This document shows, in pieces, positions 1-64,000 of a DNA stretch of 64,000 bases. The stretch is from Geosiphon pyriformis uo1 (Eukaryota > Fungi > Glomeromycota). Every line of letters starts with the position of its first letter. The stretch's first letter is position 1. The notes below the pieces were generated by a model. It saw only the letters and a list, made by a program, of their open reading frames with translations. It was not told the origin of the DNA and made no database searches. The translations under genes were made by a program, and so were the position numbers. The stretch spans positions 26,921 to 90,920 of the forward strand of contig JAAOMT010000678.1 of the NCBI GenBank assembly GCA_016748015.1, given 5' to 3'.

Positions 1-339
1 GCTTTCAGATAAGTAATTTCTAAAAAAAAGTTGACTTTTATTATAAAGTAATTGGCATAAAATCAGTTATTCTACTTATAAATCCAGTATTTTAAATTAT
101 AAAAGATAATTTAAAAATAAATTCAGTTATCAGAGATTTAACAGTTTTCAAAAATGTGAATTTATAATAAACAGACATTAACAACATTTAAAAAAAAGAC
201 CAAAAACTTTAGTAACAATATTTCTAAAAATATGTTTACTTGTTAAGTACTATTTTCTTATTAGTCTATTTTTATGATTTGTTTTTCTTATCTCTTTCTT
301 GTATTTTTTTTCTATAAATAACAATAATAATAAAAATTT

Positions 340-600
340 CGCCTAATGGCTTTTATGATCAATCTGGTTTTTTGTTAACTAGAATAGTTTATTTGCTTGG
401 TATTATTAAGTTTTTTGTAGTTAGTTTTGGTCTGTATAAAATGTGTTTGTTTTTTTCAAGCATAAACAATAGTACAGAAGTTTATATAAAAATGTAATAT
501 TGTTTTGATTGACTTAAATAACTGGTCATATATAGCAAATATATAAGTTATATTTAGTTAGATTTATTTAGTTTGTTTCTGTATACTATATAATGATTAA
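340..600 (+). mobile_element. Eroded, 5'-truncated LINE 3' end (ORF2 C-terminus + 3' UTR)
   Basis: Resembles the LINE end at 44620-44900, including the 3' UTR motif tgacttaaataactggtca (510-528) vs tgacttgagtggctggtca (44796-44814). Confidence 0.5.
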
Positions 601-785
601 ATTAATAATAATAATAATAAAAATTAAATCAAAAGTTATTTAAATATTATTTTAATTATTAAACAAATTATTATAATTAATAATAATAAAATACATACTA
701 TTATTAAGTCAAAAAAATTATTAATAGAAAAAAATTAATAATAAAATAGATAAATATATACTTAAATATATAATAACAATTATAT

Positions 786-1427
786 TGTTACAGTTGAAAC
801 TTATACTTTTTATTAATTATCACATATATTAACCACTGATGTTATATAAATTACTCACTCTATTTTTAGTAAGTGATCATTAACCTGATCATTGACAACT
901 TTTGACAGCTATATAAGTGATGAATTTCTTAGTTGTAAAAAAGCATGAAAGAATCAAAGCAATAAAAGAAATAAAATAACAATTTCATCTCAATTTTTCT
1001 CTTATTGCTAATTTCTCTTTTCCTACTTTCAAGTATCTGAATATCTTAAAGATAAAAGATTACTTGTTGGTTATTTCTTACCCTTTTTCTGAAATGTGTA
1101 ATTGCAGTATTTGAAAATTATTGAATAAAACGTGACTGAAGAACCCATCTGATACTTGATATTGAATTCTAAGAGTGCTAATATAAGGCATAGAATTATA
1201 CCAAGTGTAATCATTTGTTGACAATATAAACTATCTCTCTACCTTCAGATTTCCTAGTTATCTTTGAAAAGTATAGTGACTGAGATATTTTATGAGACTA
1301 ATCTTGTATATTGAATCCATACTTATTCAATTCGCTCTTTGAAGTTGAATTCTCTTTGATTATTTCCATCACTCTACAATCTTGTTCTTTCTTGCTATCT
1401 ATTAGCTTGTTATTCCAACCCGTAACA
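786..1427 (+). repeat. 5' LTR of element A
   Basis: TGTTAC...GTAACA termini; direct repeat of 7760-8500; TATA-like gctatataag near 908-917. Confidence 0.92.
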
Positions 1428-1433
1428 TAAAAG

Positions 1434-1450
1434 TGGTGCTTCCTGTAAGA
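1434..1450 (+). promoter_or_regulatory. Primer-binding site (TGGTGCTTCCTGTAAG)
   Basis: TGG-starting motif 6 nt after the LTR end; same motif in B at 17015. Confidence 0.8.
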
Positions 1451-1479
1451 TTGTCAAAATTCACTTTGTTTCCTATTGT

Positions 1480-3021
1480 ATGGGTAATTATTCATACCTG
1501 CCACAACAATCAGAAGAACACTTTGAAGCACACAACAAAAACAATCTAGACTTTATTGAACTCAATCCTTTGCTCTTCTGCTTGATTTGCTTTCCCATTG
1601 AAAAACAATCCAGTAGACAATTCCAAAACTTTTGGAACTGGTTCCTGAATGAGCATTCAGCTGAAACCTACATAGTTTATACAACCTATTACTTTGACCA
1701 AACTTATTTTGAAGACAACTGTAAAGAAAGAAACAACAGCATTAATCAACTTTTATACTCAACAATCTTTGAACAACAGCCCCCTGATTTTGAATATTTG
1801 AATCATCAAATCCACATTTGGATTGCTGCTCATCAATTAACAAAAACTCCTCTTAAAACAGAAGAAGAAAGCTATCAAACCACTCCTGTTTTTGATCTCT
1901 TTTCAAGTGAATCAGAACACTCCACACAAACAGTTACACCTGAACCAATGGCTCAAAACCCTTTACAACAAAACATTCTGATCACCTTTCAAGGTATACA
2001 GACTGCTTTAGGGCAAAAAAACAACACCCTATTACCATTATTCAAAGGTGATGCCCAAGATCCAATTGAATGGCTGAATGATTTTGAGAAAGCTGCCACA
2101 GCAAACCAATATGATAATGAATACAAGTTTCAAATCATTGGTGGCTACCTTCAAAACTCTCTTGCTACTTGGTTCTCACAAGAAACTAATGTCAATGCTT
2201 AACAAAGAATTATTAGATGGGCACCAGCAAATGCTGGAGAAAACAACATCTCTTTCACTACCCAGTTTGAAATAAAATTTAGAACTTCTATCTTAATCTC
2301 AAAATGGCATATGGAATTAGAAAAAAGAACTCAAGGCCCTGGTAAGGTTGTGACAAAATATGCCAAAGCAATAAAAAAACTCATTAAATAGATAGACTCT
2401 AAAAAAAATTGGACAGAAAAGCAGAAAATACATTCTTTTACAAAAGGACTGAGAACTGATCTATCATATGCTTTTTGGCCCCTCTTGGCCTTGAAAAATA
2501 ATTCCACAATGGATATGACCATTGAACTTGCTCAGAAAATAGAAAACAATCAAAGGATGCACTTAGGATCTACACTTTCAGTTTTTGCTTCTGCTTCTGC
2601 TCTCCAAATGACTGTTACCTTTTTTGCTGCCCAAACTCAAGACCCAAATGAACAGTTAATAGATAGACTTACAGCTAATTTTGCCCAGCTATTAGAACTA
2701 TTGGCCCAAGCAGTCAGAAACAATCAGCAACCCCAAAGACCTAAATTTAAACTCCGCTTCAATCAGGCCCAGCAACCACCATATTAAAGACAACAAAATC
2801 ATGGCCCACCTATGTACTATCACTGTGGACTAACTGAAAACTTTTCTAGAGACTGTAACAATCCTTCATTGCCTCTTTCAGCTCCCAGAAATAATGACAC
2901 CCAGAATAACAGATCCAACAATAATAATGTTCCCAATCAAAGACCCAATCATGCCAACATCAATTTCTTTGGAAAGAATCCTTTAGTTGAAGCTACTGTT
3001 TATCAGCCTTTAAACTGGTAA
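1480..3021 (+). pseudogene. gag: gag (capsid + CCHC zinc knuckle), interrupted by stops
   Basis: LPLFKGDAQDPIEWLNDFEKAATANQY capsid motif; degenerate knuckle YYHCGLTENFSRDC (CYCCGLTGHYLRDC in B). Confidence 0.9.
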
Positions 3022-6000
3022 ACACATCTCCAAAGGATGAAAGTACAAGCCAACCAGAAGAAAACCTCTTTTATGCTTTTAACATAATTAATGATGATCA
3101 TAACATGGATGAATTAGCAATCAACACTTCTGAATCAACCAGAAAGAAGAAGAAAGCCAAAGTTGATTTTGTTCTAGATCCAAAAAAAGCCTTCACATCA
3201 ACTGCTGATAACAATAAGCTGCTAAAAACTAAAGTTTTTAAAAATTCCCCAAAGTTGAAACCTCCAGAAATAGTACAAAAATTTGGCTTCTATTTTGTTG
3301 TTAAAAATCTTATAGAAACTCTTGCACACATTACATTTGACCAATTGATGACCCATCCACAGTTCAGAAAAGATCTTCACAAATCATTGATACCAAAAAA
3401 AAAAACACCAAAGACCAACAAATGCCCTCACCAAGCTGGACTTGCTGATAACAGCAATGTTACCTCTCTGATTTGTAAAGCCCAAGTGGCTGGTTACTTC
3501 ATTGATCTGATCCTAAACAGTAGATCATTTGTTAGTGTAATTGCCAAACATTTTCTTAAAACAATTGGCAGAAAGATTGATGAGTCTTTCACAAGACCAA
3601 TGACCAATATACATGGTGACAAGAAGAAAGGCTTGGGCATAGCCAAAGCTATTCCTGTCTACATTAATGGTATCAATATTGAAACTGATATGAAAGTGTC
3701 TAAAGCAAAAGAGTACACCATTATTGTTAATAATAAATGACTTAAGAAAGCCAAAGCACTACTTGACTATGAACTTTGCGAGCTAACCATCAGATGTGAT
3801 GAGAAACCCATTGTGATTAAATGCCAACATTGGACAACTCTTCCAGTAACCCAACAGAACAAAGAAGAAAAACAATCAGATGAATCAGATGATGATGAAA
3901 GCAATGATGATGAAAGCAATGATGATGAAAATCAAGAAGAACAAGAAGAAACTGCTGAACTTGCCTACACTATCTTCACCAGCAATGGCAAGCCACTGGA
4001 CAATGTTAAAGCTAACAAAGAAGGAATCATGGTAAATGGCAAAATAATCTGCTGGCCCTACTATGATATTCTCAGAAGAATCTTTAACAGAAAACCTAGT
4101 AAGAAAGCCAAATACAGTTATTGGTGGCATGGCTCTTGTGCATGGTACTGGTGTAATAAACCTTTGTATTCACCAAATAATGAATACAAATCCTGCCTAA
4201 TCTATTACAAAAATTGGGAACTAATTAGTTTGATACCTCGAGAAGAACTCAAAGAAGTACAAAAGTCTTTTGAGAATAAACTATCTAAAATCCAATCATT
4301 GGTTATAGAACAAAGAGAACCTTCCCCTGAAGAAAAAAAAGTGGACATTGAAAATCTGTTGGCTAAAAATAGTCCAGTTATCTCAAAAGAAGGTGACATC
4401 TCTGAACAAACCCATGTGATACAACACACCATTACCACCAAAAAAACTCACCCCATTCATTTGAAGTTTTATCAATCCAATTGACACAATAATGAGTTTA
4501 TCAAGAAAAAGATAAACCAGATGAAAGATCTTGGATTCATACAAGAAACCAAGAGTGAATGGGCTTTTCCAGTTGTAGTGGTATTTAAGAAAGGTGGAAC
4601 TCTATGCTTCTGTGTTGACTACTGCCAATTAAATGCCATTACTATAAGAAACATGTATCCACTTCTCAAGATTGATGCAATGCTAAATAAATTCAATGGT
4701 GCTGTATTTTTCTCAACCATTGACTTAACTGCTGGATTCTGGCAAGTAGAGATGAATTCAGAAAGCAGAAAAAAAACTGTCTTTATCACCAAGTATGGCA
4801 TCTATAAATTTACAATCATGCTTTTTGGTTTCACCAATGCTTCTTTCACCTTTTAATGCTTAATGGATAAAGTATTTGAATCAGTAAAAGAAAACTTTGT
4901 TTTGGTTTATTTGGACGACATAATAGTATATTCAAAAACCTGGGATAAATATCTTAAACATTTACAAAAAGTTTTTGACCTCCTTAGAAATGCTGGCCTT
5001 AAGATCAACCCAATTAAATCTTTCTTTGGACACCAATCTACCTAATTTCTTGGTTATCTTGTTACAAAAGATGGAATCTTTCTTGATCCAGCTAAAGTTG
5101 AAAAAGTTCAGAACATTAGACAACCAATAAATGTTCCTGAACTACATTTTTTCCTTGGTTTGGCCTCTTACTATTGCAAATTCATCAAGAATTTCTCCAA
5201 AATTGCCTTTCCTCTCAGTTAGCTATTCAGAAAAAATGTTAATTATCACTGAAGTACTTATTAACAAAAAACTTTTGAATTTCTGAAGGAAAAACTTGTT
5301 ACTGAACCAATTCTCAAACAACCTGATCTGGATCAATCTTTTATTCTCCACACTGATGTATCTGGCTATGGACTTGGTACTGTTTTTTCACAGAAAAACG
5401 AAAATGGCAGAGAACATGCCATAGCATATGCCAATAGATCCTTCACATCAGTTAAAAAAAACTATTCAGTTACTGAACAAGAATGTTTAGCAGTAGTTTG
5501 GGCTACTAACTATTGGGACCAATATCTTCTTAATGCAAAATTCTTAGTGATAACAGATCATCAAGTCTTGGTTTGGCTGCACAAGAAAAAGAAACTGAAA
5601 CACAAACAAATAACTTGCTAGATACTCCACTTAGATGAATTCGACTATGATATTTAATACTGCAAAGGAGCAAATCATCAAAACGCCAATGCTCTCTCTA
5701 GACTTATCATCCAGTGACAGTATAACCTCTTAAACCAAACCAACTTAATTATTAGTAACTTCTTTACAAACAAACACAATAATAGACTTGAACAACTACT
5801 TTGCTTTAATGAAATTTTTGGGTAAAGGATAATACTCATTAGAATACACTCAACAGTAAAGAGAACATTTGTGTAAACAATCAAATTTCTATTTGATCCA
5901 CCAGAACCAATTATACAAAAGAAACAGAAAAGATCCTGACTGCCCCCAAAGAGTCATCAGATTTGAAGAAAAAGAAATTGTAATATACAACATACACACT

Positions 6001-7094
6001 GACCCATTAGTTAAACACTTTGGAAAAACAAAAACAATTCAGAAAACTTTAGCTTGTTATTATTGGCCTACTTTGGAAAAAGACATTGTTGAATACATTA
6101 AAACCTGTGACATCTGCCAAAAAAAAACAAACCTAATCACAAAGAAGATATCCATCTAATTTTTGTTGGTCAACCATTTAACAGAATTGGTATAAATGTT
6201 GTTGAACCTTTAACAATCACTTCTGATGGCAACAGATATATTATCACAGCTACTGACTATCTTACAAAGTGAGTAGAAGCAAGAGCCACCCCAGACCAAA
6301 CAGCAGTCTTAATAGCTAATTTTATTTATGAAGATATTATTTGCTGTCATGGCTGTTCCAAAAAACTTTTATCTGATAGAGGAAGAGCTTTTTTCAGTAC
6401 ACTGGTTGAAGAACTTTGTAGAAAAATGGGAATATGTCATAAACTTTCTTCCCCTTATTATCCCCAAACAAATAGCCTAGTGGAACGTTTCAATAAAACA
6501 CTATGTAAAACCCTAGCCAAAACCAGTGAAGAAACAAACTTATGAGACAAAGCACTGCCTTCAGCTTTGTTTGCTTATCGAATTGTGAATCATGACATAA
6601 CAAGTTATGAATCTTTTTATCTGCTCTATAGATGCATGGCAATGCTATCAATAGAAACTGACATTGAAACAATACCCTTTAAAGAAATCACAATAGGGAA
6701 TTACAAAGACATTTTGCAAAAAAGACTTAATACTATTTTTGACTTTTTGGTAGAAGCATGAATAATTGCTTTTAAAAAGATAAAACAGTTCTAAGAAAAG
6801 CTTAAAAAAAAGAAAACCTATAAAACACTTTTTTTAAGTATTGGTGACTTGGTACTAGAATACCATTCAGATAAAGACAATGTTTATGGTGATAAATTTT
6901 CTAGCTGGTGAAAAAGACCCTTTATAGTCAACAAAGTTTTGAACAATAGTTCTTATATTTTTCAAGATCAATCTGGAACAATCTTCAATGATCATCCTGT
7001 TCACAGTACACAACTCAAGAAATATCATAAATGACCTGATTGGCTGCCTGTTGTAGTAATACTGACTCAAATAATCAGCAAAAATCAAGTATAA
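3009..7094 (+). pseudogene. pol: pol (aspartic protease, RT, RNase H, integrase), interrupted
   Basis: LILNSRS (D-S-G site), WAFPVVVV..K, FCVDY, LVYLDDIIVYS, YYWPTL..DIVEYIKTCDICQ. Confidence 0.92.
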
Positions 7095-7135
7095 ATAAAT
7101 GCACCATTCCCAAAACAAAAGTATTTTCAATCGAC

Positions 7136-7790
7136 ATGAACAATTATTTTCTGGATCAAAACATTCAAAACACTTTCTATATTCTTTATGAGTATTGGAT
7201 CAAAAACTATCCAAATGCTACTTTGACTATTGGAAAACAAACCATCATAACTGATAACAGTAGAATACATACTATTATTAGAAAAGAAAACCACTACCAG
7301 AAGAGAAAGAATTGGTAGTAAAATGGATAAATATTTGTTAGAAAGTATAACAGCAGCTATACTCTCATCTTCCAACACAATTGGAAAAACACTACAAAAA
7401 ATCTTACCCATAGACAAAAACTTGTTATATGAAAGGCAATTAGAACTCTATAGTCATCTTGGTGAAATCATAGAGGATATAAAACTCATAAAAAAAACAA
7501 CTTCAGAGATACAGGCAGAAATTTTGGGCATTATATAGTTAGATGTCCTAAGAGTTTTAACTATTGCTAAAAGAGCTAAAACTCTAATACAAAAATTTGG
7601 TCTCTTGGATACAAAACTCATTTCGTCTCAAGTATTATATATTTTATCCACAAAAAACTTCAACAAACTAGTTAGTTTTGAGTTAGATAAAACCCTTCCA
7701 ATAGATTACACCATAAATAGCTTGATTTCACTGAAGCTCAATTTCTTTGGAGAAAATAATATTATAATTGAAACTTATACTTTTTATTAA
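7136..7790 (+). pseudogene. Accessory ORF3 of element A (frameshift and stop)
   Basis: Fragments 7040-7318, 7323-7538 and 7605-7790 align with the intact ORF at 22717-23373. Confidence 0.8.
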
Positions 7791-8500
7791 TTATCACATG
7801 TATTAGCCACTGATGTTACATAAATTAGCCACTCTATTTTTAGTAAGTGATTATTGACCTGACTGTTGACCTGATTATTGACCTAATCATTGATCTGATT
7901 ATTGACTTGATTAATGATCTAATCATTAACCTGATCATTGACTTGATTATTGACCTAGTCATTGATCTGATCATTAACTACTTTTGACAGCTATATAAGC
8001 AATGAATCTCTTAGCTATAGAAAAGCATGAAAGAATCAAAGAAATAAAATAACAACTTCATCTCAATCTTTCTCTTATTGCTAATTTCTCTTTTCCTATT
8101 TTTAAGTATCTGAACATCTTAAAGATAAAAGATTACTTGTTGGTTATTCCTTATTCTTTTCCTAAAATGTGTAATTGCAGTATTTGAAGATTATTGAATA
8201 AAATATGACTGAAGAGCACATCTGATACTTGATATTAAATTCTAAGAGTGCTGATGTAAGGCATAAAATTATAACAAGTGTGATTATTTGTTGACAGTAC
8301 AGACTATCCTTTTATCTTCAGATTTCTTAGTTATCTTTGAAAAGTATAGCAACTAAAATATTTTATGAGACTGATCTTGCACATTGAATCCATACTCATT
8401 CAATTTGCTCTTTAAAGTTGAATTCTCTTTGATTATTTCCATCACCCTACAATTCTGTTCTCCTTTGCTATCCATTAGCTTGTTATTCCAATTTGTAATA
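7760..8500 (+). repeat. 3' LTR of element A
   Basis: Direct repeat of 786-1427, preceded by PPT ggagaaaataa; termini decayed to TATTAT...GTAATA. Confidence 0.92.
7854..7973 (+). repeat. 12-bp tandem repeat (TTGACCTGATCA, ~10 units) in U3
   Basis: Units visible directly; only 1-2 units in the 5' LTR. Confidence 0.9.
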
Positions 8501-8644
8501 ATATTATTGTTTTTCAATATAATTAAAAAAATAATTAAAAAATTTATATAAAAAAAAATAAGCTTTAAATTAACTTAATAAAATTATAAAAAACATAAAA
8601 CTCTTAAAAAAACAACTATAAAAATACAAATAAAAATTTTGAAT

Positions 8645-9257
8645 ATTATATAATTAAATATTTTTAAAGTTTTAATTATTATTAATATTATATGTATTAA
8701 TTATTTATTATTATATAATTAACCATTTTATTTTCAGATAATAATTGTTAATTTGATTAATAATTTGATTATTAATCTAATTATCAACTTAATTATTAAT
8801 TTAATTGTTAATCTAATTATTAATAGTTACATATAAAAAAACATAAAATCTAAAAATTAAATACAATAAAAATATATCCAATATTTTTTCTTATTTTATT
8901 TATTTCTCTTTTTTAATTTTTTATCTTTAAGTATTTAAATATTTGTAAATAAAAAACTAATTGGTATTTCTTAATTTAATTTAAAAAATATTTGTTTGCT
9001 TTTGTAATTTTTTGAATAAAAAAACAATTAAAAAGCACAATACCTATTATTGATTTTTAAAATCACCAAGTAAAACATAAAATAATCGCAATAATGTTAT
9101 TTTATTAACAATCATGAACTATTTTTCTATTTTCAAATTTTCCAAAAAAAATTAAGTGATTCTAAAATTGATTACACACATTGAATCTTTACAAATTCAA
9201 TTCGTTTCTTTGATTGAATTTCCTTTTTTATTATTTCCATTACTCAAACCCGTAACA
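8645..9257 (+). repeat. Heavily AT-eroded solo LTR related to the A/B family
   Basis: Ends tactcaaacccgtaaca like the A/B LTRs; retains eroded 12-bp units and a TATA-like motif; left boundary approximate. Confidence 0.65.
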
Positions 9258-9322
9258 ATATATTGTTCAATTAATTAATCTAAAATATTGAATTGTTAAT
9301 CTAATAAAAAATCATGTCATTT

Positions 9323-12311
9323 TTATTTTTCATACACAAGTGGCATCATTGATCGCAATAGTGACTTAACATTTTCATGTTTAGCCAAATTTAAAGGATC
9401 AGGCCATGCACACAAAAGCTGTTTCAAAATACTAATATCATCATCACTCAATNNNNNNNNNNNNNNNNNNNNNNNNNNNNNNNNNNNNNNNNNNNNNNNN
9501 NNNNNNNNNNNNNNNNNNNNNNNNNNNNNNNNNNNNNNNNNNNNNNNNNNNNNNNNNNNNNNNNNNNNNNNAATGAGCATCGTAAACCTTACTCCAATTC
9601 TTGACTTGAATTAGAAAGTAAGACATTGAATCAACTGAAATAGGACTAGATCCATCCCAATCCAACAAAACTGGAATTATCAAGTCAACTCCTGCTTGGT
9701 TACGTTTACATATCACAGCTGCGAAGCGAATGAATAGAGTTCTCAATTGTGTCTGGTTTGGGGTGTAAGTAACCGGAATGAAGTGTGTAAATGCAAGTAA
9801 ACCATCAGCCAACTTTTGAGGGAAACTTTGAATATGTTCGTCATAGTTCTCCTGCCCGAAAAGAGATATCAAAAACTCTTTCACTCTAATTGGGCGTGAA
9901 ACAAACTCCTTCGAATATCCTAGATTTCCCAAGTGTGGTGATATATCTCTATCTCTAGTAGCATGATCCCAAGCGATCATTAAAAGTAAACGGGCGACCA
10001 ACTCTCCACGATAGCCAGGTTCTATATAACCAGTGTGTAATGCATCTAGTAGAAAGTGGAGTAGTTTTCTCAACACATTCTGGTCTTTCATAAGCAATGC
10101 TGCAGCCTCAGCAAGTATCGGTTCAGACGGATAGAATGCCAATAGTTTATGCCGATCCTCTGAAACGTGAACGCATANNNNNNNNNNNNNNNNNNNNNNN
10201 NNNNNNNNNNNNNNNNNNNNNNNNNNNNNNNNNNNNNNNNNNNNNNNNNNNNNNNNNNNNNNNNNNNNNNNNNNNNNNNNNNNNNNNNNNNNNNNNNNNN
10301 NNNNNNNNNNNNNNNNNNNNNNNNNNNNNNNNNNNNNNNNNNNNNNNNNNNNNNNNNNNNNNNNNNNNNNNNNNNNNNNNNNNNNNNNNNNNNNNNNNNN
10401 NNNNNNNNNNNNNNNNNNNNNNNNNNNNNNNNNNNNNNNNNNNNNNNNNNNNNNNNNNNNNNNNNNNNNNNNNNNNNNNNNNNNNNNNNNNNNNNNNNNN
10501 NNNNNNNNNNNNNNNNNNNNNNNNNNNNNNNNNNNNNNNNNNNNNNNNNNNNNNNNNNNNNNNNNNNNNNNNNNNNNNNNNNNNNNNNNNNNNNNNNNNN
10601 NNNNNNNNNNNNNNNNNNNNNNNNNNNNNNNNNNNNNNNNNNNNNNNNNNNNNNNNNNNNNNNNNNNNNNNNNNNNNNNNNNNNNNNNNNNNNNNNNNNN
10701 NNNNNNNNNNNNNNNNNNNNNNNNNNNNNNNNNNNNNNNNNNNNNNNNNNNNNNNNNNNNNNNNNNNNNNNNNNNNNNNNNNNNNNNNNNNNNNNNNNNN
10801 NNNNNNNNNNNNNNNNNNNNNNNNNNNNNNNNNNNNNNNNNNNNNNNNNNNNNNNNNNNNNNNNNNNNNNNNNNNNNNNNNNNNNNNNNNNNNNNNNNNN
10901 NNNNNNNNNNNNNNNNNNNNNNNNNNNNNNNNNNNNNNNNNNNNNNNNNNNNNNNNNNNNNNNNNNNNNNNNNNNNNNNNNNNNNNNNNNNNNNNNNNNN
11001 NNNNNNNNNNNNNNNNNNNNNNNNNNNNNNNNNNNNNNNNNNNNNNNNNNNNNNNNNNNNNNNNNNNNNNNNNNNNNNNNNNNNNNNNNNNNNNNNNNNN
11101 NNNNNNNNNNNNNNNNNNNNNNNNNNNNNNNNNNNNNNNNNNGTCGTCAATATGTTTTTCAAAAAGCTGCAAGACACCGAGATCATCTTTGTATTTTTGC
11201 TCAAATGCCTCCACCATTGATCCTGAATTTCATGCATTATAGTTAGAAATGAGAAAGGATAGTTAAAATATTAATTAGATTCAGTTACAAAAGAAGAAAG
11301 GTACTCACTTTTCAGAGATTCTGAGGTAGAGGAGATGAAATCACTGCCAGTTTCTAGAAAGAATTATAACTTAGTATTTATACTAGATGAAACTTAATAC
11401 TAAAAAGGATCACTTCAAACTCAAAACACATGTTAATAAAAATAGATTGATCAATTAACCTACCAGTGGAAGACTTAGCTATAAGAAACAAATAAAGCAC
11501 ATCGGCGACAAGAAAAGGGAAGGAAGAAAGCAATAGTTAATTAACATCATAAGAGTATATCGAGCGTTCTCTCAAATAGATGAAAACGGGTATAGATGAT
11601 AGATAACGGAGGTGAAGAGTAAAACTTAAGTTAAGAGCTAACATTAAGTCAAAAGGTTTTATTATTGAGTTAAATGCAAAGCAATTTTGGAAGTAAGAGG
11701 CAGAAGTAAATGAGCACAAATTAGTCAAATGAACGAAGGATAATGGTAATAGGGTGGATAAGAAAGTACTTTTTTATCCTACTCCATTTCCCAACGCCCG
11801 AGTTACCTGTCTTAGTTGCTTCCATCAACGTATTTTGTAATTTTTGCATTTGCATCTTCCACTCGTTCTTTTCTACTTTTAACTCGTTCTTGTCTACTTT
11901 TAGCTCCTTCACTTCTTCTTCTAGCTTTTCATTTTGCTTTTCATTTTGCTTTTCTAGCTTTTCTTTTTGCTTTTCTAGCTTTTCTTTTTGCTTTTCTAGC
12001 TCTTGCATATCTTCTATCCACCAATGCTTTTCGTTTTCGTTCTTGTACTTCTCCTGTCTCAAATTTTTCTTCAATTCACGTAACTCATCTTCCTTTTCAC
12101 GTAACTCATCTTCCTTTTCACGTAACTCATCTTCCTTCTCACCCTCCATTAACTTTTTTAGCTTCTCCTCCTTTTCCTTCAGCTTCTCACCCTTCTCGTT
12201 CAGCTCCTCCACGCATCTCCTATACTCGGTCGTAGCCACCTCTAATTGACGTTTAATATCTTCAACGCTCGCCATGGTGTTTTGTGTGTTTGTTATGGTT
12301 TGGGAAGACAT
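9323..12311 (-). CDS. Spliced gene: N-terminal coiled coil + C-terminal PD-(D/E)xK-like nuclease (Crinkler/CR-type NTPase-REase family, probable); middle hidden by N gaps
   Basis: Exons 12311-11807, 11478-11464, 11353-11309, 11222-9323 with GT-AG introns all in phase 1. They splice to ...ATKT-AKSST-ETGSDFISSTSESLK-RSMVEAFEQKY. C-terminal motifs YPSEPILAEAA, GELVARLLL, QAGVDLIIPV, LIQVKN. CpGs retained. Confidence 0.75.
11925..12145 (-). repeat. 21-bp coding tandem repeats (EKEDELR x3; EKQKEKL x2-3)
   Basis: Exact heptad repeats in exon 1. Confidence 0.85.
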
Positions 12312-13799
12312 GGCCTAATATATGTTTGGTTCGTGTCAATGACGTTTCAGATCTTTGATTTATCAGTATAAATTTAACAAACCCCGTTATTGTTAAATTA
12401 TAACAATAATCAGAGTTTTTAACCCCTGCAGTATGCTTACATCATATAATTGTTATTTAATAATTATTGTATTGTGCAATATTTCATTAATATTTTTATT
12501 AATATTGAATAAAATTCGTTTTATTATTTTAAAATAAAANNNNNNNNNNNNNNNNNNNNNNNNNNNNNNNNNNNNNNNNNNNNNNNNNNNNNNNNNNNNN
12601 NNNNNNNNNNNNNNNNNNNNNNNNNNNNNNNNNNNNNNNNNNNNNNNNNNNNNNNNNNNNNNNNNNNNNNNNNNNNNNNNNNNNNNNNNNNNNNNNNNNN
12701 NNNATATTTAAGTTTTAAAAACTTTATTATTACTTTTATATTAATACTTAATATTTTTACAAAATTATTAATTAGCTATTTTTATTTTTATTAAATAAAT
12801 TTAATATTTTTTATTATTAAAAAACATATATTATAGTTTTTAAAAATTTTTAAACAATAAAACAATAATATTAATATTTTTTTTAATTTAAAATTTTTTT
12901 TAATATTTAATTTTAAATAAAACTATTTTTAAAAAAAAAAAAAAACAGTTTTTAAAAAAAAATTCTGTTTTTGTTATATTTCTATTACTATTTTACAAGA
13001 CAACAATTTTTTTGTCTTAAACTTAATAGTTATTATTAATAATACTATAATTAAAAACTTAAATAATAAGATAAATTTAATTTTAAAAATACTTTTAGAT
13101 AATATTTGTATTAAATAATCTAAAAATATAAAAACTAATTTTGCAAAAAAGATGAAAATTTTTTTTAAATACTAATATTAATTAAAAAACAAATAATAAA
13201 AATAAAATTTTTTTTATACTTTTAATTAAATACTTTTAAATTAAAAAGATAAATACCAATAAAAAATTATTAAACTTATATTTATCTTTAAAAAAAATTT
13301 GCAAAAAATTATAACATTAATTAAAAATAAAAAAATCTAAATAAACAATAATCTTAAAAAACAAGAAATATATTTAAATTAAATTATAATTTTAAAAAAA
13401 GTTTTATAAATATTTTTAAAAAAGTAAATATTTTGGTTTTATTTGAATTTAATAAAATTATATTAATTTAATTACAACTAATTAGACTATAATAAAAATT
13501 TATAATAAAATATGTTAAATTTGATTAGATTAATATATTGGCTTCAAAATATTTTTTTTAATTAATAAAAATTTTATATATATTTTTCTATATGCTATTT
13601 TTATTAAAATTCTGTCTTATAATCTTAATTTATAAGTTTTGTTGTCTAAAACTTTGTATATATAAAAAGATCTATTCTACTTTGGATCAAACTTTCTATT
13701 CTACTGTTTCTTAACTTTTATATAATGTAATAATACTCAATCTTCAATTTTAAATTTAATTAATTAATTAAGTAAACAATTATTATGTCTTTTTTTTTA

Positions 13800-15168
13800 C
13801 TATTTCTAAGTATTACTAATATTATTAACTATTATTTTATAATTGTTTTCTAATATTTTCATAAAATAGTGTGTTTTTTGATATAAGATAGTTTTAAAAT
13901 TTTTTTTAATAATTGTTTTTGTTAAACAAGAAAGTATTTTTTGTTTAATAAGTAAGATAATTTTTCTTTTATAGACTAATTTAAATAGTATGAACTAAAT
14001 AATATTTTGTTTTAATGTTTGATATACAAATAATACAGAAAATATAAATAAGTTTTATTCTTGTATATTTTTGTGACTTATTTTTGTTAATACTTTATAC
14101 AATATTTGATTAAATTGTTCTACTTGTTTATTTGTTTATAAGTAATATAGTGATAATAATAATTGCTTTATTCTAAATTGTTGGCTTAGTTTAATTAGTA
14201 TACTATTGATAAAATAAATTTTTTAATTAGATAACAATTTTTCTGGACATTTATATCAGCAAATCAGATTTTGGTATACAAATTTGGTTATTGTTTTAAC
14301 ATTTGCTATTTGAATAGCTCTAACTTTAAATTAATTTATTAAATAGCTTACAACTACAGTAATATAATAATTTTTTTAAAAATAATAAAGAAAAGTCCAA
14401 CTAAATCAATCTTAATTCTATTAAAAAAAATTTTAACTAAAATAGATTAAAATAGTTTTATTGTTCTGGCTTCTTTTTATTAATATAAATTATAATTAAT
14501 AATATATTCAAAGATATTTTTATACATTATTGGCCAATAGTATAGATTTATTGTTTTTTCCAAAATAGTGTTTTTGTTAAAGTGTTCTATGATTGGATCA
14601 GAGTGCATGCTATATAATGCAGTTTTTTTTTCATTTTTTTTTATAACTTATTATGAAGTAATATGGTTTTAGTGTTTTTAATAGTATAGTTAATTGTTTT
14701 AAATAAAGTAATTGTAATTTTGTTTCTATATAATATTTTGTTTTTGTTGAGATAATTTCTCCTTAAATTAAAGTATTAATAAATACTAATATAATTGTTA
14801 ATAAATAATTATATTTATAAGTCTGAAATTAGATTTGTATTATCTATAACAAACTGTTAATATGAGTGTTTTTGGCTCTTTTTTTATAATATACTTTGTA
14901 TAAAAATTGTTGCAGATAAGTATTTTATTATATATATTTTTTTTCAGTTGTAACTTGCTAAGTAATCAAATAAGTCTTTTATAATTCATATATAAATCAA
15001 ATGATTAGTGAAAATAATGTCTTAAATTTTGTATTGCCTAGTAAATAATAAGATATTCTAAATCTGTTATATTATATATTTTTTTTATTGTATTAGTACT
15101 GTAACTAGCATAAACAATTAGATGTTTTTAATTATCTGGTTCAATTATAACAAAATAGCTCTTAGTAT
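13800..15168 (-). mobile_element. Old Gypsy remnant G (integrase/RNase H), cut by the LTR of F
   Basis: Eroded but colinear with the IN/RH region of D (e.g. 14230-14620 vs 32820-33210). Confidence 0.7.
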
Positions 15169-16064
15169 TATTACAGATAATTATTTGGGGTGTTAATACA
15201 AATAATAAACTCATAACTTGATGCTTAATAGCTGGTATAATTGGTAATTTTTTTTCATATCTGAAGATTTTGGTTGAGTCCTTTATATAATGAACAGAGA
15301 TTCAATAAAAATATTCTTTGATAATGTTTTTAGTGTTTTCTCAATCCTCAAGTTGGTGTGCTTTGTTATTTGTCACTTCTCAAAATATTTATATTCTGTC
15401 AATTTTTTTTTCAGTTTGGTGGCTGATATCTTCTAATAAGCTATTTTTAATTCCGAATGTCTATCCTTATTTTTGGGTTTTTTACTAGTGCTATTTCCTG
15501 ATGTTAGTACTCTGTGCATTAATCTTTTTAATTAGTTAGTAAATTAACAAACCAAAATAAAAAAAAATAAAAAATAAAAAATAAAAAAATAAAAAAATAA
15601 AAAATTAGTATCTCATTAATAGTTATAATCAAAAACTATTGTTTCAGTGTGATTAAGTGTTAGATTTTATTAACATAAAGTGTTGATAAATGGGAGAGTA
15701 ATTAAATTCTCAAAAAAATAACAATAACATGAATTAAATAATAATAAGTATGTTTTATTTTAATATTTAATGTTTCTATTTCAAATTATAAAATACTATT
15801 ATATAAAAAAATAGATCTGGAATTGAAACTGAAAGTTTTAAAACTAAGAATTTTTTCTTTTTTGCTTCTAATACTGCTGCTATATATACATAAATTTCAT
15901 TATACAAGATTTTTTGAATTTTTCAATTCTCTAGCCAAGAATTCTGAAATTCTGAAATTCTATGATTTTTCACCTGGGAATCTTAGAATTACATTTTTTA
16001 TTATGTCTATTCTAATTGGCTAATTTATGTACTAATATATAATTTCTATATTCTATAAGTAATA
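15169..16064 (-). repeat. 3' LTR of element F
   Basis: TATTAC...GTAATA termini; homologous to the solo LTR 34154-35040; flanked by a PPT on the - strand. Confidence 0.8.
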
Positions 16065-16353
16065 TTATTCTCTTTTTTTAATATTAAGCTCTATTAAAAT
16101 TTTCTATATTTTCTAACTCTTTATCTTTAATTAACTTTTAAATTTTTTTTTTAAGAATTACTTAGATTATTTTGATCTGTAATTTTTCAAATTGGGTATT
16201 GGTTATTTTACTCAATTAATTGACAGTAATTGTATTTATTATTGAATTAAGTAGTATTGCTGATCAATCTTGAAATCCTACATATAGCCAATATATGACT
16301 TGGACTTGTGTGAGCAGATTGCTCTTTCTCACAAATTGTTCAAGTTATTATAG
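16065..16353 (-). pseudogene. C-terminal half of accessory ORF3 of F (continues at 23943-24040)
   Basis: Manual translation LEQFVRKSNLLTQVQVIYWLYVGF..AILLNSIINTITVN*LSKITNTQFEKL, homologous to ORF3 of D. Confidence 0.7.
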
Positions 16354-17060
16354 TATTATGGTTGAAACCCATAATTTTTATTAGTTATCACATGTATTAG
16401 TCACTGATGTCATATAATTAGCCACTCTATTTTTAGATAGTAATTATTGACCTGATCATTAACCTAGTTATTAATTTGGTCATTGACCACTTTCAATAGC
16501 TATATAAGCAATGAGTCTCTTAGCTGTAGAAAATCATCTCTCAGATAAGAATCAAATAAATAAAAATAACAACTTTCATCTCAATTACTCTCTTATCACT
16601 AATTTTTTTTTCCCTACCTTTAAGTATCTGAACATCTTAGGATAAAAGATTACTTGTTGGCTTTTTCCTGATGTATATAATTGTAGTATTTAAAGATTAT
16701 TTGTATAAACGTGACTGAAGAGCACAAGTTGATACCTGATATTGAATTCTAAGAGCACTAATGTGAGGCATAGAATTATACCAGTGGTGATCAATTATTG
16801 ACAGTATAAACTATTCCTTTACCTTCAGATTTCCTTATTATCTTTTGAAAAGAATAGTGACTAAGATATTTTATGAGACTAATCTCACACATTGAATCCA
16901 TACTTATTCAATTTGCTCATTAAAGTTGAATCTCTTTTGATTATTTCTATTACCCTACAATCCTGTTCTCCTTTGCTACCCATTAGCTTGTTACTCCAAC
17001 CCATAACATAAAAGTGGTGCTTTCTGTAAGATTGTCAAAATCCATTTGTTTCTTTATTGT

Positions 17061-18616
17061 ATGGGTAATTATTCATACCTACCACAACAATTAGCAGAAC
17101 ACTTTGAAGCACACAACAAAAATGATCTAGATTTTATTGAACTCAATCCTTTGCCATCCTGCTTGATTTGCTTCCCCCTTGAAGAACAATCCAGTAGACA
17201 ATTCCAAGACTTTTGAAACTGGTTCTTAAATAAGCATTTAGCTGAAATCTATACAGCCTACACAATCTATTACTTTGATCAAGCTTACTTTGAAAACAAC
17301 TTTGAAGAAAGAAACAACAATATCAATCAGCTCTTATACTCAGCAACCTTTGAACAACAACCTTCTGAATTCGAATATCTAAATCACCAAATTCACATCT
17401 GGATTGCTGTCCATCAATCAGCTAAAACCTCTTTTGAAACAGAAGAAAAAGTTACCAAACTGCTCCTATTTTTGATTTCTTCTCAAGTGATTTAGATCAT
17501 TTCACTCAAATAGTAACTTCTGAACTAATAGCTCAAGACCCAATACAAGCAAACATCCTAGCCACCCTCCAAGGCATACAAACTGCTTTGGGGTGAAGAA
17601 ACAACACCCCATTATCATTATTCAGAGATGATGCACAAGATCCAATTAAATGGTTGGACAATTTTGAAAGAGCAGCCACTGCCAACCAATATAATGATGA
17701 GTACAAGTTTCAAATCATTGGTGGCTACCTTCAAGGCTCACCTGCCACATGGTTTTCACAAGAAACCAATGCCAATGTCCAGCACAGAATTATCAGATAA
17801 ACACCAGCAGATGCAGGAGAAAACAATATCTCTTTTACTACTCGGTTTGAAAACAAGTTCAGAATTCCAATCTTAATATCTAAATGGCACATGAAACTAG
17901 AAAGAAGAACCCAAGGTCCTGGTGAAGTTGTAACTGAATATGCCAAAGCAATCAGAAAGTTAATCAAGCGAGTAGACTTTGGAAGGAACTGGACAGAAGA
18001 ACAAAAGATTCATTCCTTTACAAAAGGATTGAGAACTGACTTATCTTATGCTCTTTGGCCTCTTTTGGCTCTGAAAGACAACCTTACAATGTATATGGCT
18101 ATTGAACTTGCCCAAAGGATTGAAGATAACCAAAGGATGCATTTGGAATCCACACTTTCAGTTTTTGCTCCTGCTTCTGTCATGGCCCCTGCTCCTCAAG
18201 TGGCTGCTATTTCTTTTGCTGCCCAAACCCAAGACCCAAATGAACAATTGATAGATAAAGGTACAACTAACCTTGCCTGGTTATTAGAACTGTTGGCACA
18301 AGCAGTCAGAGATAACCAGCAACCACCAAGACCTAAATATGAACCTTGTTTTAACCAGCTCCAGCAACCTCTTTATTAAAGACAGCAAAATCGTGGCCCA
18401 CCTGTGTGCTATTGTTGTGGATTAACTGGACATTATTTAAGAGATTGTAACAACCCTCCACTGCCTCTTCCAGCTCTCAGAAACAATAACAACCAAAACA
18501 ACAGACCCAATAACAACAACAATATCCCCAATCAAATACCCAATCATGCCAACATCAATTTCTTTGGAGAAAATCCCCTAGTTGAAGCCATTGTTTATTA
18601 GTCTTTAAACTGGTAG
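17061..18616 (+). pseudogene. gag: gag of element B
   Basis: QGPGEVVTEYAKAIRKLIKRV capsid motif; CYCCGLTGHYLRDC zinc knuckle. Confidence 0.9.
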
Positions 18617-21600
18617 GTGCGCCTACAAAGGGTGAGAGTACAAGCCAACCAGAAAAAAACCCCTTTTATGCTTTTAACTTAACTGATGATGACCATGACA
18701 TGGATGAACTAGCAATTAACACCTTAGAACCAACCAGAAAGAAGAAGAAAGCCAAGGTTGATTTCGTTTTAGATTCCAACAAAGTCTTAACTTCTGCCGC
18801 TGATAACAATGAACCACTAAAGGCTAAAGTTTTTAAGAATTCTCCAAAGTTAGAACCCCCAGAAATTGTACAAAAATCTGGACCCTATTCCATTGTCAAA
18901 GATTTTATAGAAACCCCAGCACATATTACCTTTGGCCAGTTAATAACCCACCCACAGTTCAGAAAAGATCTTCACAAATCCTTGATTCCAAAGAAGAAGA
19001 CACCAAAAACCAACAAGTGCTCTCGCCAAGCTGGACTTGCTGACAACAGCAATGTTACCCCTCTGATTTGTAAAGCCCAAGTGGCTGAATACTTTATTGA
19101 CTTAATTCTGGACAGTAGATCATCTGTTAGTGTTATTGCTAAACACTTCTTGGAAGCAATTGGTAGAAAGATTAATGAACCTTCCATCAAACCAATAACC
19201 AATATACATGATGACAAAAAAAAAGGACTGGGTATTGCCAAAGCTGTTCTTGTCCGCATTAATGGAATCAGCATTGAAACTGACATGAAAGTTTCTGAAG
19301 CCAAGAAATACACCATCATTGTTGGCAATGAATGATTCAAGAAAGCAAAAGCTTTGCTTGATTATGAACTTTGTGAATTAACCATCAGATGTGGTGAGAA
19401 ACCCATTGTGGTTAAGTGTTGCCATTGGACAACTCCCTCAATACCCAAACAAAACCAAAAAGAAGAACAATCAGATGAATCAGATGATGAAGAGAGTGAT
19501 GAAGAAGAAGAACAAGAAGAGCAAAAAGAAACTACTGAACTTATCTATACCATCTTTATCAGCAATAGCAAACCATTGGACAATATTAAAGCAGACAAAG
19601 AAGGAATCATTGTAAATGGCAAGCTGATCTGCTGGCCTTATTATGATATTCTTAGAAGAACCTTTGAAAGAAAACCTGGCAAGAAAGCCAAATACAGTTT
19701 TTGGTAACATGGTCCTTGTGCTTAGTGTTGGTGCAATAAATTCTTGTATTCTCCAAGCAATAAATGCAAATCATGCCTAATCTATTACAGAGATTAGGAA
19801 CCAATCAGTTTGATACCCAGAGAAGAATTGAAAGAAGTACAGAAGTCCTTTGAAATGAACCACCTGAGATCCAATTACTGGTTGTAGAACAAAAAAAACC
19901 CTTCCCAGAAGAAAAAAAAATAGACATTGAAAATTTGCTGGCTAGAAATAGCCCAGTTATCTCCAAAGAAGATGATACTCCTGGACATACCCATGTGATA
20001 CAACACACTATCACCACCAGAGAAACTCGACCCATCCATTTGAAGTCTTATCAATCCAATCGGCACAATGATGAGTTTATCAAGAAAGAGATAAACCAGA
20101 TGAAAGAACTTGGATTCATACAAAAAACCAAGAGTGAATGGGCTTTCCCAGTTGTAATGGTATCCAAAAAAGGTAGAACACTATGCTTCTGTGTTGACTA
20201 CCACCAATTAAATACTATCACTGAAAGAGACATGTACCCACTTCTCAAGATTGATGCAATGTTAGACCAATTCAAAAATGCTGCTTTCTTTTCAACCATT
20301 AACTTAACTGCTGGATTCTGGCAAGTAGAGATGGATCCAGAAAGCAGAAAGAAAACTGCCTTCATTACCAAGTATGGCACTTATGAATTCACAGTTATGT
20401 CTTTTGGTCTCACCAATGCTCCTCCCACCTTTTAATACTTAATGGATAAAGTATTTAAATCAGTCAAGGAAAACTTTGTTCTAGTCTATTTGGACAATAT
20501 AATGGTATACTCAAAAACCTGGGATGAACACCTAAAACATTTGCAAAAGGTTTTTGACCTCCTCAGAAATGCTGGCCTCAAGATCAACCCAATCAAATCT
20601 TTCTTTGGAAGACAATCCACCCAGTTCCTTGGTCATCTTATCACAAAAAATGGAATCTTTTCTAACCCAGCCAAAGTTAAAAAAGTCCAAAACATCAAAC
20701 AACCAATGAATATTCATAAACTACGCTCTTTTCTTGGTTTGGCCTCTTATTATCACAAATTTGTCAAGGATTTCTCCAAAATTGTCTCTCCTCTCAATCA
20801 GCTACTCAGAAAAAATGTTAATTACTATTGAAGAACACATCAGCAAAAAGCCTTTGAAACTTTAAAGAAAAAACTGGTTACAGAACCCATCCTCAAGCAA
20901 TCTAATCTAGATTGATTTTTTATCCTTCATACTGATGCATCTGGCTTTGGACTTGGTGCTGTTCTCTCCCAAAAAGATGAAAATGGCAAAGAACATGCCA
21001 TAACCTATGTCAGTAGAACCCTTTTCCCAGCAAAACAGAACTATTTAGTTACTGAACAAGAATGCTTAGCAGTAGTATGGTCCACCAGTTACTGGAGTAA
21101 GTATCTTCTTGGTGTGAAGTTTTTGGTGATAACAGATCACCAAGCTTTGGTTTGGCTGCACAACAAAAAGAGGCTAGAACACAAATGGATAACTCACTGA
21201 ATACTCCACTTAGATGAATTTGACTATGATATTCAATATTGCAAAGGAGCTAATCATTAAAACACTGATGCTCTCTCTAGACTTACCATCCAGTGACAGA
21301 ACAACCCTCTCAAACCAAACCAACTTAATTATTAGTAATTCCTCCTTTTTGACAAACACAATAATGGACTTGGACAACTACTCTGCCTTAATAGAATTTT
21401 TGGTAAAGGAAAATACCCATTAAAATACACATGACAACAAAGAGAACATTTGCGCAAACAATCAAATTTCTATTTGATTCGCCAGAACCAACTTTATAAA
21501 AGAAATAGAAAAGATTCTAACCACTTCCAAAAAGTCATCAGATTTGAAGAAAGAGAAATTGTGATCTACAATATGTACACTGATCCATTAGTTGGACACT

Positions 21601-22675
21601 TTGGAAAAACAAAAACAATTCAGAAAACTCTAGCTTGCTATTATTGGCCTACCTTGGGAAAAGACATTGCTGAATACATCAAAACTTGTGATATCTGCCA
21701 AAGAAAAGGAAAACCCAATTGCAAAAAAGATATCCATCCAATCTCTGTTGGTCAATCCTTTAACAGAATTGGTATAGATGTTGTTGGACCTTTAACAATA
21801 ACTCCTGATGGCAACAGATACATTATCACAACTATTGACTATCTTACAAAGTGGGTAGAAGCAAGAGTCACTCCAGACCAAACAGCAGTCTCAATAGCCA
21901 ATTTCATTTATGAAGATATTATTTGTCGCTATGGCTGCCCCAAAGAACTTTTATCTGACAGAGGAAGAGCTTTTCTCAGTACACTTGTTGAAGAACTTTG
22001 CAGAAAAATGGGAATACATTACAAACTTTTCTCTCCTTATCACTTCCAAACAAATAACCTAGCAGAACATTTCAATAGAACACTATGTGAAACCCTAGCC
22101 AAAACCAGTGAAGAAACAAACTTATGGGACAAAGTACTGCCTTTAGCTTTGTTCACTTATAGAACTGTGAATCATGACATAACAAGTTATGAACTCTTTA
22201 TTTACTCTATGAACAAATGGCAACCCTACTAATAGAAACTGACATTGAGACAATACCCTTTGAAGAAATAACAATAGGAAATTACAAAGACATTTTGCAA
22301 AGAAGACTTGGTATTATTCTTGACTCATTAGTAGAAGCACAGATAATTGTCTTTGAAAAGATAAAACAATTCCAAAAAAAGCTTAAGAAAAAGAAAACAT
22401 ATAAAACATTTTCCTTAAATGTTGGTAACTTAGTTTTAGAATACTATTTAGACAGAGACAATGTCTATGGTGATAAATTCTCTAGCCAGTGGAAAGGACC
22501 CTTTATAGTCAACAAAGTTTTGAACAATGGTTCTTATATCTTACAAGATCAATATGAAACAATCTTCAATGATTGTCCTGTTCATGGCACATCACTCAAG
22601 AAATATCACAAACAACCTAATTGGTTACCTGTTGTGGTAATACCAACTCAAATGATCAACAAAAATCAGATATAA
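18604..22675 (+). pseudogene. pol: pol of element B
   Basis: LILDSRSS, FGLTNAPPTF, YLDN (mutated YLDD), GHFGKTKT..YYWP..CDICQ, IGIDVVGPL, LLSDRG, WKGPF. Confidence 0.92.
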
Positions 22676-22716
22676 ATAAATGCACTATTCCCAAAACAGA
22701 GGTATCTTCAATTGAC

Positions 22717-23373
22717 ATGAACAATTATTTCCTAGATCAAAACATTCAAAACACTTTCTACACTCTCCATGAGTACTGGATCAAAAATTATCCAAATGCT
22801 ACTCTAACCATTGAAAAACAAACCACTATAACTGATAACAGTGGAACACATACTGTTATTAGACCAAAGAAAACCACTACCAGAAGAGAAAAAATTGGTA
22901 GCAAAATGGATAAGTATTTGCTGGAAAACATAACAGCAGCAATACTTACACCTTTCATGACAATTGGAAAAACGATTAAGAAAATCTTGCCCATAGACAA
23001 AAACTTGTCATATAGAAGGCAACTAGAACTCTATGGTCATCTTGGTGAAATCATAGAAGAAATGAAGCTCATGAAGAAAACAACTTCAGAGATACAAGTG
23101 GAAATTTTGGGCATTATACATTTAGATGTCCCAAGAGTTTTGATTATTGCAAGAAAAGCCAAAACTCTTATACAAAAATTTGATCTCTTGGATACAAAGC
23201 TTATTTCACCTCAAGTATTATACATTCTATCTACAAAAGACTTCAACAAACTAGTTAGTTTTGAGTTAGACAAAACTCTTCAATTAGAATACCCTATAAA
23301 TAGCTTGATTTTGCCGAAGCTCAATCTCTTTGGAGAGAATAATGTTATGATTGAAACTCATAATTTTTATTAG
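22717..23373 (+). CDS. Accessory ORF3 of element B (218 aa from first ATG, uninterrupted, runs through the PPT into the LTR)
   Basis: Open frame; homologs at the same position in A, D, E and F. Confidence 0.75.
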   Translation: MNNYFLDQNIQNTFYTLHEYWIKNYPNATLTIEKQTTITDNSGTHTVIRPKKTTTRREKIGSKMDKYLLENITAAILTPFMTIGKTIKKILPIDKNLSYRRQLELYGHLGEIIEEMKLMKKTTSEIQVEILGIIHLDVPRVLIIARKAKTLIQKFDLLDTKLISPQVLYILSTKDFNKLVSFELDKTLQLEYPINSLILPKLNLFGENNVMIETHNFY

Positions 23374-26300
23374 TTATCACATGTATTAGTCACTGACCTG
23401 ATTAATGACTTGGTCATTGACCACTTTCAATAGCTATATAAGTGATAAGTCTCTTAGCTATAGAAAATTATCTCTCAAACAAAAATTAAATAAATAAAAA
23501 TAACAATTTTCATCTTAATCACTCTCTTATCGCTAATTTCCCTTTTCCTACCTTCAAGTATCTGAACATCTTAGGATAAAAGATTACTTGTTGGTCTTTT
23601 TCTAACATATATAATTGTAGCATTTGAAGATTATTTGTATAAACATGACTGAAGAGCACAAGTTAATACCTGATATTGAATTCTAAGAGTGCCAACATGA
23701 GGCATAGAATTATACCAGTGGTGATCAATTGTTGACAGTATGAACTATCCCTCTACTTTCAAATTTCTTTGTTACTTTTTGAAAAGAATAGCGACTAAAA
23801 TATTTTATAAGACTGATCTTGCATATTGAATCCATACTTATTCAATTCACTTATTGAAATTGAATCTTTTTTGATTATTTCCATCACCCTACAATCCTGT
23901 TTTTTCTTGCTATCCATTAGCTTGTTACTCCAACCCATAATAGTAATATTGTTGTATTGAATAACTATTTTGTTTTGTCAGTATACAAGTTCTAAATATT
24001 CAGGTTTTGTCCCAAATAATAATAACAAAAGTTTTTTGGAAATTATTGTATCTACCAATTCCAAGTTTTTTTCATTAATTCTTGGTATAGTACAGCTATT
24101 TTTGGTATTTTTATTACCAATTTTACTTTTGCTATTATCTTATTTATGGTGTTTTTTGGTTTTCTGTGTGCCTTATATTGGATTTTTTTTATTTTCTTTG
24201 TACTAAATAGTTTGTTGGTTGATTGTAATTTTCATGTTTTGTTGTTGAATTAGTTAAAATAATTATTGTATAAGTGAGTGGATATTATCAGTAATTTCTA
24301 TTTTTTGTTTATTGCTTTTGTTATATATACTGTGTCTTTATATATTATTCCAGTTGATTAATTTAATGTGTTTGTATTAATAATTATGATTAGTTTTAGA
24401 TCTCATAAAATTGCATTTGGTTGGACTAGTATTTGTTGTACTCCCAATTATAGAATATTACTGGTAAATAATAATGCTGTATTGTAGTATGGTTTCAGTT
24501 AATTTCTATGTGCTGTTTTAGCTAAGATTTTGTTGTTTTATCTTAGCTTATAAGCTTTATTTCTTAGAATTTTTTTAATATAAAATGGCCTATCCTATTT
24601 GGAATCAAATTTTCTACTCTATTGTTTTTTTGCTTTAGTATAATATAAAAGTATTTTGTCTTTAATTTTGAATTTAACTGGTTTATTTGATAACTAGTTA
24701 TTATGTCATTTTTTTTGTTTTTTTTGTAACTTTTGAATGTTATTAGCTGTTCTTTGTTTTTTGTTTTTTAAAGTCTTTATTAAGTCATATGTTTTTCTTA
24801 ACAATATTTCTCAAAAGTTGCCTTTTGTTATTGGTTTAGTTGAATATGTATTGACTTTTATTTCAATTGATAATGTTGCTGTTTTATCATAAATAAGTTT
24901 AAATAGTGTTGTTTGTATAGTATTTTGCTTTATTGTCTGATAAGCAAATAGTACTGATGGACATTCATCTTGGTTTTTTTGACTGATTTTGAAGATTGCT
25001 TTACATAATATTCTGTTGAATCTTTCAATTAAACTGTTTATTTGTAGATAATATAATGATAATAATAGTCTTTTAATTCCAAATCTTTGGCTTAATTCTG
25101 TTAATGTTCTGTTTACAAAGTGAGTTCTTTGATCTGATAACAATTTTTTTAGACATTTGTGTCAGCAAATCAAATCTTGATGGACAAATTTGGTTACAGA
25201 TTTTGTATTTGCTTTTTAAATTGCTTTTGTTTCTGGTTATTTTGTGAGATAATCCATAACTATTGTTATATAATAATAGTTTAATTAAGTTAATTCTGAT
25301 TTAATCAAATAGTTGTCTCATTTTAATTGGTCTTAATGGTTCACTGGGTTTTGTTTCTCCTTTTTTTTGACAAGTATCACAATTTTAAATGTATTAGATA
25401 ATGTTTGAATATATTGATAACCAATAATATTTTTTTTTGGTTCTTTCCATAGTTGCTTTTTTATAAAAATATTCTGTTGTTGGATCTAAGTGCATGTTAT
25501 ATAATATTGTTTCTTTTTCTGGTTCTGTAATTACTCTGAGTGATTGATTTGAATCTTTTCTGTTTTTCTGATATAATATATTTTGGTAAATAATAAAATA
25601 TTTTGATTGTTGTTTTATGCTGTTTTGTTCTTTTTGAAATAATTTTTCCTTAAACTATTGGGTATTAATATAGTGTTGAAATTGTTGATATTTTTGTGTG
25701 TTCATCTTTTGTTATATTTTTGGATTTTTAAAATGTTCTTAGATTTGTTTTATTTATGATAAACCATTAATATTTCTATTTTTTTTTTTTTTTTTATAAT
25801 GTACTGTATATTTGAATGATAAAAGTTTTATTTTCTATCTTGTATGATGGTTATTTCCAAATTTTTGCTTCTGAATTGATATTAATTCTTTGTGATTAGT
25901 GTATACTTCAAACTTTTGGCTTAAATATTCTTTCTATTTAATAACTGTCCAATAGATAATTAAGTGTTTTAGTGCTGGTGTTTCATAATTTTTTTCCATT
26001 AAACTCAAACTTTGGCTGGCATATATTACTGGATGTTTTCATTTATTTAGTTTTTTCTAAGATAGTACAGCTCCCAATGCTTAACCAGACACATTGGTAG
26101 TAATAATGAATGACTTGTTGTAGTCTGAATAGATCAGTATTGGTGCTTGGATAAGCTTTCTTCTTTGTATATTAAAAGTTTCTTATTGAGTTTCTGTTCA
26201 TTTATATTTCATATTTTTGGTTTGAAGCTAGTGAAATGGTTAAGCCAGTTTGAAGAAATTCTGGATAAAGCAGTAGTAATATCCAGTAAATCTCAAGAAT

Positions 26301-27569
26301 ACTTGTAATTCTATCAAATTTGTTGATACTAAAAAGTTTTTTACTATTTCTATCTTATCTGAATCTGTTTTGATGTCATCATTGCTTATAACATGTTTCA
26401 AAAATTTCAGCTTTGTTTTGCCAAAGAAGCATTTGGTGGCATTAAATTTTAGTCCTGCTCATCTCAATTTTTTGAACACTTGCTGTAAATGATAAAAATA
26501 ATCATCAAATATTTTTGAGAACACATTGATGTCATCTAAATACATGACTACTGATTTCTATAGTAGTCCAGTATAAACAATTTCTATTAGCCATTAGAAA
26601 ATGACTAAAGCATTAGTTAAACCAAATAATATTACTTCAAACTCAAAGTTTTTTTCTTTGATAGTGAATATGGTCTTTTTCTTATCAGCTGAATTTATGA
26701 CTACTTGTCAATAACCACTATTTAAATTTAGTATTAAAAACCATTTTTTTTCTTTAAAAGCATTAAATAATTTCTGAATTCATAGAGTTAGATAGCTGTT
26801 TTTAAGAGTAACATTGTTGAGTTTTCTGTAATCCACACAAAAGCAAATTTTTCTATTCTTTTTGTGGATTAGTACTACTGGTAATGACCATAAACTTATT
26901 GATAATTAAATTAACTCATTGTCTAATATTTGGTTAATTTTTTATCAGATAATTTTATGATTTGTTTGTAGTACTCAGTATGTTTTTTGTTTAATTAACA
27001 TTGTATCTTTAGTCTTGATCTGGTGCTAAATAATATCAATTCTGCCAAATTTATTTTCACTTGTGAAAATATCAGTAAAATTGTTAAGTAACATTTTAAG
27101 TTACATCTGTTATAGTGAATCTAAGTTTTCCAAGTTTATTTTTTCCAATTGTTTGGATTGAAACAAATAGTATTTTTCTTATTCATATATTGCTTGTGAT
27201 GTGATATTCACATATCCACATAGTTGTGGAAAATTTGGAATGGTGTTTGGTATTTGATCTTTAACTTTAGTACTTAAATATCTAATAATAGTTCTTTTTG
27301 GTATTTTAATGGGATCTTTAGTTGTATTATAAATAAAAATTTTAATGTGCTTGTTATTTTTAGCTAATATATAGAGATTGGTAATAGCAATTTTTTTTAA
27401 TTTACAAATAGTGGCTTCTGCTTTGAAAATTTGGAGTTGATTTCTCATTTTTTTTTCTATAACTATTAAATACTAGTTATAAGGTAAAATAGAAATTGAT
27501 TGAATAGTGGAAATAATTTTTTCTTTGTTAATTAATTTTTTTTCTATTATATTAACTGGTATGTCTATT

Positions 27570-27990
27570 TTACTTATAGATCTGAATTCATTTTTCCTTT
27601 TGGCTGTAATTCCTAATTTTTTTTTGTTTCTATTAACACTAACTGAGCTATTTTTACCAAAGATAAGAATATTGTCTGCACTATTTTTTCATTCAGTTCA
27701 ATAATATATTCTTTTTTCGAGTTATTTTGTAATATTACAATGATATTTCCTATATATTCTGTATCAATTATTCCTCTCTTAATGTTGATTTTCTTCTTTG
27801 CTAAACTAAATCTAGATGTTAATTGAATCATTGTTGTTGTTGAAATTTCCAATACTAATTTTAAATCTATACAGGTGTGTAAATATAATTTTAATTTGAT
27901 AACATCTTTTCCTGAATATCTCAGATCAAACTCTGCATTAGTATCATATGCATGTTTTGACATAATACTTTTGTTATTATTGCTAACCCA
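27570..27990 (-). pseudogene. dUTPase domain of element F
   Basis: Degenerate motifs NAEFDLRY, SRFSLAKK, GIIDTEYIGNI, EKIVQTIF. Confidence 0.88.
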
Positions 27991-29557
27991 TTTGAGTTCT
28001 TGCTTCTTGGAAAAATTAGGGAGCATAATGTATTGTTTGGAATTACAATTGGAGTCTGAATCATTATTGTTATTATTGTTATTTTGAATAGAATTGGAAC
28101 TATTGTTATTGTCATTATTGTTGGAGTTTCAATTATGATTGAGTGGTAATTTCAATTCTATTTCACAGCTGTTGATTGGTTTTTTCTCTTCTGAAATTGT
28201 GTAAGTCATGTTTGGTAGTTGATTGTAAATAATGTCATAATTATTACAATATTAGAAATCACATGAAATTAAACAGTAGTTACATAGATAGATATTGAAA
28301 TATTTTAAATATTGCTTTTGTTCTTCTTTAGTAAATGTTAATTTTTGATAGTATTTGTAGAATTGTTCTGAATTTATGATGTTAAAAATAATATTGATGT
28401 TTAAGATCCAAATAATTTCTTGGGATTCTAATAAATTGTTTTTGATTATTTTAATTTCTTTTGAAGTTGTGCTTTTAATTTTGGCAATTGCCATTTTTTA
28501 TATTTTGTTGTTGTTATATAGACAGCTGTTCAAACATTTTACAGCTTTTTTTTAAGCAGTATCTATTGGCATTTCTTTTTTTACCCAATTGCTTATGAGA
28601 ATCATGTACTGACATAATTCATCACATGTTTTTTCACAATTAGGAATGTCATTTTACATTTCTTTGTTTAGGAGAGTTTTTCTACAAACAAGACATGGTT
28701 TATTGTCCTATTTTTTTTGTTTTTTTGGTCATTCAAAGTGTTCAAGAATGTATAGATAACAGTAGTATTTTGTGGCCATTGGCTATTCTTCATTATTGCC
28801 ACAACATATGTCCATTGTTGATAATTTTTTACCACAATCAATGCAAATTAATTTGGATTGATAATAGTTTGGCTGGTATTAAGTAATAGTAATATATGAT
28901 ATATATATAAAAGTAGTTGCTTGGAGAGTTTTTTTTTTTTTTTTTTTTACCCTTTTCTTTTTATGTAGATATTGGTAATAATTTATTGTGTTCTTTTTCA
29001 GCCCATAAAACTTAATATATTTTCCAAATAGGTTTTTTTTTTCCTTAAACTCAATTAGTGGCTGTTTGTTGGTGGTAGTTTTGAAATAATCACAAGTGGT
29101 TGGCACTCAAATATTTTGGCCATTTTGGCTTAATTGTAATTTTTGAGTGTTCTAATCAAACACCACATTGGTTTTGAACAACCAGTTATTATCAATGAAA
29201 GCTTGGTACTGTGTGGTTTCTATTACCAATACTTTGATGGGCACAATGATGCTATTGACTTTAAATGAGAAGTTATCAATTTTGCCAATTGAAGTTTTTG
29301 TGGCTCTGTTAGTAGTAATAATTCTGACATTAGTAGCATGATTAATTCAGTAACTTAATTGGTCCATGAGTTGTCATGTGATAATACTGCCAGCTAATCC
29401 ACTATTTAGGATCAGTTTGATAAACTGACTATCAATTTTGATATCAGTATACATTACAGTAATGAGTTTTGATTTAAGGGTGACTTCATTAAATAAAAGT
29501 GTTTTAACTGGTTTCTTTAATTTAAAAGGAAAAATGGCAGTAAGTGATTCATTTTCA

Positions 29558-30251
29558 CTTTGGCTGTATATTTGTTTTAAGTTGATAAGATCAATTTTTT
29601 GATTGTGAAGACTGTAAATAAATCTTTTTTTGTTGTCTTGGTTGGAGATTTCAATAAAAATGGTTTACACAGATTTTCTAATTTTAAGAAGTGCCTCAAT
29701 TTGGGTCTGGTCAATTCTTTGTCAAAAAGTTTGGTTATGAATAATTCTACATAAAAAAATTCAAGAGATACTAAAAAAACAATTGATTACATATTTGTTT
29801 TTTTAAATTTGGCCAATACAGTAGTACATCAAAATATTTTGGACATCAGTAAACATTTTAACACTAATTACTATGCTGTTTCTGTGTCTGTGAGTTTGGG
29901 TGGATTGTTGGATATGCAGTTAAACTCTTTTTATAAACAAACAAATAGGGATTATTGGAAGTTTAATGTTGAAAGTGCTGATAAAACTAAGTAGTGCAAG
30001 TTCAAAGAGTCTATAACAAATAATGCTATAATGTTTTCTGATGAGTTTGTTATGTTTAAAGACTTTTCAAATTTGGATGTTATGTAAAATGTTATCCATA
30101 AGGTAATATGTCTTTTAGCAGATAAGATTTTTAAAAAAAAGTGGTTCAAAAGATATGATGATGTTTTTACCAAGGAACCCTTTAAGTTTCATAAACTGGA
30201 AATTTTAGTGTCAAAGATTGTTAAGTTTTTACATAAAGGTGTTGGTGGTAT
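29558..30251 (+). mobile_element. 5'-truncated LINE, left part (APE endonuclease C-terminus)
   Basis: Homologous to the reverse complement of ~62500-63120; TIDYIFV and TNY (TDH-like) motifs. Confidence 0.8.
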
Positions 30252-31226
30252 TATTATGGGTAAACTAAGTAGGGTATGATAGTAATGTTTGGTGCTCTAT
30301 GTTTTTGTCTTTCAAGATTGTTTGCTCTTTCCACAATGTCAGTGTTATCAGTCTTTGAAGGTCTATTCATGGATGTAAATTTACTTGTTGAGTTCTTCAG
30401 TTATAAGGCACAGAGTTTGTCTTTTGTCAATTGCAACATTTTCTGTAAATGTGAGCTTTTTTCTTTATGCTAACAAGTGCAGTTATTAGGATTCAGCATT
30501 GTCTTTTTGTTCTTCTGGTAAGCTACCAAAATAACATTAATATCCAAAACTTAGGGGGAGCTTTCCTCTTTTACTAGACTATTATGATGTCTATTTCAAG
30601 ACAGTTGATTTTTCTATGTTGCTGCTCCAAACAAAAAAAAAATAAAAAAAAATAAAAAAAGAAAAAAAAAAGAAAAAAAAAGAATTAGTTCCTGTCAATT
30701 GCCATGATCAAAAGCAATTGGTCCAAATTGTTAAGGATTTGAGATGTTTATGCTAATAACATCTGTCCTGAAACAAAGATAAAAAATACTGATTTTAATT
30801 TTAATTAAAATCCATAAGATTAGAGAACATGAATTGGTAGATTGGATTTTGTTTTGATAATTATTGTATTTTGGACTATAAATATATGATAAGTATAATA
30901 CAAAGTAAAATTAATTACTAACTACTTGACTAACTAACTGACTTTTTAACTTCTACAACTATTTGCTTTTATATATTCTTTTGGTTTTACAGGATTGTTT
31001 TCAATTGCTTTACTATTGTTAATTATTGTTTGTTATTGCTAGCTATTGTTTGTTATTGTTAGCTATTGCTTATTATTGCTAGCTATTGTTTATTATTGTT
31101 AGCTATTGCTCGTATTTGTCCTGTATTACTTCGAGTTGTACCATGTTTTTTTTGTCACCTTTCTTTGTCACATTTTTCTATAGTTTTTTGGTTTTTCTAC
31201 TCGGTTAACATTATTTTTCTCTTTTT

Positions 31227-31590
31227 AAAATTGAGCTTCTGTAAAATTATCTATTTTAGCCAAGTTTGTGTTTTCCATAAAGAACTTGAATGTTGCTTTC
31301 AGTATTGCTTTTTATAGAACTTCAAATTGTGTGTTTATTATCTGTTCTATGTTGTTGACTGTAATAGTTTTTAAAGTTTTGTTTAATAGTACTATTGAAT
31401 AGTGTTTAAATGCTGAATATAGTTGGTATGTTGCTTTGTAGTATAAGTTTAAGTTGTTTCTTCTCACGAATTTTTCTACTTGTCTGCAGGCTTCTTTGTT
31501 AATTGTTTAATGGTTGAGGTTTTCATATAAGCTATTTAATTCTAATTGTACCCCAATTTTAAATAGCCAATAAATAAGTAGAAGTTTCTT
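31227..31590 (-). pseudogene. Accessory ORF3 core of element D
   Basis: Manual translation YWLFKIGVQLE...QVEKFVRRNNLNLYYKATYQLYSAFKHYSIVLLNKTLKTITVNNIEQIINTQFEVL. Confidence 0.7.
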
Positions 31591-34153
31591 TTTCTATTTT
31601 TTTGCATTTTTAGGTGTCTATTCTCCTGTTACTGGCTTCAGTGTTTGTCTGTTCAGACCCTTTCTTATTTCCTCAATCCTCACCTGACACAGTTCTATTT
31701 CTGTCACTTTCACCTTTACCTTATCTGTGTCAAGTTCTATTCATGCCATTTCCCTTTTTCTTTTTCTTTCATAAGAAGAGATTTGCTTGTAGGGGTGAGA
31801 CACCTTAGTTCTAGTTGAACTTTTGTTCACCCCTTTTTTGCTCTTATCTCTGTATTATATCTCTTTTTTATTAATTGTGATTTCTATTTGGGCAAAAGAT
31901 TGTTGAATTGCATTAAACAGTTGTTTCATAAGTTATAGAATTAGATCTAAAAGATTTATGTTGAAAAGATTCTATCATTTTCTCATTGTTTTTTGGATGG
32001 TATATATACTTTAATTTCTCAATTTAATTTGCTATGTGTTGCCTATGTTTCAATGACAATAATTGGTTCCAGATTTTGTGGTATATCTTCTGGTCTGATT
32101 AATGAAATTTGTGTTCTTAGTTAAGATACTAATAATAATGACTGTTGTTTTGCATGATAAATTTTTAATCAATTCCCATGAGCTACTTTCTTTAAAACCC
32201 TGTTTTTCAATCATAATTTGTAAGCTCCATTTCCTAAAGCTTTGTGTATGTGGAATGGGCCATCTCATTTTGAGTCAAACTTTCCACTCCATTGTTTCTC
32301 TGCTTTTATACAATGTAATAATACTTGGTCTCCAATCTTAAATTCTATTGGTTGTTCAAGTAGACAATTATCATGTCTTTCTTTTTGTTGTTCTTAAGCA
32401 TTACTAATTTTGTTAACTGCTGTTTTATGATTGTTTTCTAATGTTTCCATTAGCTGGTATGTTTTTTGGCATAAAGTAGCTTCAAAATTTTTTTTGTTGA
32501 TAGTTTTTGTTAAGTAGAATGCTATTTCTCATTCAATAGATAGCATTGCTTTTCTTCCATAGACTAATTTAAATGGTGTAAACTGTGTCATATTTTGCTT
32601 TAATGTTTAATATGCAAAGAGTACAGAAAATATGAATAAGTTCCATTCTTGTTCATTTTCATAATTTATTTTTGCTAATGCTTCACATAATGTCCTATTA
32701 AACTGTTCTATCAGTCTATTTGTTTGTGGGTAATATGGTGATGATAGAGGTTGTTTTATACCAAATTGTTGACTCAATTCAGTTAACGTAGTATTGACAA
32801 AATGTGTTTCTTGGTCTGATAACAATTTTTTCGGGCATCCATGTCTGCATATTAGATCTTGGTATATGAATTTGGCTACTGTTTTGGCATTAGCTACTTG
32901 GATTGCTCTGGCTTCTGGCTATTTTGTAAGGTAGTCTATGGCTACTACAATGTAATGATTTTCTTTAGATGTAATCAAAAAAAGACCAACCAAATCAATC
33001 TTAATTCTATCAAATGGATTTTCAACTAGAATAGATTGAAGTGGTTCTGTTATTCTAGCTTCTTTTCTTTGCTGGTATGAGTCACAATTGAGAACATACT
33101 TGAAGATATTCTTATATATTGTAAGCCAATAGTATAGATTTGTTGTTCTTTCCAGAATCACGTCTTTGTTGAAGTGTTTTGCAGTTGAATCAGAATACAT
33201 ACTATATAATATAGCTTCTTTTTTACTGTTCTTGATCAATTATTATGGAGTGATGTGGTTTCGTTATTCTCAATGATAGAGTTGATTATTTTGAATAAAG
33301 TAATTTTGCACTTGTTTCCATATGGTATTTTGTTTTTGTTGAAATAAAATCTTCTTAAAACATAGTGTCAATAGATACTGATATAGTTGCTAATAAGTAA
33401 GTATGTCCATGGGTCCAAGATTAGGTTTGTGGTATTCTTAACAAATTGTTGATATTGGTATTCTTAAATCCTTCCTTGTAATGAACTTTGAGTAAGAATT
33501 GTTGCAGATAAGTACTTCATCTTGCATATTTTCCTTCCAGCTATGAGTTATTGAATAGCTAGATTAATCCTTTATGATCAGTATATAGATTGAATAGTTG
33601 ACTTAGGTAATGTTTCTAGGTTTGTACTGCCCAATAAATGGCAAGACATTCCAAGTCTGTTGTACTATATATCTTTTTTGCTAGACTTGTGCTATGGCTA
33701 GCATATGTAATTGTATGTTCCCTTTTGTCTGGTTTGATCTGAGATAAGACGGCTCCTAGTGCATTTTTTGAGGCATTCATAGCAACAATAAAATGTTTGG
33801 TAAAATCTGAGTAGATCAATACTGGAGAGGTGATTAACCACTGTTTGAAATAGTTGAATGCTTTCTGTTGTTCCTCTTTCCATTGGTATGGTATGTGCTT
33901 AGATAACAAATGATAGAATGGTTTTGTAATGGTTGAGAAATCTTTGACAAATTGTCAGTAATATTCTGCTAATCTTAGGAATCTACATAATTCTCAAAGA
34001 TTGATGGGAGCTGGGAAATCTTTGACTTTTTGAATCTTGTCTAGATTGGGTTTGACTCCATCTTTGCCAATTACATGTTCTAGGAATTTCAGCTTGGTTT
34101 TTCCAAAAAAACATTTGTTAGAGTTAAGTTTTAGTTCAGCATTTTAAAGACGT

Positions 34154-35040
34154 TGTTACAGGTAATTATTTCTGCTGTTGAATTGAATAACAAACCCATA
34201 ACTTGGTGCTCAAAAGCTACTTCCATTAATGATGTTCTGTAAGTGTTGTATCTGAAGGTTTTGATGAAGTCCTTTGTATAATGGACAGAGATCAATAGTG
34301 TCAATAGTAGATGTATCTTTCCAAGAGTTTTTCCAATTTCTTTCTCAGCATGGTGGCTGGATTTAGTCTGGCAGTTGTGCCCTTCTGGTAAGCTATCCAA
34401 TAATATATAAAATCCTATCCTTATTTCTAGGTCTTTTACCAAGCTATCCTTAACATTAATAACTCAGTGCTTAATCTTTTAATCAATTAGTATACAACAA
34501 CAAAATCAAAGAAAGAAAGAAAATAAAATAAAAAAAATAAAATAAAGAAAATAGAGAAAATAAGTCAAGGCAATTTGGTATGTTAGTATCTCGTCAATAG
34601 CCATAATCAAAAGCTATTGTTCCAGTGTGGTTAAGTATCAATTACTATCAACACTTCATGTTGATAGTAAAGAGTGGGTTGAGATATGGAATAATTATTT
34701 ATTTGATAATTGGAAACTGGAATATTGCTTAGATTAAATCTAAACTGAGAGGTCTGTCTTTTCAGCTTCTAATCCTACTGCTATATATATAATTGAGATT
34801 TCTCAATTCCTCAATTCTTTGCGACAGGAATCCTGGAATTCTTGGAATCCTGCAATTCTTGATGAGAGAAATCCTGGAATTCTGAAATCCTGCAATTCCT
34901 CATCAGGGAATTCTGAAATTCCTGGAATCCTGCAATTCTTCTGAGAGGAATTCTGGAATTCCACATTTACTATGTCTACCTCTGATTGGCTAATATCTAC
35001 TGACTAATAATACTATATTTCCTATATTCTATGAGTAACA
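34154..35040 (-). repeat. Solo LTR (F-related family) inserted in the RT of D
   Basis: TGTTAC...GTAACA termini; TSD ACGT/ACAT; removing it restores the RT frame (QQVFERL...LKLN). Confidence 0.92.
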
Positions 35041-36129
35041 ACATTCGAAGACTTGTTGGAAATATAGCAAACATTTGTCAAATGTTTCTGAGAACATGTT
35101 TGTGTTATCTAAGTAAACTACAACTGATTTCCACAAGATTTCTTTATACACAACATCTATGAGATATTAGAAAGTAGTGGGAGTATTGCACAATCCAAAA
35201 GACATTACATTGAATTCAAAATTTCTGTTTTGAATGGTGAATGCTGTTTTTCTTTTGTCTTTTGAGTCTATTTCGACTTGTCAATATTTACTGGCTAGAT
35301 TTAGTGATGAGAACCATTTCTTTTTTCCTAAGTTGTCTAAAATTTTTTGGATAAGAAAAGTGGAATAGTTATCTCCTCGAGTAATGCTATTTAATTTCTG
35401 GTAATCCACACAGAATCATACTTTTTTGTTCTTTTTTGTGACTAAAACTACTGAAAAAGACCAAGGGCTTAATGATTTTTTAATCAGTCTGTTGTCAAGC
35501 ATTCATTGTACTTCCTGCTTAATTAGATTATCACCAAATAGAGATACTTGGTAAGCTTGCTGCTTAATAAGTTGAGCATCCCCAGTGTCAATCTGATGTT
35601 TTACAATTTTGGTACATCCAAACTCATTTTTACTGACAAAAACATTGGTGTATTGGTTCAATAGAATCTTAAGTTGTATTTGCTGTAAAGTATTCAGATT
35701 TCCCAAATTGAGTTTATTGATTTTTTCTGATGTGAACAAATAACTTTTCTTTGACAGATTCTATACTTGTAAAGTAATGTTACAAAACAAAAACAATTAA
35801 GCAAAATCTAAAATAAGCTGGAGATTTTCTGGGTTCTGAATATCTGAAGATATAGAACCAATAAGAGTTTTCTCAGGAATTTTGATAATGTCTTTGGTTG
35901 GGTTGTAAATAAAGATTCTGAAGTGCTTATGAGCTTTGGCTGATAAGTACAGATTAGCAACATTGGCTAGCAAGCAGATCTCAAAATCGGTCTCAAAGAC
36001 TAGTACTTTGTTCTGAATCCTTTGGTCAACTTTGAGAATGTACTGCTGATAAGAAAAAATGAAAATAATGGTATTAGTGTACATAAATTCTATCTAGTCA
36101 CTATTCTCCTTTATAAAATTGACTATTAT

Positions 36130-36560
36130 GTTCCTTTTTTTACTTGAGCCAAATCTGTTAATTTCTCAGACAGTAAAACCTAATTCTTTTTGGATGGTAA
36201 CCAAGGCTAGTTAGAGTATTTTGATTAAAGATAGGAAGATGACTTGGGCAATCTTTTTGTGAAATTCGATTTTGTAGGGTTTGTCTGAATTGTTCTGTAG
36301 CATTATGATAATGTTTCCCATATATCTGGCATCAATAATTTCTTCTTTTACATTGATTCCTTTCTTTGCAAGACTTGATCTAGATGTTACTTGTACTATG
36401 GTGCTAACTGAGATTTCTAATGTTATTTTGAGATCTATACTTACTAGAAAATATGGTACTATTACTATGGATGATTGTCTGGGGTATTGTAAGTCAAAGC
36501 CAGCATTTATGTCATGGTTTTTTTTAGGGCAGATTTTTTTGTTGTCATTGCTATATCATT
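36130..36560 (-). pseudogene. dUTPase domain of element D
   Basis: HDINAGFDLQYP, SRSSLAKK, IIDARYMGNI, KIAQVIF. Confidence 0.88.
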
Positions 36561-38627
36561 TTAAATTTAATTCTTTTGAAAGATTGGAATAGACAAAATA
36601 CTGCTCTGTTTAAGTAGTTTGATTTGGCTCTTAAAATAATATGTTCTTGGAAAGTATTTCCTCTTCTTTTTCAGGCTCAAGTAATTCAGTAATCAGGTAT
36701 AGAATTCTGAGAGATGGGTTAAACATAAAATCACATTCATTGTAGTATTGGAAGTGGCAAGGAATTAAGCAGTGATCACATAGTTTGGTATTTAGATCAA
36801 CTAGCCACTGTTTTTGCTCTTCTTGGGTCGAAACCAATTCCTGATATCAATTCTGAAATGCATCAGGATCATCTGTGAAGAAATCATTTGTGGGATAGTC
36901 AGGCCTATTATATTCAGACATCTAAGGGTTGTTCTTGATTTCTTGTATCTTTTCAGGCATGGTGCCTTCGGCTTTAGCACTTGCCATTTTCCAGATTTTG
37001 TGATAATTATGTAAATAACTGTCCAGCCTATTAAGTGCTCATTTCCAAGCATTCTCGATGGAGGTTCCCTTGCATACCCAATTATTGATTAATATGGTGT
37101 ATTGACAAGTCTTGTCACATGTTTTTTCTCTGCCAGACACATTATTCCAAAGTCCTTCATTGAACAGGATCTTACCACATGCAAGACACAGCATATTGTC
37201 CCATTTGTCTTGTTTTTTTGGTCATCCAAATTTTTCTAGTACACAAGGTTTACAGTAATATTTGGTGGTGGTGGGCCATTTTTTGTTGTCTTTAATACAT
37301 GTGCCCATAGTGGATAGCTTTTTTCTACAATCAACACATATTAGTCTTGGGGATTGGTAAAATAAATTTCTTTGGTCTGAGATTATGTATCCTATTGATG
37401 ATGATTGGGGTTCTTCTTCAGCTCTCCCTTTTCTTTTTTCTTCTTAGGTTGGTGGTGGGGATAGTTTAGTTTAATAATCATCTGCCCATGAAACCTGATA
37501 AGTCTTAATAGTCAGTAATAGTAATATGTCTTTGAATTCAATAAAGAGTTCCTCAATATATTGGGTTTTAAAGTGTCTATACATAGCTAGAACTTGGGTA
37601 TGCTGTCCATTGAACATGAGTTGAAGTTTTTGGGTGTTCCAGCTGAGAATAGCATTGGCTTTTGACAACCAATTATTTCCTATTAGAGCTTAATATTAAG
37701 TAGCTTCCATAACAAGTACTTTGGTAGAGATTTGGATTTCATTAATTTCAAAGAGAAAGTTGTTAATTTCTTCTATTGGGGTTTTTGTGTTTCCATCTGC
37801 TGTAATGATCCAAATGGTAGCAGCACAGTCTATTTGGCAATCTAATTGGTCCATGAGCTGCTTTGTGATTATGCTACTGGCTGATCTGCTATCCAGAATT
37901 AATTTAATGTCTATTTCTCCGACTTTGACATCAGTGTATAGAACCATTATTGGTTTATTCTAATTGATGGCTGCTCCATTGAAAAAGCTATGGGTGTTCA
38001 AATTATTAATGTCAAAAGAAAATATGGTGGCTAGGGTGGTGTTTTTGGTAATAGTGGCTGGTAGGATATTGCTTTTTGTTTGCTTGGAAGGTTTGAAGGT
38101 TTGTTCTACATCCCTCTCTTCTACAGGTGTAGATTTATCAAAATCCTGGTCTTTCATAAGACTAAGATAGAAAGCTTAATTTGAGTATCCAGTTAGTGCT
38201 GGTCAAAATTGGGCAGGACTGCAAAGGATTGGTTGAGACAATCCACTGTTAGTTTGCATCTAATTGTTGTTGGAATTCTTTTATCCCTGATTATAGTTTA
38301 TAGCTCGAGGTTTGGGCTGGCTGGAAAGAGGAGTTTAATAGTGAGAGATTGCTTGTGCTATTGGTGGTGGTTGATAATAATTTTGGGGTGGTGGTTGAGT
38401 GTATGGGACTTGTTGTGCATACTGGGGGAGGGGTTGATTTTGAGGTATGGAATAGTGAGATACCATGTTTTACTGATATTTTGATTGCTGATATTGGTTT
38501 CTTTGGTTTTAGTTCATTATCTTCCTTCTACAGTCCCAAGCAATGTGTCCAGGTTTCTGGTAGTAGTAATAGTTACAGGAATTGGATCTCCAAGGTTGTT
38601 GTTGTTGCTGATAGTTCTGTTGCTGTA

Positions 38628-39462
38628 GAATCAGCATCTCTCTTAACAGAAAAAACAGCTATCTTACAACTTATTGGTTCAAATAACAAAGAGAAACAAC
38701 CAGCATTAGCACCCAGAGAATACTCGAATATGCAAACACCAATTTCCTTAAATGTAACCAATAACACTCCACCCATTAACCGGATTATGACTTACCAGAA
38801 TATCACTAAATTGAAGAAATTCTCTGGTAAAGAAAATAATACATATTCTTGGATTGTGGACACTAAAAAAACAATTATTGCTAACAGTTGGGATAATGAC
38901 CATACAATTCAGACACTGTTGTTTTTTCTAACCAGAACTGCCAATTCATGATACTAAAGCCTTGCAGAGAAGCCTATCTTTTTTACAGAGTTTAAACTTG
39001 TATTTCTGCAATACTTTTGTGACCCTAATACACTCATTCAATTGCAAAATCAATTCAGTATAATAAAACAAAACAACTATAAAGCAGTAACTACTTATTT
39101 TGGAAGATTCAATCAAGTTTTTCAACAAATTCTAGCCATCGAGCAGAATTATTATACCACCATGCAAGTCCTAAATCAATTTATTAAGGAATTAAGGAGC
39201 AGCTTTCTAAAATCCATACAACCTCACCATCTGACAAATTTACAAGAAGCAGTTACTCTCATTCATGATTTTGAGTCTGCAGAATAAGAAGCAAACCATA
39301 CTCAAGCTGTTAACTTAGCCATCAATAGAATCTCTAAAATCAATGCAAAAATAACCCAATCAAGTAAAAAATTAACTCAGAAGATTGAGGGATTCCTAAT
39401 TGGAACTGCAGAAACTTACCAACCACCACAATGGAAAGAAAATAACAACAACAACAAATACC
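38628..39462 (+). other. Inverted gag (capsid) segment inside - strand element D
   Basis: Capsid motifs (LKKFSGKENNTYSW, QVLNQFIKELRS) read on +; re-inverting gives in-frame junctions NPA|ESAS and KY|LQQQ. Confidence 0.88.
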
Positions 39463-41150
39463 TGCTGGGTTTTGTGCTGATAGTTGTTCTCAAGTTGACA
39501 TGTTTTTTTCTGTTTGACTGGCTGTTGGGGTAAGATTTCCAAACAGTGATCTGTATTCTCCTAGTGATTTGGTCCAGCTGTAATGACCCTAAGGATGTGG
39601 ATTTCCAGGTATTTGTGGTGTTTCCAACTGGGTTTCCAGGAGTGGATTGAATACAATTCTACTTTGAGGTGTCTGATGATATAATAGAGTTGTTGGAAAG
39701 AGAAATCTTGGTTTCTTGTTGATTGTGGATTTGTTTTGGGCAGTTGTAGAATTATTGGATCCATACTCATATTCTTCTGGATCGGATTTTACTGGTTGTT
39801 GTACTTGAAGAAATTGTTTTGTTATATAGTATTTAATGTTTGTATCAACTATGCATAGAGTTTTAGTGATTGCTTAAGTAATGGTAGTTGTTGAGTACTC
39901 TAATAAGCTTTGATGAATTTGTTTTTCAAGTCTTCCTATATCAGTTGCATAGCCTAACAAGCAGTTGATTTTTGCATTGATATAGTTGCAAAAATTACTT
40001 TTTGTGATAGTGATTTCTGCTGGTATTTATAGATCTTTTCAAAAGTGTTAAAATAGTGCTCTTCCATATAAGGAGTAATCTTTTCTTATTATTCCAATAG
40101 TCATCACTTTTGTGTATCTCTGGGGTGCTCTGTCTCTGTGGATTTATAACCTCACAGAGAGCACCAAATGTTACAAATAAACTGGGTAGGGTATGGTGGT
40201 AATGTTTGGTGCTCTATATTTTTGTTTTTCAAGGTCATTTGCTTTTTCCACAATGTCAGTGTTATCAGTCTCTGAAGATCTATTCCTGGATGTGAATTTA
40301 CTTGTTGAGTTCTTCAGTTATAAGACACAGAGTTTGTCTTTTATTGATTGCAATGTTTTCTGTAAATATGAGCTTTTTTCTTCACACTAATGAGTACAGT
40401 CATTAGGATCCAGCATTGTTTTTTTGCCCTTCTGGTAAGCTACCAAAATAACATTAATATCCAAAACTTAAGGGAAGCTTCTTTCTTTTACCAGGCTATT
40501 ACAAAGTCTATTCCAAGACAATCAATTTTTCTATGTTGCCACTCTAAACAAAAGAAAAAAGAAAAAAAAAAGAAAAAAAAAGAATTAATTTCCATCAATT
40601 GCTGTGATCAAGAGCAATTGGTCCAAATTATTAAAGATTCGAGGCATTTATGTTAATGGCATCTGTCCCAAAACAAAGATAAAAAATACTGATTTTAATT
40701 TTAATTAAAATCCATAAGATTGAAGAACATAAATTAGTAGATTGAATTTTGTTTTGATAATTATTGTATTTTAGACTATGAATATATAATAAGTATAATA
40801 CAAAGTAAAATTAATCACTAATTACCTGACTAACTAACTGACTTTTCAACTTCTACAACTACTTGTTTTTATACATTCTTTTGGTTTTACAAGATTGCTT
40901 TCAATTGCTTTACTATTGCTAGCTATTACTTGTTATTGTTAGCTATTGGTCATTATTATTAGCTATTGCTTATTATTGTTAGCTATTGCTCATTATTGCT
41001 AGCTATTGCTTGTGTTTGATAGCTATTGCTTATTATTGCTAACTATTGTTTGCATTTGTCCTGTGTTATCTTGAGTTGTACTATGTTTTTTTTGTCACAT
41101 TTCTTTGTCACATTTTTCCATAGCTTTTTGGTTTTTCTACTTAAGTAACA

Positions 41151-44100
41151 ATGCTTTTAACTTTTTGATAAGCCAATGGGCATTTTTGAACATTAATAAG
41201 ACTTTATCTATATAAGCTCTATTAGATTCTGATGTGAATTTTGATCATGTATATTTAGCTCTTTTTAGTATAAGAAAATTATATTGTGCTTCCAAGTTTG
41301 CTAAGTCTTTGTAAGCTAAAAAGTCATATATTAGATTAGCTATTAATAGGAAAATGGATAGTTTTGCAATTAACAAGGATCACACAATTAGAAGTATGCT
41401 GGAACATTCTTTTCAGAAAGTAAATTATTTGGTTGTTGATAATGAGCTGGTTCTGAAATCTGAACTGGTTAAGACCAAAGTAGATGTGATTATGAAGGAC
41501 TGAACTAGAAAGTGTAAAGTAGTAGCAGACTTTTTTGATAATTGGTTCTGTTAATATCAGTTTTTGGAGTACATTTTTAATGATGCTTTTTCTAATATGA
41601 TGTGTTTGGTTAGTTTTGATGAGTTGTTTAATGTGGTGTCTAATCTGCCTGATGGTAAAGTAACTGGTTTTTCTGGAGTCTCAAATAAGCTCTGAAAGCA
41701 TTGCAACAAGTCAGTCTTGGATATGCTTTTGGTGCTTTTAAATTTTTGTTTGTTTTGTGAATTGGTGTCTGGTGCTTAAAAGGAAGTTTGGATCTTAATA
41801 ATTCTCAAGCCATATAAGTGGAAGAGAGTTTTTACAAATATCCAACCTATTGTTTTGATTGAAACTATCTGCAAAATTTTTTCTAAGATTCTTTCAAACT
41901 GGATATCTTTAGTATACAATGCTTTTAATATTTTATAAGAAGATAATTTCTCAGTTTTAAAGAGTATAACAACACAATCTCTTATTTTTGTCATTGGTTC
42001 AGTTATTAAAAATGCTTTGGAAAAGAACTGTGAACTCTGGTTGGTTTTATAAAACATGCAAAAAGCCTACAATTCTGTTGGATGAGAACATCTTAAGAAA
42101 AGCTTAGTTAGAATAAAAATGTGTAACAAGTTCATTAGATTTTTTGGTAATATTCACAATGATTATGTTAACAGAGTTATAACTAATTTTGGGTTGACAG
42201 ATAGATATTAAGTACATAATAGTTTGGATTAAGGGGAGGTGTTTTCACCTTTTTTCTGGTACATATTTTATGATCTTCTTTTGTGTGAAGTCAAAAGACA
42301 AAAGAGTATGTGTGACTACAGGTTGGACTTTTTTTTTATTGCTAAAACTGGTCACATGAAATCTTGGACTGGATTGACATCTTTTCTCACTGCTGGTACT
42401 TTTGTTGATAATACTATTTGGGTTGATAGCAATTTGACTACTATACAATATATTCTTAATGTTGTTAGTGAATTTTTTTAGATTAATGACATCTCTATAA
42501 ACAATAACAAAACTGTGGTCATTTTTATTAATTGCAAAGTCAGAAGCTCTTTTTTATTAATTAGCAGTTTGTCTATCTCTATTGTCAAAAGAGGAAAATT
42601 TTATTGTTATTTGGGTATTTTTCTGTCTATTAAAGAATTGTTCAAGTCTAGCTTGGCCTAGGTGCACTTAGATGTTCAGTTTTTTTCCAATCTTGTTCTG
42701 AGAAAGACTATTTTGGATAAGCAGTTTTCTTATTTGGTGTTGGCAGTTTTTTATTCTATTGTTGATTACCAAACACAATTTAGCTTTGTGCCTATTAGTG
42801 TATGCAATAAGTAGAATGCTTTAATTTACAAGAGCCTAAAATTGAAAACCAGTTTGCCTTTCAATTTCTCTAGTAATACACTCTATCATCTTTTTTTGTA
42901 TAGTTTTAAGACTTTTGAGCAAATTTAAGCTGAAAGCAAGTTGGTTTTTGTTGTGTGTTTTGCAAACTCTGGTGGAATATTGGGCTGTTTGTTTTCATAC
43001 AGGTCTCATAATTTACAAGCTCTGTGTTAGTATCCAGTATATTCTTTGAACTCCCCAATTTGCATTAGGATCAGTCCATTTAATAACTTCTTGGTAAATG
43101 TGGTTCGTGTTTTTTATAAGTACAATTTGTCCTTGAGTGGTTTAATGAGCAATGCTTTCTATTTTTGGAGTGGTATTCTTATGTTGGAAGTGCTTAGTAA
43201 GTTTGATTTCTTTAGGTTTCTCCCTTCACTTTGACAAAATAGAATTGCTTTTGTAGAGCAGCTTTGCAGTTGTAATGGTGCTATTTTTAATTAGAAAATC
43301 TTTAAACATTGGAAGAAATTAGACCTCATAGCTCTGTTTCCAATTGGTTTAAGCATTCTATTAAATTTCTGAGTGATAGGGCTTCTTCTCTTATTTGTTC
43401 CTCTTTTTTAAATACTCTTGAATCTTTGAATGTTTTGAAGTCTTGTGATTTCAGATTTGTTTATGATCTTTTGTTGAATGTTATAACAAACAATTTTTCT
43501 GTTTATATGAATGAATTTTTGAAGGACTTGGAGAGCATTAACATAAAACTGGTGTTGTAGTTTTTTTTGAAGATGTTGGCTTGAGTTTGGAAATTAGAGT
43601 CTCTGGTCTGATGTTGTCTACTTTAGTAGAATTACAGGCCATTGCTTTGGTTTTTGAGTGTGTTCTCTTTCTGAACTCAGTTTGCTTTTTTACAAACAGT
43701 CAGGCTGCTTTGGATGCATATAAGTCGGAATTGGATCTGGTGTATCCAGATTTTCAGAATCAGTGTTGAATTGAGTGTTAACATATTGTGAATGTTATTA
43801 GAAAGAAGAATTTGAATGTTAATTGGCACAAAGTGAAGAATTATTTGAAAGTTTAAGATAATAAACATGCTAACACACTTGCCAATACTGCTTCTCTTTC
43901 TTATTAATATCTTCTTTTCTGCTTGGATGAATGTTTCATTGTGGCTGAAAGTAGTGTCATCTTTGATAATTCTAGATATTTTGTTTGTGGGGTCTTTTAA
44001 GCTGTTTATTGTGTATGATGGAAAGTTGGTTTTGGTTCTAGAGTTTTGAATGATAATTTGTTTTTGAACATCAATTGGCTTAATTTATTTTTGGTGTGGC

Positions 44101-44920
44101 ATTCTAACTTGTATATGGCTGCTGGTTTTATGAGTAAGTTTACTGTTGGTGCCCACATATATTTTATGAAGGCTTTGCATCATCAGCTACCTATTGCTGT
44201 TCAGAAGTGCCTGTATAACAAGTGTTACTCCAGTGTGTTGTGTTTATATTGTGGTAATGTTGAAGTTTTGGACCATGCTTTTTCTTGTTCAGTTGATGAT
44301 TCTGTTTGCCATCAATTGTTAGATGCCCATGCAGCTGCTTGGAGTGTGCTTTCTGGTCTTTTTCTTCCTTTTTCATGTGTGTCTTAATTGTTGTCCACCT
44401 GTGTAACAAATATAGCAGTATACATGGTTCTTTGTAAGAAATTTGTCTTTAAAAATTGGCTTTAAAAAACTGCATCTGTTTTTGGAGATTCCAAGATTGT
44501 GGTATAGAAGGTTGTAAACTTTGTGTATAACTTCTGTTTTGCTTTTAGAGATGAGATTTGGTTGGTCTATGCTAAACATTGTGTTTTCATGAAAAAAAAT
44601 GGACTAATACCAGTTGATGGTTTTGTTCTAGTTTTGGTTTCTGGGCTTTTATCAATATTTTTTGCTGGTGTGATTAAATTACTAGATATTGCTAAAGTAT
44701 TTGGTGTTGGTTTTGGTTTTTGTAGTCCTCATTTATTTTTTTCAGGTATTGAAAACCCAGTCTCAGTTTATATAAATGTTTAATATTGTCTTAATTGACT
44801 TGAGTGGCTGGTCATGTATAGAAAATGCATAATTCACATCTAATTTAGATTAATTATATAATGTATGGTATTAAGCAGTATTTGGATCTTATTTGTTAAA
44901 ATAAAAAATAAAAAAAAATA
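41151..44920 (+). mobile_element. LINE ORF2 remainder (RT, RNase H, CCHC finger), 3' UTR and A-rich tail
   Basis: AGTFVDNTIW (RT), STLVELQAIALV..FTNSQAA (RNase H), CLYCGNVEVLDHAFSC, A tail ~44897-44920. Confidence 0.9.
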
Positions 44921-47135
44921 TTATTGTTTAAATTTTTGTTAATAAATTGGATTAATTATTTTTTGTAATAAATAAATTTTTTTTGGAATATATTTACATA
45001 TTTCTAAATAAATTTTTACTTATATATTTATAAAATTATAAAATTTATAATAACTAATATGTTTTTTAAGTTTTTTATAAAAGTTTTTTTTTATAGTTTT
45101 TTAAGTTAATTAATTTTTTTAAACTGTATTTAATTTTCTTATTAACATAAAAATTAAATACAGATTTTATTAAAAAATAGTTAATAGTTAAACTTAAATT
45201 TTTCGAAAAATATTTATAAAAAAAAAATATATATAGGAAAAACTTTTTGTTTTCTTGATTTTATGACCATGACCAAAGCAAAAAGTAAAAAAGCTGTACT
45301 CAATATCTTTCTTGAGATATCTAATAAAATTTCAACCAGAGGAGCTCTTTTTGTTGTAAAAGCAACTAAACAAAATATTTTAGAATCCATTTCTTTACCC
45401 AATAATTGTAAAAAGCTGCTTTTAATAGCTGCTAAAGCAACTTTCTCATTTTTGGCTGGTTTTTTACCAGTCAAAGTTCTCTTAAAGAGATACATTTGGG
45501 TTAATCTTAGTGTTGCTTCTATTTTTACTAAGAGCCCAAAAGTTTTTAACAACAAACTAGTTAACAAGCTGGTTTTTTTTTCTATTACTTTAACATTTGG
45601 TGCTGCTAGCATTACATCTTCAAAGAAAATGATCAAAAAGACCAAAAGTTCAGAAAAGTGGGGGCAGTTACTTGCCTCTGCTATTATTACACCAAACTCC
45701 TTTGTGATTCCCAATGAGAACTTAAATAAAATTTCTGTTGTATTATTTAGCACATTGTTCAAAATGGGCCAAAATCAATCATTAGCTGTGTTGTTTAATG
45801 TGATGTCTTTTAGTAGATCCTCACTAGTTTTAAAAGCAAAACAATCTTCTTTTGTTAAGTTAACCATTATTAAGAACTGGACTGATCATATAGAAACTGA
45901 TTTATCCATTCTTTTGGTTTCTGGTGCTGTTATTAATGATACTTAGAAAACTATTATTAGTTATCAAAGGTTTGCTGGATGGGTGGCCTCCATTTTGATG
46001 TCTGAAACTATTTTCAAGATCAAACTGGCTTATATTAAGGCTGTTTTTCAGTCTGTAAATGGTTTTTTGGATGCAAAGTCAGTATCAAAAGACAATATGA
46101 AGCTTTTTTATATGGAGTTTGCTTCTCAAGTGTCTTTAAAAGCTGTATTTCTGGTTGAGTTTACAAGCTTTATTTATTTAGTTACTGTTACTGGAGGTAT
46201 TTGGTCTCTTTTCTTAAATATTGTTGATGCCTGTTTGCTGTGAATTCACGTTTTCTGGATGTGGTTGAACCTCCAGTAACTGAATTTATTTTCAAATTAT
46301 CTTCTATAATTTGAACTGCTGTGCTTATAAGTGGAATGGCCAATTCTATGCCAGTTACTTGTGTAGTTACATTGTAGTAAACGTCAACTCTTTTCCAGGA
46401 AATGCTTGTCTGGAAGCTCACTAAAATGTGTAGTTACTTTACTGTGAAAATCAATTCTTCTACAGGGATTCCTGTCTGTAGACTACCCAAATGATTTATA
46501 ATAAGAAAAAAAAGAAAATAAAAGAAATGTAAAAAGAAAAGTAAAAACTGATTTATGGAAGTTGTTTCGGATCCAGGCCTGGAAGTGCTTTAACAGTTTA
46601 CTGAAATTAGTAGCTAGTCAATTTCAAACTATTAGTAGGAATTGGTTAATTTCAAGGGAAATAATTAAGAATTTTGGCTTTTCAAATTATTTGATATTTA
46701 TTTTGTTTTTGTGTGTAAAGAATGATTCTAATTGTTAAATCTCAAGTAAGATACATTTTCTCAAAGAAAGAAACTCTTTTTTTATATAACTTGTCATAAC
46801 ACTATTCTATAAACTTGAACTTTGCTATTTTCTACAATTTTACTGAACTAAAGATACATTTCGGTAAACTACAAGTTATTTCTGCGAACTATTAGATATT
46901 TCGGTGAACTATCAATTATTTCAGCAAATTTCTACAAATTTTGGCGAACTTTTTGAATGTTACATTGTTTGAGATATTGCATGATTGATCATCGCAATTA
47001 GATTATGTTTATGTTATATATAAATTGGGTTATTAATTAAATGATAATTTTGGACATTTTGCTAATGTAATAAATAATAATTTGAAACAATAATATATGT
47101 TAATTAATGATAGAAATTATAAAGATAATTTCATG

Positions 47136-47621
47136 CTAAATAATATCTCTAATTTCGTCTGGTAACATAACTTCCTCCTCAAAACTAAGCTTCGTCGAAG
47201 TCCAAGTACTGTCTGTAATTTCCAGACAATAATCCAAAATTATTGAAGAAATTTGGTCTGAAAATTGTTGAAATTTCAGTTCTGTGAACTTTTCAATGTA
47301 TTGAATCTTTAAAAGTTGTAAAATTGGGTTTTGTAGGACGTTTTCACAGGTGTAAAATAGATCATAAAGTCTAAGAGCAGCTTTTAGTTTATAGTGACTG
47401 TTTGTAAATCCAGCTGTTGTTTTGAATTCGTTGTAAAGTTGTTTCTGAATAGCTTCTTTTGTGAGGTTTGCTGCTGTAAGCTCCCGTTTTTGTTCGTGAA
47501 GTGTTTTTTCAATGTAGAAATATCTATATATTGGAGTATAGTTGTGGTTTTCTTTATTAAGACACAGTTGAAGTTTTTGTTGAATAGTAGCATTTGGTGG
47601 AATACTAATAGGAATGAACAT
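47136..47621 (-). CDS. Accessory ORF3 of element E (161 aa open frame)
   Basis: YRYFYIEK...LKAALRLYDLF...IQYIEKFTELKFQQF; same position and pattern as the other ORF3 copies. Confidence 0.72.
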   Translation of the reverse strand: MFIPISIPPNATIQQKLQLCLNKENHNYTPIYRYFYIEKTLHEQKRELTAANLTKEAIQKQLYNEFKTTAGFTNSHYKLKAALRLYDLFYTCENVLQNPILQLLKIQYIEKFTELKFQQFSDQISSIILDYCLEITDSTWTSTKLSFEEEVMLPDEIRDII

Positions 47622-50600
47622 TAAATTTTTTCTTAAAGCAAGCTTTAAAAGTTCTTGTAGATAAATTCCAGAATAACTTCTTGTGTTCTTTTTGTAGGGG
47701 TGATAATTTCATGAATTTGGGGCTAAATTGGTAACTATTTCTGTTTGGGTATAATTAATATGTTTTTCTGTAATAGTAATAGATAATTCGGGTATTGTTT
47801 TTAAAGCTAGCATTAATTTTTGAGATATTTGTTGAATATTTTGAGGGATAGTTATTATAAAAATTTGAGTGAGAAAAAAAATAGATTGAAATTATTTTTG
47901 TCTTTCAGTGTGTTTTGTTTTGTTTTTGTGAAATTATTTTTAATTTATAAGGGATAACTATAATAAATTTAAATTAAGTGTTCAAGTTGGGAGGTTGTTT
48001 AATAACAACTATTGGTTTCAAATTTTGGAGAATGTCTTCAGGATTAATTAAAAGAGAATGTGTACCAATTTGTGGAATTAATAGTTCAGGATATGTTCTG
48101 GAGTGATAATGTTTCAATCGATTTCCATGTGCAACTTTTGCTAATATTTTCCTATCAAGTTTTAACTTGTATGATCCATTTTCTAAGATTTTGTGAACAA
48201 AGAATGGTCCATTCCATTTATGTTCAAATTTTCTATTCCACTGTTTTTCAGCTTTAGTTCTATGTAAGAGAACTTTATTTTCAACTTTAAATTTGTTGGT
48301 AACTAGTGGCAGCTTGTTGTTATGCCTCTCTTTTTGTTGAGTTTGTGAGTATTCTATGTGGGTTGCTGCTATTCGTCATTTTCCTTCTAGTGTGTTAAGA
48401 AGTGTATAAGCTCTTCTTTATAATGTCTCTTGGAAGTTGTTTTCAGTAATTGGTTGGACTGGATATGTTTTCACTGTGAAGCTAATGAGTAACATTGCTG
48501 TTCTTCCATAAGTGAGTTCAAATGGTATGTGTTTTGTTGTATCTTGTTTTAGTGTTCTATATGCTAGAAACACTGATGGAATAAAAATATCTCATTTCTG
48601 CTCAAAATCTGTTGAGACTTTGGCTAGCAATTCACACAATGTTCTGTTGAAACATTCCACTAATCTATTTGTTTGTGGATGGTAGGACAAAGATAAAGAT
48701 CTTTTGACATTAAATCATTCACAAATTTTTTGTATCAGGTTGTTCACAAAATGTGTTTCCTGATCGGATAAAAGTTCAATTGAGCATCTATGTCTACAAA
48801 TAATGTCTTCGTAAATAAAATTTACTACTGATTTTGCATCTGCTCGTTGAATAGCTCTGGCTTCGGACCATTTAGTAAGATAATCTATTGTTACTGCTAT
48901 GTATCAGTTTTCTTGCATGGTGATAGGTAGTAATTCAACTAAATTGATACCAACTTGGTCAAAAGGTTGTTCAACTTTGATTGGATTTAAAAGTTCAATA
49001 GGGCGTGTTTCTCCTCTTTTTTGACAACTATCACAAGATTCAACATATTAATGTATGTTTCTTCTTATTTGGAGCCAAAAATAGTATTCTAGTGTTTTTT
49101 GGGTGGTGCTGTTTTTTTTGAAGTGTGCTGATAAAGGATCTGAGTGCATGTTGTATAATATAGTCTCTTTTTCATGTTCTTGTATTAATCTGAATGGTTT
49201 GTCTGGGTTTTTGAAATTTCAATGATAAATAATGTTGTTGTGTAAGAAATATTGTCTGGCTTGTTGTTGTAATTGATGGTTTTTATCTGAAGACCAATCT
49301 GTTGAGATTGTTAATATCTTCAAATATTGTTTGAGGTTGTTGTAGTCTTTTGAATTTATTGTTTGTTGGTTGTTAGGTTTGAGTGTTGATTTGTGTTTTC
49401 TAATTTTGTCTCATTCTGGTAAGACAGTTAACATTAGTGTGGAGTTTTCCTGGTTTGTGATGTACTATGTATTGGTAGTTTGCTAGAAATCCTGTCCATT
49501 GAGTTTGTTTTGCGTTCAGCTGAATATTTTTGTTCTGAAACCATTTGAGTCTAATATTATCAGTGATAATATCAAATTCTTTTGGCCAGAGATAAAGGTT
49601 GAAATGATGTAGGACCCAAATTACAGTTGCTGTTTCTAATTCAGTGGCAGGATAATTTTTTTTGGCTGGTTTTAATGTTCTACTGACATAAGCAATTACT
49701 CACTCATTTCCATTGTCATTTAATTGTGACAAGATGGCACCGAAGACAGTATATGAAGCATCTGTTGCTAATCAAAATTGGCTACTGAAGTCTGGGTAGA
49801 CGAGAATTGGAGCTGTTGTCAGCTTTTTCTTGAGAATTTCAAAAGCTTTTTGGTGTTCAGTAGTCCATTTGTATTTGACATTTTTGGTGGTGAGTTGGTT
49901 AAAAGGTTTTGCAATTTCTGAAAATTCTTTGATAAACTTCCGATAGTAGGATGCTAATCCGATGAATCTTCTTAGTTCTGTGGTGTTTTGGGGAGTTTTG
50001 AAATTTTTAATGGTGCTAATTTTTCAAGGGTCCAGTTTGATTTCGTCTTTGCTAATGATATGACCAAGAAAGGCCAAACTCATTTTTCCAAAGTAGCATT
50101 TTTTGATGTTCAGTTTCAATCCTGCTTTCTGTAATCATTGAAAAACTTCTCATAGGTGTTTTAAGTATAATTCAAAAGATGGTAAATAAACATTAGTATC
50201 GTCAAGATAGACAACTACTGATTTCCAAAGGAGACTTTTGTAAACAACATCCATGAGTCTTTGGAATGTTGCTGGTGTGTTGCATAGTCCAAAGAGCATT
50301 ACATTGAACTCATAATTTCTTTCTTGGGTGGTGAATGCTATTTTGGGATGATCTTTGGGATCCATAGCAACTTGCCAGTAACCACTTTCTAAATCTAGTG
50401 TTGAAAAGTATTTGGATTTTCCAAGGGCATCTAACATGTCATCGATTCAGAGAAGAAGGTAGGCATCTCCAATTGTGACATTGTTCAGTTGTCAATAATT
50501 AATACAAAATCGGATTTTTCCATTTTTTTTTTTAACAAGTACTACTGGTGAAGCCCATGGGTTCATTGATAGTTGGATGAGCCCATTGTTGAGCATTCTT

Positions 50601-51229
50601 TGAACTTCTTTTCAAATAAATTGGTGGCTTTCTGGGGCAACTTGGTATGCTTGTTGTCACTTAAGTTTGGCATCTCCTGTGTAAATTTGATGTTGGACCA
50701 AATCAGTTCTTCCTAAATTGTTATCGTTTTTGGCAAATATGTCTGCATGTTCTGTGATTAACTTCTTAAGCTGGTTCTGTTGTTGGGACTCTAGTTGTCC
50801 TATGTTAATTCGGGATAATTTTTCAACAACAATGTGATAGTTTTCAGAACTGGGTTTTGGGTTTATTCTGAGAAAAAAATGTCCAATAATTTCCGAAAAG
50901 TTAAAAACTGTTTAGACTAATTCTTGTTGAAAGATATTACTGTGAATAATTCAAATTATTTAATAAAATGATAGAATAGTGGTTGGGATTGTAAAAAGTA
51001 ACTCAGACTTTCTTCATTCCTTTTGGAATATAAATGTTTGGAATTGAAATGTCATGTTTTGTGCAGATTTGTTCATTGGATTCGAAGATTTGTTGAGTGG
51101 TGGTGGGTTTCTTGCAGATATAGATTTCGTGATGTTTTCCAAAGGGTGAGATGGTAATTGGTTGTGGAAGTCTGAGAATCTGGTGAGATTCATTCTGTAT
51201 GTTAAGAGCTATATTAATTGGAACTGTAA

Positions 51230-51660
51230 ATTGTTCAGTTGAACCAAAACTTTGGATTCCTCTATCACTTTTTTCTAATTGTTCTTTTTGATTAACTAGT
51301 TGCAAACTCGAAATGTTGATTAGGGATAGGTAAATAGCTTGGGCAATTTTTTCAGTATGTTTGATCTTGAATGGTTTGTCAGTTTTATTTTGAAACATCA
51401 CTGTGATGTCTCCAGTATATCTAGCATCAATTATTTTTCCTTTGACATTGATTCTTTTGCTTGCCAGAGAGGACTGGGAGGCAATTTGAACTATTGCTCC
51501 TGGCAGGATTTTGAGGGCAATTTTGAGGTTGATTTTTGTGAGAGATTTGGGTTTGAGAACAAGAGTATCTTTGTCTGGATATCTTAGGTCATATCCAGCA
51601 TCAATTTCATGTGCTCTTTTGGATTTTATTCCTTGTCCGTTGTTGTTGAAGTATTTGAGT
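51230..51660 (-). pseudogene. dUTPase domain of element E
   Basis: All five motifs recognisable: DAGYDL, SQSSLA, IIDARYTGDI, KIAQ, RGIQSFGST. Confidence 0.92.
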
Positions 51661-54600
51661 TGTAAGGCAGGCTGATTTTTGATAAGATAGATGGGTGTTG
51701 TTTCAATTTTTTTTGTTACTTCAGGTTCTCCAAATTCAATTTCATTTTCATCATTTTCACTGGGCAGGGAAATGCTAAGAGCATAGCATTCAGGGCATCA
51801 TTGCTCATTGCAAGGCATTATGTATTCTTCACACAATTTAATGTTCATTTGCTCTAGTTATTGAACTTAAGCTTCTTTGGTCGAGTAAGTGTAACTGGCA
51901 ATTTGGTGATATACTTCTACTTTATCTTTGTAGTTGTATCCAGCAATTTCAAAGGTGTATGCAATGTATTCTGATTCTTTCATTTGACGAACATTTTCTT
52001 GAGTGGCTCTGTTGATTAAAGCTATTGCTAGATTGAAAATCATTTTGGCATTGTAAGGATAATGGTACAGTTTGTTGAGAACGCTGTTGTAAGTAGCATC
52101 AAAAAAGGTTCCTCTTGTTACTTTTTCTGAGATTAAAAAGGCATATTGGCATGTTTGATCGCAGACTTCTCCTCTGAATGCAACATCAATCCAGTTGCAT
52201 TCATCAGGTAATTGTTCTCCACAAGTCAAACAGGGCATTCCGTCCCATTTTTCACTTCTTTTGACTAGGTGTCCCTATCATTCTCAGTGGCAGGATTTGC
52301 AATAGTAACAGGTATGGTTTCCATATTCTTCCTCGGGTGAAATACAAGCTCTCATTGATAAGAGTTTCTTGTGGCAATCTTTGTATTTGAGTGGAATGTA
52401 AGGGTATTGTTTTCGTGGTTCTAGTTTTGAATAGAAGACATTCTATCTGGCTGTCACTGGTTCTTTTGTTTCAAGAGAATTGTTTGTTGAAAAATACTGT
52501 TGTTCAATTTCATTAGCCCAATTGGAGGTTGATCCAAGTGCCATAAATGTTTCAATGATGGGCTTTTCTTCTTCTGGTTCAAATTCAAAAGCCGGGGCTT
52601 TTTCGGAGCATTTATTAAATGTACCACAAGTAGGTACCTGGACGTGTTGTCCTTGGTAAGAGATTGTTAACTCTTATGTCTCTCAATTCAGATTAGCATT
52701 GGCTTTTTGGAGCCAATTGTTTTCAATGAGAGCTTAGTATTGGGGAGCATCCATAACCAAAACTTTGACTGGAATAGTAATTCCGTCAATTGTGAATGGG
52801 AAGTTGTCAATTTCTTTTACTGGAGTCTTTTTCATGTTATTAGCAGTGACAATAATTGTCTGAGCTGGTCAGTCAACGTTTCTCTTTAACTGTTGCATCA
52901 ATTGATATGTGATGATGCTTCTGGCGGATCTACTGTCTAGGATCAAATAAATTATCTTTCCTTCTACTTCAGCTTCTATGTACATTGCAGTGATGGCTTT
53001 TTGCTCGTTAGCTGCTGCATTGCTAAGCAAAAATGGTGATTCATTTGCTTCAAATTTGAAAGGGAATATATCTGAAAGGTTGGCGTTTTCAGCAATTCTG
53101 GCTGGTAAGATTATGGTAGGAATATAGGAAGGGTTTTGTTGTTGTGCTGCAGCTCTATCTTCTGAGAGTGCAGTATGGCAAAAATTCTGTTCTTTTGGTA
53201 TCGTAAGATAACTAGGTTGAGTATAATAGTGGTTGGATCTTGGTTGGGCTGAATTTCGGGGAACCAATTGGTTGTTTAAATTGATTCTATTGTTGTTTAC
53301 TTGGTATTAGTTTTGTGGTGTGAATTGATTTTGCAGAATCAATCATCGAGCAGGCACTTGATAATGTTGTGTGAGTGGTTATTGGTATTGCTGTTGGATT
53401 GGCTGTGAGGCAGGCTGATAATAGTTACTTTAGTATTGGGGTTTTAGTGAATAGTAAGCTAATGGTGGTGGTTGATAATAAGATTGTTGTAGTGGAGGGT
53501 AATGTTGATTACTCCTATTTTGTTGGTCTTGTTGTAGCTTTCTGCAATCTCTTTTCCAGTGGCCAGAGATTCTACAGTAATGGCAATTCTGAGGCTGGTT
53601 ATTAGAAAGTGGTGCAAAGTTATTTTGATTTCATTTTTGGGGTGGTTGATATCTTTGGGGTTGCTGTTGTTGTTGATTAGTGAAATAGTTTTCAATCTTC
53701 TTTGTGAGTTGGTCAATTTTTTTCTCAGCTGCTGAGCTGGTTTCTCCAATTGCCAAATTTACAAGTTTGGTATGGTTGGCTTCTTCTATGGCCATTTTAT
53801 AGTTTTTCGTCTGTTGAATAGCAGTGGCTAAATCTTCTGGTGCATGTGGGCAAACTTTCTTGATAAGTTTGTCTTTTAGTTCAGCAATGAATTGATCCAA
53901 GATTTGTGCATTGGAGTAGTATTCATTGGTTTCTAATTGGCAAATTCTTCTAAGCAGTTTGTTGAATTTTCTAAGATAGGTCATAACTGATTTACTTGGT
54001 TCTTGCTTGATATTTTGGAACCAATTTCGAAGGGTAATAGAAGTGTTATTGTCAGTGAACTATTCTAGAAAAGCAGTTTTGAATGATTCCAAGTTTTCAA
54101 ACTATTCACTAGCCGTTCCTTGTAAGAAGTATGAAATTGCTTTTAACATTCTAACAGCATTCCAACCATTTGCATCTCCTGCTTTTAAGACTTTGTTAAG
54201 TCATTCTTGAGAACTGGTTTCGCTGTTTTCTTCTGTAAACTCAGGGATTTTTGCAATATATGTGAAGGCCATTTCTTTTTTGTTTTCTGAGTCTTCTGTT
54301 TCTTGTTCTGATTCGGTCTCTTCACTTTGATTTTCTGCTAAGTAGTCAATAAGATTTGGGCTGGTTAATATTGGTTCCTGTTGTTGAATAGGGCTTTTGG
54401 GTGACTAAAAATCTTTTATTCTTGAAAACCAAATAAGTGGTGAGCTTGGTGTTTGCGGTTGAGCAAGTAAAACTGGAAATGGTGTGATTGAAAGTGGTAA
54501 TTTAAAGCTGGTTCCTTGTTCTGGAGTTTGTAAATGTTTGGCAGTGGTTTTTGGTGTATTGAGAGTAGTTCTGAGTTTTTGTTTCCTTTTTCCTTTTTCT

Positions 54601-57600
54601 TCTTCTGTTTCCGATTCAAAACTAAAAGAAAATTTCTGTTCTACTGAGTAATTTTCTTCACAATACTGAATAATATTGAAGTTGAGTTCTTGGAAGTATG
54701 TTTCAAGTGTTTGACTGTTAAAATCTTGAGTGTTTAGATGAGAGTAATGTACTAAGCTTTCATATAAGTTGTGTCTAACTTCTGAAATATTGTAGTCTCC
54801 AAAAAGATAATTGTTGATGTAATTTTCAATGTACTGGTAAAGTGTTTCCTTGAATGTTTCAATTCCATCTGGGATGTTAAATCTTTGCTTGCAGTGAGTG
54901 TAGATTGACTGATAATACTCTAAAGTTCTTGAATCTGTTTAAGTCGCCACTTTTGAAGTTGTTGTTACTGTGTTATTTTTGTGGGAGAGCACCAAATATT
55001 ACCAGAAGTTTTTGGTCTCTTTTCTTAAATGTTGTTAATGTCTGTTTGCTGTGAATTTACGTTTTCTGGATGTGGTTGAACTTTCAGTAACTGAATTTAT
55101 TTTCAAATTATCTCCTATAATTTGAACTGCTGGACTTATAAGTGGAATGGCTAATTCCATGCCAGTTACTTGTGTAGTTACATTATAGTAAACATCAACT
55201 CTTTTCCAGGAAATGCTCATCTGGAAGCTCACTAAAATGTGTAGTTACTTTACTGTAAAAGTCAATTTTTCTACAGGGATTCCTGTCTGTAGGCTACCCA
55301 AATGATTTATAATAAGAAAAAAAAGAAAATGAAAGAAATGTAAAAAGAAAAGTAAAAACTGATTTATAGAAGTTGTTTCAGATTCAGACCTGGAAGTGTT
55401 TTAACAATTTACTGAAATTGGTAGCTAGTCAATTTCAAACTGTTAGTAGGAATTGGTTAATTTCAAGGAAAATAATTAAGAATTTTGGCTTTTCGAATTA
55501 TTTGATATTTATTTTGTTTTTGTGTATAAAGGATGATTTTAATTGTTAAATCTCAAGTAAGATACATTTTCTCGAAGAGAGAAGCTCCTTTTTTATACAA
55601 CTTGTTGTAACACTATTCTATGAACTTGAACTTTGCTATTTTCTACAATTTCGCTGAACTAAAGATACATTTCGGTAAACTACAAGTTATTTCTGCGAAC
55701 TATTAAATATTTTGGTAAACTATCAATTATTTCGGCAAATTTCTACAAATTTTGACAAACTTTTTGAATGTTACATAGTTTGGGGTATTGCATGATTGAT
55801 CATTGCAATTAGGTTATGTTTATGTTATGTACAAATTGGGTTATTAATTAAATGATAATTTTGGACATTTTGCTAATATAATAAGTAATAATTTGAAACA
55901 ATAATATATGCTAATTAATAATAAGAATTATAAAGATAATTTTATGCTAAATAATATCTCTAATTTTGTCTGGTAATACCACTCTCAAAATTGCCAAGTC
56001 TTTGGTGGTTTCTGTGTTTGGTTTTTTTTCTGCTGCTGTTGTACTGCATGATGTGTCTTTGGATGTATCTGCTGCTAATATTAAGACAGCTTTTGGTATG
56101 TTTGGTAAGATTGCTCATGTTGTGTTAAAGTCTGCTAGCATTTGGCAATATATAGTTATTTATTTTGTAAAGCTAGACTCTGTTGTGTCTGTTTTAAATT
56201 ATTAGTCTGTTTTGGTAAGCAAAAATAGTGTTAAAATCTTCTTTTTGGTAAATTAGAATGAGACTATTCTGTCTTGTGATAGATTTAAGGCCAAGTTGGT
56301 TAACCTTCTTTCTAGTTGTACTGTTTTTGAAATCAGTGATATGATTTCTTAAGTTGGTGGTTGGACATGTTTTATCTCCTGTTTTCTTAATTTTGGTCAT
56401 TATTTCCAGTTTGCTCTAATTATGTTTGGATCTCAGAAAGATTTAGATACTGCTGTAATTAAAACTGGTATACTGAAAAAATGTTATATCTAGTAGGAAA
56501 CTTCTGGCTGTTGGCATTGTTTTAGATACCAAGAGTTGGGCCATCTGGCTGTGAATTATAAGGTGTTTTTACTTCTCTCTCTCAAAATTTTCAAAGTGTT
56601 TACACTATGTTTTGTTGGCTCTGGGTCTTATGCTAAGACTTTTGCTTCTTTAAGATCTTCTGATTTTTTATCTTTGACACCTCTTGCTTCTTCTTCAGCT
56701 GTTGTTAGTAATTTTTTGGTGTTATCTCAGTTGTTTTCTTTAGAGTTTGATTTGGCTAAGCTTTCTGTATTAGTAAAATTTATTATTAAGCCTATTGGTT
56801 TTTTGGTCAAATTGTTTGAACAATTTATTAATGGAGATTTGGTTTTAAGTAGTAAACTTAGTTTTAAGATCAATAAAATTTTAGTGCATATAAATTTCTT
56901 TAGTGAGATTGTTGGTATGTTAGGAAAAAAAGTAGTTTCTTTGAAAAAAAAATGCTGCATAGAAGATATAAATATGTCTGGTGATTCAGAGCTTCCATCT
57001 GTTATGAATGATAAGATATTTTCTAATTTAATGTTTTTTTGAAAGCATAACTTTGTTAATGTTAAAACTGATGCCTTAAAAACTGCCAAGTGGCTAGTTG
57101 GATTGGTTTCTTACAGTGCTACTTTGTTTTCTATTATTCAAAAGATATTTTTTTTTGAATAAGTTTTCTTCTATAATATTAGCATAGTGTGTTTTTGACT
57201 GGTTTGAATGGCTGGTCACATGTAAAAAACACATGATTAATATCTAGTTTAAATTACTTAGTTTGATGTATTGTACTAAATAGCTTTTAGGTCTTGTTTG
57301 TTAAAAAAAATAAAAATAAAAAAATAAAAATTTATATAGTAATTTTGTAAATTTTAAATAGTTTGTTTTTATAAGTTTTAAGTGTACTACTTTTATTAAT
57401 TGGTTTTAATAGTGTTTATATTTTATTAAGAAGGTTTTTATTAATCTGTATATTTATTTAATAAAAATAATTTATAGATACAGTCAAATCTAAAATAACT
57501 CATATTTTTGGTAGATGTAAATTGGTTTAGATTAATATAAATCATAAATTTTCTTAAATTTAAATATATATAATATATATAGAATAAAAATAAATATAAT

Positions 57601-59334
57601 ATTATTAAAAAGTAAATTTATTTGTATATTTTTTTAAAAATTTTTAAATAGCTCATACAATATTAAAAAAACTTGTAAGAATTGTTTGTTTTTGTTTATT
57701 TTGTATTTTTTTATGAAATATATATTTAATATAAGCAAACTAATTAACTATATTATAAATTTTTTGCTATTTTCAAGCTTTATAAACTGTTTAAGATTTA
57801 TAATAACAGTTAGTACATCTTTTATATTCATTACTTTTTGTATTTTTTGTTTTTATTAGAATTATCATGTTTTTTTTACAATCTATTATAATATAATTTG
57901 TAATTTTATCATTATTTTGATATTTTAAAGTAATTGTATTAATTTTCTCAAATAAATTTACCAACTTTTTAATTAATAAGTATGTATAATTTGACTGTAT
58001 ATAATTGAACTCTTTATAGTAATTTTTAATTTTTTTTAATATTATCTCTTGATTATAATTAGCTATTATTTCCAAATTTGTAGTTTTATTTTAAAAGTTA
58101 TTATTTGTATTAATTAAAAAAATGCCAATTTTGTGTTAACAATTAGCAATTGTTTTATTTAAAACATTTTTTTATGCTCTATAAATTAGATATATTGTTT
58201 AAAGTTGGCCAATTATATAAATATTATTAATATTATTATTAAAAAAATATAATATATAATTAAAAAATAACAAATATAATATGTTTTAAAACAATATATA
58301 ATTTTAAAATTCATAAGTTAAATATGTACTATTAAATTAAGTGCAAAATATTTTACATAAATATTTATAATTGATTTTATATTATAGTTGTGATTAACAA
58401 AATTGTTTACTAATAACAATATATTTTGGTTTTTTTTATATAGTTAATAATTTTAATCAACAAATTACTATTAAAAAATATTACCAAATATAAGTATTTA
58501 AATAATACTGGAAACCAAGTTGTTTTCCTGTTTTTTTTTAGAAACAGTGTAAATATTTAGCATAATTAATTATAAGTAGTAATAAATATTTAATTTTATT
58601 AGTATTAGTTATAAAAACAAATATCAATTGTACTTTTGATTATTTGGTACTATAATATAATATTGTAGTAAGATTTTGATTTAATAATATAATATAAAAT
58701 AGTGTAGTTTTATATATATTGAAAATATTAAATAATCTTCAATTAATAAGAAGTATTATTATAAGCACTTACTTATTTTTAATATGTTCAATATTAGCTA
58801 ATAATACATTATCATAAAAGTAAAGTGAATATAATTTAATATAGTCTTTAAAGCTTTCAAGCCAATCATTAAATAGTTATTAACACTTATTTTTTAAAAT
58901 ATTCAATTAATTATAGAATTTTATATTAGCAATTTAAATTATATCTTTAATAAGTATTATTTTATACAATTCTGTCTTTTAAACAAAAATAACAAGTGTT
59001 TTATTAAAGTTAAAATTACATATTGTACATATATATTTGCTAGTCAAGTCACATATTATATTTGCTTATACATAAAAATTTGGTTTATCTTTGACCCAAG
59101 CCAAAATTAGAGACTATTTTATGTATAGAAAATTGTTTTTTTAAAGTATTTTGCAGTTTTTAATTGGTTTTTATTATTTGCATAATATTAATTAAGTATT
59201 ATAAACTTATTATAAAATATAGCATTTTTATGACTTTGTAGAATACAAACTACAAAAATAGTATGCTTTTTGCTATTAGATATGATAAAATCAAAAAACA
59301 AAAAAAAAATACAATTAAGATAGAACTAATCTAA

Positions 59335-59840
59335 AAATTCGACTTAATGACTTATATAATTTAAAACTTTGATTTAATTATTTACATAATTAATAATAAC
59401 TTAGATTTGTAACAATTCAAAACTCTGACTTGATTACTTATATAATTAATAATAATTTAAAATTTAAAACAATTTAAAACTTTAACTTGATTATTAATAA
59501 AATTAATAATAATTTAAAACTTGAAATAATTTAAAATTTTGACTTAATTACTTATATAATTAATAATAATTTAGAACTTAAAACAATTTAAAACTTTGAC
59601 TTAATTACTTATATAATCAATAATAATTTAGAACTTAGAACAATTTGAAATTTTGACTTAATTACTTTTATAAATAATAATAATTTAAAACTTAAAATAA
59701 TTCAAAACTCTGATTTAATTATTTATAAAGTCAGTAATAATTTAAGACTTAAAATAATTTAAAACTCTAATTTGATTACTTATACAATTAATGATTATTT
59801 AAAATTTAGAATAATTCAAAATTCCAACTTAATTATTTTA
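59335..59840. repeat. 57-bp tandem array (~9 degenerate units)
   Basis: taataattta(g/a)aactt recurs at 59507, 59564 and 59621. Confidence 0.85.
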
Positions 59841-59919
59841 TTAAATAAGTAATGCTATATTATTATATAATATTTTTAGTCATAGAAATATTGATTTGCT
59901 TTATTGCAATTTTATTAAA

Positions 59920-62900
59920 ATTTACACAATTACAGAATACAAAAAAGGAACATACTCTAATGCCAAAACAACAGCTTACAACTCAGTTAAAATAGAAGAT
60001 AGAAGTCTGGTCATCTTAATTCCAACATCTGCATTTGCAGCTGAAAAGTAAGTGGCTGTCCCACCAGCCATTTCAATAGAACCAATATCTTTTAGAGACT
60101 TATTTGTATAAACTTTAATACAATCAAACCAAACCTTCAATAAACTATTATAAACAACAGAGAATTCTTCAGATTCCAAAACATTTAACATAGGCTTCTC
60201 ATGAATAGCAGTAGCTTCAACCCTTAAAAAAATAGATTTGTTTATAAACTCAGATATTAAAGTAAATCAATAAAGCACTGAGCCTCTTGGATTTAACTTT
60301 TTTTACTACCAAAATGTCTTTTAGTTTATTACACTCTCTCTTTTATCCAGAAGTTTGTTACCAAAGACAATGTCAAACTGTTTTAATAAAAGAACAGAAT
60401 TATAATACAAGAGCTGACTCAAGATACTAGACATCAAAAATTTATTAGACTTATGAAAAGCACTAGGCAAATTGTTTGCTAGAAATAACTTATTGTTCAA
60501 AAAAATTTTTATTATCTCATCCAAATAATTGTTTACCAAACTAACATGCAATTTGACAAAAAATTGCAAAGAATTCAAAGGAAACCACTCCAAAACTTGT
60601 AAATCCAAAAATCTATGGTCAAATAAATGACCAAAAATATTATAAGCATTGGAAAATAAAATAAACAAAGCCAGCTTCTTTTCAAATTGTACTTGTTCAA
60701 AGAGTTTCAACTTATACAAAGATAAATAATAGAAAATCTCATTAGAAAAATCATATAGTAAATTGGTCTTGGCTTTAAGACTTTTTCTAATTATCACATT
60801 TTACTTGCAGTACACACCTAAAAAAACAAAGTTAAATTGTGTTCGATAGTTAATTATTGCCTGTAAGACAACTAAAACTAAGTACAAAAATTGTTTATCT
60901 ATAATAGTTTTCTTTAGCACTATATTAAAAAAAACTTGATATTTACATAAGCCTAAACCAAACTAGATTTAAAAAGATCTTCAGTGAATAAAAAAATGCC
61001 CAAGTATCTGTGTATCTCACTTTTTTTAGCAATCAAAATTAGCAAATCATTAATCAACAAAGAAGCAAACTTAACACTTTGATTGATCAGAATAGTCATT
61101 GTCTTATTATTGTTAATCAAAATATTATTGATCTCAAAAAACTCATTAGCAATATTTAAAATATACTGTGTAAAAGTTTGACAACTTTCAACCCAAATTG
61201 TATTATCAACAAAGATGCCAGCAGCCAAAAAAGAAGTCTTTCTCCTAACCACTTTAACTTTGCCAAACTTTGTCACAAACTTAGTATTAATTCTGTATCT
61301 GCACAAGTGCTTATGTCTTTTCATCTTATACAAGAATAAATCATAGAAGATTCTTCAAAGAAGCAAAGAAAAAATCTTACCTTGATCCAATCTATCATGT
61401 ATTTTATAATTATTTAAAAGATCAAAATCTGTTATCACCTTATTAATCTGATCTCCATAAATGTTGCCAAAAAACTTGATAAACTGACCACATATTTTAA
61501 TGCAAAACAAGCTAGCTTTCAAATGATGCTAGTCTACTGAGTCATAAGCTTTGCATATATTCTATAATACCAATTAAAGCTCTTTATTCTTTTCCAAAGT
61601 ATCTTCAACAACTAACTCAATAGCAAAAATAAGAAACTATGTTAAAGTATCTTTTAACACTAAAAAGTTATTATTATAAAAAATATCAAATTTGCTGCAA
61701 GCCAATAATATCTGATCAGAAAGGATCTTAAATAAAATTTTCTGAGCTGTTTCAATTAAAGCAATAGGCTTAGTGTTCATTAGAATCCTATTCTATTTAT
61801 AAGATTTTGGGATTATTGAAATCTATGCTCTTTTCCAGAGAATTGGAACTGCACCCAAAGTTAAACAAGCATTTAACAGTCTCAAATAACAGATCAACAC
61901 CTTATCATCACAATGTTTCCAAAGTTTATTAAGTATTCCTGATAATCCAGCAGCTTTATTATTTGGCAGATTATTAACAACAGAAAACAATTCTCTCATA
62001 TTAATCTTTTTTATTACACCAAAGAAAGCATTATTATTCACATAATCTAGAGGCATATATTGATGAGACCAAAGATCAAGTACTTTTGAAAGTACTAACT
62101 GCTTTTTTGTTCATTTTTTTATAATCTTGTCAATCTTAAGGTTCATCTCTTTTGGCTCAACCATTATTTCATCCTCTATTATTAAGTGATCTAAAATAAC
62201 CTTGTGAAATAGATGTTCTAAAATGCTCTTTATCATCTACCCTTTGTTAAAACAGAAGTTTTTTATACAGCATTTAATTGTCTTTTTAATAGCTGTATTC
62301 TTAGTTATTTTTGATTCATAATACTTAGACTTTCAGTATTTTTTTTCACTAGTGACAAATGTTTAACTAAGTTTACTGAGTTTGCATTATCTAAAACTAT
62401 GCTAGTAATTTTAAAAGTCTCAACTTTATCAATAGTCAACTAAATCTTAACAAAACAGTCAAAATTCAGAAGATTTCCAGAATTTTAATTTAAAAAATTT
62501 TGAAGATTGTTTGTTTTTCAAACAATTTATACACTATACTAACTCTTAGAAAACATTTTAGTAGCAGCTTGAACCATAGCTTCTTCTAATACTTTCTACA
62601 TTATATTCAAGTTACTACAGTCTTTTACATTTCCAGATGCATTAAATTTGACCAACAACTTGGCAGAAAAACACTCTTTAAAATACAACTATTGACTTTT
62701 ATCTGTATTTCCTAACTTGAACTTCTACTGGTTTTGGTTGGCCAGCTTATAAGTGTTGATAAGACAAACATCCAAAAGCCCACCCAAACCAATTGAAACT
62801 GACTTATGATCTGTATTAAAAAACTCTGACATATTATCAACTAATTATGATACAATTGCAGACACCAAATTTCTACTTACAAAAACAAAATCTATGATTT

Positions 62901-64000
62901 TTTCAACACTCCTAAAATTGTTTTAAGTAGAGGCTTTGGTTAATAAATATTTATTAAAAGTATTAACCAGGCCCAAATCTGAGCAGAACTTGAAGCTTGT
63001 ACTTCTTTTGGATTCATTTTTATTAAAATTACTACTCAAAATCACAAAAGTAGATTTTTTTACAGATTTTGTAATCAAAAAATTGATTTCATCAGCCTAA
63101 AAAAATAAACAGCCAAAGATGTTTTAGTATAAAGCCCCAAAATTGAAATTGGAAGTTTATTTTTGAAAAATAACTTAATAAAAAGAAATTGGCCAGGAAT
63201 ATCCAATACTTTATATATGTGTCTTGTCAAAGAATTGTTTATGATAATTGCAACACCAGAACCCAAATAACCAGAATCCAAACCAGAAGTGAAGACCCAA
63301 ACACCATCAAATTTGTTCATAATTCACAGACAGACTTTGCTTTTTAACTTAGTTTTAGTAACAATGGAAATCAAATTGTTTATATCTTTATGCTAATGAA
63401 TTATATCATCCTGTTTTGCAAAATTGTTCATTTTTTTAACATTGTAAGTAGCAACTTTTCAAACTAAACTACTCATTAAGAAGGAGGTTGGGGAAGTATG
63501 TTACCAGCCAAAACCAGACTATCAAAATGAGCTGACAAACTTAGTACTAAAGCAGAAAATCTTTCTAATATATTCTCCAGTTTAACAGGAAAGGCAGACA
63601 AACTTAAAACTGCAGCAGTCTTACCATTAGTGGCCTTACCTGAGCCTTTTCTCCTCATTATATTACCCACATAATCCTGTAATAAAGGGATTACTGGCAG
63701 CTGATATCTAAGGCTAGACTGAAAAACTACCAGCATGAATAATTTCAACTTCTTAGTCAACTCACCAATTTGTCCCATAAAGCTGGCAAAACTGCATTCC
63801 ATTACTGCAAACTTTTTATCAATGTTTATTATAACCAGAAGAATAGGGTTTATTTCTAAAAAAAACCAAAGTTAACTGAACCATCACATATGGAAAAAGA
63901 AGGAAAAAAAGACCCACCAGCAATCTTAGCTCAAAAGACATTATTAGAAGCAATTGAATAAGCAACAAAAGCCAATTATTTGGCATAGATAGTTGTTAAT
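59920..64000 (-). mobile_element. LINE (ORF1 end, ORF2 APE-RT-RNase H), 3' end missing, extends beyond the window
   Basis: ORF2 starts MSSLV*KVATYNV at 63476; GSGVAIII, KAAGLSGI, AGIFVDNTIW, VYTNKSL..SSILTEL. Confidence 0.9.

What the first reader, a model, noticed from the sequence alone, without database searches (positions are those of the whole stretch)
22717..23373. Conserved third ORF in the 'env position' across four divergent Gypsy families
Seen: A, B, D, E and F each carry a sense ORF between integrase and the 3' LTR, although A/B, D, E and F have unrelated LTRs. By eye the ORFs share a helical pattern. First block Y-x-[HYK]-[LI]-G: LYGHLGE (B), YYYLGQ (F), LFKIGV (D), YFYIEK (E). 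Then about 35 aa later A-x-R/Q-L-Y-x-x-F, then I-[TS]-x-x-x-[LI]-x-x-[LI]-x-x-x-x-F-x-x-L. The frame is open in B and E (47136-47621) while their pol genes carry stops. It has no obvious signal peptide or TM segment, so it is not a classical env. Inference: a lineage-specific accessory protein maintained by these elements (anti-silencing, targeting or transactivation). This is my best candidate for an undescribed system.
Basis: partly seen in the sequence, partly recalled or inferred. Interest (0 to 1): 0.82.

Follow-up and report, generated by a model that had tools for sequence, protein, structure and literature searches.

The report
Third gene in fungal Gypsy retrotransposons
Several jumping-gene families in what is likely a mycorrhizal-type fungus carry, after their integrase, a real extra gene for a small soluble protein of no described family that selection has kept, and it likely helps the element by binding its own nucleic acid rather than by acting as a viral envelope.

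Summary
The third ORF is real. A, B, D, E and F each carry one between integrase and the PPT/3' LTR (F's LTR was not found, and B splits F's ORF). A sixth decayed copy is split by A. D, E and F ORF3s are clearly homologous to each other and to metagenome proteins, one of which sits after integrase on its contig. The A/B link is only borderline (profile z about 3-4.8, hhalign not significant). A-vs-B shows purifying selection (transition pN/pS 0.38, P=5e-5). 'Open while pol is dead' does not hold: E has lost its ATG and has a stop, and B's open frame is within chance (P 0.11-0.27). A confident model (pLDDT 79.5) shows a soluble helical protein with no PDB or viral match; it is not env-like. A weak likeness to bacterial YhcG/DUF1016_N suggests a nucleic-acid-binding regulator, but this is untested. 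Extra ORFs of unknown function are a known kind; I found no paper on this family. The scan noted the same thing before in two other genomes.

The parts
22717..23373 (+). ORF3 of element B, 218 aa, open; last ~10 codons lie in the 3' LTR
   Evidence: 128 homologous gene models, the 120 listed all named Geosiphon pyriformis
16354..23942 (+). Element B: 5' LTR 16354-17008, gag, RT-RH, integrase (rve, H2C2), ORF3, 3' LTR 23343-23942; LTRs 88% identical
21435..22675 (+). Integrase core and C-terminal part of B, directly upstream of ORF3
   Evidence: Pfam rve/Integrase_H2C2; tblastn with L003 integrase
7136..7790 (+). ORF3 of element A (786-8500): 2-nt deletion near 7283 and one in-frame stop near 7536
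47136..47855 (-). ORF3 of element E (46188-55972): start codon lost, one stop at codon ~49, 3' 190 codons open
   Evidence: 193 homologs
31219..31947 (-). ORF3 of element D (about 30250-41148), decayed, 6 stops in 233 codons
   Evidence: 132 bits to the D/E/F profile
23943..24301 (-). 5' half of ORF3 of element F (YYYLGQ block), heavily decayed, cut by the insertion of B
16150..16353 (-). 3' half of ORF3 of element F, on the other side of B
   Evidence: 45.7 bits, E 1.6e-13
628..778 (+). 5' remnant of ORF3 of an older A/B-family element into which A inserted
   Evidence: 69% over 159 nt, E 2e-18
8574..9243 (+). 3' remnant of that older ORF3 (8574-8680) followed by its decayed 3' LTR (8741-9243)
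   Evidence: E 2e-13 and 7e-32

Best explanation
These Ty3/Gypsy elements carry a third gene after integrase for a soluble 218-244 aa protein predicted to be mostly helical, which purifying selection kept while the elements were multiplying and which likely works as an element-encoded regulator that binds the element's own nucleic acid (probably LTR DNA) to keep it expressed despite host silencing. Shown: position, family-wide presence, homology among D/E/F and metagenome relatives, purifying selection between subfamilies A and B, and no TM segment. Predicted: an N-terminal helix plus beta-hairpin, then a helical core with a conserved Y-x-[YF]-[YF]-x-I-G helix, a helix, a G-x-x-N turn and an R-L-Y-x-x-F helix. 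Inferred: A/B is a fast-diverged member of the same family (about 65%); the core is a helix-turn-helix-like unit distantly akin to YhcG/DUF1016_N (about 40%); it is made from its own subgenomic or spliced RNA. The copies in this window are fossils that decay like their pol genes.
For: The E-family profile against 1.84e9 proteins gave 34 hits, among them the F family (E 1.6e-6), the D family (2e-4) and two metagenome proteins (7e-16, 6e-12). D, E, F and the metagenome group score 24-109 bits against each other, 0 of 300 shuffles reaching this. L003 shows RT-RH, integrase, an intact 230-aa ORF3 and the PPT in another organism's DNA. A vs B over 206 codons: differences by codon position 18/19/43, transition pN/pS 0.38, Fisher P=5e-5, pattern reversed in the shifted frames. 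ORF3 similarity groups (D,F) and (E,L003), as the RT-RH tree does (bootstrap 99 and 58). AF2 pLDDT 79.5, core about 90. The independent, low-confidence B model has the same order of helices and strands. DUF1016_N lead, stated before testing: hhalign P=0.0035 over 93 columns, nearly without gaps; 1 of the 2 hits of the ORF3 profile in 741 bacterial genomes lies inside a DUF1016_N domain. Strong transition and CpG loss (LTR ts:tv 64:4, 70:1, 112:5, 65:3; CpG o/e 0.14) points to a methylating host. Precedent: VANC anti-silencing proteins (PMC6719617, passages).
Against: No binding, expression or RNA data: no RNA run was listed. pI ranges 4.8-9.7 and only about two basic positions are conserved, which is weak for a DNA binder. 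No HTH protein appears among the structure matches; best Z 5.5 is noise level. The DUF1016_N likeness vanishes under block shuffling (z<1), is absent for B and D, and the other blind hit (YajC) scored as high. B vs D/E/F: hhalign 0.2-0.3%, HMM at most 6.2 bits (4 of 300 shuffles reach it; window B 34 of 300), and B vs D z about -1. B's RT-RH is as close to E (49%) as D's is (43%), yet its ORF3 is far more distant. Transversion pN/pS 0.42 is not significant (P=0.12) and is looser than gag/pol (0.05-0.19).
Confidence: 0.35

Rival explanations
1. ORF3 is a protein-binding cofactor of the virus-like particle or of the separately encoded integrase (assembly chaperone or targeting adaptor), standing in for the chromodomain that chromoviruses carry at this place.
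For: Co-inherited with pol. These elements have no chromodomain hit, whereas chromovirus L007 has one directly before the same PPT motif. L003 has a stop between RNase H and integrase. The conserved positions are mostly hydrophobic or aromatic and the net charge varies.
Against: No interaction evidence; the complex prediction could not be run. A separate ORF with a 41-320 nt spacer suggests separate expression rather than stoichiometric fusion.
Confidence: 0.22
2. ORF3 is an RNA-level factor: it binds element RNA for export or packaging (Rev-like), or suppresses RNA silencing.
For: Small, soluble, 3'-placed and faster-evolving than gag/pol, as viral accessory proteins often are (recalled, not tested).
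Against: No Arg-rich stretch is conserved across families, and no match to a known viral protein in BFVD.
Confidence: 0.18
3. Two unrelated genes occupy the same slot: the A/B ORF was acquired independently of the D/E/F ORF, and the shared pattern is convergence of amphipathic helices plus the PPT-coded tail. (This concerns homology and is compatible with any function above.)
For: hhalign not significant; B not found by the E profile in 1.84e9 proteins or by the D/E/F profile; B vs D z<0.
Against: With the PPT tail removed, B vs E z 3.1-3.9, B vs E+metagenome z 3.0-4.8 and B vs the L018/L019 type z 3.1-4.6 (11 pairs x 2 modes tested). Same length, same motif order and same predicted helix/strand order.
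Confidence: 0.33
4. ORF3 is an env-like membrane protein or a remnant of one.
For: Position only.
Against: No TM-strength segment in 9 of 9 proteins, 0-3 Cys; soluble helical model; no viral fusogen match.
Confidence: 0.03
5. The frames are chance ORFs in AT-rich 3' non-coding DNA.
For: B's open frame alone is within chance.
Against: Third-position bias and pN/pS 0.38; motifs conserved at 22-37% identity across six subfamilies; full-length open frames in unrelated metagenome records; confident fold.
Confidence: 0.02

Closest known systems
Sense additional ORFs between pol and the 3' LTR (aORF-3S) of LTR retrotransposons (Vicient and Casacuberta 2020, PMC7264820, first third read; 'add. ORF' of some fungal Gypsy elements in Novikova et al. 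2010, PMC2864245, passages and figure legend only)
   Same: Same slot and orientation, present family-wide, function unknown.
   Different: Plant sense aORFs are described as env-like with TM segments; this one has none. Whether Novikova's 'add. ORF' is related could not be checked (figure and .DOC supplements not seen).
Non-envelope ORF3s of bdelloid rotifer LTR retrotransposons (PMC5408684, passages)
   Same: ORF3 after pol in Gypsy-like lineages, some with dUTPase, as E and F have here; similar 210-230 aa size in one case.
   Different: Those are GDSL esterases, DEDDy exonucleases, TM or coiled-coil proteins; none of these families matched here.
Errantivirus env (F-type, gB-type; PMC13524379, passages)
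   Same: Third ORF of Ty3/Gypsy elements.
   Different: No TM segment, no large ectodomain, no fusogen fold.
YhcG N-terminal domain, DUF1016_N (PF17761); described as a mainly alpha-helical domain without a known structure (PMC1189080, passages)
   Same: Y-W-x-I-G helix, helix, G turn and R-x-F-Y-x-x-F helix align nearly without gaps to the D/E/F core (P=0.0035).
   Different: No Pfam hit, no nuclease domain, similarity not robust to block shuffling and not seen for B. That DUF1016_N contains an HTH is recalled, not read in a call.
VANC21/VANC6 anti-silencing proteins of VANDAL DNA transposons (PMC6719617, passages)
   Same: Possible functional analogue: an accessory gene kept by one transposon lineage in a methylating host.
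   Different: Different element class and kingdom; no sequence match seen; activity not tested here.

Membership tests
Ty3/Gypsy LTR retrotransposon | LTR pair, gag, then RT-RNase H-integrase order, PPT before the 3' LTR | tested here: met
   B; the same order in A, D, E, F and L003
Chromovirus | chromodomain at the integrase C-terminus | tested here: not met
   No chromodomain hit in the integrase C-terminal ORFs of B or E, only a weak SH3-like hit in E; the chromodomain-bearing L007 is the outgroup in the RT-RH tree
env / env-like ORF | position between pol and the 3' LTR, sense strand | tested here: met
env / env-like ORF | transmembrane segment | tested here: not met
   max KD19 0.44-1.62 in 9 of 9 proteins, the highest being an internal amphipathic helix of B
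env / env-like ORF | signal peptide | tested here: inconclusive
   No dedicated predictor; hydropathy only
env / env-like ORF | fusogen ectodomain fold | tested here: inconclusive
   No such match listed in PDB or BFVD; the model is a small helical domain
Sense additional ORF (aORF-3S) of unknown function | present in most copies of the family and conserved by selection | tested here: met
   22 of 120 listed B-family models are full-length ~218 aa; 34 of 120, 5 of 119 and 15 of 47 models are fused behind integrase sequence; 103 of 119 E-family models end in the PPT peptide; contig cover continues across ORF3; pN/pS 0.38
Sense additional ORF (aORF-3S) of unknown function | own subgenomic or spliced transcript | not testable with these tools
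   No RNA holder listed
DUF1016_N / YhcG N-terminal domain | score above the Pfam gathering threshold | tested here: not met
   No PF17761 hit for 12 ORF3 proteins
DUF1016_N / YhcG N-terminal domain | remote profile-profile similarity | tested here: inconclusive
   hhalign probability 9%, P=0.0035; column z 4.6-5.1 but block z<1
VANC-like anti-silencing factor | family-specific demethylation of its own element | not testable with these tools
   needs an experiment
One ORF3 family including A/B | significant profile similarity of A/B to D/E/F | tested here: inconclusive
   negative or borderline; z 3-4.8 against E-type, about -1 against D

The most novel reading that the evidence does not exclude
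A whole clade of fungal non-chromovirus Gypsy elements carries an ancient accessory gene derived from the bacterial mobile-element domain YhcG/DUF1016_N. Its product binds the element's own LTR and shields it from host methylation: a retrotransposon counterpart of VANC that would help explain the LTR expansion reported for Geosiphon (41% of the genome, PMC11952901, passages).
Probability: 0.12. Interest if true: 0.85.

Novelty: new variant of a known kind. Interest (0 to 1): 0.5.

Why it matters
Accessory genes of fungal LTR retrotransposons are almost uncharacterised. This one is conserved over deep splits, folds confidently and has no clear structural relative, so it is a tractable target. 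An intact 230-aa version (P0265, L003) could be expressed and assayed. If it is an anti-silencing or transactivating factor, it gives a mechanism for the LTR expansions in these symbiotic fungi. On the practical side, several hundred 'hypothetical protein' gene models in the Geosiphon annotation are pieces of this transposon gene, not host genes.

Tried and rejected
No whole genome was held for the window, so the test that all genomic hits lie between IN and an LTR, and a family-wide dN/dS, could not be done; gene-model fusions are a partial stand-in. Pfam and PHROGs (best E 0.0012, unknown function) gave nothing usable. PDB sequence search: best E 0.19. Foldseek PDB and BFVD: no match at E<=0.001. 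VIA-align over 48,161 chains: best Z 5.5, rmsd 3.4, 55 aligned, and the N-terminal 50 residues barely tested; this does not show a new fold. YhcG-N has no solved relative either. ESM Atlas: only unnamed clusters at 0.89-0.92 with low recognition; DUF6192 appeared at 0.88 for both B and E, but no DUF6192 seed could be obtained and no paper names it, so that lead is untested. The AF2 model of B had pLDDT 39.9 and was not used for fold search. Related-locus scans found nothing with P0263 in metagenomes, P0318 in viral contigs, P0265 in phages or the PPT pattern in viral contigs. Of 30 metagenome loci from the PPT pattern, 3 carry an ORF3-type frame ending at the motif (L003, L018, L019; only L003 is long enough to show integrase), 3 are other LTR-element pieces (L004, L007, L027), and the other 24 showed no retroelement match. 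No RNA holder was listed; this is no evidence on expression. A homodimer prediction was not run because the queue was full. No ORF3 was detected behind integrase fragment C (13585-16070). Rejected: selection on the present copies, and the C-terminal ELSLEEE/FAGAQ peptide as evidence of protein homology.

Full report
Setting. The window is an AT-rich stack of nested retroelements. All 120 listed homologs of the B ORF and 119 of the 120 listed homologs of the E ORF are named Geosiphon pyriformis gene models; the remaining one is the window's own protein. The host is therefore likely this Glomeromycota fungus. LTR pairs define A (786-8500, +), B (16354-23942, +), D (about 30250-41148, -) and E (46188-55972, -). 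F (pol at 24481-26509, -) has no recognisable LTR pair, and C is an integrase-region fragment. LTR pairs are 88-93% identical and differ almost only by transitions; CpG o/e is 0.14. All copies are old and decaying.

The observation. B 22717-23373 is an open 218-codon frame 41 nt behind the integrase C-terminal ORF and ends inside the 3' LTR. A has the same gene with a frameshift and a stop. E has lost its start codon and has one stop. At the stop rate of their own pol genes B expects 1.3-2.2 stops (P(0)=0.11-0.27), E 3.7 (P(<=1)=0.11) and D 6.7 with 6 seen. The present copies are therefore not shown to be under selection.

Is it a gene? Yes. Between subfamilies A and B, 206 codons differ 18/19/43 by position; transition pN/pS is 0.38 (P=5e-5), and the shifted frames give 1.76 and 1.32. 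Transversion pN/pS (0.42, P=0.12) is looser than in gag and pol (0.05-0.19). The gene is family-wide: 22 of 120 listed B-family models are full length, and 54 of 286 models across the families are fused behind integrase sequence. Contigs of one DNA run cover ORF3 and integrase alike (possibly the source sample, so not independent).

Is it one family? For D, E and F, yes. The E profile searched against 1.84 billion proteins returned 34 hits, including F-type (1.6e-6), D-type (2e-4) and two metagenome proteins (7e-16, 6e-12). Mutual HMM scores are 24-109 bits against 0 of 300 shuffles. A PPT-motif scan recovered the contig of one metagenome protein: L003 reads RT-RH, stop, integrase (one internal stop), 320-nt spacer, intact 230-aa ORF3, PPT. 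It also gave two further ORFs of a third type ending at the PPT (L018, L019; too short to show integrase). For A/B the answer is open. hhalign gives 0.2-0.6% and HMM scores reach at most 6.2 bits. A custom profile alignment without the PPT tail gives z 3.0-4.8 against E-type and L018/L019-type but about -1 against D, compared with z 9-20 within D/E/F. Length, motif order and predicted secondary-structure order agree. I put homology at about 65%. B's RT-RH is not more distant from E than D's is, so B's ORF3 evolved faster, was swapped in from another lineage, or is unrelated.

What is the protein? AlphaFold2 on P0265 with a 33-row alignment gave pLDDT 79.5 (core about 90): helix, beta-hairpin, then seven helices. 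There is no TM segment, few cysteines and a pI from 4.8 to 9.7. Conserved positions are mostly hydrophobic, plus P-Y(46-47), Y-x-[YF]-[YF]-x-I(102-107), K131, G142, N145 and R-L-Y-x-x-F(155-160). Pfam, PHROGs, PDB sequence, Foldseek PDB/BFVD and VIA-align found no significant relative. One lead, recalled from memory and written down before testing, was YhcG/DUF1016_N. A profile from 30 such domains aligns to the D/E/F core over 93 columns with P=0.0035. One of two hits of the ORF3 profile in 741 bacterial genomes falls in that domain; the other is YajC at the same score. The signal does not survive block shuffling and is absent for B and D. I put real kinship at about 40%.

How it likely works. 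A separate, soluble gene that is inherited with pol and evolves faster than gag and pol, in a host that mutates cytosines heavily, fits best an element-encoded regulator acting on the element's own nucleic acid (0.35). A particle or integrase cofactor (0.22) and an RNA-level factor (0.18) are the main rivals; env-like function (0.03) and chance (0.02) are unlikely. None of these functional steps was tested.

What is known. Nine literature searches found no description of this protein family. The library lacks most subscription papers, the Geosiphon genome papers did not come up, and Repbase/GyDB entries could not be checked. Extra ORFs in this slot are a known kind: PMC7264820 (first third read), PMC5408684 (passages), PMC2864245 (passages and legend; figure and supplements not seen, and they may bear on novelty). 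PMC3248453 (passages) and PMC11952901 (passages) showed no third ORF in the passages seen. PMC13524379, PMC1189080, PMC9881135 and PMC6719617 were read as passages for env, YhcG and VANC features. Earlier notes of this scan report the same feature in two other genomes; they are not independent proof.

Verdict. A real, selected, apparently undescribed accessory gene family of a fungal Ty3/Gypsy clade; a new variant of a known kind; unity with A/B and function unproven. Interest 0.5.

Noticed in passing
window 628-778, 8574-9243 and 16150-16353, 23943-24301: Both A and B are inserted inside the ORF3 of an older element (A in an A/B-type, B in F). The 4-bp flanks are ATAT/ATAT for A and ATAG/GTAA for B, compatible with decayed CpG-centred target sites.
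   Followed up: partly
window LTR pairs 786/7760, 16354/23343, 31210/41148, 47161/55972: Almost pure transition decay (ts:tv 64:4, 70:1, 112:5, 65:3) and CpG o/e 0.14, suggesting methylation-driven or RIP-like mutation.
   Followed up: partly
L003 2940-2942 (-); window about 21290-21370: A stop separates RNase H from integrase in L003, and B has a stop followed by a new ATG at the same junction: integrase seems to be a stand-alone ORF.
   Followed up: no
window 51003-51797 (-), 27613-28128 (-): dUTPase domains in E and F (Pfam E 2e-20, 4e-12).
   Followed up: no
window 23317-23347, 31206-31240, 47157-47190; L003, L004, L007, L018, L019, L027: A conserved DNA motif (TCGCAGGAGCTCA, then purines, then TGTTA) precedes the 3' LTR in very different fungal Gypsy elements, with or without ORF3; possibly an extended plus-strand priming signal.
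   Followed up: partly
window 59297-59895: Tandem array of a 57-bp AT-rich unit, about 10 copies.
   Followed up: no
window 41846-42948 and 60667-61768: Two related, oppositely oriented fragments (65% over 1.1 kb) that by eye look like non-LTR retrotransposon RT regions.
   Followed up: no
L004: PPT-LTR followed by gag on the same strand, i.e. a tandem or circular-type arrangement of a related element.
   Followed up: no
window 9453-9571, 10178-11142, 12540-12703: N gaps; the long 'ORFs' listed at 9444-12314 are artefacts of these gaps or of low-complexity DNA.
   Followed up: partly
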